Positions 1-55,267 of a stretch of DNA of 55,267 bases are shown here, piece by piece (positions within the stretch are counted from its first letter, which is position 1; each line of letters begins with the position of its first letter). The DNA is from Parcubacteria group bacterium (GTDB lineage Bacteria > Patescibacteriota > Minisyncoccia > Phycocordibacterales > Zambryskibacteraceae): positions 1 to 55,267 of the forward strand of contig JBKJKY010000003.1 of the NCBI GenBank assembly GCA_046597175.1, in the 5' to 3' direction. The position numbers were made by a program, and so were the translations under genes. The notes under the pieces are model-generated. The model was not told the DNA's origin and made no database searches. It saw nothing but the letters and a program-made list of their open reading frames with translations.

Positions 1-1
1 C

Positions 2-814
2 AACAATGGCACAACACTTATCCCGCACATTGAATTTGTCGCGATAGTGTATGACGGATCAGGAAATGCTATTGGAGCCTCGAAAACATTCGTCGACGAT
101 TTGGTAAAAGGCAGTACGAAGTCTCTTGTGTTTACCTGGCCACAACCCTTTACCACGAAGTCAGACTCATGCGATCAACCTGTCGATGTTGCGCTCGTGC
201 TGGATCGCTCTGGCAGTATGGCAAGTCTTGGCGAGAATCCTCCTCAGCCGTTATCTGATGTAAAGTCCGCTGCAACGTTTTTTGTTGGTAAACTTCGCTC
301 AACCGATCAAGCTTCCCTCGTTTCATTTGCAAATGAAGCTAGTAACCCGATTGATAGTGCACTCTCTTCAAATTTCAAAGATGTTACTACCGCTATTAAT
401 GCTCTCAGTATTAGTAAAAGTGGACTCCAAAACACCAACATTGCAGACGCGATTGCTAAAGCAAGAGAAGAGCTTTTGTCAGAGAGACATAAAAATAATT
501 CCCTTAAGGTGATGATTACGCTCACCGATGGTATAGCCAATCGTCCGGAGCTTAAGGGTAACAGTGCTTATGCAGAAACTGTAGCGCAAAGTGAAGCAGA
601 GATAGCAAAGCAAAATGGAATTAGTATGTACAGCATCGGTCTTGGGAAAGATATCAATGCAAACTTCTTAGCAAGCATTGCATCAAGTACGGATGAGTTT
701 TATCTGGCTCCCACAACTGAGACACTGACCAATATCTACTCACAAATCGCAACAAAAATCTGTAAACGTCGCCCAGCTGTGATTGAGGTGTTGCCCCGTG
801 TACTTCCTAAGTAA
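2..814 (+). CDS. von Willebrand factor type A (vWA) domain protein, 5' end outside the window
   Basis: The frame stays open from nt 2, so the track's GTG at 47 is probably internal. MIDAS-type DVALVLDRSGSM (DxSxS) and a downstream ITLTDG. TAA stop at 812-814. Confidence 0.8.
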   Translation, partial: NNGTTLIPHIEFVAIVYDGSGNAIGASKTFVDDLVKGSTKSLVFTWPQPFTTKSDSCDQPVDVALVLDRSGSMASLGENPPQPLSDVKSAATFFVGKLRSTDQASLVSFANEASNPIDSALSSNFKDVTTAINALSISKSGLQNTNIADAIAKAREELLSERHKNNSLKVMITLTDGIANRPELKGNSAYAETVAQSEAEIAKQNGISMYSIGLGKDINANFLASIASSTDEFYLAPTTETLTNIYSQIATKICKRRPAVIEVLPRVLPK

Positions 815-820
815 TCCGCC

Positions 821-2002
821 GTGACTGATCTCCTTCATTATTTCTGGAAACGAACGACGTCCGTAATGCCATCCCTACAGGGTATGGATTGGATTCTTTT
901 TTTCTCTGCTCTTCTTATTTCTCTTGCTGGGCTTGTGACAATGAATTCGTTCCAAGTGGGTGACGTATCCGCAGGACAAAGTTATTACTTCAATCGTCAG
1001 ATTATTTGGCTTTCGATTACTGTTGGAGTGTTCTTCCTTGCCAGTATAATTGACTGGAGGTTTTTGCGCAGAACGAGTGTGATTGTGGGACTCTTTTCAT
1101 TTTCATGCGGGATGCTCGCTTTGCTTTTTGTAGTAGGGCATGTAGCAAAAGGTGCTCAGAGTTGGTTCAATTTTGGAGGATTTTCATTCCAGCCTTCTGA
1201 CCCTATTAAGATTGTGCTTATTCTGCTCCTCGCAAAATATTTTAGTCGCAGACATGTGGAGATTCGTCATATCAGGCATCTTCTTGTTTCGGGAGCGTAT
1301 GCGTTCATCCTTTGTTTTCTTGTTCTTATTGAGCCAGACTTCGGATCATCAATCATTCTTTTTGCGGTTTGGTTTGGCATGGTGCTTGTCTCTGGGATTT
1401 CGAAAAAACATCTCTTAGCAGTAATTTTGATTGGCGCAGTGACATTTGGCGCGCTCTGGCTCTTTGCATTTAAGCCATACCAGAAGCAAAGAATTCTTAC
1501 CTTTATCCATCCACTGGCTGATACAAGGGGAGCAGGGTACAACGCATACCAGTCTACAATCGCAGTAGGATCAGGAAGGGTTCTCGGAAAAGGAATCGGG
1601 TATGGAACTCAAAGTAAACTTCAATTTTTACCTGAGTTTGAAACAGATTTTATTTTTGCCGCCTTTGCAGAAGAGTGGGGATTTGTTGGTGTAACTCTTA
1701 TCTTTATTTTATATGGGCTTCTTATTTGGCGAATACTCGCAAATGCCGAGCTCGGTGCGAGCAACTTCGAGACACTTTTTGGTCTCGGACTCGCCATTCT
1801 TTTTATGGTTCATATCATCATCCACGTAGGAATGAATATCGGACTCTTACCGGTAACGGGTACCACAATTCCGCTCATGAGTTATGGAGGAAGTCACCTT
1901 ATTGGTGAGTATTTAGGACTCGGAATTCTGATGGGTATGCGCAGATATAATCGTTCTGCAAGTAGAGAAATGATGGGCAATGAGATGCTGGGAATGCAGT
2001 AG
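821..2002 (+). CDS. SEDS-family cell-wall polymerase (FtsW/RodA/SpoVE)
   Basis: 393 aa with about 10 TM segments. Family motifs PEFETDFIFAAFAEEWGF and PLMSYGGSH. GTG start 7 nt after the vWA stop. Confidence 0.85.
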   Translation: MTDLLHYFWKRTTSVMPSLQGMDWILFFSALLISLAGLVTMNSFQVGDVSAGQSYYFNRQIIWLSITVGVFFLASIIDWRFLRRTSVIVGLFSFSCGMLALLFVVGHVAKGAQSWFNFGGFSFQPSDPIKIVLILLLAKYFSRRHVEIRHIRHLLVSGAYAFILCFLVLIEPDFGSSIILFAVWFGMVLVSGISKKHLLAVILIGAVTFGALWLFAFKPYQKQRILTFIHPLADTRGAGYNAYQSTIAVGSGRVLGKGIGYGTQSKLQFLPEFETDFIFAAFAEEWGFVGVTLIFILYGLLIWRILANAELGASNFETLFGLGLAILFMVHIIIHVGMNIGLLPVTGTTIPLMSYGGSHLIGEYLGLGILMGMRRYNRSASREMMGNEMLGMQ

Positions 2003-2055
2003 GGAATAGAGAATCTGAATAAGCAGGGAATATTCTCGGTTCGTGAATCCAAGAA

Positions 2056-3204
2056 TTAGTAGAGGTCAATGGTTTTTTCTACCATTTGTTTTAGTGAAAA
2101 TTTTTCCTCAACGGTATGTTTAAGTGCTATTCCATACTGCTCTAGCATATCTCTACTTGCAAGCAGTTCCTGGAGCGCGTATTCAATCTGAGATATATTT
2201 CCAGCTTCTACGAGTATTCCGTTTCGTTTGTGTTCGATAGCTTCAGGAATACCACCAACCCGGCTTGCTATTACGGGGAGCGATGCGAGCCCCGCTTCGA
2301 GTGGTGCGTAGGGGAATGCTTCAGTACGAGAGGTGAGGGTGAAGATATCAAAGGCATTAAGGTACTCTGACGCATTTTCTTTGAATCCTACGAGGTGTAC
2401 CTTTTCGCTCAGATTAAGCGTTTGAATAAGTGTTTGAAGATTTTTGCCCTCCTCTCCACCGCCAATAATGACGAGTGCAGTATCAGGTACCGCTTTCACT
2501 GTGTTTGCAAACGCTCGAATAATAAAGTCGAGGCCTTTGTTCTTGTGGAGTTCTGAAATCGTACCAATCCAGAGCGCCTCTTTAAAATTCCCCAAATTAC
2601 TTCGCGCATCAGCTTTTTGTAAAAGTGGAATCGTACCAATGCCGTTATAGATGAGTGTTATTTTCTTGCTTACAAGTGGGAAGCGAGAAATTTGATCCGC
2701 TACTTTCTTTGAAACAGCAATGGTATCGTGGGAAAGTACGATGGTGAGAAAATGGAGGAAGGCAAGGATAATTTTTGAAACAATATTTCTTTTTTCATTA
2801 AACGCCCAGCCGTGCCCGGTAAATATGGCTCTGGTATAGGTGGTGGAGTAGTTCAGTATTGAACGAATATTCATAAAACGAACAGCAAGAGCTCCCAGCC
2901 CACCTGCTTTTGAACTATTGAGGTGAACTACATCAGGGTTTTCATCTTTCAGAATTTTGAGGAAGGCAATGAGTGATCGAATATCAGAAATTACACCGAT
3001 GTCACGCTTCAGACTCTCAATTCGGAGTACTCGAATTCCTTTTTCGATTAGTTTCTTTTCAAGCGTATCACCTTCGCCGAGAACAACGAGTACCTCGAAG
3101 TTATCTTTCGGAAGGTTCGTAGCTAGGTCAAAGACGTATCGTTGGGCGCCTCCAAAGTTACCCTTTGTTATAAAATATAAAATTTTTTTTGTTTTATTCT
3201 GCAT
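2056..3204 (-). CDS. glycosyltransferase family 4 (GT-B fold)
   Basis: 382 aa. C-terminal SRTEAFPYAPLEAGLASLPVIASRVGGIPEAIEHKRNGILVE is typical of the GT4 donor-binding region. The N-terminus KILYFITKGNFGG lies in a duplicated 41-bp segment. Confidence 0.85.
   Translation of the reverse strand: MQNKTKKILYFITKGNFGGAQRYVFDLATNLPKDNFEVLVVLGEGDTLEKKLIEKGIRVLRIESLKRDIGVISDIRSLIAFLKILKDENPDVVHLNSSKAGGLGALAVRFMNIRSILNYSTTYTRAIFTGHGWAFNEKRNIVSKIILAFLHFLTIVLSHDTIAVSKKVADQISRFPLVSKKITLIYNGIGTIPLLQKADARSNLGNFKEALWIGTISELHKNKGLDFIIRAFANTVKAVPDTALVIIGGGEEGKNLQTLIQTLNLSEKVHLVGFKENASEYLNAFDIFTLTSRTEAFPYAPLEAGLASLPVIASRVGGIPEAIEHKRNGILVEAGNISQIEYALQELLASRDMLEQYGIALKHTVEEKFSLKQMVEKTIDLY
3149..3189. repeat. 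41-bp direct repeat, copy 1 (encodes residues 6-19 of the current glycosyltransferase)
   Basis: cctccaaagttaccctttgttataaaatataaaattttttt is identical to 3330-3370. Confidence 0.95.
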
Positions 3205-3239
3205 AGTCTGTTTTTTTGATTGCTACAGGCTTCACGGAT

Positions 3240-3303
3240 ATTTTCTTGCTAGAAAATTCCGCGACCCCACCTCACTCGCCTGCGCTCGCTCCGGTCTTGC
3301 GCC
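3240..3303 (-). repeat. bipartite interspersed repeat, copy A (AT hairpin plus GC-rich module)
   Basis: Hairpin ATTTTCT-tgct-AGAAAAT (3240-3257) next to ccgcgaccccacctcactcgcctgcgctcgctccggtcttgcgcc. The reverse complement aligns at roughly 85% with 13684-13724. Confidence 0.8.
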
Positions 3304-3379
3304 AACGGGTCCCTTCCCGATGGCTCACACCTCCAAAGTTACCCTTTGTTATAAAATATAAAATTTTTTTCTTGTCCAT
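3272..3379 (-). pseudogene. fossil 5' end of the glycosyltransferase gene, displaced by a ~140-bp insertion
   Basis: The minus strand reads ATG GAC AAG AAA AAA ATT ..., giving MDKKKILYFITKGNFGGVSHREGTRWRKTGASAGE*. The first 17 aa match the live gene's N-terminus, then the frame runs into repeat copy A and stops. The ATG sits in a TAATATG junction with the upstream EamA stop. Confidence 0.6.
3330..3370. repeat. 41-bp direct repeat, copy 2
   Basis: Identical to 3149-3189. The two copies are separated by 140 bp that contain repeat copy A. Confidence 0.95.
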
Positions 3380-3380
3380 A

Positions 3381-3803
3381 TTATTTTATTGCAAAGAGAA
3401 TTGCTCCTGAGAGTATGAGAACTGAGCCAAGCCCCGTTTTCCAGGTAATCCCTTCACCGAGGAATAGCGCTGCGAGAATAACTACAAATACAATGCTGAG
3501 TCGATCGAGAGCAGCAACTCCTCCTGCAGGACCATTTTTTAGACTAAAGAAATAAAAGAGCCATGAGGTAGCCCCGGCAATGCCTGAGAGTGCGATGAAA
3601 AGGAAGGTTCTTCCATCAATAGAACTCAGGGTTTTGTATTTTCCGAGTGCAAGGGAAGTGAGTACAAGGAACCCAGCCATAACAACTGAACGAACAGTGG
3701 TCGCTAAGGTACTATCAACATTTTTGAGTCCAATCTTGCCGAAGATAGAGACGAGGGATGCAAAAACTGCAGAAAGTGAAGCGTAGAGTATCCAACTAGG
3801 CAT
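3381..3803 (-). CDS. small EamA/DMT-superfamily membrane transporter
   Basis: 140 aa from MPSWILY. 4-5 TM segments and a single EamA-like repeat (FGKIGLKNVDSTLATTVRS). The longer track ORF (to 3866) overlaps the upstream gene, so the shorter start is preferred. Confidence 0.6.
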   Translation of the reverse strand: MPSWILYASLSAVFASLVSIFGKIGLKNVDSTLATTVRSVVMAGFLVLTSLALGKYKTLSSIDGRTFLFIALSGIAGATSWLFYFFSLKNGPAGGVAALDRLSIVFVVILAALFLGEGITWKTGLGSVLILSGAILFAIK

Positions 3804-4278
3804 GGCGGTTTTTGTGACGCATTCGCATTGGATGGAGGTGCGCCGCGAGCGAGAGTGCGAGTGCAATAATGACTACGTTTTTGATGATGTACTGACCTTC
3901 AAGAGTCGGTACGAGGAATGATTGCCAAGTAATACTTGGAAGTAAGATAAGTGGCATTACTGTTGTAATCATATGGGGAAGGAGGAGGGCAATTGCAACT
4001 CGCTCAAGTCCGGGGATGAGAAATGTAATCCCAATAATCATTTCGTAGATACCAAAAAGGAGAATGAATTGGTCAAAGGTGATGAAGGGGAGTGTTTTCT
4101 CAAGGAGACTTGATACGAGGGGATTAGCTGGGCTCTCACCAAACACTTTCAGTATTCCAAACCAAAAAAATACGATAAAGATTGCAATGTGAGCCATTGG
4201 CAAACTGATTTTTCGGAAGAAGTGAATAATCGAACTGTCAACCGCTTCCATTTCACCTTGTATATTATGAGTATTCAT
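3796..4278 (-). CDS. DoxX/DUF417-like integral membrane protein
   Basis: 160 aa with 4 TM segments. The C-terminal EGQYIIKNVVIIALALSL resembles DoxX-family ends. The family assignment is tentative. Confidence 0.5.
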   Translation of the reverse strand: MNTHNIQGEMEAVDSSIIHFFRKISLPMAHIAIFIVFFWFGILKVFGESPANPLVSSLLEKTLPFITFDQFILLFGIYEMIIGITFLIPGLERVAIALLLPHMITTVMPLILLPSITWQSFLVPTLEGQYIIKNVVIIALALSLAAHLHPMRMRHKNRHA

Positions 4279-4284
4279 TCCTTC

Positions 4285-4290
4285 ATTCTA
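4285..4290 (-). promoter_or_regulatory. -10 hexamer TAGAAT, 6 nt upstream of the ATG at 4278 (leaderless-type promoter)
   Basis: The minus strand reads cgcggTAGAATgaaggaATG. Confidence 0.5.
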
Positions 4291-4293
4291 CCG

Positions 4294-4331
4294 CGTGATT
4301 TTACTCATGGCTAGCAATGAGTAAAATCACG
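4294..4331. promoter_or_regulatory. 38-bp near-perfect palindrome (candidate operator) abutting the -10 box
   Basis: cgtgattttactcat (4294-4308) and atgagtaaaatcacg (4317-4331) are perfect 15-bp inverted arms around ggctagca. Confidence 0.55.
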
Positions 4332-4506
4332 AAAAACGGATATCGAAAGACGAAAATCGAGGAGAACAAAAACTTACTAACTGGCCATGTCGCTCTAGGT
4401 ATACATTCCAATAATATTTGTCGATTTTTGTTATCCGAGTTTCGACCAACCGCACCTCAGTCTGTGGGTTGAAAAAAGCCTGTTTTTCTATAGTATTACC
4501 CTTGTT

Positions 4507-5853
4507 ATGACTATGATGAGCAAAAAAGAGCCATTTATCCTCGTTTTGGGGGATATTATTGCCTTTTACATGGGCCTATGGCTTATGCTCTTCTTGCGAT
4601 ACGCAGAACTTCCCTCAAAGGCTAACCTAACGCTACACCTTGTGCCATTTTCTATTTTGTTCGTGATTTGGTTCGGGGTCTTTTTTATCGCAGGCCTCTA
4701 TGAGAAACACACGCTCCTTATCAAGGAAAAGATTGCAGGAACAATCTTGCGTGCACAGATTACAAATAGCATTCTGGCAGTACTCTTCTTTTACTTCATT
4801 CCATTTTTTGGTATTGCTCCAAAAACAAATCTTTTTCTGACACTCCTAACTTCGTTTGGTTTTGTGATGGTCTGGAGGTTGTTTATATTTGCCGGTTTTG
4901 AGACTAGAACAAAAGAGAAAGCCCTGCTCATTGGTTCTGGCCCTGAGATGGCTGAGCTTGAAATGGAAGTGAACAATAACTCACGCTATGATGTGCAGTT
5001 CGTCTCATCACTTGACGTAAGTAATGCAAGTGCAGATGGTGTGCAAGCGGAGATGCAACAAAAAATATATACCGAAGGCATTTCAGTCATCGTTGCAGAC
5101 TTTCGCGATGAGAAAGTAGAGCCAGTACTACCAACGCTCTATAATCTTATTTTCTCTGATGTTCGGTTTGTTGATATGTATAAGCTGTATGAAGATATCT
5201 TCGATCGCATTCCGCTCTCTCTGGTGCGGTATAACTGGTTCCTCGAACACATAGCTGGATCGGCTGAAAGGGGGTATGATTTTTTGAAACGGACAATGGA
5301 CTTCACCGTCTCACTTCTGCTCGGTGTTGTTTCTCTGTTTTTCTATCCGTTTGTTTACCTCGCAATCAAACTGGAAGATGGCGGCCCAATTTTCTTTACG
5401 CAAGAACGCATTGGCAAAAATAATGAACTCATCGCAGTGAAAAAGTTTCGAAGTTTGGCTGTCCATAATAATCCAAATGGCATCGCTCTGAATCCGTTAC
5501 CGACAAAAGTAGGAGCATTTCTTCGTCGCACCCGAATCGATGAATTACCACAACTCTGGAGTGTTCTTATCGGAGATTTGTCGCTCATCGGTCCACGTCC
5601 CGAAATCCCGGCGCTCGTCGAGGTATATGAAAAAGAAATTCCGTATTACAACGTCAGGCATCTCATCAAACCAGGACTTTCAGGGTGGGCACAGCTCTAT
5701 CAATATGCACCGCCAAAGTTTTCGGCAAAGCTCGATGAAACCCGCATTAAGCTTTCGTATGATTTGTATTACATAAAACATCGCTCACTTGGACTCGATC
5801 TCAAAGTTGCTCTCCGAACTATCAAAACTCTTCTTTCACGGGAGGGAATTTAG
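4507..5853 (+). CDS. polyprenyl-phosphate sugar phosphotransferase (bacterial sugar transferase, WbaP/EpsL-like)
   Basis: 448 aa. N-terminal TM block plus a C-terminal domain with the hallmark DELPQLWSVLIGDLSLIGPRPE. Confidence 0.9.
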   Translation: MTMMSKKEPFILVLGDIIAFYMGLWLMLFLRYAELPSKANLTLHLVPFSILFVIWFGVFFIAGLYEKHTLLIKEKIAGTILRAQITNSILAVLFFYFIPFFGIAPKTNLFLTLLTSFGFVMVWRLFIFAGFETRTKEKALLIGSGPEMAELEMEVNNNSRYDVQFVSSLDVSNASADGVQAEMQQKIYTEGISVIVADFRDEKVEPVLPTLYNLIFSDVRFVDMYKLYEDIFDRIPLSLVRYNWFLEHIAGSAERGYDFLKRTMDFTVSLLLGVVSLFFYPFVYLAIKLEDGGPIFFTQERIGKNNELIAVKKFRSLAVHNNPNGIALNPLPTKVGAFLRRTRIDELPQLWSVLIGDLSLIGPRPEIPALVEVYEKEIPYYNVRHLIKPGLSGWAQLYQYAPPKFSAKLDETRIKLSYDLYYIKHRSLGLDLKVALRTIKTLLSREGI

Positions 5854-5994
5854 ACCCAGTTTTAAGTGGTCAGTGTTAAGTTTTAAGTAAGTTACTTCTC
5901 GCTTGTCTGATAATAGTTTTTGTGGTATTTTGCATTCGAAATCGTTCTTATTTGGCCTGGCATTCCAGGAACACAAAAAAGAGAGAGGTGCATC

Positions 5995-6537
5995 ATGAAT
6001 GCGAATGATTATCGGTTTCTATACACTTTCGCTTGTTTTTGCTCAGACCTCAGAAAGCTTTGCTTTCCTCCAATTGGAAGCGAAGCTTTCATCAGCCCGA
6101 ATCTCGACACTGTCGAAGCAAAAAAAATGGTCGCATACGCTGTAGAACACGATTCCTATCTACATCTCACTGATTTCAGTGTGGGGAAGATGGAAGAATG
6201 GTTACATCTCTGGTGTTCCACCGAAAATGATTCACAAGATCTTGGTCAAGAAGCACACGAATGGGTTGCAAGATGGGCATTTGCAGTCTGTGCACCTTTT
6301 GTTCCGTATCTTGATGCAAGTATCGTTTTGACTGGCTGGGGTTTTCACTCGAGTGAAGAAGAGGTTTTGTATGTCTTCCTCTCTTTACCTGAAGAAGCGG
6401 ATGGATACTCTCAGTCAACTTTGGTAACGAACCGACCAGAGGATTGGCAGGCGTTCCTCCGCGACCCTGTCGGATTCCTGACAAGTGGTAAACCAAAACC
6501 AGTTTTCTTTGGTCCGGACGGCCAGATCAACCTGTAG
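5995..6537 (+). CDS. hypothetical protein
   Basis: ATG at 5995 within the track ORF 5920-6537. Followed by an intrinsic terminator. No recognisable motif. Confidence 0.45.
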   Translation: MNANDYRFLYTFACFCSDLRKLCFPPIGSEAFISPNLDTVEAKKMVAYAVEHDSYLHLTDFSVGKMEEWLHLWCSTENDSQDLGQEAHEWVARWAFAVCAPFVPYLDASIVLTGWGFHSSEEEVLYVFLSLPEEADGYSQSTLVTNRPEDWQAFLRDPVGFLTSGKPKPVFFGPDGQINL

Positions 6538-6552
6538 GCCCAAGTGTTTTAT

Positions 6553-6585
6553 AACCCCTCGCGTATCCGCGAGGGGTTATTTGTT
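6553..6585 (+). terminator. intrinsic terminator
   Basis: aacccctcgcg-tatc-cgcgaggggtt followed by a T-rich tract. Confidence 0.75.
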
Positions 6586-6612
6586 TGATTTTCCTCTTAA
6601 AATCCCTATACT
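6585..6612 (+). promoter_or_regulatory. sigma70-like promoter, leaderless geometry for secD
   Basis: TTGATT, a 16-nt spacer, TATACT, then 6 nt (gttccc) to the ATG at 6619. Confidence 0.55.
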
Positions 6613-6618
6613 GTTCCC

Positions 6619-7941
6619 ATGACTAAATACCGAATTGGAAGCTTTTTCCTCATTATTTGCGGGCTATTATTGGCTTTTTTCCTCAACGCTTCGCTCAAAC
6701 CGAATGCAAAACATCCCTTCAAGCTCGGGCTCGACCTTGTAGGTGGCACTGAACTTATCTACCGGGCAGATCTTTCTCGTATCGATACGCAGGACGTCTC
6801 TACTTCCATGGATGCGCTTCGGGAGGTTATCGAAAGGCGAGTAAACGTCTTTGGTGTATCTGAACCAATTATCCAAGTAGAACAAGCTGGACTTGTATCA
6901 GGGAATACCGATCATAGACTCATTGTTGAGCTTCCTGGTATCAGTAATACCGATGAGGCGATTGCCATGATTGGAAAAACTCCCGTGCTCGAATTTCGCC
7001 TTGAAAAAGAAGGACTTCAAAATTTGAAAGAAGAAGATATCAAGAATCTTTCGATTGATGATATCTATTCTCCTACAGGACTCGATGGAAGACTTCTAAA
7101 AAACGCACAACTTCAGTTTGACTCAACAACGCAAAAGCCGATGGTGGTACTTAACTTCAATGATGAAGGGAAGGCTCTCTTTGCAAAAGTAACGGGTGAA
7201 AATGTTGGACGGACACTTGCTATTTTCCTCGATGGAAAGATGATTCAAGCGCCACGAATTCAAGAATCGATTGATAATGGGACCGCTCGTATCACTGGAG
7301 GCTTCGACGCAAATACCGCAAAAGAAGCAGTAAAACAACTGAACTATGGTGCGCTTCCAGTACCTATCGAGCTCATTAGCCAGCAAACCATTGGTCCATC
7401 ACTCGGACAAGTCGCGCTCCACGCAGGACTCAGGGCTGGTGTTGTAGGATTTATACTACTCTCAATCTTTCTTATCCTCTGGTACCGTCTTCCTGGAATT
7501 GTTGCAACAATTGCGCTCGTGCTCTATGTTCTTATCTCACTTTCACTTTTCCTTATTATTCCGGTGACGCTTACTGCCGCTGGCCTTGCAGGGTTCATCC
7601 TTTCGATTGGTATGGCGGTTGATGCGAACGTGCTTATCTTCGAACGCATGAAAGAAGAGCTCCGCGCAGGAAAAAATCTTCACGATGCAATGCATGAAGG
7701 ATTCCACCGCGCATGGCTTTCGATTCGTGACTCAAACATCTCATCAATTATTACCGCAATTGTGCTCTTCTGGCTTGGAACATCAGCGATAAAAGGATTC
7801 GCACTCACGCTCGGTCTTGGAGTGGCTGTTTCAATGTTTACCGCAATCACTGCATCTCGAACATTCCTTTTCGCACTCCAGTCAAAGACCCTCGGAAAGG
7901 TTGCACGATTCTTATTCGGATCTGGTATTTCTAACGCTTAA
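6619..7941 (+). CDS. secD: protein translocase subunit SecD
   Basis: 440 aa. LGLDLVGGTELIY motif, a periplasmic-type domain and a C-terminal 6-TM block. Confidence 0.9.
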   Translation: MTKYRIGSFFLIICGLLLAFFLNASLKPNAKHPFKLGLDLVGGTELIYRADLSRIDTQDVSTSMDALREVIERRVNVFGVSEPIIQVEQAGLVSGNTDHRLIVELPGISNTDEAIAMIGKTPVLEFRLEKEGLQNLKEEDIKNLSIDDIYSPTGLDGRLLKNAQLQFDSTTQKPMVVLNFNDEGKALFAKVTGENVGRTLAIFLDGKMIQAPRIQESIDNGTARITGGFDANTAKEAVKQLNYGALPVPIELISQQTIGPSLGQVALHAGLRAGVVGFILLSIFLILWYRLPGIVATIALVLYVLISLSLFLIIPVTLTAAGLAGFILSIGMAVDANVLIFERMKEELRAGKNLHDAMHEGFHRAWLSIRDSNISSIITAIVLFWLGTSAIKGFALTLGLGVAVSMFTAITASRTFLFALQSKTLGKVARFLFGSGISNA

Positions 7942-7945
7942 TATT

Positions 7946-8857
7946 ATGCCTATCATCACTCACAGAAAAATTTTCTTCGCTCTCTCAGCAATTCTTATGC
8001 TTGGATCGGTTGTTGCAATATCGGTATTTGGACTCCACTTCAGTTCTGACTTTGTAGGAGGTTCGCTCCTTGAGGTTTCGTACGAAAAAAGTGCTGATGT
8101 TCCAACTCTTGATACTGCAAAGACTGTCCTTGCACCACTCTCGCTTGGCGAATATTCACTTCGTCCATCAGGTGATACGCACCTCGTGCTTCGATCGAAA
8201 GAATTAACCCAAGTGCAAAAAGAAACGGTTGTGAGTGCACTTTCAAGTAACGGAGCAGTACCTACCAAAATTGAACGCTTCAATACGGTTGGTCCAATCG
8301 TTGGAGAGAGTCTCAAGAAGAAGTCGTACATCGCAATTGCGCTCGTTGTGCTTTGTATCATGCTTTTCATTACCTTTGTATTTCGCAAAGTGTCAGAGCC
8401 AGTTGCTTCATGGAAGTTCGGGTTAGCGACAGTAATTGCTCTTGTTCATGATGTGCTTATTCCAACAGGAATATACGTTGTCTACGGACATTACTTTGGA
8501 GCGGAAATTGACTTACTCTTTGTAACAGCGCTCCTCGCGATCCTCGGATACTCAGTGCATGACACAATTGTGGTATTCGACCGAACTCGCGAGAACCTTC
8601 TGCACAATCTCGGAGGACGTTCAAAAGAAACATTTGACGTAACAGTGGGGAAGAGTCTTTCACAAACAATGGCTCGTTCGATCAATACATCACTCACCAT
8701 CTTCATTACCCTCATGGCTCTCTACTTTGTAGGAAGTGATGCAACTCGAAACTTCGCATTCACGCTACTTGTCGGAGTTATTGTGGGAACGTACTCATCA
8801 ATCTGTGTGGCGTCTCCACTCCTCGTGACTCTCGAAAAACTTCAAAAGAAAAACTAA
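7946..8857 (+). CDS. secF: protein translocase subunit SecF
   Basis: ATG at 7946 lies 4 nt after the secD stop; the track's 7817 start overlaps secD. SSDFVGGSLLEV motif and 6 TM segments. Confidence 0.9.
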   Translation: MPIITHRKIFFALSAILMLGSVVAISVFGLHFSSDFVGGSLLEVSYEKSADVPTLDTAKTVLAPLSLGEYSLRPSGDTHLVLRSKELTQVQKETVVSALSSNGAVPTKIERFNTVGPIVGESLKKKSYIAIALVVLCIMLFITFVFRKVSEPVASWKFGLATVIALVHDVLIPTGIYVVYGHYFGAEIDLLFVTALLAILGYSVHDTIVVFDRTRENLLHNLGGRSKETFDVTVGKSLSQTMARSINTSLTIFITLMALYFVGSDATRNFAFTLLVGVIVGTYSSICVASPLLVTLEKLQKKN

Positions 8858-8858
8858 G

Positions 8859-8887
8859 AAAAAAACCGGCTTATGCCGGTTTTTTTA
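8859..8887 (+). terminator. intrinsic terminator
   Basis: A-tract, ccggc-ttat-gccgg, then a T-tract. Confidence 0.75.
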
Positions 8888-8901
8888 TAGAGTATTCGGT
8901 A

Positions 8902-8907
8902 TATAAT
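8902..8907 (+). promoter_or_regulatory. -10 hexamer TATAAT, 6 nt upstream of the ATG at 8914
   Basis: gtaTATAATgactagATG. Confidence 0.5.
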
Positions 8908-8913
8908 GACTAG

Positions 8914-9459
8914 ATGAAGAAAACACTTTCATTCATCGCTGTAGCTGTGTTGCTGGTATTCGGAATGTACTTCCTGATTCATGGAAAGAAAACTGAGTAT
9001 GTAGCTCCGGAGCAAACCCCTTCAATGTTTCAGATTGAGGAGCCTTCTAAGCAATCAATGCCCGCAGGGGTAAAAGGCGAGTTTGGCGATGGAGAAACAC
9101 AAGCTATGCCGAGCCCAAAAGTAACACCGCCAAAAATTATTACTATCACCGGAAATTATTTTTATAGTGAAGATGTAAAGTCGGATTTTGTGGGAAAAAT
9201 TTGTTTTGAGCCAAGTACCGCAACTGCAGGAGTAGGGAAACGATTTTGTTTTGATAATGCTGATGAGGTCTTTGCTATTATTGGTATCACAAAAGGATTC
9301 AGTAATGGGAATACGCAGTGTACACAAACAGGCCCAGCCACAGTAACGGTAAAGAATTACACAAAGCTCACGGGGGATGCGGGCGGATATGACAGTGCAA
9401 CTTTGACCAAGTTTACCGATACCGGTAAGTCATCGTATCTTGCGTGTGGAAAGTATTAA
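8914..9459 (+). CDS. hypothetical membrane-anchored/secreted protein
   Basis: 181 aa. N-terminal hydrophobic anchor (FIAVAVLLVFGMYFLI) and a Cys-containing C-terminal domain. Confidence 0.5.
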   Translation: MKKTLSFIAVAVLLVFGMYFLIHGKKTEYVAPEQTPSMFQIEEPSKQSMPAGVKGEFGDGETQAMPSPKVTPPKIITITGNYFYSEDVKSDFVGKICFEPSTATAGVGKRFCFDNADEVFAIIGITKGFSNGNTQCTQTGPATVTVKNYTKLTGDAGGYDSATLTKFTDTGKSSYLACGKY

Positions 9460-9480
9460 AAGAGGTTATGTACATGGTTG

Positions 9481-9508
9481 TTGCGGGAATAGAAAACTAG
9501 AATATACT
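9481..9508 (+). promoter_or_regulatory. sigma70-like promoter
   Basis: TTGCGG, a 16-nt spacer, TATACT, then 8 nt to the ATG at 9517. Confidence 0.5.
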
Positions 9509-9516
9509 GTATCTAT

Positions 9517-10131
9517 ATGGCAATTGAATCACCGGTATTTGAAGTAAAGGCTGAAAGGGCAAAACGTGAGCCAACACCCCTCGAGGCTAAATCATTTCAT
9601 GAACTTACCGAAAAAGGTGCAGAGCGTGTAGAAATGGTAAAACAAGGTTTTGTAAACTTAAGAGATTCTGTCAAAGGTGGCATATCTCGCTTATGGTCAA
9701 AGGCAAAAGGGGTGGGAGAAACTCTTACGGAAGGAGCTTTCTCACTTCCCGAAGTTATTGCATCTACTCCAGAAATCGCTTCGCACCTCTTTGCAATGAG
9801 CAGACTAAAATTGCAGGATGGATACGAAAGTGTGGGTGATTTTGCAAATGGAAAAATGGCAGAAGCACGCTTTGGTATTGAAAAAACAAAGCTCGGTATC
9901 CTCGATGCTGCGAAAGATAAATACAATTCTATTGAAAATCGTGGTCTCGATGTACTTTCGAATTTTAATAATAGGGTAGCAGACATTAGTAATGGAGTCA
10001 GGGATAGGGTAGACACATATAGGGGTGATATCAATACCGAAAGAAGAGATCAGCAAATCGAAACCCTTAGAGACTTAATTGCAAAAGCGCAGGAGCTTGG
10101 ACTTAATGTGAATGTGCCTGGTATGGCTTAA
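9517..10131 (+). CDS. hypothetical protein (predicted helical)
   Basis: 204-aa ORF in an operon-like array. No recognisable motif. Confidence 0.45.
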   Translation: MAIESPVFEVKAERAKREPTPLEAKSFHELTEKGAERVEMVKQGFVNLRDSVKGGISRLWSKAKGVGETLTEGAFSLPEVIASTPEIASHLFAMSRLKLQDGYESVGDFANGKMAEARFGIEKTKLGILDAAKDKYNSIENRGLDVLSNFNNRVADISNGVRDRVDTYRGDINTERRDQQIETLRDLIAKAQELGLNVNVPGMA

Positions 10132-10135
10132 GAGT

Positions 10136-10456
10136 ATGCAACCTGATATTTCAAAATTTATACAATTCATCAAAGATTCAGACTTGTCTCCTGATGATAA
10201 GTCGTTGGTTGAGTCTCATCTTTCTGACCCAGCAACTTCTATCGAAGTAAAAGAAGCTTTTTTGGTAGATTTTTTCCATACACGAATCTTAGTATTACAA
10301 AAACAAGAAGAAGGCGATTTGAAAAAAATTATTGATGATGGCAATCTTGAAATTGCTAACGCGCAACAAGACACGAATCGTGAGCTCGAGCAATTACAAA
10401 ACGAAGCGCAGCAAGTAACTGCGGATACCGAAAAAGAATTAGAGGCCGTCGTATAA
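10136..10456 (+). CDS. hypothetical acidic coiled-coil-like protein
   Basis: ATG at 10136 lies just after the upstream stop (10129-10131); the track start at 10112 overlaps the previous gene. Confidence 0.45.
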   Translation: MQPDISKFIQFIKDSDLSPDDKSLVESHLSDPATSIEVKEAFLVDFFHTRILVLQKQEEGDLKKIIDDGNLEIANAQQDTNRELEQLQNEAQQVTADTEKELEAVV

Positions 10457-10465
10457 AAAGTAAGC

Positions 10466-10493
10466 AACCCCGGAACGAAGTTCCGGGGTTTGT
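10466..10493 (+). terminator. intrinsic terminator
   Basis: aaccccggaac-gaa-gttccggggtt followed by tgtgtg. Confidence 0.75.
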
Positions 10494-10535
10494 GTGTAAG
10501 GCGAGACGTCCGTCTGTTGTTTTTAGTAAAAAAAT

Positions 10536-10899
10536 CGGGTCCACGAAGCGAAGCTTCGTGGACCCGAAAGTCTGGTCTCTATTCCCTTGAACACTCAAGG
10601 TGTTCTCTTTGGTCACCCAGACCGAAGTTCACACTCAGGTGTAGTGTTGCGATCCTTGCTCAGGGGATCACTACGAAAGTGGTCAAACTCGCGGAGCCAG
10701 TGTCTGTGCTGGCTTTTGCGACACAGGATTCACGCAGTGCGTAAGGGGTCCCTGTCCACACAGGTTTCCTTATCACACCAAGCTTCACCAAGGAGAAAGA
10801 GACCATGAATACGTTCTGCTACTTATAGTGCGCCTGCTGAGAAGGGATGTCAATGGAGTATATTCTAGGCCGTGGATTACGTGTTTTCGGGCCTATTTT
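10536..10899 (+). ncRNA. candidate structured RNA, unclassified (weak RNase P-like motifs)
   Basis: No credible ORF. 14-bp hairpin at 10536-10566 followed by GAAAGTC. Long-range pairing of GGTCTCT (10574-80) with AGAGACC (10798-804). Several local hairpins, one with a GAAA tetraloop. Ends in a taggcc...ggccta-tttt hairpin at 10866-10899. Confidence 0.35.
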
Positions 10900-10939
10900 G
10901 AAGCCTAATCTGAGTATCTAAAAAAAGCCCATAAAACGC

Positions 10940-10967
10940 TTGACTCCTGCCTTCACATCTATATAAT
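10940..10967 (+). promoter_or_regulatory. rRNA promoter (consensus-like sigma70)
   Basis: TTGACT (10940-45), a 16-nt spacer, TATAAT (10962-67), about 295 nt upstream of the 16S 5' end. Confidence 0.7.
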
Positions 10968-11011
10968 ACAGGCCTGCTTCTAAGGTTTTCTTAGGAGCCG
11001 TTTTGAAAGAG

Positions 11012-11022
11012 TACTTTGACAA
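11012..11022 (+). promoter_or_regulatory. boxA-like antitermination element in the rRNA leader
   Basis: TACTTTGACAA compared with the E. coli boxA core GCTCTTTAACAA. Followed by a 9-bp leader hairpin at 11047-11075. Confidence 0.35.
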
Positions 11023-11261
11023 CTTGTTACATAAAAAATTTGAGAACGCCTAAGGTTTTAAAGACACCTTAGGCTAGCAAGTCTCAAGAATTCTAATAAT
11101 GTGATTCCTTTCCGCTACATGCACCTTCGGTGGTGAACGTACAAGCAATACGGTGTAGTTGGAAGAAGTGAGTTAGAAATCAAATTCTTAACCGGATCAA
11201 ACCGAAGTCTAATATTCTTTGTTTTGTTCCGTTCCAAATGAAATGTTCAAACACATCATTT

Positions 11262-12724
<1,463 letters not shown>

Positions 12725-12906
12725 GAAAAACCCTTCTTTAAATTTATTTAAAGATTGAGTGCGTCGATATTGTGAATCTCGATCGAGTTCGCAATGGATG
12801 ATGATTATGAATCCAAAAACTAATTTGACTCATGGAAAGACATGCGCAGGTAATGCTCGAAAGGGTAATACTGAAGGGAACGGAGCAAAATAAAGAATAG
12901 TAGATC

Positions 12907-12936
12907 AAAACCACCCCGCTCACGCGGGGTGGTTTT
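12907..12936 (+). terminator. intrinsic (bidirectional-type) terminator about 190 nt after the 16S
   Basis: caaaa-ccaccccgc-tcac-gcggggtgg-tttt. Confidence 0.75.
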
Positions 12937-12963
12937 GCGTATGTAGGGTGTGAATAGTCACTA

Positions 12964-12992
12964 TTGACATAGTAGTATACTGTATGATAATA
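12964..12992 (+). promoter_or_regulatory. sigma70-like promoter
   Basis: TTGACA (12964-69), a 16-17 nt spacer, then GATAAT/ATAATA (12986-92). Confidence 0.6.
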
Positions 12993-12997
12993 TATAC

Positions 12998-13439
12998 ACC
13001 GTAACACTCACGAATACTCGGAGGAGAGATGAAGCGTCATTTGCTTTTGTCGATCGCGGGGTTGAAGCGTGTGGTGTGTCTGCTCTTTGTATCAACGGGT
13101 ATCCTGGAGGTGAACGTCCGGTATGGTTCACACCGTGCGGGATTCCCAATTTCGCTCGAACCGAAGAAGGTAGAGCTGTGCTGGTTGATGCGCCCTGGCG
13201 ATGCAGTTTGCGCGCTGGTGCTCTCAGCCCAGCTCTACTTCATTCTTTCAATTGTCTTCGTAAACGCTGGTCACTCAAACGATTTCTTTGATTGGCCGGT
13301 CAAAATGATGGTGCAGTTGCAGGGCCAGCTTCGAGGTTGGCGGTAGGGTAGTTGAGCGGAGTTAGCGAAGTGAGTGGTATCAGCAGTTTGCTGGGCCAGA
13401 GCTGGGGTCGGACAGAACATGTCCGGCCCCTTTCTATTT
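12998..13439 (+). ncRNA. promoter-to-terminator unit of unknown nature: GC-enriched structured RNA, or an atypical 105-aa ORF (13029-13346)
   Basis: Bounded by the 12964 promoter and the 13404 terminator. GC content and third-codon-position G/C bias differ from neighbouring genes. Long-range stem TAGAGCTG (13171-78) with CAGCTCTA (13230-37), plus many local hairpins. Confidence 0.3.
13404..13439 (+). terminator. intrinsic terminator
   Basis: ggggtcggac-agaacat-gtccggcccc (10 bp) followed by tttctattt. Confidence 0.75.
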
Positions 13440-13450
13440 GAAATGTTTTT

Positions 13451-13459
13451 TGGTATATT
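13451..13459 (+). promoter_or_regulatory. extended -10 promoter (TGgTATATT) upstream of the tRNA region
   Basis: ttttTGgTATATTctc. No clear -35 element. Confidence 0.4.
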
Positions 13460-13545
13460 CTCAGACTAGTCGCTTGTGACTAGTGGCCAGAAACTAGTAG
13501 AACGCGCGTAACTGTTTTGGTAGGTATAAAGGTAGAAAAAGTAAT

Positions 13546-13569
13546 GCGCGTGTAGCTCAGCTGATAGAG
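13546..13569 (+). pseudogene. tRNA-Ile 5' fragment (acceptor strand plus D-arm only)
   Basis: gcgcgtgtagctcagctgatagag matches 13826-13849 of the intact tRNA at 23 of 24 positions. It continues into a non-tRNA hairpin (gaccggg-atgaga-cccggtc). Confidence 0.7.
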
Positions 13570-13592
13570 TGAGACCGGGATGAGACCCGGTC

Positions 13593-13653
13593 GCAAGGTC
13601 GGAATCTGTGGAGGCAGATGAGACTGGGTCGCAGAAAATTTCAACAGAAATTT
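13593..13653 (+). repeat. bipartite interspersed repeat, copy D (most diverged)
   Basis: gcaaggtcggaatctgtggaggcagatgagactgggtcgcag followed by hairpin AAATTTC-aaca-GAAATTT. Confidence 0.6.
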
Positions 13654-13683
13654 ATTTGTGACAGAGAGTGCTGGGATACTTGT

Positions 13684-13745
13684 GCAAGGCCGGACCGAGC
13701 GAAGGCGAGGGAGGTGGGGTCGCGACTTTTCTCAGCAGAGAAAAA
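13684..13745 (+). repeat. bipartite interspersed repeat, copy B
   Basis: gcaaggccggaccgagcgaaggcgagggaggtggggtcgcg followed by hairpin TTTTCTC-agca-GAGAAAA. Confidence 0.8.
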
Positions 13746-13782
13746 GTTGTGATAGCGACTGACTTCTTATAGGGGCGGTTCG

Positions 13783-13936
13783 TTTTTTAGATTCTTTTCG
13801 ATAATTTCATTGTAATTTGTTTAGTGCGCGTGTAGCTCAGCTGGTAGAGCAATCGACTGATACTCGGTAGGTCCCAGGTTCGAACCCTGGCACGCGCACT
13901 AAGCACGGTACAAATTATCGAAAAGAATCTAAAAGA
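13783..13936. repeat. 25-bp inverted repeat pair (13783-13807 and 13912-13936) enclosing tRNA-Ile
   Basis: agattcttttcgataattt and aaattatcgaaaagaatct are a perfect 19-bp pair, extended by T/A pairs. The acceptor stem is also extended by 5 bp (ttagt/actaa). Confidence 0.85.
13826..13898 (+). tRNA. tRNA-Ile (anticodon GAU)
   Basis: Manual cloverleaf: acceptor GCGCGTG/CACGCGC, D-arm GCTC-AGCTGGTA-GAGC, anticodon arm ATCGA-CTGATAC-TCGGT, T-arm CCAGG-TTCGAAC-CCTGG, discriminator A. No CCA is encoded. Confidence 0.9.
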
Positions 13937-14056
13937 TTTTGTTGAAGCTATATTTTCCCGTCTGTATCACGGATAAAACTTTGCTAAGTTTTTCCGCGAT
14001 TCTTACAGAATCTGTACACCTTTCACATTTTGATTACAAAACGTTCAAGGTCTTGC

Positions 14057-14118
14057 AAAAACTCAAGGTGTTCGTTTTTTCACCCACCTCGGCTCGTCAG
14101 CCTCCGGTCTTGCAGAGC
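14057..14118 (-). repeat. bipartite interspersed repeat, copy C (partial GC module)
   Basis: Hairpin AAAAAC...GTTTTT followed by cacccacctcggctcgtcagcctccggtcttgcagagc. It shares ccacctc...ctccggtcttgc with copy A. Confidence 0.6.
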
Positions 14119-14136
14119 TCCAGGTATTCGCTCTTC

Positions 14137-14164
14137 ACTCGGTAGGTCCCAGGTTCGAACCCTG
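14137..14164 (+). pseudogene. tRNA-Ile 3' fragment (anticodon 3' stem, variable loop, T-arm)
   Basis: actcggtaggtcccaggttcgaaccctg is 28 of 28 identical to 13862-13889. The acceptor 3' strand is not conserved. Followed by a long hairpin and a second T-arm-like cagggttcgaagcctg (14190-14205). Confidence 0.75.
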
Positions 14165-14352
14165 AACGTAAACCGTGGGACGGTCTACGTTCAGGGTTCG
14201 AAGCCTGTTTGACTATTTTTCTAAGCTTTAAAAAAGCGACAGAAAAATCCAAACAGGGTACTGATTCTGTAAGAATCGAACTGACCAGATAAAGCTCTCT
14301 CCCAGCCCTCCAATTTCTTGCTATACTATGGACACACTAATAATTATTATTT

Positions 14353-15033
14353 ATGAAAACAGATACATTCGTGGCGAAAGATGCTATTAAATTTGGTTGG
14401 CAGAAAACGAAAGAGCATTTCTGGTTCCTCTTGTTGGTTATGGCTGGGAGCACGGTTATTTCCGGTATTTTGAAATCCATGAGCCACGGAAATGGTGATA
14501 TGGGATTTGCTGGAGTCATTTCTTTTCTATTTCAAGTTGTGGTTTCAGTGGGAACGATAGCAATCGCACTCAAGATTGTTCGAGGAAAAGAATTTGGATT
14601 TTCTGATTTCCGAGTTTCGTTTGAAGTATTTTGGAAGTACATTGTTACTTCTATTCTTCTCGGACTTCTCGTGGGAGCAGGAATGATCCTTCTCATTATT
14701 CCAGGGATATATTTTGCCATTCGATACGGACTTGCTACATATCTTGTGGTCGATAAGCATCTCGGTCCACTTGAGGCCATGAAGCGAAGCGCTCTCATTA
14801 CCGGCGGTAACAAATGGAAACTTTTTGAGTTCCTTCTTATTGTTATTGGAGTAAATATTCTCGGTGCACTCGCTCTCTTAGTTGGACTTGTTGTTTCAAT
14901 TCCTACTACATTTATTGCCGGAGTGTGGGTCTATAACGAACTTCTCAAGAAATCTGAAATGGATGGTGGGGAGTCAGCTCCAGTCTCTGTTCCCGTAGAA
15001 CTTGCAACATCTCCTATCGCCACAGCGGTATAA
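14353..15033 (+). CDS. hypothetical polytopic membrane protein
   Basis: 226 aa with 5-6 TM segments. No family is recognisable by eye. Confidence 0.55.
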   Translation: MKTDTFVAKDAIKFGWQKTKEHFWFLLLVMAGSTVISGILKSMSHGNGDMGFAGVISFLFQVVVSVGTIAIALKIVRGKEFGFSDFRVSFEVFWKYIVTSILLGLLVGAGMILLIIPGIYFAIRYGLATYLVVDKHLGPLEAMKRSALITGGNKWKLFEFLLIVIGVNILGALALLVGLVVSIPTTFIAGVWVYNELLKKSEMDGGESAPVSVPVELATSPIATAV

Positions 15034-15039
15034 TTTACT

Positions 15040-15642
15040 GTGCTTCCAAACCACCTCGCACATCAAATACAGTATCTTGAGCAGTTTTCGTACTTTGGGA
15101 TTTTTATCGGAGTACTTCTCTCAGGCCATGTCATTCCTATTCCAGAGGATGTACTCCTTCTTATTGCAGGATATTTAGCTGCAGGGGGATTTGGAAAACT
15201 CCGTTACATGCTCCTTATTGGGGTGATTGCACCAATTGTAACGGATACTATCTTTTATTTTCTTGCGAGAACAGGAAGCCGATTTGCAACATCACTTGAG
15301 CATCGTATCCGTGGCAGTGTATTTGAGCGGTATGTTGTTCTCATGAAAGAGAAGACCTTTCTTGTCGTGTTTATATCACGGTTTCTCCCAGGATTTCGAT
15401 TTGCGAGCCCGCTTGTTGCTGGCTTCGCGAAAATTTCATGGCCACGCTTTGCGCTCTACAATGCGTTTGGGGCGCTTTTTTATGGGCCGCTCTTTATTAC
15501 CTTAGGCTTCGTTTTTCACAATAAAATTGCTCCATTTATTACGACTATTGAGGCGCTCAGGCACGTGTTGTTCGTGGTATTGCTTGTTGCTCTATCAGTT
15601 ACCGCAGGGTACGTCTTATCCCGGAAGTTTTTCCAAAAATAG
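15040..15642 (+). CDS. DedA/VTT-domain membrane protein
   Basis: 200 aa. FGIFIGVLLSGHVIPIPEDVLLLIAGYLAA and ISRFLPGFRF are typical of DedA. GTG start. Confidence 0.75.
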   Translation: MLPNHLAHQIQYLEQFSYFGIFIGVLLSGHVIPIPEDVLLLIAGYLAAGGFGKLRYMLLIGVIAPIVTDTIFYFLARTGSRFATSLEHRIRGSVFERYVVLMKEKTFLVVFISRFLPGFRFASPLVAGFAKISWPRFALYNAFGALFYGPLFITLGFVFHNKIAPFITTIEALRHVLFVVLLVALSVTAGYVLSRKFFQK

Positions 15643-15662
15643 TTTTCGGGGTATACTAGGAT

Positions 15663-15992
15663 ATGTCGAAAAATACCGCTATTTTAGGGATTGGAGTCAT
15701 CTTTCTCCTCATGCCATTTTTGGGCTTTCCAACCACATGGAAAAATTTTTTTGATGTGGTATTTGGAGTTAGCCTCATAGCGCTTTCATTTTCTGTTGCG
15801 ATAAAACGTCGCTCTTCAGTAAAGAAATCTGTTCGAAGAAAGAAAGAGGGAATGAACCCTATGTTCGTCGACGCAATGGCAGTCCGGAATACAGAATCAA
15901 GAAACATTGAAACCTCTGGAAGAAGGTCAACCGACGCAAATCACACTGGAAACTTAGAGAGTGTTTTGGATATGCGAAATACCTCACTGTAG
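15663..15992 (+). CDS. small membrane protein, hypothetical
   Basis: 109 aa with two N-terminal TM segments and a basic tail. TATACT lies 5 nt upstream of the ATG. Confidence 0.45.
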   Translation: MSKNTAILGIGVIFLLMPFLGFPTTWKNFFDVVFGVSLIALSFSVAIKRRSSVKKSVRRKKEGMNPMFVDAMAVRNTESRNIETSGRRSTDANHTGNLESVLDMRNTSL

Positions 15993-16017
15993 TTGCTTTA
16001 TTTGAATATAATAAAAA

Positions 16018-16052
16018 TTTGCTCACTTTCTATTGAGGTGAGTAAATTTTTT
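16018..16052 (+). terminator. intrinsic terminator
   Basis: tttgctcac ... gtgagtaaa (9 bp) followed by tttttt. Confidence 0.6.
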
Positions 16053-16125
16053 GCTATCCGAACTTTTATTGGGGCACTCTCATAAAAGAAGTATTTTTGT
16101 TGTATAATGAACTTTGAAATTCTTC

Positions 16126-18150
16126 ATGAATCCTGAAAAAGTAACTTATTTTGCGGAAACTGATTCTCGTAATAAACGAGTGGGTTTTGGTATCAAAGCA
16201 AAAGACCGTACACGCCATGTGTATGTCATTGGAAAGACGGGAATGGGTAAATCTACCATTCTTGAAAATATGGCTGTGCAGGATATTCAAAACGGTGAGG
16301 GAATGGCCTTTGTTGACCCACACGGAAAGAGTGCTGACCTCCTTCTCGAGTATGTACCGCAAGAGCGCATTAAGGATGTTATTTATTTTGCGCCATTTGA
16401 TACCGACTATCCGATCTCATTTAATGTGATGGAAGATGTGGGAACAGATAAGCGACACTTGGTGGCCAACGGTCTCATGTCTGCGTTTAAAAAGATTTGG
16501 GTAGATGCGTGGAGTGCTCGTATGGAATATATTCTGAACAACATCCTCCTCGCGCTTCTTGAGTTTCCTGATTCAACACTGGTTGGAGTAAACCGTATGC
16601 TTTCTGATAAAGCATACCGAAAGCTTGTTGTAGCAAATATCTCTGACCCTTCTGTAAAAGCGTTTTGGGTTGATGAATTTGAAAAATATGGAGAACGCTA
16701 TATGCAAGAGGCTGGTGCTGCGATTCAAAACAAAATTGGTCAATTCGTATCAAACCCACTTGTGCGCAATATTATTGGTCAACCAAAATCAAACTTCGAT
16801 CTTCGCGAAGTAATGGATGAACGAAAGATTGTTATTGTGAACCTTTCAAAGGGAAGAGTGGGAGAACAAAATGCCAACCTACTTGGGAGTATGCTTATTA
16901 CCAAGATCTATCTCTCCGCCATGTCTCGCGCAGATGCTTCAGAAAGTGCCCTCAAAAATCTCCCGAACTTTTACCTCTATGTGGATGAATTTCAATCTTT
17001 TGCAAACGAATCATTTGCCGACATTCTTTCTGAGGCACGAAAATATAAATTAAATCTTACCATTGCTCACCAATATATTGAGCAGATGTCGGAAGAGGTG
17101 CGAGCAGCGGTGTTTGGAAACGTTGGAACGATGATTACGTTCCGCGTGGGTGCGTATGATGCAGAAGTGCTCGAGAAAGAGTTTATGCCCGTCTTTACTG
17201 CAGAGGATTTGGTGAACCTTGGATCATTCCAGATTTATCTCAAGCTCATGATCGACGGGGTGTCCTCCGCTCCATTTTCTGCTGCGACCCAAGCTCCAAT
17301 TCCAAAACCACCAATTTCCTTTAAGCATGATGTTATTGAACTTTCTCGAGAAGCATATGCAACTCCGCGCAAAGATGTTGAAGAGGCTATTAAGAAATGG
17401 CACGAGGATGGAACAAAAAAAGAGGAGGTAAAACCACGGGAGTTTAAACCTACCGAAGGGCAAAGCGCCTCGCCAGACCGAGGACCGAGACAATCAGCAC
17501 CTGCAAAGCCTGAGTACGGGAAAGGACAGACATTTACACCCCGCTCTGAAACTGACCGCAGATCTTCTGAACCGATACCTGCTTCATTTGTCAAAAAAAA
17601 CCCACACTTTACTCCACGATCAGAATCTGACCGAAGAGCTTTTGGGTCAGTGCAAGAGCAATTTGAAAAAAGGGAGTATCCTTCTGATGAGAAGAAACAA
17701 AAAAAAGAAATCTTTGAGTCTATTATGGCTGAAGAAAAGAGAAAGGATGAAATTCAGACTACTCCGAAGGCTCTCACCCTTGAGCAATTAAAGCCCGATG
17801 CAAAAAAGAATGACAAAAACGCAACACCCCAGCATGTTTCAGAGCTTCGAAGGGCACTTGAGGCGCTCACGGTTCCCAAAAAGAGTGATGCTCCTGAAGC
17901 TACTGCCCAACCAAAACCTACACCAAACGCTCCAGTGCAAAAGAGGGAAGAAGCTTCAAAGTCTGCACCTACCTCTAAGCAAGAGCAAGTGAATCAACCT
18001 ACAAGAGAGAATCCACAAAGGAATCAGGAAGTCCCGCGGGCAAGTGGACAGCCGGTAAAACAAAATACCCAACCCGAAGAGAAGCCAGAGAAAAAGCTCA
18101 ACGAAATTCCAGAAGCAGAACTCCGTGATTTCCTCAAAGTCGAACTCTAG
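16126..18150 (+). CDS. TraD/VirD4-like (type IV coupling protein-like) P-loop ATPase with a long disordered C-terminal tail
   Basis: Walker A VIGKTGMGKST; Walker B region FYLYVDEFQSF; LSEARKYKLNLTIAHQYIEQM (TraG/TraD C-terminal-type). No N-terminal TM. The last ~270 aa are K/E/P/Q-rich low complexity. ATG at 16126 is preferred over the track's TTG at 16114. Confidence 0.8.
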   Translation: MNPEKVTYFAETDSRNKRVGFGIKAKDRTRHVYVIGKTGMGKSTILENMAVQDIQNGEGMAFVDPHGKSADLLLEYVPQERIKDVIYFAPFDTDYPISFNVMEDVGTDKRHLVANGLMSAFKKIWVDAWSARMEYILNNILLALLEFPDSTLVGVNRMLSDKAYRKLVVANISDPSVKAFWVDEFEKYGERYMQEAGAAIQNKIGQFVSNPLVRNIIGQPKSNFDLREVMDERKIVIVNLSKGRVGEQNANLLGSMLITKIYLSAMSRADASESALKNLPNFYLYVDEFQSFANESFADILSEARKYKLNLTIAHQYIEQMSEEVRAAVFGNVGTMITFRVGAYDAEVLEKEFMPVFTAEDLVNLGSFQIYLKLMIDGVSSAPFSAATQAPIPKPPISFKHDVIELSREAYATPRKDVEEAIKKWHEDGTKKEEVKPREFKPTEGQSASPDRGPRQSAPAKPEYGKGQTFTPRSETDRRSSEPIPASFVKKNPHFTPRSESDRRAFGSVQEQFEKREYPSDEKKQKKEIFESIMAEEKRKDEIQTTPKALTLEQLKPDAKKNDKNATPQHVSELRRALEALTVPKKSDAPEATAQPKPTPNAPVQKREEASKSAPTSKQEQVNQPTRENPQRNQEVPRASGQPVKQNTQPEEKPEKKLNEIPEAELRDFLKVEL

Positions 18151-18194
18151 AGAAGAGAGATAATCTGTGATAAAATCTCGCTCTCATAAATTGT

Positions 18195-19337
18195 ATGAAA
18201 AAAATACTGATATTTTCAACCGCCTACATTCCATTTATTGGAGGTGCAGAAATTGCTGTGAAAGAAATCACCGACAGACTCGCTGGTAATTTTGAGTTCC
18301 ACATGATTACACTTAATCTTGATGGTACACAAAAAGGAGAAGAGCAGGTGGGGGCTGTCAAAGTTCATAGAGTTCTTGGACAAGGAAAATTTTCAAAACT
18401 CCTCTTTCCCTTTGTTGCATATCAAAAAGCAGTCAATCTCCACAGAAAAGAGACTTTTGATATGACCTGGAGTATTATGGCTTCGTTTGGTGGATTCGCA
18501 GCGCGGTTTTTCAAAAAGAAATTTCCGAGTGTCCCATTTGTACTCACGCTCCAAGAAGGAGATCCGATTCCAGAAATCGAACACAAGGTTCGTTTTGTAA
18601 AAAAATGGTTTCTGGAGATATTCACCCTTGCTGACAAAGTCCAAGTGATATCAAAGTATCTCGGTGAGTGGGCTAAGGGGATGGGAACTCAAAAACCAAT
18701 CATCCTTGTTCCAAATGGTGTTGATACTCTGTTGTTTGATAATGACAAAAATCCAATCTCTCCTGATCTAAGGAAAGAGTTCTGGAGTCAAAAAGGAGTA
18801 CCGAGTGACGCAACAATCCTCATTACCACTTCAAGGTTGGTGCATAAAAATGCAGTTGATGTAGTCATTCAATCGCTCCCGTCGTTATCGAATACTCATT
18901 TCGTAATACTTGGTGAAGGAGCGAAACTCACTTCGCTTAAAGCACTCGCGGTGGATCTTGGAGTAGATACTCGAGTTCATTTTGAAGGGTTAATTCCGAG
19001 TACTGATATTGTCCAATATCTCCATCACTCAGATATTTTTATCAGACCTTCAAGGTCTGAAGGGATGGGGAATTCATTTGTAGAGGCGATGGTTGCTGAG
19101 CTTGCGGTCATCGCTACTCCTGTTGGAGGAATTGTCGACTTCCTCATCGATAGCAAGACGGGGCTTTTTTGTGCTGTGGATGATCCCCAGAGCATTGCTA
19201 AATGTGTGGAAAGATATATGAACAACCGAGAGGAAAGAAGCACCATTATCCAGAATGCAAAAAAGATGGCACTTGAAAAGTATGATTGGAATTTAATTGC
19301 AGAGAGTATGAAAGAAAAGGTGTTTTCTGATTTGTAA
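18195..19337 (+). CDS. glycosyltransferase family 4
   Basis: 380 aa. PSRSEGMGNSFVEAMVAELAVIATPVGGIVDFLIDSKTGLF. Confidence 0.85.
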   Translation: MKKILIFSTAYIPFIGGAEIAVKEITDRLAGNFEFHMITLNLDGTQKGEEQVGAVKVHRVLGQGKFSKLLFPFVAYQKAVNLHRKETFDMTWSIMASFGGFAARFFKKKFPSVPFVLTLQEGDPIPEIEHKVRFVKKWFLEIFTLADKVQVISKYLGEWAKGMGTQKPIILVPNGVDTLLFDNDKNPISPDLRKEFWSQKGVPSDATILITTSRLVHKNAVDVVIQSLPSLSNTHFVILGEGAKLTSLKALAVDLGVDTRVHFEGLIPSTDIVQYLHHSDIFIRPSRSEGMGNSFVEAMVAELAVIATPVGGIVDFLIDSKTGLFCAVDDPQSIAKCVERYMNNREERSTIIQNAKKMALEKYDWNLIAESMKEKVFSDL

Positions 19338-19338
19338 T

Positions 19339-20748
19339 ATGAAAGGGAAAAAAGTATTACTTGTAGGACTTGGAATTTTAGGCGGTGGTGTTGCAACCGC
19401 ACGCTTTCTTTTGAAAAAGGGAGCTAAGCTTAGAGTTACCGATAAAAGGGATAGAGAGATCTTAAATTCATCTATTGCAAAACTCCCGAAAGAAATTATC
19501 TATACGATTGGCAGTCACAAGAAAGAAGATTTCAAATGGGCAGATATTGTTGTTGCGAACCCTGCAGTTCCACGTTTTGGTGAATGGATTGTATATGCAG
19601 AGAAATTAGGCAAAATTGTGTACAACGATCTTACACTCTTTCTTACTTTTTTCGCACAGGAAAAGAGAGAGTATATCGCAGTTACCGGAACTCGAGGCAA
19701 AACAACAAGCAGTTTATGGATCAATTATTTTCTTACGGACTCAGTGCTTGGTGGTAACATTCCAGAAAAAGCACTTCTGAAAATTCTGGGAAAACGGGGA
19801 GATCCATTTGTACTTGAAACTTCCTCATTTCAGCTCGAATACATGACTAAAGGACTGCTTCCTCCCACAGTTGCGCTTATTACGAACCTCTATCAAGACC
19901 ACCTGAATCGTCATGGAAGTATGGAGGAGTATGCGAGAGTGAAAGCAAATATCTTTCTGAATCAAACAGAAAAAGACTTCTTAATAGTAAATAACGATAA
20001 TGAGTCGACTGAAACATTCCTTAGTTTAAACCCAAAGTCTGCAGTGTACCGTGTTTCCACAAAGAAACTTCGGGGTAAGCAAAATGGACTATATGTATTC
20101 GATCGCGCAATCTTTTTTCAGGAAAACGGCCAAACGGTAAAGGTGGCGAAAACTCCATATAATACTGATTTTGAAAATCACAATCTACTCGGAGCAATGC
20201 TCGCAAGCTTTCTCTATCTGCGTGGAAGAGATCAAAAAAACAATTCAGGTATTTGGAAACATCTTGCGGGAAAAATATCAAAGCTGCCACAAGCTCATAT
20301 GAGGAGGGAAGTGATTCTCAAAAAGAAAAATCTTGTGGTAGTCAATGATAGTGCAGGCACAAGTCCGGAAGCTACCATTGCACTTCTCGATTCGTACCGC
20401 GCTGTTCCAAAAAAAGAACTCTATGTAATTACAGGGGGTACTGATAAGCAACTTGATTTTAAGCAGTGGGCAAATGTGGTAGCGGATTCTGTGTTACCCA
20501 CTAATCTCTATTTTGTATCGGGAAGCGCAACAGAAAAAATGAAGGATGAGTTGCAAAAAAGAACACACAAAGGTAAGCAGTCTTGGAATGAATTTTCAAA
20601 TTTACAAAGCGTGCTCGAAGCTATTTCACAGGCGTCCGGCGCAAAAACAATCCTCTTCTCTCCGAGCAGTGCGAGCTTTGAAAAGTATAAGAACGAGTTT
20701 GACCGAGGGAGAGTGTTTGAGAGGCAGATCTCAAAATACTTCAAATAA
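19339..20748 (+). CDS. murD: UDP-N-acetylmuramoylalanine--D-glutamate ligase
   Basis: 469 aa. N-terminal Rossmann-like VGLGILGGGVATARFLLKKGAKLRVTD and the Mur-ligase P-loop IAVTGTRGKTTSS. The MurD call rests on the N-terminal domain type. Confidence 0.8.
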   Translation: MKGKKVLLVGLGILGGGVATARFLLKKGAKLRVTDKRDREILNSSIAKLPKEIIYTIGSHKKEDFKWADIVVANPAVPRFGEWIVYAEKLGKIVYNDLTLFLTFFAQEKREYIAVTGTRGKTTSSLWINYFLTDSVLGGNIPEKALLKILGKRGDPFVLETSSFQLEYMTKGLLPPTVALITNLYQDHLNRHGSMEEYARVKANIFLNQTEKDFLIVNNDNESTETFLSLNPKSAVYRVSTKKLRGKQNGLYVFDRAIFFQENGQTVKVAKTPYNTDFENHNLLGAMLASFLYLRGRDQKNNSGIWKHLAGKISKLPQAHMRREVILKKKNLVVVNDSAGTSPEATIALLDSYRAVPKKELYVITGGTDKQLDFKQWANVVADSVLPTNLYFVSGSATEKMKDELQKRTHKGKQSWNEFSNLQSVLEAISQASGAKTILFSPSSASFEKYKNEFDRGRVFERQISKYFK

Positions 20749-20803
20749 GGTGCATAGGGGTAATAATTCGATTTAGCCCACATTCTCAGGTATTATAAGG
20801 GGC

Positions 20804-21955
20804 ATGAATAGGAGTCCTCAAAGTGGGAAAACACCCAAAATACTCATCGCTACAGGCATTTTTCCGCCCCAGGAGGGTGGTCCAGCTACCTATAGTGCTC
20901 TCCTACTATCGAAGCTCCCAGAACTCGGTTTTGAGGTTGGTGTGGTCAATTTTGGGGACGTACTCAAATTTCCAAAAATCATCCGACATGTAGTGTATAC
21001 TGCCCGACTCATACAAGCGGGTATTGGTGTCGAGCTTATCTATGCCCAAGATCCGGTATCTGTTGGGCTGCCCGCTCTCATTGTGGCAAAGCTCCTTCGG
21101 AAGAAACTCGTGGTAAAAATTGTTGGCGATTATGCATGGGAGCAGGGAGTTCAAAGAAGTGGAGTAACGGATTTGCTCGATGAATTTTCAATGAAAAATT
21201 CGTACGGTATGTTTGTGAGAATATTAAAAGCGGTAGAATTACGCGTTGCGCGTGGCGCCAGCACGATCATTGTTCCCAGTAATTATCTTAAAAAAATTGT
21301 TTCGAATTGGGGAGTTGATGGAGAAAAAATTACCGTAATTTATAATGCATTCGACGTGCCAGAAATTACCGAGTCAAAAGCAGAGCTTCGAGTAAATTTT
21401 GGATATCGAACACCAATAATCGTAAGTGCAGGCAGGCTTGTTCCATGGAAGGGATTTCGAACACTCATTCGAATTATGCCTGAGATTATCAAATTAGTTC
21501 CTGATGCAAAACTTCTTATTGTGGGGAGTGGGCCAGATGAAAGTCTGATCAGAAAAGATATTACCGATAACAACTTAGAAAATTCTGTGAGCCTGCTTGG
21601 AAAACTTTCCCATAATGATTTGCTCAAAGTAATGAAGGCGTCGGACGTGTTTGCACTCAATACTTCCTATGAAGGGTTTTCACATCTCATATTAGAGGCA
21701 CTCGCGGTCGAAACTCCGATTGTCACAACAAGAGTGGGGGGGAATGTTGAGATTGTTGAGGACTCAAAAAACGGTCACTTAGTTTTGTATAATAATGAAG
21801 AAGAACTTGTGAAGGCAATCAGTCACTTACTACTCCAGAAAGGAGATGCGTATGTATATGGGAAAGAAGGAGCGCGGAGTGTGTCCGCCTTTACCACAGA
21901 GCGGATGCTTATCGAATTAACAGCTGTATTACACAGAGAACTATGCGCGTCATAA
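20804..21955 (+). CDS. glycosyltransferase family 4
   Basis: 383 aa. TSYEGFSHLILEALAVETPIVTTRVGGNVEIVEDSKNGHLV. Confidence 0.85.
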   Translation: MNRSPQSGKTPKILIATGIFPPQEGGPATYSALLLSKLPELGFEVGVVNFGDVLKFPKIIRHVVYTARLIQAGIGVELIYAQDPVSVGLPALIVAKLLRKKLVVKIVGDYAWEQGVQRSGVTDLLDEFSMKNSYGMFVRILKAVELRVARGASTIIVPSNYLKKIVSNWGVDGEKITVIYNAFDVPEITESKAELRVNFGYRTPIIVSAGRLVPWKGFRTLIRIMPEIIKLVPDAKLLIVGSGPDESLIRKDITDNNLENSVSLLGKLSHNDLLKVMKASDVFALNTSYEGFSHLILEALAVETPIVTTRVGGNVEIVEDSKNGHLVLYNNEEELVKAISHLLLQKGDAYVYGKEGARSVSAFTTERMLIELTAVLHRELCAS

Positions 21956-23085
21956 TGCTCTCGACTGATCGAAATGTGTTTACTCCAGATTCGCAAATGG
22001 CGAATCGAATGATTTCGTATGGCGAAAGTTTTGGAGAGCTCCATGTGATCGTGTTCTCACTGGCATCGCTGGGGTATGTGCCAGTCGAGCTTTCACCGAA
22101 GGTATTTGTATATCCAACCACTTCGAGTAATAAGCTCATGTATATTTGGGATACTCTCAAAATTGCTGGGCAAATTTCTCGTATGCTCTATTTCGGTCAA
22201 ACGGTTATTAGTACTCAAGATCCATTTGAAAAAGGAATTGTAGGATTACTCCTAAAGTGGAAAACAAAGTTTCCGCTTCAAATGCAAATTCATACGGATT
22301 TGTTTGCAAAGAACTTTTACGATGGTCAATTGCTCAACTGGCTTCGTTTCCAAATAGCACGCTACACTCTTAAAAGAGCGAATGGTATTCGTGTGGTACG
22401 AGAAAAAATTAAAAACGATTTGGTGAAAAACCTTTTTATCAAACCGAGCAAAATCGTCGTACTCCCCATTTTTGTGGATATCGAAGCGATTCGACAAAAG
22501 CCTACCGTGCGGAGTTTGAAAGAATTGTACCCAGAATTTTCGTATACCATTCTCATGGTATCGAGACTGACCGAAGAGAAGCGAGTTACGCTTGGCATTG
22601 AAATATTTGCAGAGGTTCTCAAAAAGATTCCTGGCATTGGACTTATCATCGTTGGGTCGGGGAGTGACCAGGAGAAACTTCAAAGGAATATTGCAAAGCT
22701 TGGTATCGTGCAGTCTGTTCGATTTGAGGGTTGGCAACCTGAAGTTGCTTCATATTACAAAACAGCGGATGTGTTTTTAAATACATCTGACTTCGAAGGG
22801 TATGGACTCACTCTCGTTGAATCTGCAAGTATCGGCTGTCCGATTGTCACTTCACACGTTGGTATTGCCCAAGATATTCTAAAGAATGGTGCTAGCGTTC
22901 TTACGTGTGAAAACGAGTCAGTTGAATGCTTCGTAAACAATATCATTCGACTTCTCACCACACCGGAACTGCGGAAGGAAATTGCTGATAATGCATTTGT
23001 TGCTATGTCAGAAATGGCTACAACCGAAGCAGAATACTTAGAAAAGTATCGCGTATCGCTTGAATCACTCCTTGCGATAAAATAG
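21943..23085 (+). CDS. glycosyltransferase family 4
   Basis: 380 aa. TSDFEGYGLTLVESASIGCPIVTSHVGIAQDIL. A 13-nt overlap with the upstream gene (an alternative ATG at 21955 sits in a TAATG junction). Confidence 0.85.
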   Translation: MRVIMLSTDRNVFTPDSQMANRMISYGESFGELHVIVFSLASLGYVPVELSPKVFVYPTTSSNKLMYIWDTLKIAGQISRMLYFGQTVISTQDPFEKGIVGLLLKWKTKFPLQMQIHTDLFAKNFYDGQLLNWLRFQIARYTLKRANGIRVVREKIKNDLVKNLFIKPSKIVVLPIFVDIEAIRQKPTVRSLKELYPEFSYTILMVSRLTEEKRVTLGIEIFAEVLKKIPGIGLIIVGSGSDQEKLQRNIAKLGIVQSVRFEGWQPEVASYYKTADVFLNTSDFEGYGLTLVESASIGCPIVTSHVGIAQDILKNGASVLTCENESVECFVNNIIRLLTTPELRKEIADNAFVAMSEMATTEAEYLEKYRVSLESLLAIK

Positions 23086-23089
23086 TTAT

Positions 23090-24136
23090 ATGAAACTGCT
23101 CATTATTACCCAAAAGGTCGATAAAAATGATTCCGTTCTTGGTTTTTTTCATCGTTGGATTGAAGAATTTGCAAAGCGTGCCGAAAAGATCACCGTTATC
23201 TGTCTTGAAGAGGGGATTCATGCCCTGCCAGCAAACGTGAAAGTGTATTCGCTCGGCAAAAAAAAAGGGAATTCAAAACTTCACCAGGTAGTCCGTTTTT
23301 ATTCACTCATCATTTCACAAAGAGCGCAGTACGACAGTGTGTTCGTGCATATGAATCAGATTTACGTACTTCTCGGCGGATTGCTGTGGAAGATATGGAG
23401 TAAAAAGACTGCTCTCTGGTATGTACACAGACAAATAAGCTTCTCACTCTGGCTAGCGGAAAAACTGGTGGATGTCATTTTCACCTCATCAAAAGAGAGT
23501 TTCCGAGTACCCAGTAATAAAGTTCAATATGTGGGACATGGAATAGACTCTCAGAATTTTGCGCACGCACATGACTCACGGGATATTATTAAAACCGGCA
23601 TTTTGTATGTGGGAAGAATTACACCGATTAAAAACTTAGAAACGCTCATCGACGCAACGGAGATACTACACGGAAAAATTCCAGAACTTTCCGTCACCTG
23701 CATTGGTGAACCTGTGACGGTTACCGATATAAATTATTTTGAAACATTAAAAAAAACCATACGAGAAAAGAATCTGGGAAGCGTTGTAATGTTTGTCGGT
23801 CGCGTGCAGAACTCTGACATTGCACATGAATATAGCAAAGCGACTCTCTCGGTGAACCTCTCTCCGACAGGGGGGTGGGATAAGTCAGTACTCGAATCAC
23901 TCATGGCCGGGTGCCCCGTATTTGCCTCAAATAAGGCACTTTCTCCTGTATTTGGTGAATATGCAGATACCTTTGTATTTGAACAGGGTAATGCGCAAGA
24001 CCTCGCGAGCAAAATAGAGGTATTTCTCCAAAATAGAGATAAGGATATAATCGTACACACGCTTTCAGAGAATGCGATGAAAAAATATGATTTAAGGAAT
24101 TTGGTTTTGAACATTATTGATCAACTAGAACCGTAA
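23090..24136 (+). CDS. glycosyltransferase (GT-B, GT4-like)
   Basis: 348 aa. PTGGWDKSVLESLMAGCPVFASN. Confidence 0.8.
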   Translation: MKLLIITQKVDKNDSVLGFFHRWIEEFAKRAEKITVICLEEGIHALPANVKVYSLGKKKGNSKLHQVVRFYSLIISQRAQYDSVFVHMNQIYVLLGGLLWKIWSKKTALWYVHRQISFSLWLAEKLVDVIFTSSKESFRVPSNKVQYVGHGIDSQNFAHAHDSRDIIKTGILYVGRITPIKNLETLIDATEILHGKIPELSVTCIGEPVTVTDINYFETLKKTIREKNLGSVVMFVGRVQNSDIAHEYSKATLSVNLSPTGGWDKSVLESLMAGCPVFASNKALSPVFGEYADTFVFEQGNAQDLASKIEVFLQNRDKDIIVHTLSENAMKKYDLRNLVLNIIDQLEP

Positions 24137-24137
24137 T

Positions 24138-25226
24138 ATGAAAAAGGAGGCAATGCATTACAGTGTTTATTTTATTCCTTTTGATATTAAGGGTCCGGTA
24201 TATTTAGAGTTGTTAAAATCAAATATCAATGGTGCCTCGAACGATGGTTCGTCATATCAGGTGCATCGATTCTCTTGGAAACATCTTTTTTTCTCTCCAC
24301 TTACATCTCATGAACATCGAATCGTGCATATCCATTGGGAATCAAACGTGTATGGAAGTAAGTACATCGCCGTATCACTCGTAAAAATACTTCTTAGGTT
24401 TCCAGGTTTCTGGTTACTAAAAAAACTTCGAGGGGTAAAAATTATTTGGACCATGCACAACCTCCATTCGCACGACTATCCGCATCCAAGAATTGATACC
24501 TTTGGCAGATCACTCATGTGGAAACTTGCAGATAAAGTCTTACTTCATGAAAAATCATTTGCACAATTGGAATCTCAAAAAAGAAAAGATGTTGAAGTAG
24601 AATGTATTCCTCCGGGGAATTACATTGGTGCATACGGACCCGTATGGAGTGGTGATAAGTATGCGCTTCGTAGAGAATATGGAATCCCTGATTCTAGTAT
24701 AGTGCTTCTTTCGCTAGGAAGCGTTAGGCCATACAAAGCTCTTCCTGAGCTCATTTCTTGCGTTCAAACTATTACAAAAAAAGGAGTACCCATTTGTCTG
24801 TTCATTGCAGGCCAGGCAAGCGCTCTATATGGAGCAGAAATCAAAGCTTTGGTAGGTGATGATCCATCTATTATTCTCTATTTACAGTATGTTGATGATC
24901 AAGATATTCCAAAGCTCCATGGATTAGCCGACTATTCAGCATTTTATTATGGAGATTCAGCCTTGGGATCTGCCGCGATCTTACTGTCGCTTTCATATGG
25001 TGTGCCAGTCATTTCTCGTGATTTCGCAGTTTCTGAGCTTGTGGTAGAAGGGAAAAATGGCTTCAAGTTTCATGACAATGCTGGTTTAACAAAAATTTTA
25101 GAGAATTTACCGAACGTGCCAGCGGTGGATCGCTCTACCGTCATAGGGACTGTGTCAGATTGGGATTGGAAAAAAATGGGTGAAGCGACCCGACTAGCAT
25201 ATAATAGTCTCTATATTCATGAGTAA
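24138..25226 (+). CDS. glycosyltransferase-like protein (GT-B)
   Basis: 362 aa, sitting in the glycosyltransferase array. C-terminal GSAAILLSLSYGVPVISRDFAVSELVVEGKNGF. The family assignment is less certain. Confidence 0.65.
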   Translation: MKKEAMHYSVYFIPFDIKGPVYLELLKSNINGASNDGSSYQVHRFSWKHLFFSPLTSHEHRIVHIHWESNVYGSKYIAVSLVKILLRFPGFWLLKKLRGVKIIWTMHNLHSHDYPHPRIDTFGRSLMWKLADKVLLHEKSFAQLESQKRKDVEVECIPPGNYIGAYGPVWSGDKYALRREYGIPDSSIVLLSLGSVRPYKALPELISCVQTITKKGVPICLFIAGQASALYGAEIKALVGDDPSIILYLQYVDDQDIPKLHGLADYSAFYYGDSALGSAAILLSLSYGVPVISRDFAVSELVVEGKNGFKFHDNAGLTKILENLPNVPAVDRSTVIGTVSDWDWKKMGEATRLAYNSLYIHE

Positions 25227-25884
25227 ACTGACATTAAAAAAAATAATTCCATTTATAAAAGCCCGGTATGCCCCAAGAGGAGGTAGGGTTACATTTTCTC
25301 AGTATGGAGAAGATCTAATTATGATGGATATTCTTAAGAAACGGGGGTTACCTTTGACCTATGTGGATATTGGTGCTCATCATCCGTATTTTGGTAATAA
25401 TACGTACTTACTGTATAGAAATGGTGGAAAGGGAGTTTTAGTAGAACCAAACAGTGCGCTGTGCAAAGTAATAGAGTCAAAAAGGCCAAAAGATACCTGC
25501 TTAAACGTTGGAGCTGGTAAAGTAGATGGTGAAGCTAATTTTTATGAATTCAAGCAGTCAACTCGGAGTACTTTTTCAAAAGATCAGGCAGATGTATTTA
25601 CAAAAAAAACAGGGCACAAGCCAAAAGTCGAACAAAAGAAAATACTTTCTTTAGATTCGATCATTCATGAATCTTTTGCTGGAGAAGTTCCTTCACTTAT
25701 TTCTATTGATGCGGAAGGTCTCGATATTCAGATTTTGTCGGGATATAGTTTTACTATTAGACCTGCAATCTTTTGCATTGAAACGGAGGAAACAAATGGT
25801 GAAGTAGAAGCCTTGATGCAAAAAGAGGGGTACTCAGTGCAAGCGAAAATCCTCCAAAACACCATTTTTGTTGATATCCGATAA
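25219..25884 (+). CDS. FkbM-family SAM-dependent methyltransferase
   Basis: 221 aa. YVDIGAHHPYFGNNTY ... GGKGVLVEPN ... SLISIDAEG. ATGAGTAA overlap with the upstream gene. Confidence 0.8.
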   Translation: MSKLTLKKIIPFIKARYAPRGGRVTFSQYGEDLIMMDILKKRGLPLTYVDIGAHHPYFGNNTYLLYRNGGKGVLVEPNSALCKVIESKRPKDTCLNVGAGKVDGEANFYEFKQSTRSTFSKDQADVFTKKTGHKPKVEQKKILSLDSIIHESFAGEVPSLISIDAEGLDIQILSGYSFTIRPAIFCIETEETNGEVEALMQKEGYSVQAKILQNTIFVDIR

Positions 25885-25885
25885 T

Positions 25886-26653
25886 ATGAAATTAGTTGCA
25901 ATTCTTCGAATAAAAAATCAGATAGACACGATTGACGAGTGCATTACAAAACTCGCTTCGTTTACTGATGAAATTATTGTGCTCGATAATGGATCAACCG
26001 ACGGCACACTCGAAGCGTATGCTCGCCACAGCAAGATTGTAACTATTCTGAAAACAGAAGGGTTTGATGAGGGAAGAGATAAGATCATGCTACTTGAAGA
26101 GGCGAAACGGAGAAATCCTGATTGGATACTGTGGTGTGACGCAGATGAAGTATTTGAAAATCATTTCACAAGAAGTGTAGTAGAAAAGTACATGCGCTCG
26201 TCATATAACCGCGTCACTTTCCGCATGTGTAATTTCTGGCTCAGTCGCGAGCGATGTAGGTACGATAGTGAGTATTTTCTATACACACTGCACCCCCAAA
26301 GAAGTATGTGGAGAAATATGGAGAGTGCCTATTTCAAGAATCTCGTTATCCATAATGGAGACATCTTAGGTGTCAGGGGAAAAACACTCCTTTCGCCCTA
26401 TCGAATAAAGCACTATGGGTACGTCGATAAAAAGAAGATTGAAGAAAAGCTCGCAATCTATCGAGCAGCTGACAAGAGTGACAAACGTGATTATGATAAG
26501 ACAAGCCCTGACCTTCCCTACAAAACCTTTCGGTTTTACGAATTCAATAATTGCTTGGTCAACTTTGCGTATATTCTGATTTACAAATATACTGCTAATT
26601 CAATTTGGATTACGTTCAGAATCTTTCAGAAGTTAAAGAAGCTATGTTCATGA
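25886..26653 (+). CDS. glycosyltransferase family 2
   Basis: MKLVAILRIKNQ...DEIIVLDNGSTDGT and a DADE motif. ATG at 25886 sits in a TAATATG junction. Confidence 0.85.
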   Translation: MKLVAILRIKNQIDTIDECITKLASFTDEIIVLDNGSTDGTLEAYARHSKIVTILKTEGFDEGRDKIMLLEEAKRRNPDWILWCDADEVFENHFTRSVVEKYMRSSYNRVTFRMCNFWLSRERCRYDSEYFLYTLHPQRSMWRNMESAYFKNLVIHNGDILGVRGKTLLSPYRIKHYGYVDKKKIEEKLAIYRAADKSDKRDYDKTSPDLPYKTFRFYEFNNCLVNFAYILIYKYTANSIWITFRIFQKLKKLCS

Positions 26654-27567
26654 ATACTAATCCCCCTTGTCATATTTGTGGCACTTCCTCAGCATTTTTT
26701 ATGTCAAAAGATGGTTTCGACGAGTACCTATGCCCGAAATGTCATCTCTCATTTGTCTTTCCTCAGCCGAGTGCGCAGTGGCTTGCCGAGGAAATATATT
26801 CACTCGAATCTGGATACCAGAGAAATAAAAGTTCGGATCTTTCTCGTGAAAATGAGGGCCTACGGTTTGGAAGGGTCCTTGATTATGTAGCAAAAACCAA
26901 GCCAGGAGGTAGGTTTCTTGATGTTGGCTGTTCAAGTGGGCAGGTAATGTACTGGGCAAGAAAGAGGGGGCTTGTACCATCCGGTGTTGAGATAAACAAA
27001 CGCACCGCAGATATAGCGCTTGCAAATGGTTTCCCGGTGTTTAATGGCTTTCTCGAGAATGCACCATTTGAAAAAAAATCATTCGATGTGGTGTTTTTAG
27101 GTGACGTGATTGAGCATGTCAATAACCCCCGAGAATTTATCTCCGAAGTTGTGTCTTTTTTGAAACCAAATGGAATCATTGCAATCTCTACCCCAAATGT
27201 AGATTGTGCTTGGTCACACGTAACATTGTGGTTTAGTAAGGTGTTTAATATCCCGTGGACTTCAGCGACACCCCCGTATCATTTGTTTCAGTTCAACCAT
27301 AAGACTCTCTCGATGCTTATGGACGAGTTTGGTATGAGTACCCAAAAAGCTTTTTTCTTGCCACCGCCAAGTCTTCGGTATGAACTTGGCTCACTCCATC
27401 TTTTAAAAAGATACAAAAAAGAGAAAACATTCGGTAGCGCTCTCTCTATGATTTTTGCTTTTTCAGTATATATTTTAGTATACGGAGTAAATTTCATACT
27501 GCACCCAATCCTAAAAAAAGACTTCCAAATGTCTGTGGTGTATGGGGGAGTAAGTAAATTATCATAA
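26644..27567 (+). CDS. class I SAM-dependent methyltransferase with an N-terminal Cys4 zinc-ribbon
   Basis: CHICG...CPKCH followed by FLDVGCSSGQ and GDVIEHVNNPREF. The start could be 26644 or 26650 (ATGA overlap). Confidence 0.8.
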   Translation: MFMNTNPPCHICGTSSAFFMSKDGFDEYLCPKCHLSFVFPQPSAQWLAEEIYSLESGYQRNKSSDLSRENEGLRFGRVLDYVAKTKPGGRFLDVGCSSGQVMYWARKRGLVPSGVEINKRTADIALANGFPVFNGFLENAPFEKKSFDVVFLGDVIEHVNNPREFISEVVSFLKPNGIIAISTPNVDCAWSHVTLWFSKVFNIPWTSATPPYHLFQFNHKTLSMLMDEFGMSTQKAFFLPPPSLRYELGSLHLLKRYKKEKTFGSALSMIFAFSVYILVYGVNFILHPILKKDFQMSVVYGGVSKLS

Positions 27568-27575
27568 CAACTTAT

Positions 27576-28259
27576 ATGAACGAACATTCCAAACGATTTG
27601 AAACGGTGGAGAAATCTCGAACTTTCGCACATATCTGCGAATTATTTGGCCTGAAATCAAAAAACGTTGTCGACATTGGATGCGGGCATGGTCACTACCT
27701 TACACATTTTGGAGAGGGTAGTGTAGGGCTTACGACAGCGAATGATGAAGTTGCATATGGCAAAGAACATAACCTCAACATCATTTTTGGCAACGCAGAA
27801 TATCTTGATGAGTATATAGGGGAGAAAAAATATAACGCTTTTTGGGCAAACAATCTGTTTGAGCACCTGCTCTCGCCTCATGCGTTTTTAATGAAGCTCA
27901 AAAAAAATGCAACGGGTACCTCTATACTTATTCTCGGTGTTCCGGTGATTCCCAAAATTGTTTCTTTGGTTCATCTCAAGTTGTTTCGGGGAATGCTTGC
28001 GAGCAATCACATTAATTTCTTTACAGCGGACTCACTGTCCCTGACGGTAGCGAGGGCAGGATGGAAAGTTAATCATGTCAGACCGTTCATATTCAAAAAT
28101 GCGCTCCTTGATCGATGTGTTCGTCCTTTTGCTCCTCACCTCTATGTAGTGGCTACTAATGATGAGTCCTTCAAGTACCCTCCAAAAAAAATAGGGGAAT
28201 GGAAAGATGACAGTCGATACAAGGATCTTCTTTCTATTACCCATCAGCATGAACAGTAA
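27576..28259 (+). CDS. class I SAM-dependent methyltransferase
   Basis: VVDIGCGHGHY (motif I) and NNLFEHLLSPHAF. Confidence 0.75.
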   Translation: MNEHSKRFETVEKSRTFAHICELFGLKSKNVVDIGCGHGHYLTHFGEGSVGLTTANDEVAYGKEHNLNIIFGNAEYLDEYIGEKKYNAFWANNLFEHLLSPHAFLMKLKKNATGTSILILGVPVIPKIVSLVHLKLFRGMLASNHINFFTADSLSLTVARAGWKVNHVRPFIFKNALLDRCVRPFAPHLYVVATNDESFKYPPKKIGEWKDDSRYKDLLSITHQHEQ

Positions 28260-29367
28260 ACTGATCTACATTGCAGATATTCGGTTACCAACAGACAAGG
28301 CACATGGTATTCAGATAATGAAGATGTGTGAAGCGTTTGCTTCACAAGAACAAAAAGTCGAACTCTGGGTTCCAAGGAGGCACACTCCAATCACTGAGAG
28401 TCCTTTTTTGTATTACCAAGTAAAGCATAATTTTGAAATACAATACTTGAGATGCCTTGACCTCACTCGCTTTGGGAGGCTGGGATTTTTTTTCCAAACA
28501 AGCACGTTTGCACTCCATGCCTTACTCAGGTCCTTTTTTCAGAATTCTACTGTGTTCTTTACTCGCGATCCAAACCTCGCACTACTCCTGCGTTTTGCTC
28601 GTAAAGAAGTTACCTGGGAGTCCCATATGGGACAATTGAATATTGCAACAAAGCTTTTGATCAAAACGAAAGTAAAAATGGTGCATATCAGCCAAGGTTT
28701 GTTTGATGTATACAAAAAACATGGAGCACTTCCAAAGCGTATGATTGTTGCGTCAGATGCAGTTGATATTGATCAATTCCACATATCACTTACAAAAAAT
28801 GAAGCGAGAGAAAAAATTGGACTGAAAAAAGATCAACATATAGTTTTGTACACAGGTCATTTGTATTCATGGAAGGGAGCAGATGTTCTTGCGGAAGCAA
28901 CAAGGATTTTGCCGAGTACTATCCATACAGTATTTGTCGGTGGCACCGACCATGACATCCAGAATTTTAAACACAGATATGGAGCGGTTGAGAACATTTC
29001 TATTATCGGCAAGAAGCCCCATAGTGAAATGCCTCTGTATATGAGAGCCGCGGATGTACTGGTGATTCCAAATAGCGCGAAAGAAGATATATCAAGGCTC
29101 TATACATCTCCTATGAAGCTTTTTGAATACATGGCAAGTGGTACTCCAATCGTTGCGTCAAATCTTCCGTCACTTCGTGAAGTTGTAGGCGGAGGAACCA
29201 GTTTTTTGTTTGAGTCGGATGATGCGGTAAGCTTAGCTAAGGAAATAGAAACAGTATTTCAAAGCCCTGAAGTTGCTGAGCAAAAAGCGCAATTAGCGTT
29301 TGAGAAAGTCCAAGCGTATTCTTGGAATAATCGTGCGAAGCAGATACTTACTTTTTTAAATATGTAA
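28249..29367 (+). CDS. glycosyltransferase family 4
   Basis: Starts at MNSKLIYIADI. TSPMKLFEYMASGTPIVASNLPSLREVV. An 11-nt overlap with the upstream gene. Confidence 0.85.
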   Translation: MNSKLIYIADIRLPTDKAHGIQIMKMCEAFASQEQKVELWVPRRHTPITESPFLYYQVKHNFEIQYLRCLDLTRFGRLGFFFQTSTFALHALLRSFFQNSTVFFTRDPNLALLLRFARKEVTWESHMGQLNIATKLLIKTKVKMVHISQGLFDVYKKHGALPKRMIVASDAVDIDQFHISLTKNEAREKIGLKKDQHIVLYTGHLYSWKGADVLAEATRILPSTIHTVFVGGTDHDIQNFKHRYGAVENISIIGKKPHSEMPLYMRAADVLVIPNSAKEDISRLYTSPMKLFEYMASGTPIVASNLPSLREVVGGGTSFLFESDDAVSLAKEIETVFQSPEVAEQKAQLAFEKVQAYSWNNRAKQILTFLNM

Positions 29368-29368
29368 T

Positions 29369-30013
29369 ATGAATTTACGAGCAAAAATTGCGAGAAGAAA
29401 ACTTGATGAAAAAGTAGCGCCCCACGCAAGTGGAGCGAAGACTCTTGAGGTGGGAGCATATGGAAGGTCAAGTTATGGAAGATTTTTTCCCAACCGTATT
29501 GGACTTGATGTCCGGCCTGGGGTGGGGGTTGATATCGTGGGAAGTGTATACGAGCTTCCATTTGAAGATGAAAGTTTTGATATTGTTCTCTGTATGGTAG
29601 TCATGGAGCACCTTGAAGATCCGCAGTCTGCAATACGAGAAATGAAACGAGTATTAAAGCCTGGAGGAAAAATACTTGTCTCAGTTCCTTTTCTTTTTCC
29701 TATTCATGACTCACCGGGAGATTATTGGAGATTTACGAAATATGGTTTCAAAGTATTATTTAAAGATTGGAATATTGTTGAACTATCTGCTGAAACAAAT
29801 TTTAACGAGACCTTTGCAGTGCTACTTCAGCGAGTTGGGTATCAGTCAAAATTTCGCTTCAATGCAGTTGCGAAAATCTTGATATTCTCACTCGCATGGC
29901 TACTTACTAAGTTGCCGGTGTTACCAACACAAGTCTATGGAGATATCGGAAAAACTGTCGAAGAGCCAGAGGCTTTCGCTAGTTCATTTTTTCTTGTGGC
30001 GGAAAAGATTTAG
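29369..30013 (+). CDS. SAM-dependent methyltransferase (type 11)
   Basis: VMEHLEDPQSAIREMKRVLKPGGKILVSVP. TAATATG junction with the upstream gene. Confidence 0.8.
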   Translation: MNLRAKIARRKLDEKVAPHASGAKTLEVGAYGRSSYGRFFPNRIGLDVRPGVGVDIVGSVYELPFEDESFDIVLCMVVMEHLEDPQSAIREMKRVLKPGGKILVSVPFLFPIHDSPGDYWRFTKYGFKVLFKDWNIVELSAETNFNETFAVLLQRVGYQSKFRFNAVAKILIFSLAWLLTKLPVLPTQVYGDIGKTVEEPEAFASSFFLVAEKI

Positions 30014-31574
30014 ATGATAAGTGATCTGCAAGGCGAATTGCGAGTGCACATATGGTATAGGTGGGGTTTGCACAGCCACTTGTAGGGAATACAGATCCAC
30101 TACACACGTAGAGGTTATCCGCGCTGTGTACTCTCAGGTTGGTATTTACAACGGAGGTGCGCACGTCCGTACCCATAACCGTACCACCAAGGTGGTGACT
30201 GGCGTCAAAATTAATTGGCCATGGGTCTGTATGCTCTAAGTTACCCTCATATACGCCGAGTTTCGATCTCTCAACTTCTTTTCTTAAAAGTTCATGGAGA
30301 GTTATCATAGACTTTCTATCAAGCTCTGTAGTCGTCAGATTCACAACTGGGAAAGGGTTCCCGTATATATCGAGTTCGGTACTCAGTGTCATGCAGTTTT
30401 TCTCACTCGGCTCCATTTCCATAAAGTTCCGTATCCGTATTCGCGTAATAGCAATTTCTTTTTTATCTTGAATTCGGTGTAAAGCGTAGTGGGCCACTGC
30501 TCGTATATCATGGAGTACGTGAATGAGTGACTCAGACATGTTCGGTACATTTTTTGCTACAACATCGTTGTCGTCACCGGTCTCGTTGTAATCTTTCAAG
30601 TGCATGAGTCCTTTCTGTTTCAGCTTCCAGTAGTTCAGAATATTCTTTGCGCGTTTTGTAAGCGTAATAAGTGAGTACACCCCGACGCTGTCGGTCCATG
30701 GGAACATGGGTTCAAATCGTATGTAGCTGTTTAGGATTCCAAGTTCCTCCTGGAGGGGTTCTTGTATTCGCAGACCCGTATATCCGGCAAATCCTGATTC
30801 AAGATACCCAAATAGATAGGGGAGTTTCTCGATTGGTTTGTGGAGGGTTATCATCCCAAAATTATTTTTTGGATGATTCATAAGGTATTTCCCGACTTGG
30901 TTTGTGTTATTTCCGATATTTGCGTTGAGGAGGAGGCGAGTAGACTCAAGTCCGCCTGCGCAGATGATAAATATTTTTGCCCGAATCTCGCGTACGTTAT
31001 TGTTGATATCAGCAATTTTGACAGAGGTTATGTTCTTGTCAGTGTCTTGAAGAATGTGAGTAACAGTAGAATCGAGGAGTACGGTAATATTTTTTTTAGT
31101 TAATAAGTCGTCATATCTTTTGCCAAAATGTACTGCTGGATCAGAAGCAAGAAATATTTTTTCCTCAAGATTTTTAAGTTCGAGTACAAAATCTCCCTGT
31201 TTTTTTACCGCATCAAATTGTGACTCCTCAAAATTTTCATAGGGAGCGAATCCGTACTCGTCTAATCTCTTATAGTATGGTTCGACATCTTGAAGTGTAA
31301 TGGGCCACTTCTTAAAATCAACAGGATCAAGTGGTGCTGAGAGCCCCGCCCAGGTATGCGAGGTGCCACCCCAGACTCTTTCCCTCGACTTCTCTTTGAT
31401 GACAATCTCACCAACACTCAGAACCTTTTTCACACCACTAAAATCTTGTATAAGTTTTCTCGACCCACTTTCAATGAGGCAAATAGATTCGTGTGTTTTT
31501 GAGAGTTCGTGTGCAAGGGTGATTCCAGCAGGTCCAGTGCCTATAATGCAATATGTATACATTAATAAAATCAT
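29979..31574 (-). CDS. GMC-family FAD-dependent oxidoreductase
   Basis: N-terminal CIIGTGPAGITLAHELS (dinucleotide fold). C-terminal HHLGGTVMG...NLYVCSGSVFPTSGCANPT. The start is ambiguous (31610, 31574 or 31562). The 3' end overlaps the convergent methyltransferase gene by 35 nt. Confidence 0.8.
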   Translation of the reverse strand: MILLMYTYCIIGTGPAGITLAHELSKTHESICLIESGSRKLIQDFSGVKKVLSVGEIVIKEKSRERVWGGTSHTWAGLSAPLDPVDFKKWPITLQDVEPYYKRLDEYGFAPYENFEESQFDAVKKQGDFVLELKNLEEKIFLASDPAVHFGKRYDDLLTKKNITVLLDSTVTHILQDTDKNITSVKIADINNNVREIRAKIFIICAGGLESTRLLLNANIGNNTNQVGKYLMNHPKNNFGMITLHKPIEKLPYLFGYLESGFAGYTGLRIQEPLQEELGILNSYIRFEPMFPWTDSVGVYSLITLTKRAKNILNYWKLKQKGLMHLKDYNETGDDNDVVAKNVPNMSESLIHVLHDIRAVAHYALHRIQDKKEIAITRIRIRNFMEMEPSEKNCMTLSTELDIYGNPFPVVNLTTTELDRKSMITLHELLRKEVERSKLGVYEGNLEHTDPWPINFDASHHLGGTVMGTDVRTSVVNTNLRVHSADNLYVCSGSVFPTSGCANPTYTICALAIRLADHLSSKSFPPQEKMN

Positions 31575-31615
31575 AGCATCCAAGGGTCTTTTCGGGTAGA
31601 ATTGGCTCAAAATAT

Positions 31616-32671
31616 ATGAAAATCGGGTTTTTAGTTAAAACAGTGAACCCCAAAAATGGGGCTGGGAGATATGCTTCAGATATCATTGAGGGCTTACGAG
31701 TCAAAGGTCATACTGTGATTGTCCTTAAGGAAGAAGATGATGGATATGAAGGAGAGGTTGTGCTCAAAAGAGGGATACAGATTTTCTCTGGAGTTCGGGG
31801 GCTGGCAAAAAAACTCGAAGACTGCGATGTCATTCACGCCATTGATGGATACCCGTATGGCATCATTGGTTGGCTCATAAACAGAAAGTTACAAAAAAAG
31901 TTAGTGATTAGTGCACTCGGAACATATGCAGTCGCTCCGCTCTATAGATGGCAAACAGCGTTTATGCTAAAGCAAGCATATAAAAAGGCACATAGGGTTA
32001 TTGCAATTAGCACACTGACCAAAAATAAAATTTTAGAAAAAATAACACTGAGTAATATTGTAGTAGTAAATCCTGGTATCAAAATTGAGAAGCATTCTGA
32101 GAGTAGAGAGTTAGACGAGCAATACATACTAGGGGTCGGAGCTCTCAAAGAAAGAAAGGGGTATCACATTGCACTCTCTGCCTTTGCAGAAATTGCGCAA
32201 GAGTTTCCAGAGTTACGATACAAAATAGTAGCTGACCCTGACCGAGCATATAAAGTTATTTTGGAAGCATTTCTCAAAGACCGAGGGCTGTTTGATCGTG
32301 TAGATTTTTTGAGCTTCATTCCTGAGGAGTCGCTCGCTGATTTATATGAAAAGGCTTCAATCTTTGTATTAACTCCAATTAATACCACAGACAATCATTT
32401 TGAAGGATTTGGTATAGTGTATCTTGAGGCAGCTTCCTATGGCTTGCCAGTCATTGGAACTCTCGGGTCTGGGGGGGAGGATGCGATACAAGACGGAGTA
32501 AATGGAATATTAGTTCAGCAAGGTGATGTGAAAGAAACAGCTGAGGCAATGAGGAAAATTCTTTTAGATGTAGGTGTAAGAAATGCTATGATAGAAAAAA
32601 GTTTTGGGTGGGCACAATGCAACACCGTAGAGATGGAGGTAAATGCCGTATTAAAAGTGTATCAATCATAA
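31616..32671 (+). CDS. glycosyltransferase family 4
   Basis: 351 aa. NHFEGFGIVYLEAASYGLPVIGTLGSGGEDAIQDGVNGILV. Confidence 0.85.
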   Translation: MKIGFLVKTVNPKNGAGRYASDIIEGLRVKGHTVIVLKEEDDGYEGEVVLKRGIQIFSGVRGLAKKLEDCDVIHAIDGYPYGIIGWLINRKLQKKLVISALGTYAVAPLYRWQTAFMLKQAYKKAHRVIAISTLTKNKILEKITLSNIVVVNPGIKIEKHSESRELDEQYILGVGALKERKGYHIALSAFAEIAQEFPELRYKIVADPDRAYKVILEAFLKDRGLFDRVDFLSFIPEESLADLYEKASIFVLTPINTTDNHFEGFGIVYLEAASYGLPVIGTLGSGGEDAIQDGVNGILVQQGDVKETAEAMRKILLDVGVRNAMIEKSFGWAQCNTVEMEVNAVLKVYQS

Positions 32672-32673
32672 TT

Positions 32674-33321
32674 ATGTATATTTTTCAGCCAGACAGATAC
32701 ATTTTAGATTTGCAGATAAAAGAAGCGAGTAAATTTATTCGCGGTAACGTATTAGATGTTGGTGCTGGGGAGGTCAATCGATATAGTAAATATTTTACCT
32801 ACGACAAATATGTAAGGATGGATTTAAACCATGGTGAAAAGGTTGATTTGATCGGAAGTGCAGATAATATCCCCATGCCGGATGGAAGTTTTGATTCAGT
32901 AATCTGCACGCAAGTTTTTGAACACTTAAAGGATCCAGATAAGAGTGCGAAAGAGATATATCGCGTACTAAAACCTGGCGGAACTCTTTTGGTTACAGTG
33001 CCACAAATGAATGAACTTCATGAAGAACCTCATGATTATTGGAGGTATACAAAATTTGGTTTAGAAGAATTGTTCGGGGCAGTGGGTTTTAAGACGATAC
33101 ATATTGACCAGAGGGGTGGATTTTTCTCAACGATGGCACAGATGGCTATTCGGTACATGATCGACCGTTTTGCCTTGTATAAGAAACCAAGCGTTATGGG
33201 GAAAATCATCGCTCTTTTCTGTAAACTTATTGGTAAAGTTTCTATGAAAATTGATGCCTGGGATAGGAGTGTCGCAAACAGAAAACATACTATCGGATGG
33301 TGCTTCGTTTTTAGGAAATAA
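32674..33321 (+). CDS. SAM-dependent methyltransferase (type 11)
   Basis: Starts at MYIFQPD. VLDVGAGE and TQVFEHLKDPDKSAKEIYRVLKPGGTLLVTVP. Confidence 0.8.
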   Translation: MYIFQPDRYILDLQIKEASKFIRGNVLDVGAGEVNRYSKYFTYDKYVRMDLNHGEKVDLIGSADNIPMPDGSFDSVICTQVFEHLKDPDKSAKEIYRVLKPGGTLLVTVPQMNELHEEPHDYWRYTKFGLEELFGAVGFKTIHIDQRGGFFSTMAQMAIRYMIDRFALYKKPSVMGKIIALFCKLIGKVSMKIDAWDRSVANRKHTIGWCFVFRK

Positions 33322-33329
33322 ACATAACC

Positions 33330-34568
33330 ATGAAGATTGTAATCCTTTCTGATGATTTCCCCCCGAAAAGTTTAGGTGGGGCAGGAATAGTGGCTTATAT
33401 GCAGGCCAAAGAACTCTCACGCAGAGGTCATTCGGTTTCAGTTGTTACTACTTTCCAAGATAAAGGAGTCGACGAGAAGATGGATGTTGAGGGCCTGACT
33501 GTTTATAGAATTCGGACAAACTACAGTATGTTTTTTAGGGCCTATATAGGGCTCTATAATCCAACCGTTGTTTTCAAAGTGAAAAAAATTTTAGGGGATA
33601 TATGTCCTGATGTAGTGCATGCCCATAATGTTCATCAGTTCCTGTCGTACAAAGTTTTGGACTATGCAAAGCGATATGCAAAAAAAGTATACATCACTTT
33701 TCATGACGGCATGTCGGTGCACTATACAAAGCTATATCCGAAAGTGGGCCAGGCGCAAGGGAGAGCTTTTGACTATCAGATTTCATGGCTTTCTCAATTA
33801 CGAAATTTTAGGCTCCAGTACAATCCATTTCGAAATACTGTTATCAAACACTATTTGAAGAATGCAGACCATTTATTTTCAGTGAGCCACGCGCTCAAGC
33901 AGGCATTAGAGCAAAATGGGTTAAAAAATATTGAAGTGTTGCACAATGGAATCGATTTGAAAGATTTTGTATACGATGAAGATGCGGTTGCTCACTTTAA
34001 AGCTAAGAATCATTTAGTTAATAAAAAAGTACTATTTTTTTCAGGACGCATCAGTAAAGCGAAGGGTGTCGATGTGTGCCTTCGGTTACTCAAAGAACTT
34101 TCTTTGACCATTCCCGAAGTGAGACTACTCATTGCGGGAAAGAAAAATACATATGTTGAGAAAATTTTACAAAGAGAAGACACGCAAGGACTTGCCTCAA
34201 AAGTTATTTTTGCTGGATGGCTCGGCAGAGAGGATGTAATTTCAGCATATTTTGCATCAGATTTGATTCCTGTCCTTTCGACCTATCTTGATCCATTTCC
34301 GACTACTAATCTCGAAGCGATGGCTGCAAAAAAGCCAGTTCTCGGCACGTGTTTCGGAGGCACCCCAGAGATAGTGGTGGATGAACAAACTGGCTACATC
34401 GTTGACCCGAACAATTTTGAAGATGTCCTTAAAATAGCTTTACGAGTATTGCGTGATGAAGGTCTAGCAAAAAAGCTCGGAGAGGCTGGGTATGAAAGAG
34501 TTGTGAAAAACTTTCCTTTGAGATCACAAGTTGATTGTCTAGAAAGAATATATAACTCAAGTCAATAG
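33330..34568 (+). CDS. glycosyltransferase family 4
   Basis: 412 aa. MKIVILSDDFPPKSLGGAGIV at the N-terminus and DPFPTTNLEAMAAKKPVLGTCFGGTPEIVVDEQTGYIV. Confidence 0.85.
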   Translation: MKIVILSDDFPPKSLGGAGIVAYMQAKELSRRGHSVSVVTTFQDKGVDEKMDVEGLTVYRIRTNYSMFFRAYIGLYNPTVVFKVKKILGDICPDVVHAHNVHQFLSYKVLDYAKRYAKKVYITFHDGMSVHYTKLYPKVGQAQGRAFDYQISWLSQLRNFRLQYNPFRNTVIKHYLKNADHLFSVSHALKQALEQNGLKNIEVLHNGIDLKDFVYDEDAVAHFKAKNHLVNKKVLFFSGRISKAKGVDVCLRLLKELSLTIPEVRLLIAGKKNTYVEKILQREDTQGLASKVIFAGWLGREDVISAYFASDLIPVLSTYLDPFPTTNLEAMAAKKPVLGTCFGGTPEIVVDEQTGYIVDPNNFEDVLKIALRVLRDEGLAKKLGEAGYERVVKNFPLRSQVDCLERIYNSSQ

Positions 34569-34740
34569 TCAAACCAAAAAAAATATCGAGATTGCCAAAC
34601 TATCGTTTGCTGTACACAAATCATAAAATTTACTAAGCTAACTTGGGTGGATGTATGGCTTTGTGGCGAAAAGGTTTTGCTTTGCAAATTACATGCAGGA
34701 AGTAATATATTATTTTCTTAAGCTGTGTTAGAGTCATTTT

Positions 34741-35454
34741 ATGAAAGACGAAACAATTAACTTTTATGATAAAGAAAGTGGTATCTATACTGCCAAAAGA
34801 TACCCGAATCATGTAGAGAGTTATACTCAATACATTTTCCGCACACGACTAAATATCCTCCTCTCTTTTTTAAAGAAAAGTAAGCAGGTGATACCTATAA
34901 ACTCCTCTGTTTTTGAGATTGGTTGCGCTGATGGGGTTGTGTTTAAGTCTCTTGAGGGGAGCTTTCCTCATCGATTCTCAAAACTAGTTGGTGTCGACAT
35001 TTCACCAGGAATGATTGCTGAAGCTACGAAGCAAAATACGAACAAAAATACTTCGTTCACTTTGAGAGATGCTGCGCCTGCTGACCAGTACGACATAGTT
35101 CTTGAGATTGGTGTCCATGTATACAATCTTGATGCAGAGCTTGCCTATGTTTCGCAATTTCTGAAACCTAACGGCTACTTTGTATTCTCTGCTGCGGGGG
35201 GAAAGTCTTTGTACAAGAAAATAAAAATGAGAGATAAAGAATATTCCAAAGACTACCTTGTTTATTCGTCACTTGAGAAAGTGTTACAAAGATATTTTAC
35301 TATAGAAGACTCTGCTGTGTACGGGCTTTTTGTACCGAAACTTTGGCAAGTTGGAGCACTGGGAAGGTTTTTACAGCCAATCTTTGATGGAGTATTCCAG
35401 TTTATTCCAGAGTTATTCCACGAAAAGATATATCTTTTAAGAAAGTTAGACTAA
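34741..35454 (+). CDS. class I SAM-dependent methyltransferase
   Basis: VFEIGCADGV (motif I). TGtTAGAGT lies 6 nt upstream of the ATG. Confidence 0.75.
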   Translation: MKDETINFYDKESGIYTAKRYPNHVESYTQYIFRTRLNILLSFLKKSKQVIPINSSVFEIGCADGVVFKSLEGSFPHRFSKLVGVDISPGMIAEATKQNTNKNTSFTLRDAAPADQYDIVLEIGVHVYNLDAELAYVSQFLKPNGYFVFSAAGGKSLYKKIKMRDKEYSKDYLVYSSLEKVLQRYFTIEDSAVYGLFVPKLWQVGALGRFLQPIFDGVFQFIPELFHEKIYLLRKLD

Positions 35455-36720
35455 TACCGTTTCGGAATTTTTCTCTTTCACAAAGTACCACCAGTGCGCA
35501 ATGAGCATGATGAGCCAAGAAACTCCGTTCGCAACCACGGCACCTTCTAAACCGAATTTATAAATACATATAAAAGTTACAATCAGTGTAGAAATATTTC
35601 CGATGAGGTTTAGCTCGTACATCTTCCTCGTGGCTTTTTTGAGTTGAAAATATATTGCAAACAGAGAGATACCAGGAATGGTAATCATCCCGAGCATGTA
35701 GATTTCCGAGTAGAATACTGCTTCAAGATATTTTGGAAAAAGAATAGCAAAGATGTGTTGCGCAGTAAGAATATAGAACAAAATTGCGAGTGCAGTGAGT
35801 CCTGTTAACTGGAAAAACTTTTTTGTAATACTCACCCTCAACTCTTTCTCAGAGAGCTCAGCATATTTCGGAAGTGCTAGTCCAAAGATATTTTTGAGCA
35901 CCCCTTTGAGTTGATCCGGGATTGCTTGGGCAAAAGCATAAATTGCGAGCTCGAGTGCACCAAGATAGTGGAACACTAAAATCTTATCGAACTGATTCGC
36001 TACGGTCCCCAGGAGTCCCATGATACTTAAATGTTTCCCATAAGGTATAAGCGTGTGGTCCTGCTCAGTATTTATAGAAAAACTGTTGAGTGTTCGTCTG
36101 TATGCAAAGATGGTAGAAAGTGTGTTTACAGTAAAGTAGGTCAGCACCATGAGTGTAATATTTTTTGTCAGTACCGCAACAATAATGATGCCTACAGTAT
36201 TCAAGAGTTGAGTTATCAGTGAATAGAGGGTAACCTTCTTAAAATCCTTTTTCCCCACTAGATAGTTGCCATAGAGCGTGAAGGCTTGGCTGAGGGGGAG
36301 GGCTACTCCGGCAATGAGCATCGAAAAGCCGAGTGTCGGGTTTCCTTGTAAAAAGTAGTAAGTCGAAGCGCATAGAGCAGCGAGCGTAATGAGAGATCCC
36401 CATCTGAGTGTCGATCGTACTGCGGTTTTCAAGATTCCTTCAAAACCCTGCGAGACTCCTTGAGCCACTACTGACCCCATACCTGTTAGTGAGAGTGCTC
36501 CTAAAATGCTTGTGGTGGCAATGATAAATTTATAATTACCATATATATCTTTTGAGATAAGGTTTGCAAAAAATAGTGAACTCGCAAACGCGATACCTGC
36601 AGAGAGTACTTGCCCAATACCGAGCCAGCTACCACCCTTTGTGAGGTATACCATATCGGTTTTGGTGTACTGTTCGCTCCATCTAATTGCTCGGTATGCT
36701 TTTTGTCGTACGGTTTCCAT
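35446..36720 (-). CDS. Wzx-like polysaccharide flippase (MOP superfamily)
   Basis: 424 aa with about 12 TM segments, in a glycan cluster. A 9-nt convergent overlap with the preceding gene. Confidence 0.7.
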   Translation of the reverse strand: METVRQKAYRAIRWSEQYTKTDMVYLTKGGSWLGIGQVLSAGIAFASSLFFANLISKDIYGNYKFIIATTSILGALSLTGMGSVVAQGVSQGFEGILKTAVRSTLRWGSLITLAALCASTYYFLQGNPTLGFSMLIAGVALPLSQAFTLYGNYLVGKKDFKKVTLYSLITQLLNTVGIIIVAVLTKNITLMVLTYFTVNTLSTIFAYRRTLNSFSINTEQDHTLIPYGKHLSIMGLLGTVANQFDKILVFHYLGALELAIYAFAQAIPDQLKGVLKNIFGLALPKYAELSEKELRVSITKKFFQLTGLTALAILFYILTAQHIFAILFPKYLEAVFYSEIYMLGMITIPGISLFAIYFQLKKATRKMYELNLIGNISTLIVTFICIYKFGLEGAVVANGVSWLIMLIAHWWYFVKEKNSETVLV

Positions 36721-36773
36721 TTGTATTCACAATGATAGAATAAGCGGTACTAATAAACAAATAATGGCATTTC

Positions 36774-37523
36774 ATGAATGATCTTACCCCGTATAGTCCG
36801 CAGTGGTTTCAAAAACAAAAAATAGGGTCATTAAAGTCAGCAGAAGTAGTATTGCCTGTAGTATTCGATCTTGTCTCTCCAAAGTCAGTAGTTGATGTGG
36901 GCTGTGGTGTGGGTATGTGGCTTGAAGCGTGCATAAAGCTCGGAGTTAAAGATGTGCTCGGGGTCGATGGTGAGTATGTAACTAGGACCGATCTCCATAT
37001 CCCTAAAGAGAATTTTATCGTAAAAGATTTAAATAAAACTTTCAGTATCGAGAAAACCTCAGATTTAGCGTTGTGCCTTGAGGTGGGGGAGCATCTCCCG
37101 CATGAGTCTGCGCCAATGTTGGTAAAAAGTTTAATTGATATTGCACCAGTCATTTTATTTTCAGCAGCGATCCCAAAGCAGGGAGGAACAAATCATGTAA
37201 ATGAGCAATGGCCTGATTATTGGGCTAATCTCTTTAAGCAAAAAGGGTACATACCAGTTGATTGTGTGAGACGTCGAGTGTGGCTTAACCCCAATGTGGA
37301 ATATTGGTATGCGCAGAATTGTATTCTCTTTGTCAAAGAATCTGAACTTACTGCATATCCGAAGTTACAAAAGGAAGTTGAGTATGGTTACTCGAGTGCG
37401 TTACCACTCGTACACCCCCGAAAGTATTTTTACGCACTCATTCCTCCTCCATCTTTTCTGTTTCGGGTAAAGAGAAAGGCTAAAACGCTCTTGAAAAAGA
37501 TTTTTATGCCAAAAAATTCTTAA
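36774..37523 (+). CDS. class I SAM-dependent methyltransferase
   Basis: VVDVGCGVGMW and LCLEVGEHLP. Confidence 0.75.
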   Translation: MNDLTPYSPQWFQKQKIGSLKSAEVVLPVVFDLVSPKSVVDVGCGVGMWLEACIKLGVKDVLGVDGEYVTRTDLHIPKENFIVKDLNKTFSIEKTSDLALCLEVGEHLPHESAPMLVKSLIDIAPVILFSAAIPKQGGTNHVNEQWPDYWANLFKQKGYIPVDCVRRRVWLNPNVEYWYAQNCILFVKESELTAYPKLQKEVEYGYSSALPLVHPRKYFYALIPPPSFLFRVKRKAKTLLKKIFMPKNS

Positions 37524-37652
37524 GGAACGGCGAATTGGCACTAGAAAACCGTGCATGGTATAGTTTTTTGCAAGTGTTCTCCAGTATGAGAATAAGAGGT
37601 CATATTAATCAATAATTACAAGACCGAATAGCTACGGTCCGCAACTAACAGA

Positions 37653-39839
37653 ATGAATACAAATTTAAAATGGGGAATTTTGGGAGGATTGTTTTTGATC
37701 CCCGTTATCCCTTTCATCATTTCTGGAAGCATCCTATTTCCTTTTATTACGGGCAAGAACTTCCTCTTTCGAGTTCTGGTTGAGATTGTATTTGCACTTT
37801 GGCTTATTCTTATTGTCAGGGATTCTGAGTACCGACCGAAGTTTTCTTGGCTTCTTGGATCGTTTGCGATCTTTACTCTCGTGATGGGGATTGCGGATGT
37901 ATTTGCGCAAAATCCATCAAAAGCACTGTGGAGTAACTTTGAGCGAATGGAAGGCTTCATAGCTCTCATTCATTTCTTCCTCTATTTTCTTGTTGCCTCA
38001 TCAGTATTTCACACCATGAAACAGTGGGTGCGGTATTTGTATGTCTGGATGGCCTCAAGTGTCATCATGTGTGTATACGGACTTCTACAGCTTGCAGGGA
38101 AGATAACTATCAATCAGGGAGGTGTGCGTGTTGACGGAACACTCGGGAATGCCAACTATTTGGCAGTGTTCCTCATGTTTAATATTTTTTTCGGACTCTT
38201 CCTATTTCTACGCTCTCAGAATAAGAAAACCGTTGCATGGATTGTGTTTCCTGCTGTTTTGCTCCAATCGATTATTCTCTACTATACCGCGACGAGAGGT
38301 TCTGTTCTTGGTTTAATCGGTGGTCTTTTTGTAGCGGTTTTACTCACTGCACTTTTTGAAAAGCAAAATCCAAAACTTCGAAAAGTGGCCATTGGTGCTG
38401 TCGTCGCGCTAGTATTGTTTGTTGGTGGCTTTGTTGCACTTCGAAACACCTCTTTTGTTACAAGTAGTCCGGTGCTTTCACGCTTCTCTTCACTTTCACT
38501 CTCTGAAATCAAAACTCAAGGAAGATTCTATATTTGGCCGATGGCAATTGAAGGGTTTAAGGAGCGTCCGATTCTTGGTTGGGGCCAGGAGGGATTCAGC
38601 TATGTGTTCAACGAGCACTACAATCCAAAGATGTACGCGCAAGAGCAGTGGTTTGATCGCGCTCACAACATGTTTCTTGATTGGCTTGTCGCTGGAGGAC
38701 TCCTCGGTTTACTTAGTTTTCTATCAATTCTATTTTTTGCATTCTGGTATGTATGGAAAGATGCAAATGCTACGTTCTCATTTGCAGAAAAGAGTCTCAT
38801 TACTGGGCTCCTGTCCGCTTACATATTTCAAGGACTCTTTGTGTTCGACAACCTAATCGGATACATCCTCTTCTTCTCACTCATGGCATTTATCCACGCT
38901 ATGCACGGAGGCAGTCACATGCCAATTCCGAAAGCCCTAGAAAAGGAGGGACCGCGAAATACTTTTGCTGGAGTTGTCGTGGTAGCTCTCTGTGCTGGTC
39001 TGTATTTCACAGTTTGGATTCCGGTAGAGGCTGGGCAGTCGCTTATCGACAGTCTCCGAGCAATCCAGTCTGCCGACCCTGTCTCAGCACTTTCTCAGTT
39101 TAAAAAAGCACTGAGTTACAATACATTTGGAAATCCCGAAATCAGAGAACAACTCATAAATGCTCAGGGTGCGTTTTTGCAGGACAAAGTTCCAGAAAAA
39201 ATAAGAGGCGAGTTCGCAGATCTTGTGCGCACAGAGTACACCAAACAATTTGAAAACGCTCCGAAAGACGCTCGCTACTATCTATTTTACGGGACATTCC
39301 TTCGTTCTGTTGGACTTGGAGACATGGCAATAGAAAATTTCAAAAAAGCTCAAGAGCTCTCGCCTCTGAAGCAAACTATTATGATTGAGATTGGCCTCAC
39401 ATACATGCAAGGGAAGGATTATGTGCACGCTCTCGAATATCTCAAAAAAGCATCAGACTTAGATCCAACGTATGTACAAGCGAAGGTGTACTATGCAATT
39501 GCAGCGCTCTATGCAAACAACCTCGACCTTGCAAATACTTTGTTCAACTCCATTCCAGTTGATCAATTAGTCCATGATGAAAAAGTTGTTCAAGCGTTTG
39601 CACAAACTGGGAGATATCAAGAGTTAATAAAAATATTTACCCGCAGGATTACCGAGGGTGCTGATACATTCGAAAATTCCACAAACCTCGCTGTGTCATA
39701 TCTTGAGTCCGGAGATAGGGTAAATTCTGTTGCAGTGCTTCAGAGATTCTTAGATAAGGATGAAACACAAAAAAACATACAGCAGAAAGCTCAACTCGAG
39801 TATTTCATAAAGGAGATAAAAGCAGGGAGGAACCCGTAA
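37653..39839 (+). CDS. O-antigen ligase/polymerase-like (Wzy_C-type) membrane protein fused to C-terminal TPR repeats
   Basis: 728 aa with about 12 TM segments. YYTATRGSVLGLIGG loop region. The C-terminal ~270 aa carry TPR-like repeats (AIENFKKAQELSP..., ALEYLKKASDLDP...). Confidence 0.7.
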   Translation: MNTNLKWGILGGLFLIPVIPFIISGSILFPFITGKNFLFRVLVEIVFALWLILIVRDSEYRPKFSWLLGSFAIFTLVMGIADVFAQNPSKALWSNFERMEGFIALIHFFLYFLVASSVFHTMKQWVRYLYVWMASSVIMCVYGLLQLAGKITINQGGVRVDGTLGNANYLAVFLMFNIFFGLFLFLRSQNKKTVAWIVFPAVLLQSIILYYTATRGSVLGLIGGLFVAVLLTALFEKQNPKLRKVAIGAVVALVLFVGGFVALRNTSFVTSSPVLSRFSSLSLSEIKTQGRFYIWPMAIEGFKERPILGWGQEGFSYVFNEHYNPKMYAQEQWFDRAHNMFLDWLVAGGLLGLLSFLSILFFAFWYVWKDANATFSFAEKSLITGLLSAYIFQGLFVFDNLIGYILFFSLMAFIHAMHGGSHMPIPKALEKEGPRNTFAGVVVVALCAGLYFTVWIPVEAGQSLIDSLRAIQSADPVSALSQFKKALSYNTFGNPEIREQLINAQGAFLQDKVPEKIRGEFADLVRTEYTKQFENAPKDARYYLFYGTFLRSVGLGDMAIENFKKAQELSPLKQTIMIEIGLTYMQGKDYVHALEYLKKASDLDPTYVQAKVYYAIAALYANNLDLANTLFNSIPVDQLVHDEKVVQAFAQTGRYQELIKIFTRRITEGADTFENSTNLAVSYLESGDRVNSVAVLQRFLDKDETQKNIQQKAQLEYFIKEIKAGRNP

Positions 39840-39844
39840 GAGGG

Positions 39845-39857
39845 ACGAAATACGAAA
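39845..39857 (+). repeat. ACGAAATACGAAA direct repeat, left copy
   Basis: Same 13-mer as within 40268-40288. Confidence 0.7.
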
Positions 39858-39908
39858 CTCGAAATACTGATTACGAAAAACAGATAATGAAATTCAAACA
39901 GGAAGAAC

Positions 39909-39933
39909 AAAAAAACCGCATATGCGGTTTTTT
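39909..39933 (+). terminator. intrinsic terminator
   Basis: aaaaaaa-ccgcatatgcgg-tttttt. Confidence 0.8.
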
Positions 39934-39962
39934 GATATATACAGTGGACAGGAGAAGTGCAC

Positions 39963-39991
39963 TTGACTTTTATCTGATATTTTGCTATTAT
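39963..39991 (+). promoter_or_regulatory. sigma70-like promoter of a non-coding unit
   Basis: TTGACT, a 17-nt spacer, TATTAT. The predicted TSS near 39998 coincides with the first base of the closing stem. Confidence 0.65.
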
Positions 39992-39997
39992 ACCTTT

Positions 39998-40247
39998 GTG
40001 AGTGCGAATCGAAAGATTCAGCTCTAAAAACAGATGTCTGTGCAGCCCCGCTAACTCCGCAAGGAATAGGCGGGGTTTGCATTTATGTCACTATTTCAAT
40101 ACTATTGTATATGCGTCTTCTTTCCAGTTGTGGTTAGCGGACGCACTCACAAAGACATTTGTTCTGGAGCCTGCCCCGCTAACCGCGGATGGACGGAAGA
40201 ATGAACAAAATCAAAACCCTCGACGTTAGTCGAGGGTTTTGATTTTG
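39998..40247 (+). ncRNA. candidate ~250-nt structured RNA, unclassified
   Basis: The 5' GTGAGTGCG (39998-40006) pairs with CGCACTCAC (40142-50). GAAA-tetraloop hairpin at 40007-18. GCAA-tetraloop hairpin with a 4x4 internal loop at 40046-75. A duplicated CCCCGCTAAC (40046, 40174) is complementary to GTTAGCGG (40133-40). Ends in a 19-bp terminator. No credible ORF. Confidence 0.5.
40206..40247 (+). terminator. intrinsic terminator (19-bp stem)
   Basis: caaaatcaaaaccctcgac-gtta-gtcgagggttttgattttg. Confidence 0.8.
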
Positions 40248-40267
40248 TGAATTAATATTAGTCGAAT

Positions 40268-40288
40268 ACGAAATACGAAATACGAAAT
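40268..40288 (+). repeat. tandem heptamer (ACGAAAT x3) containing the right copy of ACGAAATACGAAA
   Basis: acgaaatacgaaatacgaaat. Confidence 0.8.
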
Positions 40289-40407
40289 TTAAAATACAAA
40301 CAAAGGTACATGCAGATTTTAAATTTTCTTATTCTTACACTAATGAGCGAAAAGTATTTCCATGAGACTGCGCAGATGGAAAATCGTATAAGCATCTACA
40401 CTAATGA

Positions 40408-40503
40408 GCGAGAATTATTTTTCAAAGACTTGTGAGTTTGTCGAAACGAGCACGAGGAATTTTTTAGCAAAAAAATATCCGTGCTTTGAAAAATAATTCT
40501 CGC
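40408..40503. repeat. perfect 20-bp inverted repeat separated by 56 nt
   Basis: gcgagaattatttttcaaag (40408-27) and ctttgaaaaataattctcgc (40484-503). The left arm overlaps a 15-bp direct repeat, tacactaatgagcga (40336 and 40396). Confidence 0.85.
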
Positions 40504-40695
40504 GAATACTTATCCACACATTTTTGCAAAAAAATATTGTATGCACATCGCATATGCATCATAATAATTGCAAGGTCGAATAATTATTTTCTGTGTCGCG
40601 TGTCGTGATGCAAAAATAAATTATTGAGAACATTTAAAAATAATTTTCAAAATATTTTTCTAACGGTGTTCGCATCGCAAGAAAGAAAAAATACT

Positions 40696-40794
40696 ATGGC
40701 AGCAAAAAAGAAAAAGGTAGCGAAGAAGAAAGCTCCTGCTCGAAAGACAAAGAAGAAGGCCGCTCCAAAGCGAAAAGCTTCAAAGCGAGCGTAG
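40696..40794 (+). CDS. 32-aa Lys/Ala-rich highly basic microprotein (histone H1-tail-like composition)
   Basis: ATG GCA GCA AAA AAG ... TAG translates to MAAKKKKVAKKKAPARKTKKKAAPKRKASKRA. Followed directly by a strong terminator. Below the 60-aa cut-off of the ORF track. Confidence 0.5.
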   Translation: MAAKKKKVAKKKAPARKTKKKAAPKRKASKRA

Positions 40795-40800
40795 TCTCAC

Positions 40801-40833
40801 AAAAATACCTCGACGAAAGTCGAGGTATTTTTT
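40801..40833 (+). terminator. intrinsic terminator
   Basis: aaaaatacctcgac-gaaa-gtcgaggtattttt. Confidence 0.8.
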
Positions 40834-40907
40834 GCTTATATATCTTTAATCTCACTCAAAATTTCCCAGGTGCGAGGGGAGGTGTGTTGTGGTAGAATAG
40901 CTTCCTA

Positions 40908-43409
40908 ATGAAATGGAATTTTCTACCCAATATTTTTAAAGATACCGCAAGTGCCGAGCTAGATAGGATAGCTCCTATTGTGGCAAAGGTAAACGCTTTT
41001 GAGCCTCATATGAAGGCGCTGAGTGATGCTGATTGTAAAAACCAAACTCTTCTTCTCAAAGAAAGACTATCAAAAGGGGAGTCTCTCGACGATATTTTGC
41101 CTGAGGCATTTGCACTTGTCCGTGAAGCATCATTACGCACACTTGGGCAAAGACATTTTGATGTACAAATCATTGGAGGAATTGTTATGCATGAAGGCAA
41201 AATTGCGGAGATGCGTACGGGTGAGGGAAAAACTCTTGTTGCTACACTTCCTGCATACCTCAATGCTCTTACTGGGAGCGGTGTCCACGTGATTACTGTG
41301 AACGACTATCTATCGAAACGCGATGCGGTGTGGATGGGTCAGATTTATGATTTTCTCGGTCTTTCAGTGGGTATTGTGAATCATGACGCATCGTTTGTGT
41401 ACGACAATACTGCCCTCGAAGTGGATGCTGAGCGCGATGTTGTGGGAGGGTTTGAAGTAAAGAAAGAATTCCTCCGTCCTGTTTCTCGTAGAGATGCGTA
41501 CGCAGCTGACATAACCTATGGAGTGAACAGTGAATACGGATTTGATTATCTTCGTGACAACATTGAATACGAAGAGAGAAATCTTCGTCAGAGAGAGCAC
41601 GCATACGCAATTGTTGATGAAATCGATTCTATTTTGATTGATGAAGCTCGTACTCCGCTTATTATTTCTGCTCCCACTGCTGACTCTGAGAGTTTGTACA
41701 AAACATTTGCGAGTATTGCACTCAAGCTAAAACAAGAAACAGACTTTACCGTTGATGAAAAACTTAAAACAATCAGTTTGACCGATAGTGGTATTGATAC
41801 CGCAGAAAAATTACTTGGAGTAGAAAATATTTATACCGATGGTGGAATCAAGTACGTTCATCACCTAGAAACTGCTGTGCGGGCACAAGCGCTTTTCCAT
41901 ATCGATAAAGATTACGTCATTCGTGACGGTGAGGTAGTTATCGTAGATAGTTTTACGGGAAGACTTCAGCCGGGCCGTCGTTGGTCAGAGGGACTCCACC
42001 AGGCCATAGAAGCAAAAGAAGGGGTTGATGTGCAAAAGGAATCCCGTACCTATGCTTCGATAACCTATCAAAATTACTTCAGGCTCTACAAAAAACTCTC
42101 TGGTATGACCGGTACCGCCTCAACTTCTGCTGAGGAGTTCTATAAAGTGTATGGACTCGGTACAGTAACAATTCCACCCCACAGAACTATTGCACGTATT
42201 GATCACGATGATCTTATTTTCCAAACAGAAGCAGGAAAGTTTAAAGCCATTGCCCGTAAGGTGAAAGAATTAAATGAAAAGGGCCAGCCAGTTCTTATTG
42301 GTACCGTTTCGATTGAAAAGAATGAGCTTTTAAGTAGCTATCTTATTACAGAAGGGGTGCGTCATGAGATGTTGAATGCCAAAAACCACGAACGTGAAGG
42401 TGAAATTGTTGCTCAGGCTGGAAGTGAAAAAGCAGTGACTATTGCTACCAACATGGCAGGGCGCGGAGTAGACATCAAGCTCGGTGGTAATCCCGGCACA
42501 GAGCATTCCTATGAAGACATAAAAACTACCGGAGGACTCTTTGTTCTTGGAACTGAGCGTCATGATGCACGGCGCATTGATAATCAGCTTCGTGGTCGCG
42601 CAGGCCGCCAGGGTGATCCAGGAGAAACTCAGTTTTTTGTCTCTCTTGAAGATGATCTTATGCGCGTTTTTGCGTCAGATACTATCAAAAAAATGATGGG
42701 ACGCTTCGGTATTCCAGAAGATCAGCCAATTGAAAATAGACTTATTACGAATGCGCTCGAAAAAGCACAAGAAAGAATTGAGGGATTTAACTTCGATGCC
42801 CGTAAACACGTTCTTGAGTTTGATGACGTTCTCAACTTTCAAAGAAAGGTGGTGTATGAACGACGACGAGTACTCCTCGTCGGAGGTGAGGCTGGAGGAG
42901 AGCAATATCTCGAAACAGTACTCCTTTCGGCGGATGAAGAGACGCGTACTCAAATTGAAAACAAAAAAACGGAGCTTGGCAGTGAGGTGTTTCTGCGGAA
43001 TGTACGCACAGTTGGTCTTCAGGCGATCGATATGTTTTGGGTTGAGCACTTAGAAATGATGGATCATCTTCGAGGTACAGTAAATCTTCGTGCATATGGT
43101 CAACGTGAGCCACTTGTTGAATACAAACGTGAGGGCCTTACACTGTTTAAAGAAATGGAATCTGCAGCGGTAGCGGAGGTTTTGAGTCTCTTACCCCACC
43201 TTGGGGAGACGAAGGTTGGGCTAGGAACTATCGAGCTCAGTGAAATTCAGTCTGGTGCGGAGTCTATTACCAAACAAGGCAGTATGAGTCCTACTGACCG
43301 TGAGCCAGAGCGTAATGGTCCCTGCCCATGTGGATCAGGAAAAAAATGGAAGAAGTGCGGGATGATCGATACAAAGGAGCATCGCGAGTTTCTCGCAAAG
43401 AACGGATAA
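40908..43409 (+). CDS. secA: preprotein translocase ATPase SecA
   Basis: 833 aa. MRTGEGKTLVATLPAYLNAL, DEIDSILIDEARTPLIIS, TNMAGRGVDIKLGG and the C-terminal zinc motif CPCGSGKKWKKCG. Confidence 0.95.
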   Translation: MKWNFLPNIFKDTASAELDRIAPIVAKVNAFEPHMKALSDADCKNQTLLLKERLSKGESLDDILPEAFALVREASLRTLGQRHFDVQIIGGIVMHEGKIAEMRTGEGKTLVATLPAYLNALTGSGVHVITVNDYLSKRDAVWMGQIYDFLGLSVGIVNHDASFVYDNTALEVDAERDVVGGFEVKKEFLRPVSRRDAYAADITYGVNSEYGFDYLRDNIEYEERNLRQREHAYAIVDEIDSILIDEARTPLIISAPTADSESLYKTFASIALKLKQETDFTVDEKLKTISLTDSGIDTAEKLLGVENIYTDGGIKYVHHLETAVRAQALFHIDKDYVIRDGEVVIVDSFTGRLQPGRRWSEGLHQAIEAKEGVDVQKESRTYASITYQNYFRLYKKLSGMTGTASTSAEEFYKVYGLGTVTIPPHRTIARIDHDDLIFQTEAGKFKAIARKVKELNEKGQPVLIGTVSIEKNELLSSYLITEGVRHEMLNAKNHEREGEIVAQAGSEKAVTIATNMAGRGVDIKLGGNPGTEHSYEDIKTTGGLFVLGTERHDARRIDNQLRGRAGRQGDPGETQFFVSLEDDLMRVFASDTIKKMMGRFGIPEDQPIENRLITNALEKAQERIEGFNFDARKHVLEFDDVLNFQRKVVYERRRVLLVGGEAGGEQYLETVLLSADEETRTQIENKKTELGSEVFLRNVRTVGLQAIDMFWVEHLEMMDHLRGTVNLRAYGQREPLVEYKREGLTLFKEMESAAVAEVLSLLPHLGETKVGLGTIELSEIQSGAESITKQGSMSPTDREPERNGPCPCGSGKKWKKCGMIDTKEHREFLAKNG

Positions 43410-43410
43410 T

Positions 43411-43992
43411 ATGCAAAGCCCGGAAACAATAGTTTCTCTCCTTACGCATTACGGGTATCTTGCCGTTTTTATTCTAAATTTTTTTGAAGGATCTATTGTG
43501 GTACTTTCGGCAGGATTCCTTTCATCGCAGGGATATCTGAGTCCGCTTGTTCTTATCGTGGTTGTTGCCCTCAGTGACCTCGCAGGTGATTTTTTATACT
43601 ACTCTCTCGGACGTTGGGGGAGAAAATTTTCTTTTACTCACACGGAAGGACTTATTGCTCGGGCGCGGAATTCGAGTGATCGCATCCATACAAATCCGAA
43701 AAGATTTTTACTGCTTTCAAAAGTTACATATTCCGTGGGTTTCTTAATTCAAATTGGTGCCGGTCTCTCTCGTGTCAAGATAGCAACATTTATTTTCTAT
43801 AACGTAATTGGCACTCTGTGTAAGACAATTATCCTGGTATCTTTTGGGTACTTCTTTGGATCTGCGTTTCTTCGAATCGACTCCATCATTGGTAAAGTTT
43901 CAATTGGAGTTCTATTTGTGTGTATTGTGGTTGGAGTAATTTCTTATGTGAAAAGAGTAGAAAAGAAGACAAACATGCTATCGAGTGATTAG
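43411..43992 (+). CDS. DedA/VTT-domain membrane protein
   Basis: 193 aa. LTHYGYLAVFILNFFEGSIVVLSAGFLSSQG. TAATATG junction with secA. Confidence 0.75.
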   Translation: MQSPETIVSLLTHYGYLAVFILNFFEGSIVVLSAGFLSSQGYLSPLVLIVVVALSDLAGDFLYYSLGRWGRKFSFTHTEGLIARARNSSDRIHTNPKRFLLLSKVTYSVGFLIQIGAGLSRVKIATFIFYNVIGTLCKTIILVSFGYFFGSAFLRIDSIIGKVSIGVLFVCIVVGVISYVKRVEKKTNMLSSD

Positions 43993-44016
43993 TGTGCATG
44001 ATAATATTATAGATAT

Positions 44017-44787
44017 ATGAGTGATGTTGAGAAAAAAAATGACGATAAAAAAGAAAAGAAACTCAGCTTCTTTGAACGTCTTATCGTTGGTAATGGAGTT
44101 CCAAAAACCCACACAAACAAATCCGTCCACCCCGTCATTTCGGAGGTTATTGAGGTTCGAAATTCGGAAGTGGTACCCCTTTCAAGCGACTCTCTTTCCG
44201 TACCAGAAGTCTCAGTCGCTTTGCGAGCAGAGGTAATTATTCCAGAGCATATTCTCCCGGATCCTGTTTTTCAGGGCACCCCAAAACTAGAAGTGGCAGA
44301 GTCACATATTGAGAAAGAAAAAGTCCCCGAGCCAGTAATAAAAAAACTCGCTATTACCGTTGTTGAAGATGCAGTGGAACAAGCTCTTGAAATCAAAGAA
44401 GAAAAGGGTGCTTTAAGAGAAACTACTTCGAAAGTTCATGAACCTGTTCCATTTGATGAGAGTGCGCTATTCGTACCACTGCGCAGTGTAAGAGTAGAGA
44501 CAAATCCGACCTCAGTGCGGGCTGAGATCTCTTCAGAAGGGCTTCTTTCGGAGGCGGAGTATTTTTATCTGGGTAATGGGAAAGCTCTTACATCGCTCGC
44601 TGACTTTCTTGTCTACATCGAATCTTTGTCAGATGGCGAGTGGAAAGACTCAGTACAAGATAGGAAATCTCATTTTGTTATATGGATTGAGACAGTGTTT
44701 GGTACGGGTAAGCTCGCACGGCTTATTGAATTGGCAGACTCACAAAAGGAAGCGGTGCTCTATATCCGCTCTTTTTTGGGAAAATAG
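44017..44787 (+). CDS. hypothetical protein (acidic/low-complexity N-terminal part, conserved-looking C-terminal ~80 aa)
   Basis: 256-aa ORF. TATTAT lies 6 nt upstream of the ATG. The C-terminal FYLGNGKALTSLADFLVYIESLSDGEWKDSV..HFVIWIETVF resembles a small domain I cannot name. Confidence 0.5.
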   Translation: MSDVEKKNDDKKEKKLSFFERLIVGNGVPKTHTNKSVHPVISEVIEVRNSEVVPLSSDSLSVPEVSVALRAEVIIPEHILPDPVFQGTPKLEVAESHIEKEKVPEPVIKKLAITVVEDAVEQALEIKEEKGALRETTSKVHEPVPFDESALFVPLRSVRVETNPTSVRAEISSEGLLSEAEYFYLGNGKALTSLADFLVYIESLSDGEWKDSVQDRKSHFVIWIETVFGTGKLARLIELADSQKEAVLYIRSFLGK

Positions 44788-45046
44788 TGGTTTCTGTACT
44801 CTAAAAAGCTTCATTAACCTTACTAAAAGTTTTGCCTGTATCCTCCTGTAATTAAAAATATAGTAAGATTTTGATTATTTTTTGTACTTCAATACTACAG
44901 TGCCATTTGCCAAGAGTTCACTCTCACAGTAAAGTGGAAAGGTAGTGTACATATCGGTAATGCTACATCAACCTTACAAGTATTTTATTTTTTGATTTAA
45001 AATTCTGACACCCCTATCTTTGAGGGGAGGGGATAGAAATTCTTTT

Positions 45047-45940
45047 ATGACAACACAAACGATTGTGACTCACAGTGGTGGTTTTCATGCGGATGACGTT
45101 TTTGCAGTTGCGACAGTATTATTGTCATTTCCCGAAGGAACAGAGTATTCGATAGTTCGCAGTCGAGAAGTTGAAGTTGCGAATTCAGCTGATGTTGTTG
45201 TAGATGTTGGGGGCGTCTATGATCCCTCTCTTAAACGATTTGACCATCATCAGCGTGGTGGTGCGGGCAGTCACGGTAATGCTATTCCATATGCATCATT
45301 TGGTCTTGTGTGGAAAGAGTATGGAGAGAAAATTTGTGGAAGTACCGAGATTGCAAAAAGTATTGAAGAGAAAATTGTTATGCCTATTGATGCGCTTGAT
45401 AATGGAGTGGAAATATCTAAATCAAATTTTGGGGGAATTCGGCCATTTAGTATTTCTGACTATCTCTATTCGTACTGGATAGACGATGACTCAGGTGATC
45501 TTGGTGCACAAATTATTTTTGAAGAAGTAGTGCTCCTTGCAAAAAATTTACTTCTGAGATTAATTGATAATGAACGTCGAGTCGCAATTGAGGAAGCAGA
45601 GGTACTAAAGCTTTATAACGAAGCAGTGGATAAACGAGTGATTGTTCTTCCGCGTTCCATGGCGTGTAGTCGTGTGCTTACATCAAAGGCTGAACCGCTC
45701 TACACTATATATCCTTCTGCTGGGGGTTCTCGGTATCAGGTAAAGTGTGTAAAAGTCTCATGTGATTCCTTTGAGCAGAGGCGCCCACTTCCTGCTTCGT
45801 GGGCGGGAAAAGTTGATTCTGAGCTTGCATCTGTGACCGGTGTCGACGATGCGGTCTTTTGCCACAATGCCCGTTTCCTAGTTGTTACTAAAAGCTTGGA
45901 CGGCGCTCTGTTACTCGTGAGAAAGGCATTAGAGGAATAA
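45047..45940 (+). CDS. MYG1/UPF0160-family metal-dependent hydrolase
   Basis: MTTQTIVTHSGGFHADDVFAV ... DVGGVYDP ... RFDHHQRG is diagnostic for MYG1. ATG at 45047 is preferred over the track's TTG at 45020. Confidence 0.85.
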   Translation: MTTQTIVTHSGGFHADDVFAVATVLLSFPEGTEYSIVRSREVEVANSADVVVDVGGVYDPSLKRFDHHQRGGAGSHGNAIPYASFGLVWKEYGEKICGSTEIAKSIEEKIVMPIDALDNGVEISKSNFGGIRPFSISDYLYSYWIDDDSGDLGAQIIFEEVVLLAKNLLLRLIDNERRVAIEEAEVLKLYNEAVDKRVIVLPRSMACSRVLTSKAEPLYTIYPSAGGSRYQVKCVKVSCDSFEQRRPLPASWAGKVDSELASVTGVDDAVFCHNARFLVVTKSLDGALLLVRKALEE

Positions 45941-45963
45941 TGTGCTAGAGTAGTCCCACAAAC

Positions 45964-46947
45964 ATGTTTGTCGATGAAATAACTATTAAAGCTCGGGCAG
46001 GAAACGGCGGAAACGGCGTTGTATTGTGGCGCCATGAAAAGGGCAAAGATATGGCTGGACCTGCGGGAGGTGACGGGGGTAAGGGCGGCAGTATCTACAT
46101 TGTCGCAGTGAGAGACCTTGGTCTCCTTGTCCGATACCGAACGGTGAAAGAGTTCACCGCAACCGGAGGGGAAGACGGTCAGAAAAAAAGCCAAAAAGGA
46201 AAAGATGGAGATGATCTCGATATCGCACTTCCGCTTGGTAGTATTGTTATCAATCAAACAACAAAGGAACGCTTTGTACTTGAAACGGAGGGGCAGAGAC
46301 TTCTTGTTCTAAATGGTGGGAGGGGTGGAATGGGGAATGAACATTTTAAGTCTTCGACTAATCGATCTCCAAAACAATCGACTGATGGTAAGCAAGGTGA
46401 AGAAGCTGAATTTTATATTGAACTTGAGCTTGTTGTTGATGCGGGGCTCATTGGACTTCCGAACGCCGGCAAGTCGAGCCTCGTAAATGCACTTACCAAT
46501 GCAAAAGCAAAAGTGGGAAGTTTTGAGTTTACCACTCTCGAACCAAACCTCGGAGCTTTTTATGGATTTGTGTTAGCAGATATTCCTGGACTCATTGAAG
46601 GTGCTTCAGAAGGAAAAGGTCTTGGATATAAATTCTTAAGACATATCAAGCGTACCAAAATGTTGCTCCACTGCGTTTCCGCAGAAAATGAAGATGTGCT
46701 TTCTGCATACGATGTTGTACGCGGTGAACTTTCTACATACAACACAGAACTTTTGCAAAAAAAAGAAATCATTATTTTGACAAAAATAGACCTTTTAACT
46801 GAAGAAGAGGTTACCGAAAAAATGCGATTACTCAAAACTCGAGGAGAGTTTGTCTTTTCAATCTCTACCATTGATGATGATTCAGTGCTCCAGATTTCCA
46901 AAGAGCTTTCATTGGCTTTGCAGGCAGAAGTAAAAAAAGAGCTCTAA
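45964..46947 (+). CDS. obg: GTPase Obg/CgtA (short form without a C-terminal extension)
   Basis: MFVDEITIKARAGNGGNGVV..GGDGGKGGSIY (Obg fold), GLPNAGKSSL (G1), DIPGLIEGA (G3), TKID (G4). Confidence 0.9.
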   Translation: MFVDEITIKARAGNGGNGVVLWRHEKGKDMAGPAGGDGGKGGSIYIVAVRDLGLLVRYRTVKEFTATGGEDGQKKSQKGKDGDDLDIALPLGSIVINQTTKERFVLETEGQRLLVLNGGRGGMGNEHFKSSTNRSPKQSTDGKQGEEAEFYIELELVVDAGLIGLPNAGKSSLVNALTNAKAKVGSFEFTTLEPNLGAFYGFVLADIPGLIEGASEGKGLGYKFLRHIKRTKMLLHCVSAENEDVLSAYDVVRGELSTYNTELLQKKEIIILTKIDLLTEEEVTEKMRLLKTRGEFVFSISTIDDDSVLQISKELSLALQAEVKKEL

Positions 46948-46986
46948 AAGTTCACAAATGCGCACTCTCTTGGTAGTATGAGGAAT

Positions 46987-48423
46987 ATGGCACGAGAAGA
47001 CTATATGCTCACCGTTGGACTTGAGGTCCATGCAGAGCTCAAAACCAGGACAAAGATGTTCTGTAACTCAAAGAATGATCCCGACGAAAAGCGCCCAAAC
47101 GTCAATATTTGCCCTGTTTGTATGGGTTATCCGGGGACCCTTCCAACCATTAACAAAGAGGCCGTTGCTCATGTAATCCGCATGGGTATCGCAATTGGCG
47201 GAACAATCGCTGATTTCACCGAATTTGACCGTAAAAACTACTTCTACCCAGATATTCCGAAGGGATACCAAATTTCACAGCTCAAATATCCTCTTGTGAC
47301 TGGTGGTACCTTAGCTGGCATTGCCATTACTCGGATACACCTTGAAGAGGATACTGCACGTTCAAGTCACTCGCAGGGGGATTTTAGCCTCGTAGACTAC
47401 AATAGAGCTGGCATTCCGCTTATGGAACTCGTTACTGAACCAGTCATTCGTTCTGCTACGGAAGCAACAACGTTTGCGAAAGAACTCCAGCTTCTCCTTC
47501 AAACTCTCAGTGCGGGTGATGCAAATATGGAAAAAGGAGAAATGCGTGTTGAGGCAAATATTTCTGTTTCAAAAACATCAGAATTTGGGACCAAAGTAGA
47601 AGTCAAAAACCTCAACTCATTTCGTGCTGTAGAGCGAGCTATCGCTTTTGAAATAGAACGCCACATTGATATTCTCGAAAAAGGGGAAAAGGTAATGCAA
47701 GAAACACGGGGCTGGGATGAGACCAAAGAGGTCACGTTTTCACAGCGGGCAAAAGAAGACTCACATGACTATCGATACTTTCCGGACCCTGACTTACCAA
47801 AAATTTGGATTTCAAAGTCTTCTGATTTAAACACTACAGTACTTGGACACGGTATGCCTGAATTACCATGGAATATGCGTGTTCGGTATGAATCAGAGTT
47901 AGGACTCAAAAAAGATGACATAGAATTTTTTGTTCGAGAAGGGGGGTGGAAGATGTATTTCGAAAGAATCATCGGCCACTCGAAAGATCGTACATTCGTA
48001 CAAACGGTAGCGAATTACCTTACTTCAGATTTAGCAGGCTTACTCAAAGCTGGAGGAAAAGGTAATGGAGAGGTAGATCTTTTTTCTCTTATCTCAACAG
48101 AAGACTTTCTTGCGCTTATGCATATGGTGACAAGTGGGGCGGTTTCTTCACGCGGCGCAAAAGACATTTTGAAGTTTATGTATGAAGGAGAAAAGAATCC
48201 AGAAAAGATTGCTACAGAAAAAGGTCTTATACAAAAAAATGATGAAGGGGAGATAACCCGTATCGCAGAAGAAATTATTGTTGCTAACCCGGGAGTTGTG
48301 GCAGAGTACAAAAATGGAAAAGTCTCAGTCATACAGTTCTTCGTGGGGCAGGGGATGAAAGCAATGAAAGGAGCAGGCAATCCGGCGGTGCTCAAAACAG
48401 TGTTTGAAAAACTTTTGAGTTAA
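46987..48423 (+). CDS. gatB: Asp-tRNA(Asn)/Glu-tRNA(Gln) amidotransferase subunit B
   Basis: VGLEVHAELKT...CPVCMGYPGTLP...RIHLEEDTA...VEVKNLNSF. The start could be 46978 or 46987; the latter lies 7 nt after TGgTAGTAT. Confidence 0.9.
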   Translation: MAREDYMLTVGLEVHAELKTRTKMFCNSKNDPDEKRPNVNICPVCMGYPGTLPTINKEAVAHVIRMGIAIGGTIADFTEFDRKNYFYPDIPKGYQISQLKYPLVTGGTLAGIAITRIHLEEDTARSSHSQGDFSLVDYNRAGIPLMELVTEPVIRSATEATTFAKELQLLLQTLSAGDANMEKGEMRVEANISVSKTSEFGTKVEVKNLNSFRAVERAIAFEIERHIDILEKGEKVMQETRGWDETKEVTFSQRAKEDSHDYRYFPDPDLPKIWISKSSDLNTTVLGHGMPELPWNMRVRYESELGLKKDDIEFFVREGGWKMYFERIIGHSKDRTFVQTVANYLTSDLAGLLKAGGKGNGEVDLFSLISTEDFLALMHMVTSGAVSSRGAKDILKFMYEGEKNPEKIATEKGLIQKNDEGEITRIAEEIIVANPGVVAEYKNGKVSVIQFFVGQGMKAMKGAGNPAVLKTVFEKLLS

Positions 48424-48430
48424 TTATACA

Positions 48431-48466
48431 AAAACAAAACCTCCCAAATTTGGGAGGTTTTGTTTT
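48431..48466. terminator. bidirectional intrinsic terminator between convergent genes
   Basis: aaaacaaaacctccca-aatt-tgggaggttttgtttt (perfect palindrome). Confidence 0.8.
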
Positions 48467-48480
48467 ACCTAAAAAGGTGC

Positions 48481-49113
48481 TTAGAACTCCTCAACCGATC
48501 CTTCAGTCATTATTCTAAATTCGATGCCGTCCTTTTCTAATAGTAGTTTGGGTAGGGTGTGAGCAGAGCCAAATCGAGTACCATCGTGGACCGGGAATGC
48601 AACCTTTGGTTTTAGATGGAGAGCATAATCAATAGCATCTCCAATTTTCATCCACGGACCTGAAACAGGAAGTGCAAGAATTTCGACTGGTCTTTGTGGA
48701 TCAGTAAATGCATCCCCAGGATACCAAAGCCTATTATCAATTAAAAAGCCGGTATTCAAAGAAAGGGGAATGGAACTATGCATTTGTGCATGAGTCTCTC
48801 CAAATACTAATAAAGAAACATTTCGAATCTGCTTGGTTTCTAAGTGGGAGATTTTTATGTGATCAATATTTTCAGCTAAAAGCAGGGAGCTAACTGAGTC
48901 ATTACAGATAATTACCAAGTCAGGATTTTTAATCATGAGTTCTCTGAGCGACTCAAGGTGGTAGTGGTCCTGATGTTCATGGGTGAATAGACAAAAGTCG
49001 ATAGCGGAAAGCATACTATGCTCGAGGACACTATAGCTACCAGGGTCAGTCAAAATACGGACACCTTTGGTTTCAATGAGGAGGCAGCAATGGCCAAGTT
49101 TCGTAATCTTCAT
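48481..49113 (-). CDS. MBL-fold metallo-hydrolase
   Basis: Starts at MKITKLGHCCLLIE. HxHxDH motif (FTHEHQDHYH). The track's longer start at 49191 adds a non-homologous hydrophobic leader. Confidence 0.8.
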   Translation of the reverse strand: MKITKLGHCCLLIETKGVRILTDPGSYSVLEHSMLSAIDFCLFTHEHQDHYHLESLRELMIKNPDLVIICNDSVSSLLLAENIDHIKISHLETKQIRNVSLLVFGETHAQMHSSIPLSLNTGFLIDNRLWYPGDAFTDPQRPVEILALPVSGPWMKIGDAIDYALHLKPKVAFPVHDGTRFGSAHTLPKLLLEKDGIEFRIMTEGSVEEF

Positions 49114-49305
49114 ATGCGCATAGTATACCAAATAAGATAGTAAAATGAGCATCAATCTGATGCTCATTTTACCGTATAAAAAGTGTTTCACAGATTTATT
49201 AGTATTTTTTCTCGTTCATCCGAGATGATATGGAAGAATATAGGTTTTAAGAGATTATTAGTACAAAAACAAACAGTAATGGATCGTTACGTATGCAGGC
49301 TTTGT

Positions 49306-49569
49306 CTACTCTTCATCTTCTAAATGCTTTACTACTAATTTTTTCATTCTACTTCGGGCGTTACTACCAGATTGACCACCATTTTCTATATCCTCTATGA
49401 TTTTAAGGAGGTTTTCAGCTTTGTATACACGATAATTGTTCATTGGATGTCTCTGTGCAGGGAACTTGCCATTCTTATCCCAATTTCGTAGAGTAAGAGG
49501 AGAAACGCCGAGTACGTACGCCGCTTCTTTAATTGTCACATATTTTTTGTATTCCATATTATTAGCCAT
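49306..49569 (-). CDS. MerR/excisionase-type helix-turn-helix DNA-binding protein
   Basis: 87 aa. YVTIKEAAYVLGVSPLTLRNWDKNGKFPAQRHPMNNYRVY. Confidence 0.75.
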   Translation of the reverse strand: MANNMEYKKYVTIKEAAYVLGVSPLTLRNWDKNGKFPAQRHPMNNYRVYKAENLLKIIEDIENGGQSGSNARSRMKKLVVKHLEDEE

Positions 49570-49731
49570 TTATTCTTTAATAAACCTTAATAAACTTATA
49601 CATAGAATTGTATATTCTTATGTGGAATTATCAATGTTTACATGTGTATATCTTTTAAACTTTTAAATTTTATTTTGTATAAATTTGGGTAGTTTTTTCT
49701 TTGTGGCTAAGTCAGCAGTTAGTGCCTTGAT

Positions 49732-49760
49732 AAATTCAAAATATTTATTATTTTGAATTT
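49732..49760. promoter_or_regulatory. palindrome with 12-bp arms in the divergent intergenic region (candidate operator)
   Basis: aaattcaaaata-tttat-tattttgaattt. Confidence 0.5.
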
Positions 49761-49887
49761 TATTTCATCTTTTTCATTGAAACATGCTAGTAATCGAGTT
49801 TTTTTGACAAGGGGAGTGATTAGATTTTTAGTAAAAATGATTTTGTTTTATCCACAGAAATTCATATCTAAAAAAACACCACAAATC

Positions 49888-49893
49888 TATAAT
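49888..49893 (+). promoter_or_regulatory. -10 hexamer TATAAT, 7 nt upstream of the ATG at 49901
   Basis: tcTATAATgtatgtaATGaat. Confidence 0.5.
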
Positions 49894-49900
49894 GTATGTA

Positions 49901-51142
49901 ATGAATTCTGATCTTTATTTCGACGGAAAAAAGTATATCTCGTCTAGCCGAGCTGCAAAAATAAGTGGCTATGTTAATGACTATATTGGTCAACTCTGCC
50001 GAGATGGAAAGCTCGACTGTCGAATGATCGGACGCTCTTGGTATGTATCTTTCGATTCCCTTATTGCTCATAAAAATTCAAACGGAAGTGGTTCAAAAAA
50101 TAAGTCTCAAAGATTAGTTAAAACAGAGGTAACTCCTACGGTAAATAAAGAAGAGGCTTTACTGGTCAATTTTGAGCCTCAGATTTCTGTGGTCCCCGCT
50201 CCCCCTGTTGTTGCGGAAGTGGCACTGCCTCAATTACTTGAAATGAAGAAAGAGGTCAGAGTTGTGGACTCTGCTTCAACTGGAGCTCTTCTCGAAAAGG
50301 TAAGCCCTGAATCTGAGGATCTTCCACTCTTTGCTTTTGACCTCAAGGCTCCACTTCTTGAAGAAAAAACTTTGAGTGATATTTCACTCATTTCGCCTGA
50401 GATAGAGGTGACACCCGAAGTTGTTCATAGGATTCCGATTAAGGCTGTGGGAGAAGTCGTACAAGTTTCCGAAAAGCAAGTTGATGAAATTAAAAATTCT
50501 GCACCCACCTCAGAACCAATTGTTTCTGAGTATTTTGCTGATGCGAAATTTATTACACCTATCCTCTCTACGGTTACTACGGTTACCATGCCTTCTACTC
50601 ATCACCAAGTGTTTGGAAAAAGATTTCCTACAGTTGCGCTCGGTGTGGTGGCGGTACTTATATCATTCCTTGTATTTAATCTCATGACAGAAACGGGTGT
50701 TAGTAATCGTGAGACTGTTGCGGTAGAGCGCCCTGCCCCCGCTGCATATCAGGGTGTGGATCTCACCGCAAGCGTTGTAAGCGGAGCTTGGAACGTTCTT
50801 GATACTGTCTCAGAGAAAATATATTTGACAGTAAATGATTGGACAGGTGGAGCGCAGAAAACAATTCTTGCATTCGTAAAGAGCAGAGGTTCACCGCCGA
50901 AATTATATACGAACGATCCTCCAACTCTTGTCGCTGATGAGAGGCCAAGTGAAGGAATGATCGTAGTGCCAGTTACCGCGAAGACTGATAAGGAAGCGAC
51001 AATTGCAAAAATTAAAAGTACGTTCTCTGATGAAGTTACCGTGGAGCCAGGAGCAGATGGGTCAGATGGTGTCATAAAGCCAGTGTTTAAAAGAAGTAAG
51101 GGCGACGACTATCTCTATGTGCTCGTGCCGATTAAAAACTAA
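49901..51142 (+). CDS. membrane-tethered protein: N-terminal excisionase/MerR-like HTH, one TM segment, extracytoplasmic C-terminal domain
   Basis: YISSSRAAKISGYVNDYIGQLCRDGKLDCRMIGRSWYVSFDSL (HTH). TM segment FPTVALGVVAVLISFLVFNLM about 240 aa in. About 150 aa lie outside the membrane. The start could be 49892 or 49901. Confidence 0.6.
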   Translation: MNSDLYFDGKKYISSSRAAKISGYVNDYIGQLCRDGKLDCRMIGRSWYVSFDSLIAHKNSNGSGSKNKSQRLVKTEVTPTVNKEEALLVNFEPQISVVPAPPVVAEVALPQLLEMKKEVRVVDSASTGALLEKVSPESEDLPLFAFDLKAPLLEEKTLSDISLISPEIEVTPEVVHRIPIKAVGEVVQVSEKQVDEIKNSAPTSEPIVSEYFADAKFITPILSTVTTVTMPSTHHQVFGKRFPTVALGVVAVLISFLVFNLMTETGVSNRETVAVERPAPAAYQGVDLTASVVSGAWNVLDTVSEKIYLTVNDWTGGAQKTILAFVKSRGSPPKLYTNDPPTLVADERPSEGMIVVPVTAKTDKEATIAKIKSTFSDEVTVEPGADGSDGVIKPVFKRSKGDDYLYVLVPIKN

Positions 51143-51195
51143 TTCTTCCCATACGTTTGTGACGAAAATATTGGTCACAATCGCATGGGAAGAAT
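51142..51195 (+). other. long imperfect intercistronic hairpin (about 20 bp)
   Basis: attcttcccat...atgggaagaat (11 bp) enclosing ttgtgac...gtcacaa (7 bp). No T-tract follows. Confidence 0.6.
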
Positions 51196-51248
51196 CCCAT
51201 GAAAACGGTCTGTAAAAATAAAGGTCGAAAATTAATAACAAAAACAAC

Positions 51249-52199
51249 ATGAAAAAAATACTCATCACCCTCATTCTTGTACTCATAAGCTTCGCACGTG
51301 TGACGACACTCGAAGCTTTGACTATTGAGAAACATGAAGGTGTGCCAGTAGAAAAAAACTTTGTTGTTGGTCCTGCAAAAATTGAAAGCGAAGTAAACGC
51401 AGGCGAAGTGAAAACAGTAAATCTTGTGATTGATAACAAGACCGGTCGAACACAATCATTTACCGTTCATTTCGAAGATTTTACTTCTGGAGCAACTGAG
51501 GGCCAGGTGGTTCAACTTCTTGGATCAGGCCAGAGCGAGACAAGTTTGAAAAAATTCTTGAGTGTTACCGAGAATCAATTTGTGCTTGAGCACGGTGATC
51601 GAGCGATACTGCCGGTAACTATCTCAATTCCCGTTGGAGAAAAAAGTGGTGGCAAGTTCGGCTCAGTTATAGTCAGTGCTGTTGCAAAGAGAAATGCTAT
51701 CACTACAGAGGGAGATGCCAACACCGGTGCAGTGGTGATTGGAAATGTTGCAGCACTTCTTTTTGTAACAGTTCCAGGAGACGTGAAGTATGATGGGTCA
51801 CTTCTTTCAGTAAAAACGAAAAATGGTGCATCACTATTTTTTGAAAACTCTGTGCCACTGCGATTTCAATTTCAGAATTCTGGGAATGTGAGTATAAACC
51901 CCTACGGACTTGTTGTGATTAAAAATATGTTTGGTCATGAGGTCCTAAGGACTGTACTCGATCCCTGGTTTGTTCTTCCTGGTTCTGTGCGAACTCGCGA
52001 CCTCCTCGCCGAGGTTCCTCAAGGGTTTGGATACTATCGTGCTGTTGTGCAGATGAACCGTGGGTATGAAAATATTGTTGATGAAAGAGTAGTTTCATTT
52101 GTTCTTATTCCAAAAGTTGCGGGCGTGGGGATTCTTGTGGTGATGTTCTTTTTTGGGTTTGTTGTGGTAAAGAAAGTGCGAGCTAAAAAGTATGTCTAA
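51249..52199 (+). CDS. cell-surface protein with CscA-like (DUF916/DUF3324-like) architecture
   Basis: Signal peptide MKKILITLILVLISF. Two beta-sandwich-sized segments (NFVVGPAKIESEVNAGEVKTVNLVIDN...). C-terminal TM segment plus a KKVRAKKY stop-transfer. Confidence 0.5.
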   Translation: MKKILITLILVLISFARVTTLEALTIEKHEGVPVEKNFVVGPAKIESEVNAGEVKTVNLVIDNKTGRTQSFTVHFEDFTSGATEGQVVQLLGSGQSETSLKKFLSVTENQFVLEHGDRAILPVTISIPVGEKSGGKFGSVIVSAVAKRNAITTEGDANTGAVVIGNVAALLFVTVPGDVKYDGSLLSVKTKNGASLFFENSVPLRFQFQNSGNVSINPYGLVVIKNMFGHEVLRTVLDPWFVLPGSVRTRDLLAEVPQGFGYYRAVVQMNRGYENIVDERVVSFVLIPKVAGVGILVVMFFFGFVVVKKVRAKKYV

Positions 52200-52200
52200 T

Positions 52201-52944
52201 ATGAAGTCAGTCCTGATCATTGTGATCTTAATAAGTTTTGTATTCGCACAGCCTGCGCTCGCTACGGTGATGTCGAGTTCAAATTATCGATTGCAGAGTG
52301 ACTCAGTTAACTTTGGTGGAGGAAATTCATCATCAACAAGTTACGTGAGTGAAAGCACCTTCGGTGAGATTGCAACAGGAAATTCTGGAAGTACAAACTT
52401 CAACATTAAAGCTGGTTACCAGCAGATGCAGGAAGTGTACTTAGCAATCAGCACGGTAGCTGATGTGACCCTCACGCCCTCTATTAATGGGAACTCAGGT
52501 GGTATTGCAAATGGTTCAACTCTTGTGACCGTGCTTACCGATAATCCTGCAGGGTACGAGCTCTATGTAAGTGCGAGCTCTTCGCCCGCTCTTATCTCCG
52601 GGGTTAATTCATTTGCTGACTACACGCCTGTAGGGGTTGTGCCAGACTTCACCTTTACTGTCGCTTCAACAACTGCTGAGTTCGGATTTTCTCCAGAGGG
52701 AACGGCAATTGTAAGTAATTACAAGGATAATGGAACAGTGTGTGGAAGTGGTGTTCTCGATACGGTAGATAGTTGCTGGAGCAATCTGACGACATCAAAT
52801 GTTCTTATCGCAAAAGAGGTTGTGCCAAACTTTCCGGCAGGCACAGGAACAACACTGAAGTTTAGAGTAGAGTCAGGAATTGCAAATATTCAGCCTGCAG
52901 GAGCGTACAGTGCAACAAGTACGGTAACTGCCGTAGCGCTCTAA
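52201..52944 (+). CDS. secreted Ser/Thr/Gly/Asn-rich beta-type protein, candidate fibre/surface subunit
   Basis: Signal peptide with an ALA-TV cleavage site. SSNYRLQSDSVNFGGG...STNFNIKAGY repeats. C-terminal QPAGAYSATSTVTAVAL strand. ATG at 52201 sits in a TAATATG junction (the track start is 52192). Confidence 0.5.
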   Translation: MKSVLIIVILISFVFAQPALATVMSSSNYRLQSDSVNFGGGNSSSTSYVSESTFGEIATGNSGSTNFNIKAGYQQMQEVYLAISTVADVTLTPSINGNSGGIANGSTLVTVLTDNPAGYELYVSASSSPALISGVNSFADYTPVGVVPDFTFTVASTTAEFGFSPEGTAIVSNYKDNGTVCGSGVLDTVDSCWSNLTTSNVLIAKEVVPNFPAGTGTTLKFRVESGIANIQPAGAYSATSTVTAVAL

Positions 52945-52950
52945 TATTCC

Positions 52951-54525
52951 ATGTTTCGAAATACCGTCACAGTCAAAAGTATCGCTCTCTCTCTTGTGTT
53001 CCTTTGCTCTTTCACAAATCTCATCGCAGCAACAGATCAGTTCAACATTAACCTTTCGGTTACTGCTGGCGCTGACACAATTGCACCATCTGTGCCAACT
53101 GCACTTTCTGCAACTGCAGTCTCAGCGTCACAAATTGATCTTGTGTGGAGTGCATCGACAGACAATGTGGCGGTAACTGGGTATCGTGTCTATCGTGATA
53201 GTGCTTTGGTAGGGACTTCGGTCAGTACTACATATTCTGATACTGGCCTCAGCGCTTCCACACTCTATACGTATACAGTTTCAGCAATTGACGCAGCACT
53301 CAATGAATCAGTTCAGTCTGCAAGTTCTACTGCAACAACGCTACCCGCTCCTGTCAGTACAAATTCCGGAGGAGGTGGGGGAAAAAGCCAGACTTCAGTG
53401 CCACAGATTTACAATTTAGTGGTAACCCCGAATCAAAGTGGCGCAGTCATATCGTGGAATACGTCGGTGCCAGTGCAAAGCACACTCTCTTGGGGGCTTA
53501 CCTCGAATCTTGAGAAAGGAAATGTATCTGAAACATTTTTCACTACTTTTCACAGTGTTACGCTTCCAAATTTACTCTCTGGAACAAATTATCAATTTCT
53601 TATCCAGGTAGTGAGTGGATACGGAGGGTATAACGAACTTCGGAGTCAATTTGCAACGGTAGGAATTCCGCAAGGAAATGTAAATGCGCGAAATTTTACT
53701 GCCACCGCTGGAGTAGATCGGATTCTCCTTAAGTGGAAAAATCCAACAGTGAATTTTGCTGAAGAGAGGATTGTCCGAAGTGAATCATTTTATCCAGCAG
53801 ATCCAAGTGATGGAGAAGTTGTGTATGAAGGAGGAGGTGAAGTGAGTGAAGATGCCAGCGTAACGATTGGCACACGGTATTACTACACACTCTTTACCAA
53901 AGATACTGATGGAAATTACTCGTCTGGATTACTCGCTACCGCACGGATCCCTGTTCCAGGTGAGCCAGTAGGGGCGAACCCCGACACTCTCGGGAATCTA
54001 CCCGATGCACCAAACGTAGATCCGATCATTCGTGCACTAACATTCCTCGATTTTGATTTCATCCAGCATGGAAAAAAGATACAGGCCGATGGGAGTGGCG
54101 CGGGGGTTTCGATCGATGGACTTGAAAATCTCACTGTGTCACTTGATTACAAGAAGGTTCCAGAGGTGCTAAAAAGCATAGCAATCACACTCACTCACCC
54201 GACTGATCCTTCGAAAACATTTTCCTTCCTCCTTCGGATAAACAAAGAAAAGACTGCATACACCGCAACAATTGGAGCACTCGGGGATTCGGGAACATAC
54301 GGGGTTCATATCGCAATTGTTGATTACAAAAATAGAGGACTAAAAAATATTTTTGGAAATCTCCTTGCAAGTGCTGAAAATGCTATCGATTCACGAAACA
54401 CCTTCTTCCTTCTCCTCCTGCAGACTCTTGAGAATAATCTTTTCACAATCGTCCTTATTCTCATCCTTCTCATAATCCTCGGCAGCGTAGTCAAAAAAAC
54501 ATTTGAATTGAAACGTAAAAAATAG
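52951..54525 (+). CDS. fibronectin type III domain surface protein with a C-terminal membrane anchor
   Basis: Signal peptide. APSVPTALSATAVSASQIDLVWSASTDNVAVTGYRVYRD...YTYTVSAID (canonical FN3) plus two further FN3-like modules. C-terminal TM segment followed by KKTFELKRKK. Confidence 0.75.
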   Translation: MFRNTVTVKSIALSLVFLCSFTNLIAATDQFNINLSVTAGADTIAPSVPTALSATAVSASQIDLVWSASTDNVAVTGYRVYRDSALVGTSVSTTYSDTGLSASTLYTYTVSAIDAALNESVQSASSTATTLPAPVSTNSGGGGGKSQTSVPQIYNLVVTPNQSGAVISWNTSVPVQSTLSWGLTSNLEKGNVSETFFTTFHSVTLPNLLSGTNYQFLIQVVSGYGGYNELRSQFATVGIPQGNVNARNFTATAGVDRILLKWKNPTVNFAEERIVRSESFYPADPSDGEVVYEGGGEVSEDASVTIGTRYYYTLFTKDTDGNYSSGLLATARIPVPGEPVGANPDTLGNLPDAPNVDPIIRALTFLDFDFIQHGKKIQADGSGAGVSIDGLENLTVSLDYKKVPEVLKSIAITLTHPTDPSKTFSFLLRINKEKTAYTATIGALGDSGTYGVHIAIVDYKNRGLKNIFGNLLASAENAIDSRNTFFLLLLQTLENNLFTIVLILILLIILGSVVKKTFELKRKK

Positions 54526-54532
54526 TTCTCTC

Positions 54533-55267
54533 ATGTGGAAATTAATTGAAAAAATAATAGCATCAACACTTATCCTTATCGTATTCTTTACGATTCCAGG
54601 ATTATTTCCTGCTCTTGAAGTTTTTTCATTTGCTCCAAAGATTGCAGAGGCAGCTTTTAATAAACAAATAAATTATCAAGGAAAGCTTACAACGCCCCTT
54701 AACGTTGCAGCTGCAGATGGTGTCTATCATATGCGCTTTGCGCTGTATACATCAGCAAGCGGTGGGGTCCCTGTTTGGCAAGAAGATCGTAGTACCGCTC
54801 CTGGCGACCGCGTGACGCTTTCAAATGGACTTTTCAGTGTTATGCTCGGAAGTTCTACTGTGCTCACATCAGTAAATTTCGCTCAGACACTGTACCTTGG
54901 GGTTGAGGTGGGAGGATCAACTGGATCACCTACCTGGGACGGAGAAATGACTCCACGCAAAGTTCTCGGCGCGGTTCCCACTGCGTTTGTGGCAGAAAAT
55001 GTTGAAGGAGGTACTATTGAGAATGTTACAATCGGTGCAACTACTCCTGGTACAGCGCGATTTACAAACTCGACAACAACGAACGCAACTTCCACCAATC
55101 TCTTTTCAACGGATGCAAATATCGGTTCTGCAAGTGTTGGAAGTCTAACCACAACCAACGCCACCACCACCTCTTTCGCCATCTCAAACACCGCCTCATC
55201 ACTCCTCAAGACAAACAGTAATGGTTCAGTTCTCGCAGCAATCGCAGGAACAGACTACGAAAACGCT
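54533..55267 (+). CDS. large surface/adhesin-like protein, 3' end outside the window
   Basis: Not in the ORF track because it has no stop in the window. I translated it by hand: ATG at 54533, open for 245 codons to the window end. N-terminal anchor, then INYQGKLT..DGVYHMRFALYTS..GGVPVWQE..NGLFSVMLG..LYLGVEVGG, then T/N/S-rich repeats. Confidence 0.6.
   Translation, partial: MWKLIEKIIASTLILIVFFTIPGLFPALEVFSFAPKIAEAAFNKQINYQGKLTTPLNVAAADGVYHMRFALYTSASGGVPVWQEDRSTAPGDRVTLSNGLFSVMLGSSTVLTSVNFAQTLYLGVEVGGSTGSPTWDGEMTPRKVLGAVPTAFVAENVEGGTIENVTIGATTPGTARFTNSTTTNATSTNLFSTDANIGSASVGSLTTTNATTTSFAISNTASSLLKTNSNGSVLAAIAGTDYENA

Follow-up and report, generated by a model that had tools for sequence, protein, structure and literature searches.

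What kind of gene occupies the 1.07-kb gap that separates a Wzy_C/TPR membrane-protein gene from secA on contig JBKJKY010000003.1 of a Parcubacteria group bacterium (GCA_046597175.1), and does the structured stretch carried there on the + strand represent one RNA or several? The 55,267-nt piece of this contig that was analysed is referred to here as the window, and an earlier note on it had proposed that the gap encodes a single independent RNA of about 250 nt, folded as a pseudoknot or acting as a switch. The RNA region folds at -111.9 kcal/mol (z = -9.5), which none of 200 shuffles matched, and only short ORFs overlap it. The opposite strand also folds well (z = -8.4) because the hairpins are symmetric; the + strand was therefore assigned from the promoters and terminators, from G-U pairs in helix P2 that exist on the + strand only, and from a covariance model of the 3' part (R1), which matches 40117-40202 with 95.7 bits on the + strand vs. 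34.1 bits on the other. An own promoter, an intrinsic terminator, an intergenic position and conservation in relatives are all found, and together they point to a non-coding RNA locus with its own promoter, as the note had supposed. The homologues and covariation that it had asked to be sought were also found, the locus being conserved in relatives with strongly covarying helices. These homologues do not describe a single RNA. It is highly likely that the locus consists of two RNAs, here named RNA A and RNA B (Table 1), which pair with each other in trans. We infer their bounds, and how far they would be transcribed separately or by read-through in this genome, from the sequence.

Table 1. Predicted elements of the RNA locus and its neighbouring genes, numbered by position in the window
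Feature	Position	Strand	Remarks
Wzy_C/TPR membrane-protein gene	37653-39839		5' neighbour of the RNA locus
Terminator of the upstream (Wzy_C/TPR) gene	39910-33		first in the gap in + strand order
RNA A promoter	39963-39991	+	-35 TTGACT 39963-68, 17-nt spacer, TG-extended -10 TATTAT 39986-91
RNA A, ~90 nt	39998-40088	+	5' seed, hairpin H1, linker, terminator H2; model R2 matches 39996-40085
P1a, 5'-terminal seed GUGAGUGCG of RNA A	39998-40006	+	partner P1b in RNA B loop
H1, hairpin GAAUC-GAAA-GAUUC of RNA A	40006-40019	+	
P2a, RNA A linker AGCUCUAAAAACAGAUGUCU	40020-40039, core 40030-39	+	partner P2b of RNA B
H2, GC-rich hairpin and U-rich tail, putative RNA A intrinsic terminator	40040-40088	+	
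Promoter-like site of RNA B	40076-40105	+	-35 TTTGCA 40076-81, 18 nt, -10 TACTAT 40100-05
RNA B, ~135 nt including terminator	40112-40248	+	long hairpin P3, conserved apical loop
P3 5' strand	40117-40140	+	outer 40117-25, 4-nt internal loop, inner 40130-40 (GUGGUUAGCGG)
P1b, CGCACUCAC in RNA B loop	40142-40150	+	complementary to RNA A 5' end
P2b and extension, AGACAUUUGU-UCUGGAGC-CUGCC	40153-40175	+	complementary to RNA A linker
P3 3' strand	40176-40199	+	inner 40176-86 (CCGCUAACCGC), internal loop, outer 40191-99
RNA B intrinsic terminator (putative)	40205-40248	+	20-bp stem, U-tract, A-tract before stem
secA	40908-43409		3' neighbour of the RNA locus

The 5' module is built on one plan across loci, in which a promoter is followed by GUGAGUGC at the transcript start, the variable hairpin H1, a linker of the form (C)CAAAACAAACGAAUGUCU, the GC-rich hairpin H2 and U-rich sequence. 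The TTGACT-17-TATTAT promoter that had been pointed out in the window is present and scores 10/12 with a TG extension, and in the 35 homologous loci listed TTGAC(t/a)-17-TGcTAtAAT precedes GUGAGUGC by an equal distance. H1 varies among genomes in both sequence and length; its GAAA-capped form in the window, placed at 40007-18 in the note, spans exactly 40006-40019, and many genomes show additional complementarity between the H1 3' strand and GCUAGCC of the RNA B loop. The second hairpin singled out in the note, a GCAA-capped one with a 4x4 internal loop at 40046-75, exists as described (CCCCGC / UAAC / UCC-GCAA-GGA / AUAG / GCGGGG) but is not a conserved element, since its tip (40052-40069, UAAC-UCC-GCAA-GGA-AUAG) is an insertion confined to this genus (G000, G002). 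Outside this genus H2 is a plain terminator made of A-tract, GC stem and U-tract, for example AAAACCCGCC-UCU-GGCGGGUUUUACGUUUUU, and six or more U are found in the 11 columns after the H2 GC core in 28 of 35 sequences. The GCAA hairpin is, on these features, part of the putative intrinsic terminator of RNA A. In three loci (L040 in G046, L055 in G054 and L062 in G125) strong extra hairpins, bracketed by GCGUG ... CGUG, are inserted directly after this terminator and look like small inserted palindromic elements, and in the A-B spacer of G047 (L045) a ~95-nt unit ending in the 3' half of H2 is present in two additional tandem copies.

In 72% of 43 loci, vs. 10% of shuffles, RNA B is preceded at 3-14 nt by a promoter-like site scoring 8/12 or better; in the window this site scores 8/12 only and was not reported by a stricter promoter scan. 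Its -35 box (TTTGCA) overlaps the H2 tail in genomes with short spacers, this one included. The A-B spacer ranges in length from 30 to 330 nt and is unalignable apart from -35/-10-like boxes, and in three genomes (G012, G013, G066) RNA B stands behind a promoter-like site without RNA A. The terminator at the 3' end, credited with 19 bp in the note, has 20, and owing to the A-tract before its stem it has the form of a terminator in either direction. Helix counts, here and below, were made on a 16-sequence alignment and then on a 35-sequence alignment. In the P3 inner helix 97-99% of cells are paired and 11/11 pairs have changed on both sides; the outer helix has 81-85% of cells paired and 8/9 pairs changed on both sides. 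The apical loop presented by P3 measures ~35 nt, is almost wholly complementary to RNA A and reads GCACUCACA-(0-3 nt)-AGACAUUUGUUUUGGAGCnnGCC across loci. Its P1b block is the nearly invariant GCACUCACA in 44 sequences, and while this block and UGGAG hardly change at all, P3 drifts freely.

The 9-bp complementarity between GTGAGTGCG (39998-40006) and CGCACTCAC (40142-50) had been read as the closing stem of one RNA. The complementarity is there, but the helix that it forms, P1, joins the two RNAs. Within P1, 93% of cells are paired and three pairs show changes on both sides, and within the P2 core (40030-39 with 40153-62) the corresponding values are 94.7% and 6/10 pairs, so that in both helices complementarity is held by compensatory substitutions. 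Pairing falls to 34-49% when the partner is slid by 1-3 columns, and 0/500 shuffles reached the scores observed for P1, P2 and P3 together. RNAduplex predicts -21.0 kcal/mol for the duplex between 40020-40039 of RNA A and 40152-40171 of RNA B in the window, and a mean of -22.4 kcal/mol over 35 genomes for RNA A against its own RNA B loop. P2 usually extends in these predictions through UUUUGGAGC into GCUAGCC, the latter pairing with the 3' strand of H1, and nearly the whole RNA B loop is therefore "anti-A". RNAcofold of A and B together predicted no intermolecular pairs, because pairing between a loop and a strand is pseudoknotted for this program, and RNAduplex was used instead. A geometric argument suggests that, with 9 bp in P1 and ~20 bp in P2, all helices could not fully form at once. 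The bipartite site GCACUCAC...AGAYWUU occurs once per genome, as RNA B, with rare exceptions; at least three of the listed matches (G113, G082, G117) lie on contigs other than that of the genome's RNA B. When further RNA A targets were looked for, seed 9-mers appeared at about chance frequency in the genome. The extreme invariance of P1 and the loop goes beyond what pairing needs and hints at a further partner, either a protein or other RNAs.

RNA A and RNA B are arranged in tandem in most genomes, and it is the departures from this order that tell one transcript from two. The genes diverge on opposite strands in G061, G172, G067 and G101 and converge in G140. A distance of 0.5-3.8 kb separates them in G161, G121 and G025, and in G130, G144, G093 and G108 they lie on different contigs; in G066 the order is A-murB-B, and G070 has two copies of RNA A. 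P1/P2 pairing is retained in all of the divergent, convergent, separated and unlinked cases. Compensatory changes are found in unlinked genes (RNA A GUGAGUAC with RNA B GUACUCAC in G108; AAAGUUCU with AGAACUUU in G093), in the convergent pair of G140 (GUGAGUGU with ACACUCAC) and in the tandem pairs of G114 (AUGUCC with GGACAU) and G090 (GUAAGUGC with GCACUUAC), and covariation of P2b is seen in G004, G032, G093, G114 and G149. Since pairing and compensatory changes persist between unlinked and opposite-strand genes, RNA A and RNA B are expected to meet in trans.

These arrangements contradict in general the single ~250-nt pseudoknotted RNA of the earlier note, in which P1, P2 and P3 would form within one transcript and the CCCCGCUAAC alternatives would be the two states of a switch, because unlinked and opposite-strand gene pairs exist: at least nine genomes have A and B in divergent or convergent orientation or on separate contigs, with their pairing retained. 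The idea is understandable from the window, where, as in most genomes, the modules follow each other on one strand at a distance of 30-330 nt, where the RNA A terminator could leak and the RNA B promoter is modest, and where the whole stretch folds with the low z-score given above. Against this, P1, P2 and P3 all mutually cross within one strand, H2 is a canonical terminator, and the variable spacer bears promoter-like sites. Nor is the switch conserved. The segment 40133-40 (GTTAGCGG) is indeed complementary to both copies of CCGCTAAC, but the duplication of CCCCGCUAAC is peculiar to this genus and is not kept even in the sister species G002, where the 3' copy has changed to CCCCACUCUC and the hairpin retains CCCCGCUAAC; GUUAGCGG pairs with the 3' copy as part of the covarying P3. 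The other alternative, pairing of GCGGGG with the second CCCCGC, shows no covariation (G011, G020, G014). A single switching RNA is thus very unlikely.

Known RNA families offer no other identity. At Rfam gathering thresholds the whole window yields only 16S rRNA and tRNA-Ile, the 1.1-kb intergenic region searched at E <= 10 gives only terminator-driven chance matches, and no family recurs among 12 homologous loci at E <= 0.5. ARAGORN finds neither a tRNA nor a tmRNA at the locus, and an identity with RNase P RNA or tmRNA was rejected; both are encoded elsewhere in the genome. Literature searches returned no description of the pair. It is probable that RNA A and RNA B are a new family, unmatched in Rfam or the literature searched, which uses antisense loop pairing as a known mode.

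A divergent SRP (4.5S) or 6S RNA deserves separate mention, as this genome has a GNRA-capped 3-bp stem beside a symmetric 4x4 loop at 40046-75, the locus lies upstream of secA, and neither RNA was detected elsewhere in these genomes. The resemblance to the bacterial small SRP RNA (RF00169) proves to be as superficial as the note had judged. In the helix 8 consensus (E. coli 4.5S RNA) a 5' AGG and a 3' AGCA flank the GNRA-capped stem; the symmetric-loop bases of the window, UAAC / AUAG (40052-55, 40066-69), differ from it, and the tip is unconserved beyond this genus. The SRP clan models (RF00169, RF01854) have no match in 39800-40950 at E <= 10. RF00169 was found in 0/41 genomes and RF01854 in 0/5, with positive controls matched for both, and in five genomes RF00169 at E <= 10 gave only a 14-nt chance match. 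The 6S model (RF00013) matched neither the locus, even at E = 10, nor any of five genomes. 6S RNA is a rod of ~180 nt with a central bubble, closed by its 5' and 3' ends; no such rod-with-bubble architecture is seen in two RNAs composed of a hairpin and loop pairing. The protein side agrees: the Ffh M domain (PF02978) was found in 0/121 genomes, and the 61 phylum genomes searched gave no SRP54-type GTPase (PF00448) above cut-off, with controls positive in both searches, and G000 has no SRP-GTPase motifs. SRP identity is refuted because the protein partner (Ffh/FtsY) was not found in the lineage, and for an SRP or 6S RNA of any kind the chance is negligible. The loss of ffh and ffs has been published for Parcubacteria (Nelson and Stegen, 2015; PMC4508563), and the SRP absence observed here spans the whole phylum sample, which is wider than that published loss.

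The gene neighbourhood raises another possibility. The order Wzy_C/TPR gene, RNA A, RNA B, secA holds in 10/10 tested loci of the window's family. Of the 43 loci, 19 have the start of murB 1-50 nt downstream of P3 and no intervening terminator, and in the remainder RNA B has its own terminator and secA lies 340-880 nt downstream. The ancestral order was probably A-B-murB-...-secA. RNA B could then be a cis-acting murB leader, a riboswitch or protein-binding element whose loop binds a metabolite or a protein, with RNA A as a secondary modulator or irrelevant; its abutment on the murB start codon in those 19 loci fits such a role, as do loop nucleotides that are nearly invariant in the way of ligand pockets. 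This is nonetheless quite unlikely. In the other loci RNA B ends at a constitutive-looking terminator, no alternative expression-platform pairing or competing helix is seen, the loop complementarity to RNA A covaries, and in G066 murB sits between RNA A and RNA B. RNA B is also kept where murB lies elsewhere (G004, G033) or was not detected (G000, G001, G016), and no RNA B-like site precedes the relocated murB of G004 and G033. A role restricted to murB is therefore insufficient. We infer that secA stands next door in the window by inherited synteny and that RNA B exceeds the role of a murB leader.

The two RNAs might also be subunits of a constitutive, Parcubacteria-specific ribonucleoprotein RNA rather than regulator and target. 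P1/P2 would then hold the halves together, the invariant nucleotides of loop and seed would form the functional core, and the machine might serve cell-envelope biogenesis in an SRP-less lineage, given its neighbours murB, secA and Wzy_C-TPR. Consistent with this, both RNAs occur once in nearly every genome, persist in more than 100 families and are lost together, the RNA A promoter is very strong, the paired segments are far more invariant than pairing requires, and the genomes are tiny (0.4-1.2 Mb) and without SRP and detectable 6S RNA. Against its being essential, ~20-25% of the order's genomes, many of them 99-100% complete, seem to be without both RNAs, and beyond murB, secA and Wzy_C-TPR no adjacent protein gene is conserved. 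Overall, we regard a ribonucleoprotein of this kind as unlikely.

The distribution of the pair was followed with R1, which represents RNA B, and a second covariance model, R2, which represents RNA A, both run on 151 genomes of the order. RNA B occurs in 109 of these, at one site per genome, and RNA A in 117. Comparison of the two match lists shows that 105/109 RNA B-positive genomes also have an RNA A match, and two "A-negative" genomes that were inspected (G080, G114) carry a diverged RNA A just upstream of RNA B. In genomes without RNA B, the RNA A matches are weak and terminator-like only, except for G140, in which RNA B sits on the other strand and was initially missed. A second R2 match in G000 (C91) is likewise a terminator only. 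BLAST against 40 relatives recovered the 3' half in 14/24 same-family genomes and in two further families. Beyond the order, one weak match, in the same class, came out of 151 genomes sampled across the phylum. Exact loop matches occur in records labelled Parcubacteria/Paceibacterota, Ca. Taylorbacteria, Zambryskibacteria and Yonathbacteria.

With these possibilities weighed, separate small RNAs acting as a base-pairing pair, presumably with a regulatory function, are the explanation that we favour with moderate confidence. RNA A would be transcribed from its strong promoter with a 5' end at or within 1-2 bases of G39998 and would end at H2. RNA B would be driven by a weaker promoter of its own, possibly supplemented by read-through from RNA A, and would fold into the ~20-bp P3 hairpin that presents the loop. 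The free 5' end of RNA A (GUGAGUGCG) would dock on one block of this loop through the 9 bp of P1, and its pre-terminator linker would pair with the adjacent block through the 10-19 bp of P2. Together with P3 and H1 this may produce a four-way-junction complex, in which the intermolecular helices lie side by side and are joined by the 1-5-nt linker of RNA B. RNA A may act as an antisense-type regulator of RNA B, or RNA B as a decoy that titrates RNA A. RNA B may ancestrally have been the 5' leader of murB, with RNA A binding setting the expression of this cell-wall precursor gene; the outcome on the B-murB transcript could be duplex-directed RNase III cleavage or remodelling of the leader, and mutual titration of the two RNAs could occur where RNA B is a free RNA. 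In the window's family murB would have moved away, and RNA B, ending at its terminator, would persist as a free partner RNA. The specific mechanism through murB and RNase III is tentative, and we would sooner doubt it than rely on it. RNase III was found in 5/5 genomes searched and Hfq in 0/5.

Such pairing has parallels in better known systems. CopA and CopT of plasmid R1 reportedly form an antisense/target-loop complex in which two intermolecular helices flank a four-way junction. By analogy, RNA B would be a structured target hairpin recognised via its loop, within a four-way junction with two intramolecular stems, and here too pairing would proceed without Hfq, with RNase III available to cut the duplex. 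The differences are that CopA and CopT are read from the two strands of one DNA segment and are complementary throughout, whereas RNA A and RNA B have separate genes, their complementarity is limited to two blocks held by covariation, only one partner contributes a closed loop, and the locus sits on the chromosome and is conserved in an entire order rather than carried on a plasmid. Sponge or decoy RNAs (GcvB-SroC, the ChiX-chbBC spacer) offer another comparison, as in both cases the main detectable complementary partner of a non-coding transcript is the other transcript, and titration is possible. Known RNA sponges are young, lineage-restricted, Hfq-dependent and mostly by-products of mRNAs or tRNA spacers; the A/B pair, in contrast, is ancient (more than 100 families), dedicated promoters and terminators are predicted for both RNAs, and no Hfq was found. 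RNA B also recalls, in about half of the loci, leaders controlled by small RNAs, such as rpoS with DsrA and RprA, being a long stable hairpin right before the murB start with complementarity to RNA A. Unlike in these leaders, RNA A pairs with an apical loop and not with a start-occluding strand, RNA B also exists as a terminated free RNA, and the usual logic of Shine-Dalgarno occlusion is inapplicable here because 16S rRNA is without CCUCC. The 3' end of the 16S rRNA in the window (12690-12740) reads ...GCUGCUCGUGGAGUAAUUCAAUUG, without this anti-Shine-Dalgarno sequence, and Shine-Dalgarno pairing is therefore probably unused at translation starts.

To our knowledge, almost nothing is known of RNA-based regulation in CPR/Patescibacteria, which are uncultivated, have genomes of 0.4-1.2 Mb and, in the genomes considered here, are without Hfq, SRP and a canonical anti-Shine-Dalgarno sequence. 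The pair appears to have co-evolved across more than 100 families and about three quarters of the order, including Ca. Taylorbacteria, Zambryskibacteria and Yonathbacteria, and would be one of the most broadly conserved partnerships between bacterial RNAs, the universal RNAs aside. The connection with murB suggests that RNA controls the synthesis of peptidoglycan precursors, in organisms believed to rely on hosts for the building blocks of their envelope. The R1 and R2 models are immediately usable for annotating thousands of metagenome-assembled genomes, and the RNA pairs provide a clean natural data set in which the compensatory evolution of unlinked RNA genes can be studied.

Several smaller observations concern the surroundings of the pair. 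The relocated murB genes of G004 (L068) and G033 (L069) are both preceded by a palindrome, TATATCATATATGATATA, and the sequence upstream of it on the opposite strand resembles, by eye, what we take to be a gene for a helix-turn-helix (XRE-like) regulator; the palindrome and this candidate gene suggest that the relocated murB may be under protein-based control. On either side of the RNA pair the window has heptamers repeated in tandem, (ACGAAAT)n, at 39845-39880 and 40263-40290. A role as cassette borders was rejected, as the repeat is dispersed in intergenic regions genome-wide: its 13-mer ACGAAATACGAAA has 17 copies on at least 14 contigs of the genome (0.02 expected), and its 11-mer core CGAAATACGAA is found directly upstream of the tmRNA gene (C77:3257) as well.

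The spacer between RNA B and secA has features of its own. A single perfect DnaA-box-like TTATCCACA at 40510-40518 recurs in the same spacer downstream of RNA B in L005, L009 and L062, and upstream in L045. The window holds no cluster of DnaA boxes (16 one-mismatch sites vs. 15 expected), and a replication origin at the locus was rejected on the grounds of one perfect box and no cluster; TTATCCACA probably serves as one isolated regulatory site and not as an origin. A lysine-rich ORF of 32 codons (MAAKKKKVAKKKAPARKTKKKAAPKRKASKRA) at 40696-40794 is followed by its own terminator, and a similar Lys/Ala/Pro-rich ORF lies downstream of RNA B in G042 (L060). The spacer also contains a 15-bp direct repeat, TACACTAATGAGCGA, at 40336-40350 and 40397-40411, the two copies being 61 bp apart.

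Follow-up and report, generated by a model that had tools for sequence, protein, structure and literature searches.

The window analysed, which is the whole stretch of DNA under study, has a length of 55,267 nt and corresponds to the entire public contig. It ends in four co-oriented genes, termed G1 to G4, which lie downstream of two genes with helix-turn-helix (HTH) features:

49306-49569, minus strand: MerR-family HTH gene, 87 aa, divergent to the operon (Pfam MerR, 2.4e-10)
49892-51142, plus strand: gene H, 416 aa, with an HTH-like N-terminus, one transmembrane (TM) segment and a C-terminal domain outside the cytoplasm
51249-52199, plus strand: G1, ORF of 316 aa
52201-52944, plus strand: G2, ORF of 247 aa
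52951-54525, plus strand: G3, ORF of 524 aa
54533-55267, plus strand: G4, ORF starting at 54533, 245 aa visible, cut by the contig end

Because the window is the whole public contig, the missing remainder of G4 is not available in the record. The G1/G2 junction reads TAA-T-ATG, the following gaps measure 6 nt (G2/G3) and 7 nt (G3/G4), and no terminator-like sites were found on the plus strand between G1 and G4. A second in-frame ATG of G2, at 52192, would yield a protein of 250 aa; the 247-aa form is used in relatives and in the public gene call. As read from the sequence, G1, G2 and G3 each open with a hydrophobic signal peptide that has an AxA-type site, G4 begins with a hydrophobic segment, and G1 and G3 terminate in a hydrophobic helix followed by a K/R tail. 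The tightly packed, co-oriented genes with export signals described in the initial annotation are thus all present.

A synteny survey of 80 species-representative related genomes revealed G1 directly upstream of G2 in 80/80, with G3 next in ~75/80 and the remainder truncated. Single-ORF fusions join G1 to G2 in seven of the 80 species and G3 to G4 in four, while in many species the cluster adjoins gatB, obg and secA. The G1-G2-G3 arrangement is far beyond chance, and co-conservation across relatives, set as a test in advance, proved very strong. The "HTH pair" previously placed before the operon comprises the MerR gene and the 416-aa protein H, whose Pfam match to HTH_17 is weak (E 0.009). The MerR gene, which occupies the same position on the relatives' contigs L002, L004, L006, L007, L008 and L009, is conserved next to the operon and may encode a regulator of it. 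In most of the 80 related loci, a family HMM placed H immediately ahead of the other cluster genes; H is the conserved first gene of the cluster and possibly acts as a membrane-tethered regulator.

The predicted structure of G1 (pLDDT 88) displays a signal helix and two β-sandwich domains, which span residues 25-175 and 183-286 and are followed by a helix extending from residue 289 to 315. Structural similarity search with Foldseek revealed that the best matches are WxLIP structures (PDB codes 9i1y and 9i25; 3e-12), followed by the chaperone-usher chaperones CfaA, CsuC, Caf1M and FimC. WxLIP is the CscA protein of Firmicutes WxL/Csc clusters and has a DUF916-DUF3324-TM layout (Hassan et al. 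2023, PMC10599100; PDB 9i1y, 9i25). Pfam WxLIP_PGBD was matched by 24 of 32 G1-family members, and the family profile matched E. faecium EfmWxLIP1, the structure of which is solved (E 7.8e-5), such that the CscA architecture originally assigned to G1 was upheld in both sequence and fold. On the predicted model, G1 is a membrane-anchored, two-Ig-domain, chaperone-like protein of the WxLIP or PapD-FimC fold. In hhalign comparisons, the G1 family aligned over its full length with the chaperone family of loci L090, L092 and L093 (99.5%, E 4.5e-23, 280 columns); the L092 operon encodes TM-anchored chaperones alongside a gene resembling PamR of the Pam pili. The latter were described in Ca. Mycosynbacter amalyticus (Troman et al. 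2026, bioRxiv 10.64898/2026.03.03.709456) and are represented in NCBIfam by NF058578 (PamR) and NF058579 (PamT).

Behind its signal peptide, G2 carries a "cap" of three conserved SxNY/F-type repeats (triple SxNYxL, residues ~24-76). Residues 77-247 form one pilin-like Ig domain, in which two cysteines and the C-terminal strand GxYxATxTVTAxAL are conserved. It matched NCBIfam CPR_pilus_PamT over its N-terminal half only, with 5e-12 and 45.7 bits against a cut-off of 240, and all 38 of 38 G2-family members tested matched the same model far under the cut-off (best 5e-13). Structure prediction was confident at residues 77-247 (pLDDT >85) and poor at residues 19-76 (pLDDT <50), leaving the conserved N-terminal 50 residues unmodelled. 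Foldseek matches to the confident domain were exclusively chaperone-usher pilins, including CsuA/B, and were weak (E ~1e-2, TM 0.3-0.57, probability up to 0.99); a search against viral structures gave no match. The C-terminal strand had been likened to those of both WxL and Csu-type subunits. The Csu-type comparison is reasonable in view of the weak CsuA/B match, whereas G2 as a WxL protein was ruled out, with neither a Pfam WxL match nor the dual Trp-x-Leu motif. The family is large (1725 representative clusters), and its module also forms the C-terminus of proteins carrying Laminin_G_3, DUF2341 and FN3 domains; P0163 has a Laminin_G_3 insertion inside its SxNY region. These fusions and the P0163 insertion support a tip role for G2, which is probably a PamT-like tip subunit.

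G3 contains two stretches matching Pfam fn3 (1.8e-11), a third that resembles FN3 and one that resembles an Ig domain, with Pfam matches to Pur_ac_phosph_N and FixH-like stretches; no match to NCBIfam PamR was obtained. The FN3 matches, hydrophobic C-terminal helix and K/R tail confirm its earlier description as an FN3 protein with a C-terminal anchor. G3 probably constitutes a stalk and terminator-anchor in which ~three FN3 modules and one Ig-like module are joined to a TM helix at the C-terminus. The mature protein opens with DQFNINLSVTA, a candidate donor strand. In 46 of 80 related species the cluster also encodes a shaft pilin, S, which is a paralogue of the G2 Ig domain (38% identity, E 7e-21) and whose mature N-terminus, EDQFTVTQTI, presents the motif that opens mature G3. 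Position F+4 of G3 is Q in 13/17 loci with S (S itself has Q) and L, A or V in 19/20 loci without it, a covariation that phylogeny alone may explain. The shared motif and the F+4 pattern support a donor-strand subunit logic. Neither S nor a PamA/PamB-type two-domain pilin was found in the window. The product of the operon is probably short because the shaft S is absent, and with no pilin of either type this organism may form no filament.

The visible part of G4 matched NCBIfam Bdello_MAT_N below threshold (4e-4, 20 bits against a cut-off of 60). In its full-length orthologues (1177-2122 aa), Pfam Peptidase_S74 exceeds the gathering score, which bears out the earlier proposal of a tail-fibre-like adhesin running off the window. 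On sequence grounds, G4 is predicted to be a giant adhesin of this type with a β-rich N-domain like that of mosaic adhesive trimer (MAT) fibres. It resembles the MAT fibres of Bdellovibrio and phage S74 tail fibres or spikes (PMC10769870) in displaying a β-rich N-domain of ~130 aa right after the signal sequence and, in orthologues, a long repetitive shaft with a Peptidase_S74 intramolecular chaperone. In contrast with those fibres, the MAT N-domain match is sub-threshold and the gene lies in an operon with chaperone, pilin and anchor genes, its C-terminus falling beyond the window. The contig end falls inside G4 in 34 of 46 related loci. G4 is not obligatory, since it is missing from 16 loci long enough to show it.

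As the initial annotation had stated, no sortase, usher or pilus ATPase was identified among the 20 other window ORFs scanned. The surface appendage or attachment operon it proposed is supported by gene structure, homologies, folds, synteny and gene fusions, which are directly established, and from these we infer strand exchange, an assembly order and a host-attachment role. Assembly most likely proceeds through Sec export followed by chaperone-assisted donor-strand joining at the membrane. Sec would export all products, after which G1, tethered by its C-terminal helix, would lend a strand of its own to cap the incomplete Ig domain of G2, in the manner of PapD/FimC or WxLIP. C-terminally anchored G3 would then insert its mature strand into G2, displacing G1 and generating a membrane-anchored stalk of ~three FN3 modules and one Ig-like module with the G2 tip on top. 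In species that encode S, donor strand and Ig domain would let copies of this subunit polymerise, building a true pilus that links tip and anchor. G4, probably trimeric, would provide the variable host-binding element and might, more speculatively, dock on the G2-G3 pedestal. The same chaperone-only assembly model has been proposed for Pam pili on the basis of cryo-EM filaments (10.64898/2026.03.03.709456).

The system is not wholly novel, contrary to the first reading, as related Pam pili appear in that 2026 preprint and PamT and PamR models already exist in NCBIfam. Both systems are CPR-specific and Sec-exported. They share a chaperone with two Ig domains and a C-terminal TM helix, a ~25-kDa PamT-like tip subunit with a common N-terminal SxNY region, an FN3 anchor that ends in a TM helix and has an additional strand at its N-terminus, an adjoining tail-fibre-like gene, and the absence of usher, sortase and ATPase. 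Major differences are the single chaperone, against two in Pam, and the lack of the two-domain PamA/B/E pilins, which relatives replace with a ~225-aa single-domain shaft and this operon does not. In addition, G3 (524 aa, ~three FN3 and one Ig-like module) does not match the model of the 32.8-kDa PamR, G2 falls far below the PamT cut-off, and conserved MerR and HTH-TM genes lie upstream. While the emphasis of the preprint is on Saccharimonadia and Microgenomatia, the operon type seen here occurs in genomes of the Paceibacteria type. Similarities to chaperone-usher pili (Pap/Fim, CFA/I, Csu, Caf1) include the chaperone fold, a pilin-like subunit with an incomplete Ig domain and conserved C-terminal strand, the logic of an acceptor-only tip, a donor and acceptor shaft and a donor-only terminator, and tip fusions of lectin and pilin domains as in FimH and PapG. 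Here, however, outer membrane and usher are absent, chaperone and terminator are membrane-anchored, and sequence similarity is undetectable. Taken jointly, we consider it reasonably probable that the locus is the conserved core of an operon by which ultra-small, Paceibacteria-type CPR bacteria build a surface fibre through donor-strand assembly, with a chaperone but no usher. It would be a reduced form of the Pam system, with a distant relationship to Firmicutes WxL/WxLIP clusters.

The relationship to WxL clusters raises a different, rather unlikely interpretation, a static complex in which G1 permanently binds and displays G2 at the membrane while G3 and G4 are independent and merely co-regulated. 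WxLIP is the closest solved relative of G1 in sequence and fold, including 9i25, WxLIP bound to a long WxL protein, and the architecture (signal peptide, two Ig-like domains, TM helix) is identical in these remote homologues. The gene sets are parallel, each combining a small subunit with a large protein that bears an adhesin and another that is anchored; small G2 and the large G2-module fusions mirror small and large WxL proteins. WxLIP has been proposed to bind and stabilise WxL by inserting a strand into its partner, and the operon lacks a shaft subunit. Against this, G2 presents no WxL domain or motif, and in M. amalyticus the related Pam proteins assemble into real filaments. The mature N-terminal strand conserved in G3 and S is hard to explain without strand donation and implies an exchange or polymerisation undescribed for WxL clusters. 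The operon also departs from WxL clusters in the fold of G2, which resembles chaperone-usher pilins, and in the absence of LPXTG protein and sortase.

It is less probable still that G2 polymerises, its SxNYxL region acting as an extended donor in a homopolymeric filament ended by G3. Conservation in G2 is highest across the N-terminal 50 residues, which are, as is usual for donor strands, unmodelled in the monomer; the family has very many members, and the operon contains no other pilin-like gene. However, the SxNY region accepts large N-terminal fusions and an internal Laminin_G_3 domain, which fits an exposed tip and not a buried strand, its sequence is unlike the EDQF donor motif of S and G3, and the homologous PamT was modelled as a tip (10.64898/2026.03.03.709456). 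A tail-fibre module of phage or mobile origin, or a chance grouping of unrelated secreted proteins, is very improbable: the tail-fibre-like G4 with Peptidase_S74 in its orthologues and the assembly breaks within G4, suggesting variability, are outweighed by flanks free of phage genes with gatB, obg and secA adjoining in many species, by the lack of viral structural matches to G2, by in-frame gene fusions, and by synteny in all 80 species genomes, which largely refutes it.

Elsewhere in the window, positions 16114-18150 encode a VirD4/TrwB-like T4SS coupling protein, and a link between the glycan island and the operon is a possibility.

The operon comprises four ORFs in the same orientation, G1 to G4, with two regulator-like genes upstream.

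49306-49569, divergent to the operon and upstream of it: MerR-family gene (Pfam MerR 2.4e-10)
49892-51142, upstream of G1: H, a 416-aa protein with a weak HTH_17 match and a TM segment
51249-52199, + strand: G1, chaperone-like gene, 316 aa, with an N-terminal signal peptide and a C-terminal hydrophobic helix with basic tail
52201-52944, + strand: G2, PamT-like tip gene, 247 aa, with an N-terminal signal peptide; another ATG lies at 52192
52951-54525, + strand: G3, FN3 anchor gene, 524 aa, with an N-terminal signal peptide and a C-terminal hydrophobic helix with basic tail
54533 to contig end, + strand: G4, tail-fibre-like adhesin gene, 245 aa visible, with a hydrophobic segment at the N-terminus

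G1 and G2 meet in a TAA-T-ATG junction, while gaps of 6 nt and 7 nt separate G2 from G3 and G3 from G4, respectively. Coordinates, signal peptides and gaps thus confirm the four co-oriented, tightly coupled and exported ORFs described in the initial annotation. No terminator-like sites were found on the + strand between the four genes, and a promoter scan returned 17 sites against 11.8±4.1 in shuffled sequence, which is no excess; no promoter is claimed. Since the window is the entire 55,267-nt public NCBI contig, G4 is incomplete in this record and cannot be extended; G3 occurs in a single other record, a Logan contig that is shorter (6.7 kb).

The G2 family is large, with at least 1349 matches at 90% clustering, 1725 representative clusters at E ≤ 1e-3 (260 of them at E ≤ 1e-30) and relatives in at least 330 species-representative genomes. 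HMMs were built for each gene and the best 80 of these relatives' loci were scanned. Co-conservation of G1-G4, which the initial annotation had set as a check, was decisively supported, as G1 lies directly upstream of G2 in all 80 loci and G3 follows G2 in ~75 of the 80, the remainder being truncated. Within the same 80 loci, a protein with the G4 N-domain follows G3 in 46 and is missing from 16 that have room for it, and most carry the HTH-TM protein H upstream of the cluster. An extra pilin-like paralogue of G2, termed S, is located upstream of G1 in 46/80 and is missing from 30/80 although room exists. The window cluster, like its closest relatives, is of the S-less type and displays the order H-C-T-R-F, in which C, T, R and F correspond to G1, G2, G3 and G4, respectively. 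Neighbouring genes also occur fused. G1 and G2 form one ORF in 7 of the 80 species (L027, L030, L035, L039, L058, L062 and L086), running from the G1 domains through a TM helix, a short basic loop and the G2 signal-like segment to AxA and SxNY, and G3 and G4 form one in-frame ORF in four loci (L054, L056, L057 and L062). In both fusions the TM helix is followed by the signal-like segment of the next protein, each being kept. WxLIP_PGBD and the G2 module also occur together in one further protein, P0158.

The named organisms that carry these relatives belong to Zambryski-, Lloyd-, Nomura-, Taylor- and Kaiserbacteria or Paceibacterota/Parcubacteria. The best 150 of the 1725 representative-search matches, and the best 80 genome loci, all fall within the Paceibacteria family, and searching with a profile of the G1 alignment contributed five further proteins only. 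Many TPA MAG loci (among L010-L089) are labelled ‘uncultured Candidatus Saccharibacteria’, while others no less similar bear the names Zambryskibacteria or Paceibacterota; one locus labelled ‘Candidatus Nanoarchaeia archaeon’ (L037) is probably a mis-binned CPR contig. Taxonomic labels of the related loci look unreliable and, because equally similar loci bear Paceibacteria-type names, the lineage of the system is treated here as Paceibacteria-type CPR, with this caveat on the ‘Saccharibacteria’ labels.

The AlphaFold model of G1 (pLDDT 88) displays a signal helix, two β-sandwich domains and a C-terminal TM helix. Structural similarity search of the PDB using Foldseek revealed that its closest matches are the WxL-interacting proteins (WxLIP) of E. 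faecium (PDB codes 9i1y and 9i25; about 3e-12), followed by the chaperone-usher chaperones CfaA, CsuC, Caf1M, FimC, YadV, EcpB and CupB2. The G1 family profile matches EfmWxLIP1 at 7.8e-5, and Pfam WxLIP_PGBD (DUF916, PF06030) is matched by 24 of 32 family members (best 2.7e-6); the window G1 itself reaches 12.8 bits, below the gathering score of 27.3. G1 is a remote WxLIP homologue rather than a Pfam-level member, and the proposed likeness to CscA (DUF916/DUF3324 plus TM) is supported by both the fold and the family matches. In the model, a disordered loop precedes the most conserved segment of G1, RIAxLxFVTVPG, in which L170, F172 and G177 are invariant and which constitutes the final strand of domain 1. 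Loop and strand would resemble the F1-G1 loop and G1 donor strand, respectively, of chaperone-usher chaperones.

For the DUF916 domain of WxLIP, insertion of a strand into the partner WxL protein has been predicted (PMC10599100). WxL/Csc clusters share the WxLIP architecture with G1 but carry at least two WxL-domain proteins with dual Trp-x-Leu motifs; neither G2 nor G4 matches the WxL Pfam model, the dual motif is missing from G2, and the window operon contains no LPXTG-anchored CscD and no sortase. It contrasts with chaperone-usher pili in missing the outer-membrane usher. No usher, sortase or pilus ATPase was identified among the 20 other window ORFs scanned, nor any usher-like gene within the operon or between the conserved genes of the best 80 related loci. 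Neither the combination of sortase and LPXTG pilins nor that of prepilin signal and assembly ATPase was present in the operon or the scanned window ORFs, in agreement with the absence of such machinery noted at first reading.

The sole meaningful NCBIfam match of G2 is PamT (NF058579, ‘CPR-type pilus protein PamT’; E 5e-12, 45.7 bits, cut-off 240), which spans residues 3-128 only, the N-terminal half; the same model is matched by 38/38 aligned family members (best 5e-13). On sequence grounds, the N-terminal half of G2 is significantly homologous to PamT, yet it scores far below the equivalog cut-off. In the G2 model, residues 77-247 form a β domain (pLDDT >85). Residues 19-76, of low confidence, comprise three SxNY/F...G repeats with AGYQQM at their end, and no other part of the family is as conserved. 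For the β domain, Foldseek matches in the PDB are weak (E ~1e-2, TM 0.3-0.57) and nearly all are chaperone-usher pilins, including PapE, FimA, CfaB, the PapG pilin domain (probability 0.99, TMt 0.57), CsuA/B and CS17. Nothing meaningful was retrieved with the G2 profile from PDB sequences or with Foldseek from viral structures. G2 was rejected as a WxL protein, having no WxL Pfam match and no dual Trp-x-Leu motif; the family alignment contains a single conserved Trp, in C-W, and no WxL chain occurs among the top 50 Foldseek matches.

In other genomes the whole G2 module constitutes the C-terminus of larger proteins. It follows Laminin_G_3 and four FN3 domains in P0245, DUF2341 and Laminin_G_3 in P0156, and belongs to a 2187-aa repeat protein in P0187; P0155 is likewise listed among these fusions with Laminin_G_3, DUF2341, FN3 or large repeats, and in P0163 a Laminin_G_3 domain is inserted within the SxNY repeat region. 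Tip adhesins have this layout, with the pilin domain placed after the lectin domain; it speaks for an exposed and against a buried SxNY region.

Besides two fn3 stretches (1.8e-11) and a TM anchor, G3 comprises a third stretch resembling FN3 and one resembling Ig. It matches only generic bacterial FN3 domains among PDB sequences, the first FN3 being an ordinary bacterial one, and does not match PamR (NF058578) at E ≤ 1. At its C-terminus a basic tail follows the TM helix, and G3 contains no LPXTG motif. The shaft-like protein S encoded by relatives (e.g. L007 and L009) has ~225 aa and is a paralogue of the G2 Ig domain (38% identity over 174 aa, E 7e-21) without SxNY repeats. Mature S starts with EDQF-T-[VI]-T-Q-T-I directly after the signal peptide, and mature G3 opens with the same EDQF motif in every locus examined, the window sequence being TDQFNINLSVTA. 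G2 would thus provide an acceptor domain only, S a strand plus a domain, and G3 a strand only plus a membrane anchor, the same division as among tip, shaft and terminator subunits in donor-strand pili. Position F+4 of G3 is Q in 13/17 S-bearing loci, as in S itself, and L, A or V in 19/20 S-less loci. This covariation fits G3 matching the groove of whichever subunit it terminates, and could also arise from shared ancestry. Together, the common EDQF motif and the covariation with S lend indirect, sequence-level support to a putative donor-strand exchange. A six-frame search of the 55-kb window with the G2-family HMM recovered G2 only, and no S paralogue in the operon.

The Pam pilus of Ca. Mycosynbacter amalyticus contains PamA and PamB as major pilins, which cryo-EM has solved and which are donor-strand assembled, two PapD/FimC-like chaperones with a C-terminal TM helix each (PamC and PamD), the tip pilin PamT and PamR, an FN3 tether that bears an additional strand at its N-terminus and a TM helix at its C-terminus; it has no usher, and a tail-fibre-like gene is co-localised (Troman et al. 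2026, 10.64898/2026.03.03.709456). That preprint makes no mention of WxL/DUF916 or Paceibacteria (10.64898/2026.03.03.709456). Likeness to the Pam proteins was drawn here from the published description, the NCBIfam models and the bridging loci L090, L092 and L093. L092 encodes a PamR match (2.5e-64, 217 bits), an SxNY-repeat protein of 344 aa that matches PamT at 7.8e-8, a pilin of ~350 aa, two chaperone-like proteins that are TM-anchored, and one protein that is tail-fibre-like and has an N-domain of the G4 type. After removal of the bridging sequence, the G1 family aligns to the L092-type chaperone family at 99.5% in hhalign (E 4.5e-23, 280 columns), the pairwise identity of G1 to the L092 chaperone being 24% over 251 aa. 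By description, G1 resembles PamC and PamD as a PapD/FimC-fold chaperone with a C-terminal TM helix. G3 shares only the architecture of PamR (N-terminal strand, FN3 modules and C-terminal TM helix), but is longer and is not PamR by sequence. In contrast with Pam, the window operon lacks the two-domain pilins PamA, PamB and PamE, built of a 9-strand NTD, a linker donor strand and a truncated Ig CTD (10.64898/2026.03.03.709456), and its relatives use the single-domain ~225-aa S instead. It differs further in its Paceibacteria lineage, single chaperone, single-domain subunits, lack of a shaft and conserved HTH genes. The window operon is a Paceibacteria variant of the Pam/WxL-type system, and its kind is no longer unknown. 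The initial reading as a surface appendage or attachment operon, CscA analogy included, was essentially right; its claim of novelty stands for the variant and not for the kind.

The visible N-terminus of G4 matches the Bdellovibrio MAT N-domain at 4e-4 (20.2 bits, below the cut-off of 60); in MAT-type adhesins this conserved domain spans ~130 aa and follows the signal peptide. Complete orthologues range from ~200 to ~2500 aa, and Pfam Peptidase_S74 scores above its gathering threshold in two of them, those of L009 and L007 (1177 and 2122 aa); the window G4 is truncated upstream of this region. Peptidase_S74 is the trimerisation chaperone of phage tail fibres/spikes and MAT fibres, and the cell-surface partner of the conserved MAT N-domain was left open (PMC10769870). 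The Peptidase_S74 domains of these orthologues favour the tail-fibre-like adhesin that had been proposed. A full-length orthologue retrieved nothing from PDB sequences, and G4 has no WxL Pfam match. In 34 of the 46 loci the contig ends within the G4 gene, and the G4 of L009 contains several near-identical internal repeats; the breaks are consistent with internal repeats or strain variability and suggest an adhesin that is repetitive or hypervariable. In L009 the full-length G4 orthologue is immediately followed downstream by a 533-aa secreted Gly_rich_2 protein (18712-20313). In L091 a Laminin_G_3 protein of >3000 aa (1-9039) lies upstream of an S-C-T-R cluster, with no tail-fibre-like gene downstream; the giant adhesin seems to be an exchangeable partner.

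Taken as a whole, an usher-less chaperone/donor-strand mechanism is probable. All products would be exported by Sec; membrane-tethered G1 would cap the incomplete Ig domain of G2; the G3 N-terminal strand would replace G1; and the product would be a membrane-anchored FN3 stalk with a G2 cap. S, where present, would polymerise between tip and anchor, and G4, as a variable adhesin, may dock on this pedestal, the presumed role being host attachment. A static WxLIP-like display complex would agree with the architecture of G1, and is set against the lack of WxL-domain partners and the strand motif shared by S and G3; we consider it unlikely. Less likely still is a homopolymer of G2. Synteny with housekeeping genes led to rejection of a prophage origin, and makes a phage remnant or a set of unrelated neighbours scarcely credible despite the tail-fibre-like G4. 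Extending the chaperone/donor-strand mechanism, we raise as a doubtful conjecture that the G2-G3 pedestal is the docking element for MAT-type trimeric adhesins, with the cross-class-conserved SxNYxL cap binding the equally conserved G4 N-domain, and that Pam, the Paceibacteria operons and WxL/WxLIP clusters form one ancient monoderm ‘chaperone-only’ donor-strand superfamily.

CPR/Patescibacteria are mostly obligate episymbionts and, to our knowledge, their mode of host attachment is largely unknown. With relatives in at least 330 species genomes and 1725 clusters, a Pam-like usher-less chaperone/donor-strand system appears widespread in Paceibacteria, in a simpler, modular form of tip, optional shaft, anchor, one chaperone and variable giant fibre. 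Sequence and fold both connect the CPR chaperone with the Gram-positive WxLIP, hinting at a common monoderm assembly principle, while the conserved operon link and occasional fusion with MAT-like adhesins suggest a partner for the MAT N-domain. Candidate determinants of host specificity are found in the lectin domains fused to the tip module and in the hypervariable G4.

The nearby glycan island is real, the scan having identified glycosyltransferase, flippase-like and Wzy_C genes.

18195-36720 and 37653-39839 (also 2056-3204 and 4507-5853): glycan island with many GT1/GT4 glycosyltransferases

It also encodes a Bac_transf sugar transferase, a Polysacc_synt flippase-like protein and a 728-aa Wzy_C (O-antigen-ligase family) plus TPR protein. 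Wzy_C enzymes include pilin O-oligosaccharyltransferases. PamA bears an O-linked sugar (10.64898/2026.03.03.709456), and by analogy these two points make decoration of the fibre by glycan-island enzymes plausible. Elsewhere the window scan revealed SecA, SecDF and other housekeeping genes. By Rfam, no 23S was detected on the contig, which contains one tRNA (13826-13898) and a complete bacterial 16S rRNA gene (11261-12724) that could place the organism phylogenetically. A 678-aa VirD4/TrwB-like T4SS coupling protein (T4SS-DNA_transf, TrwB_AAD_bind) is encoded at 16114-18150, and a VWA-domain protein at 47-814, at the far contig end, is a possible further adhesion-related gene.
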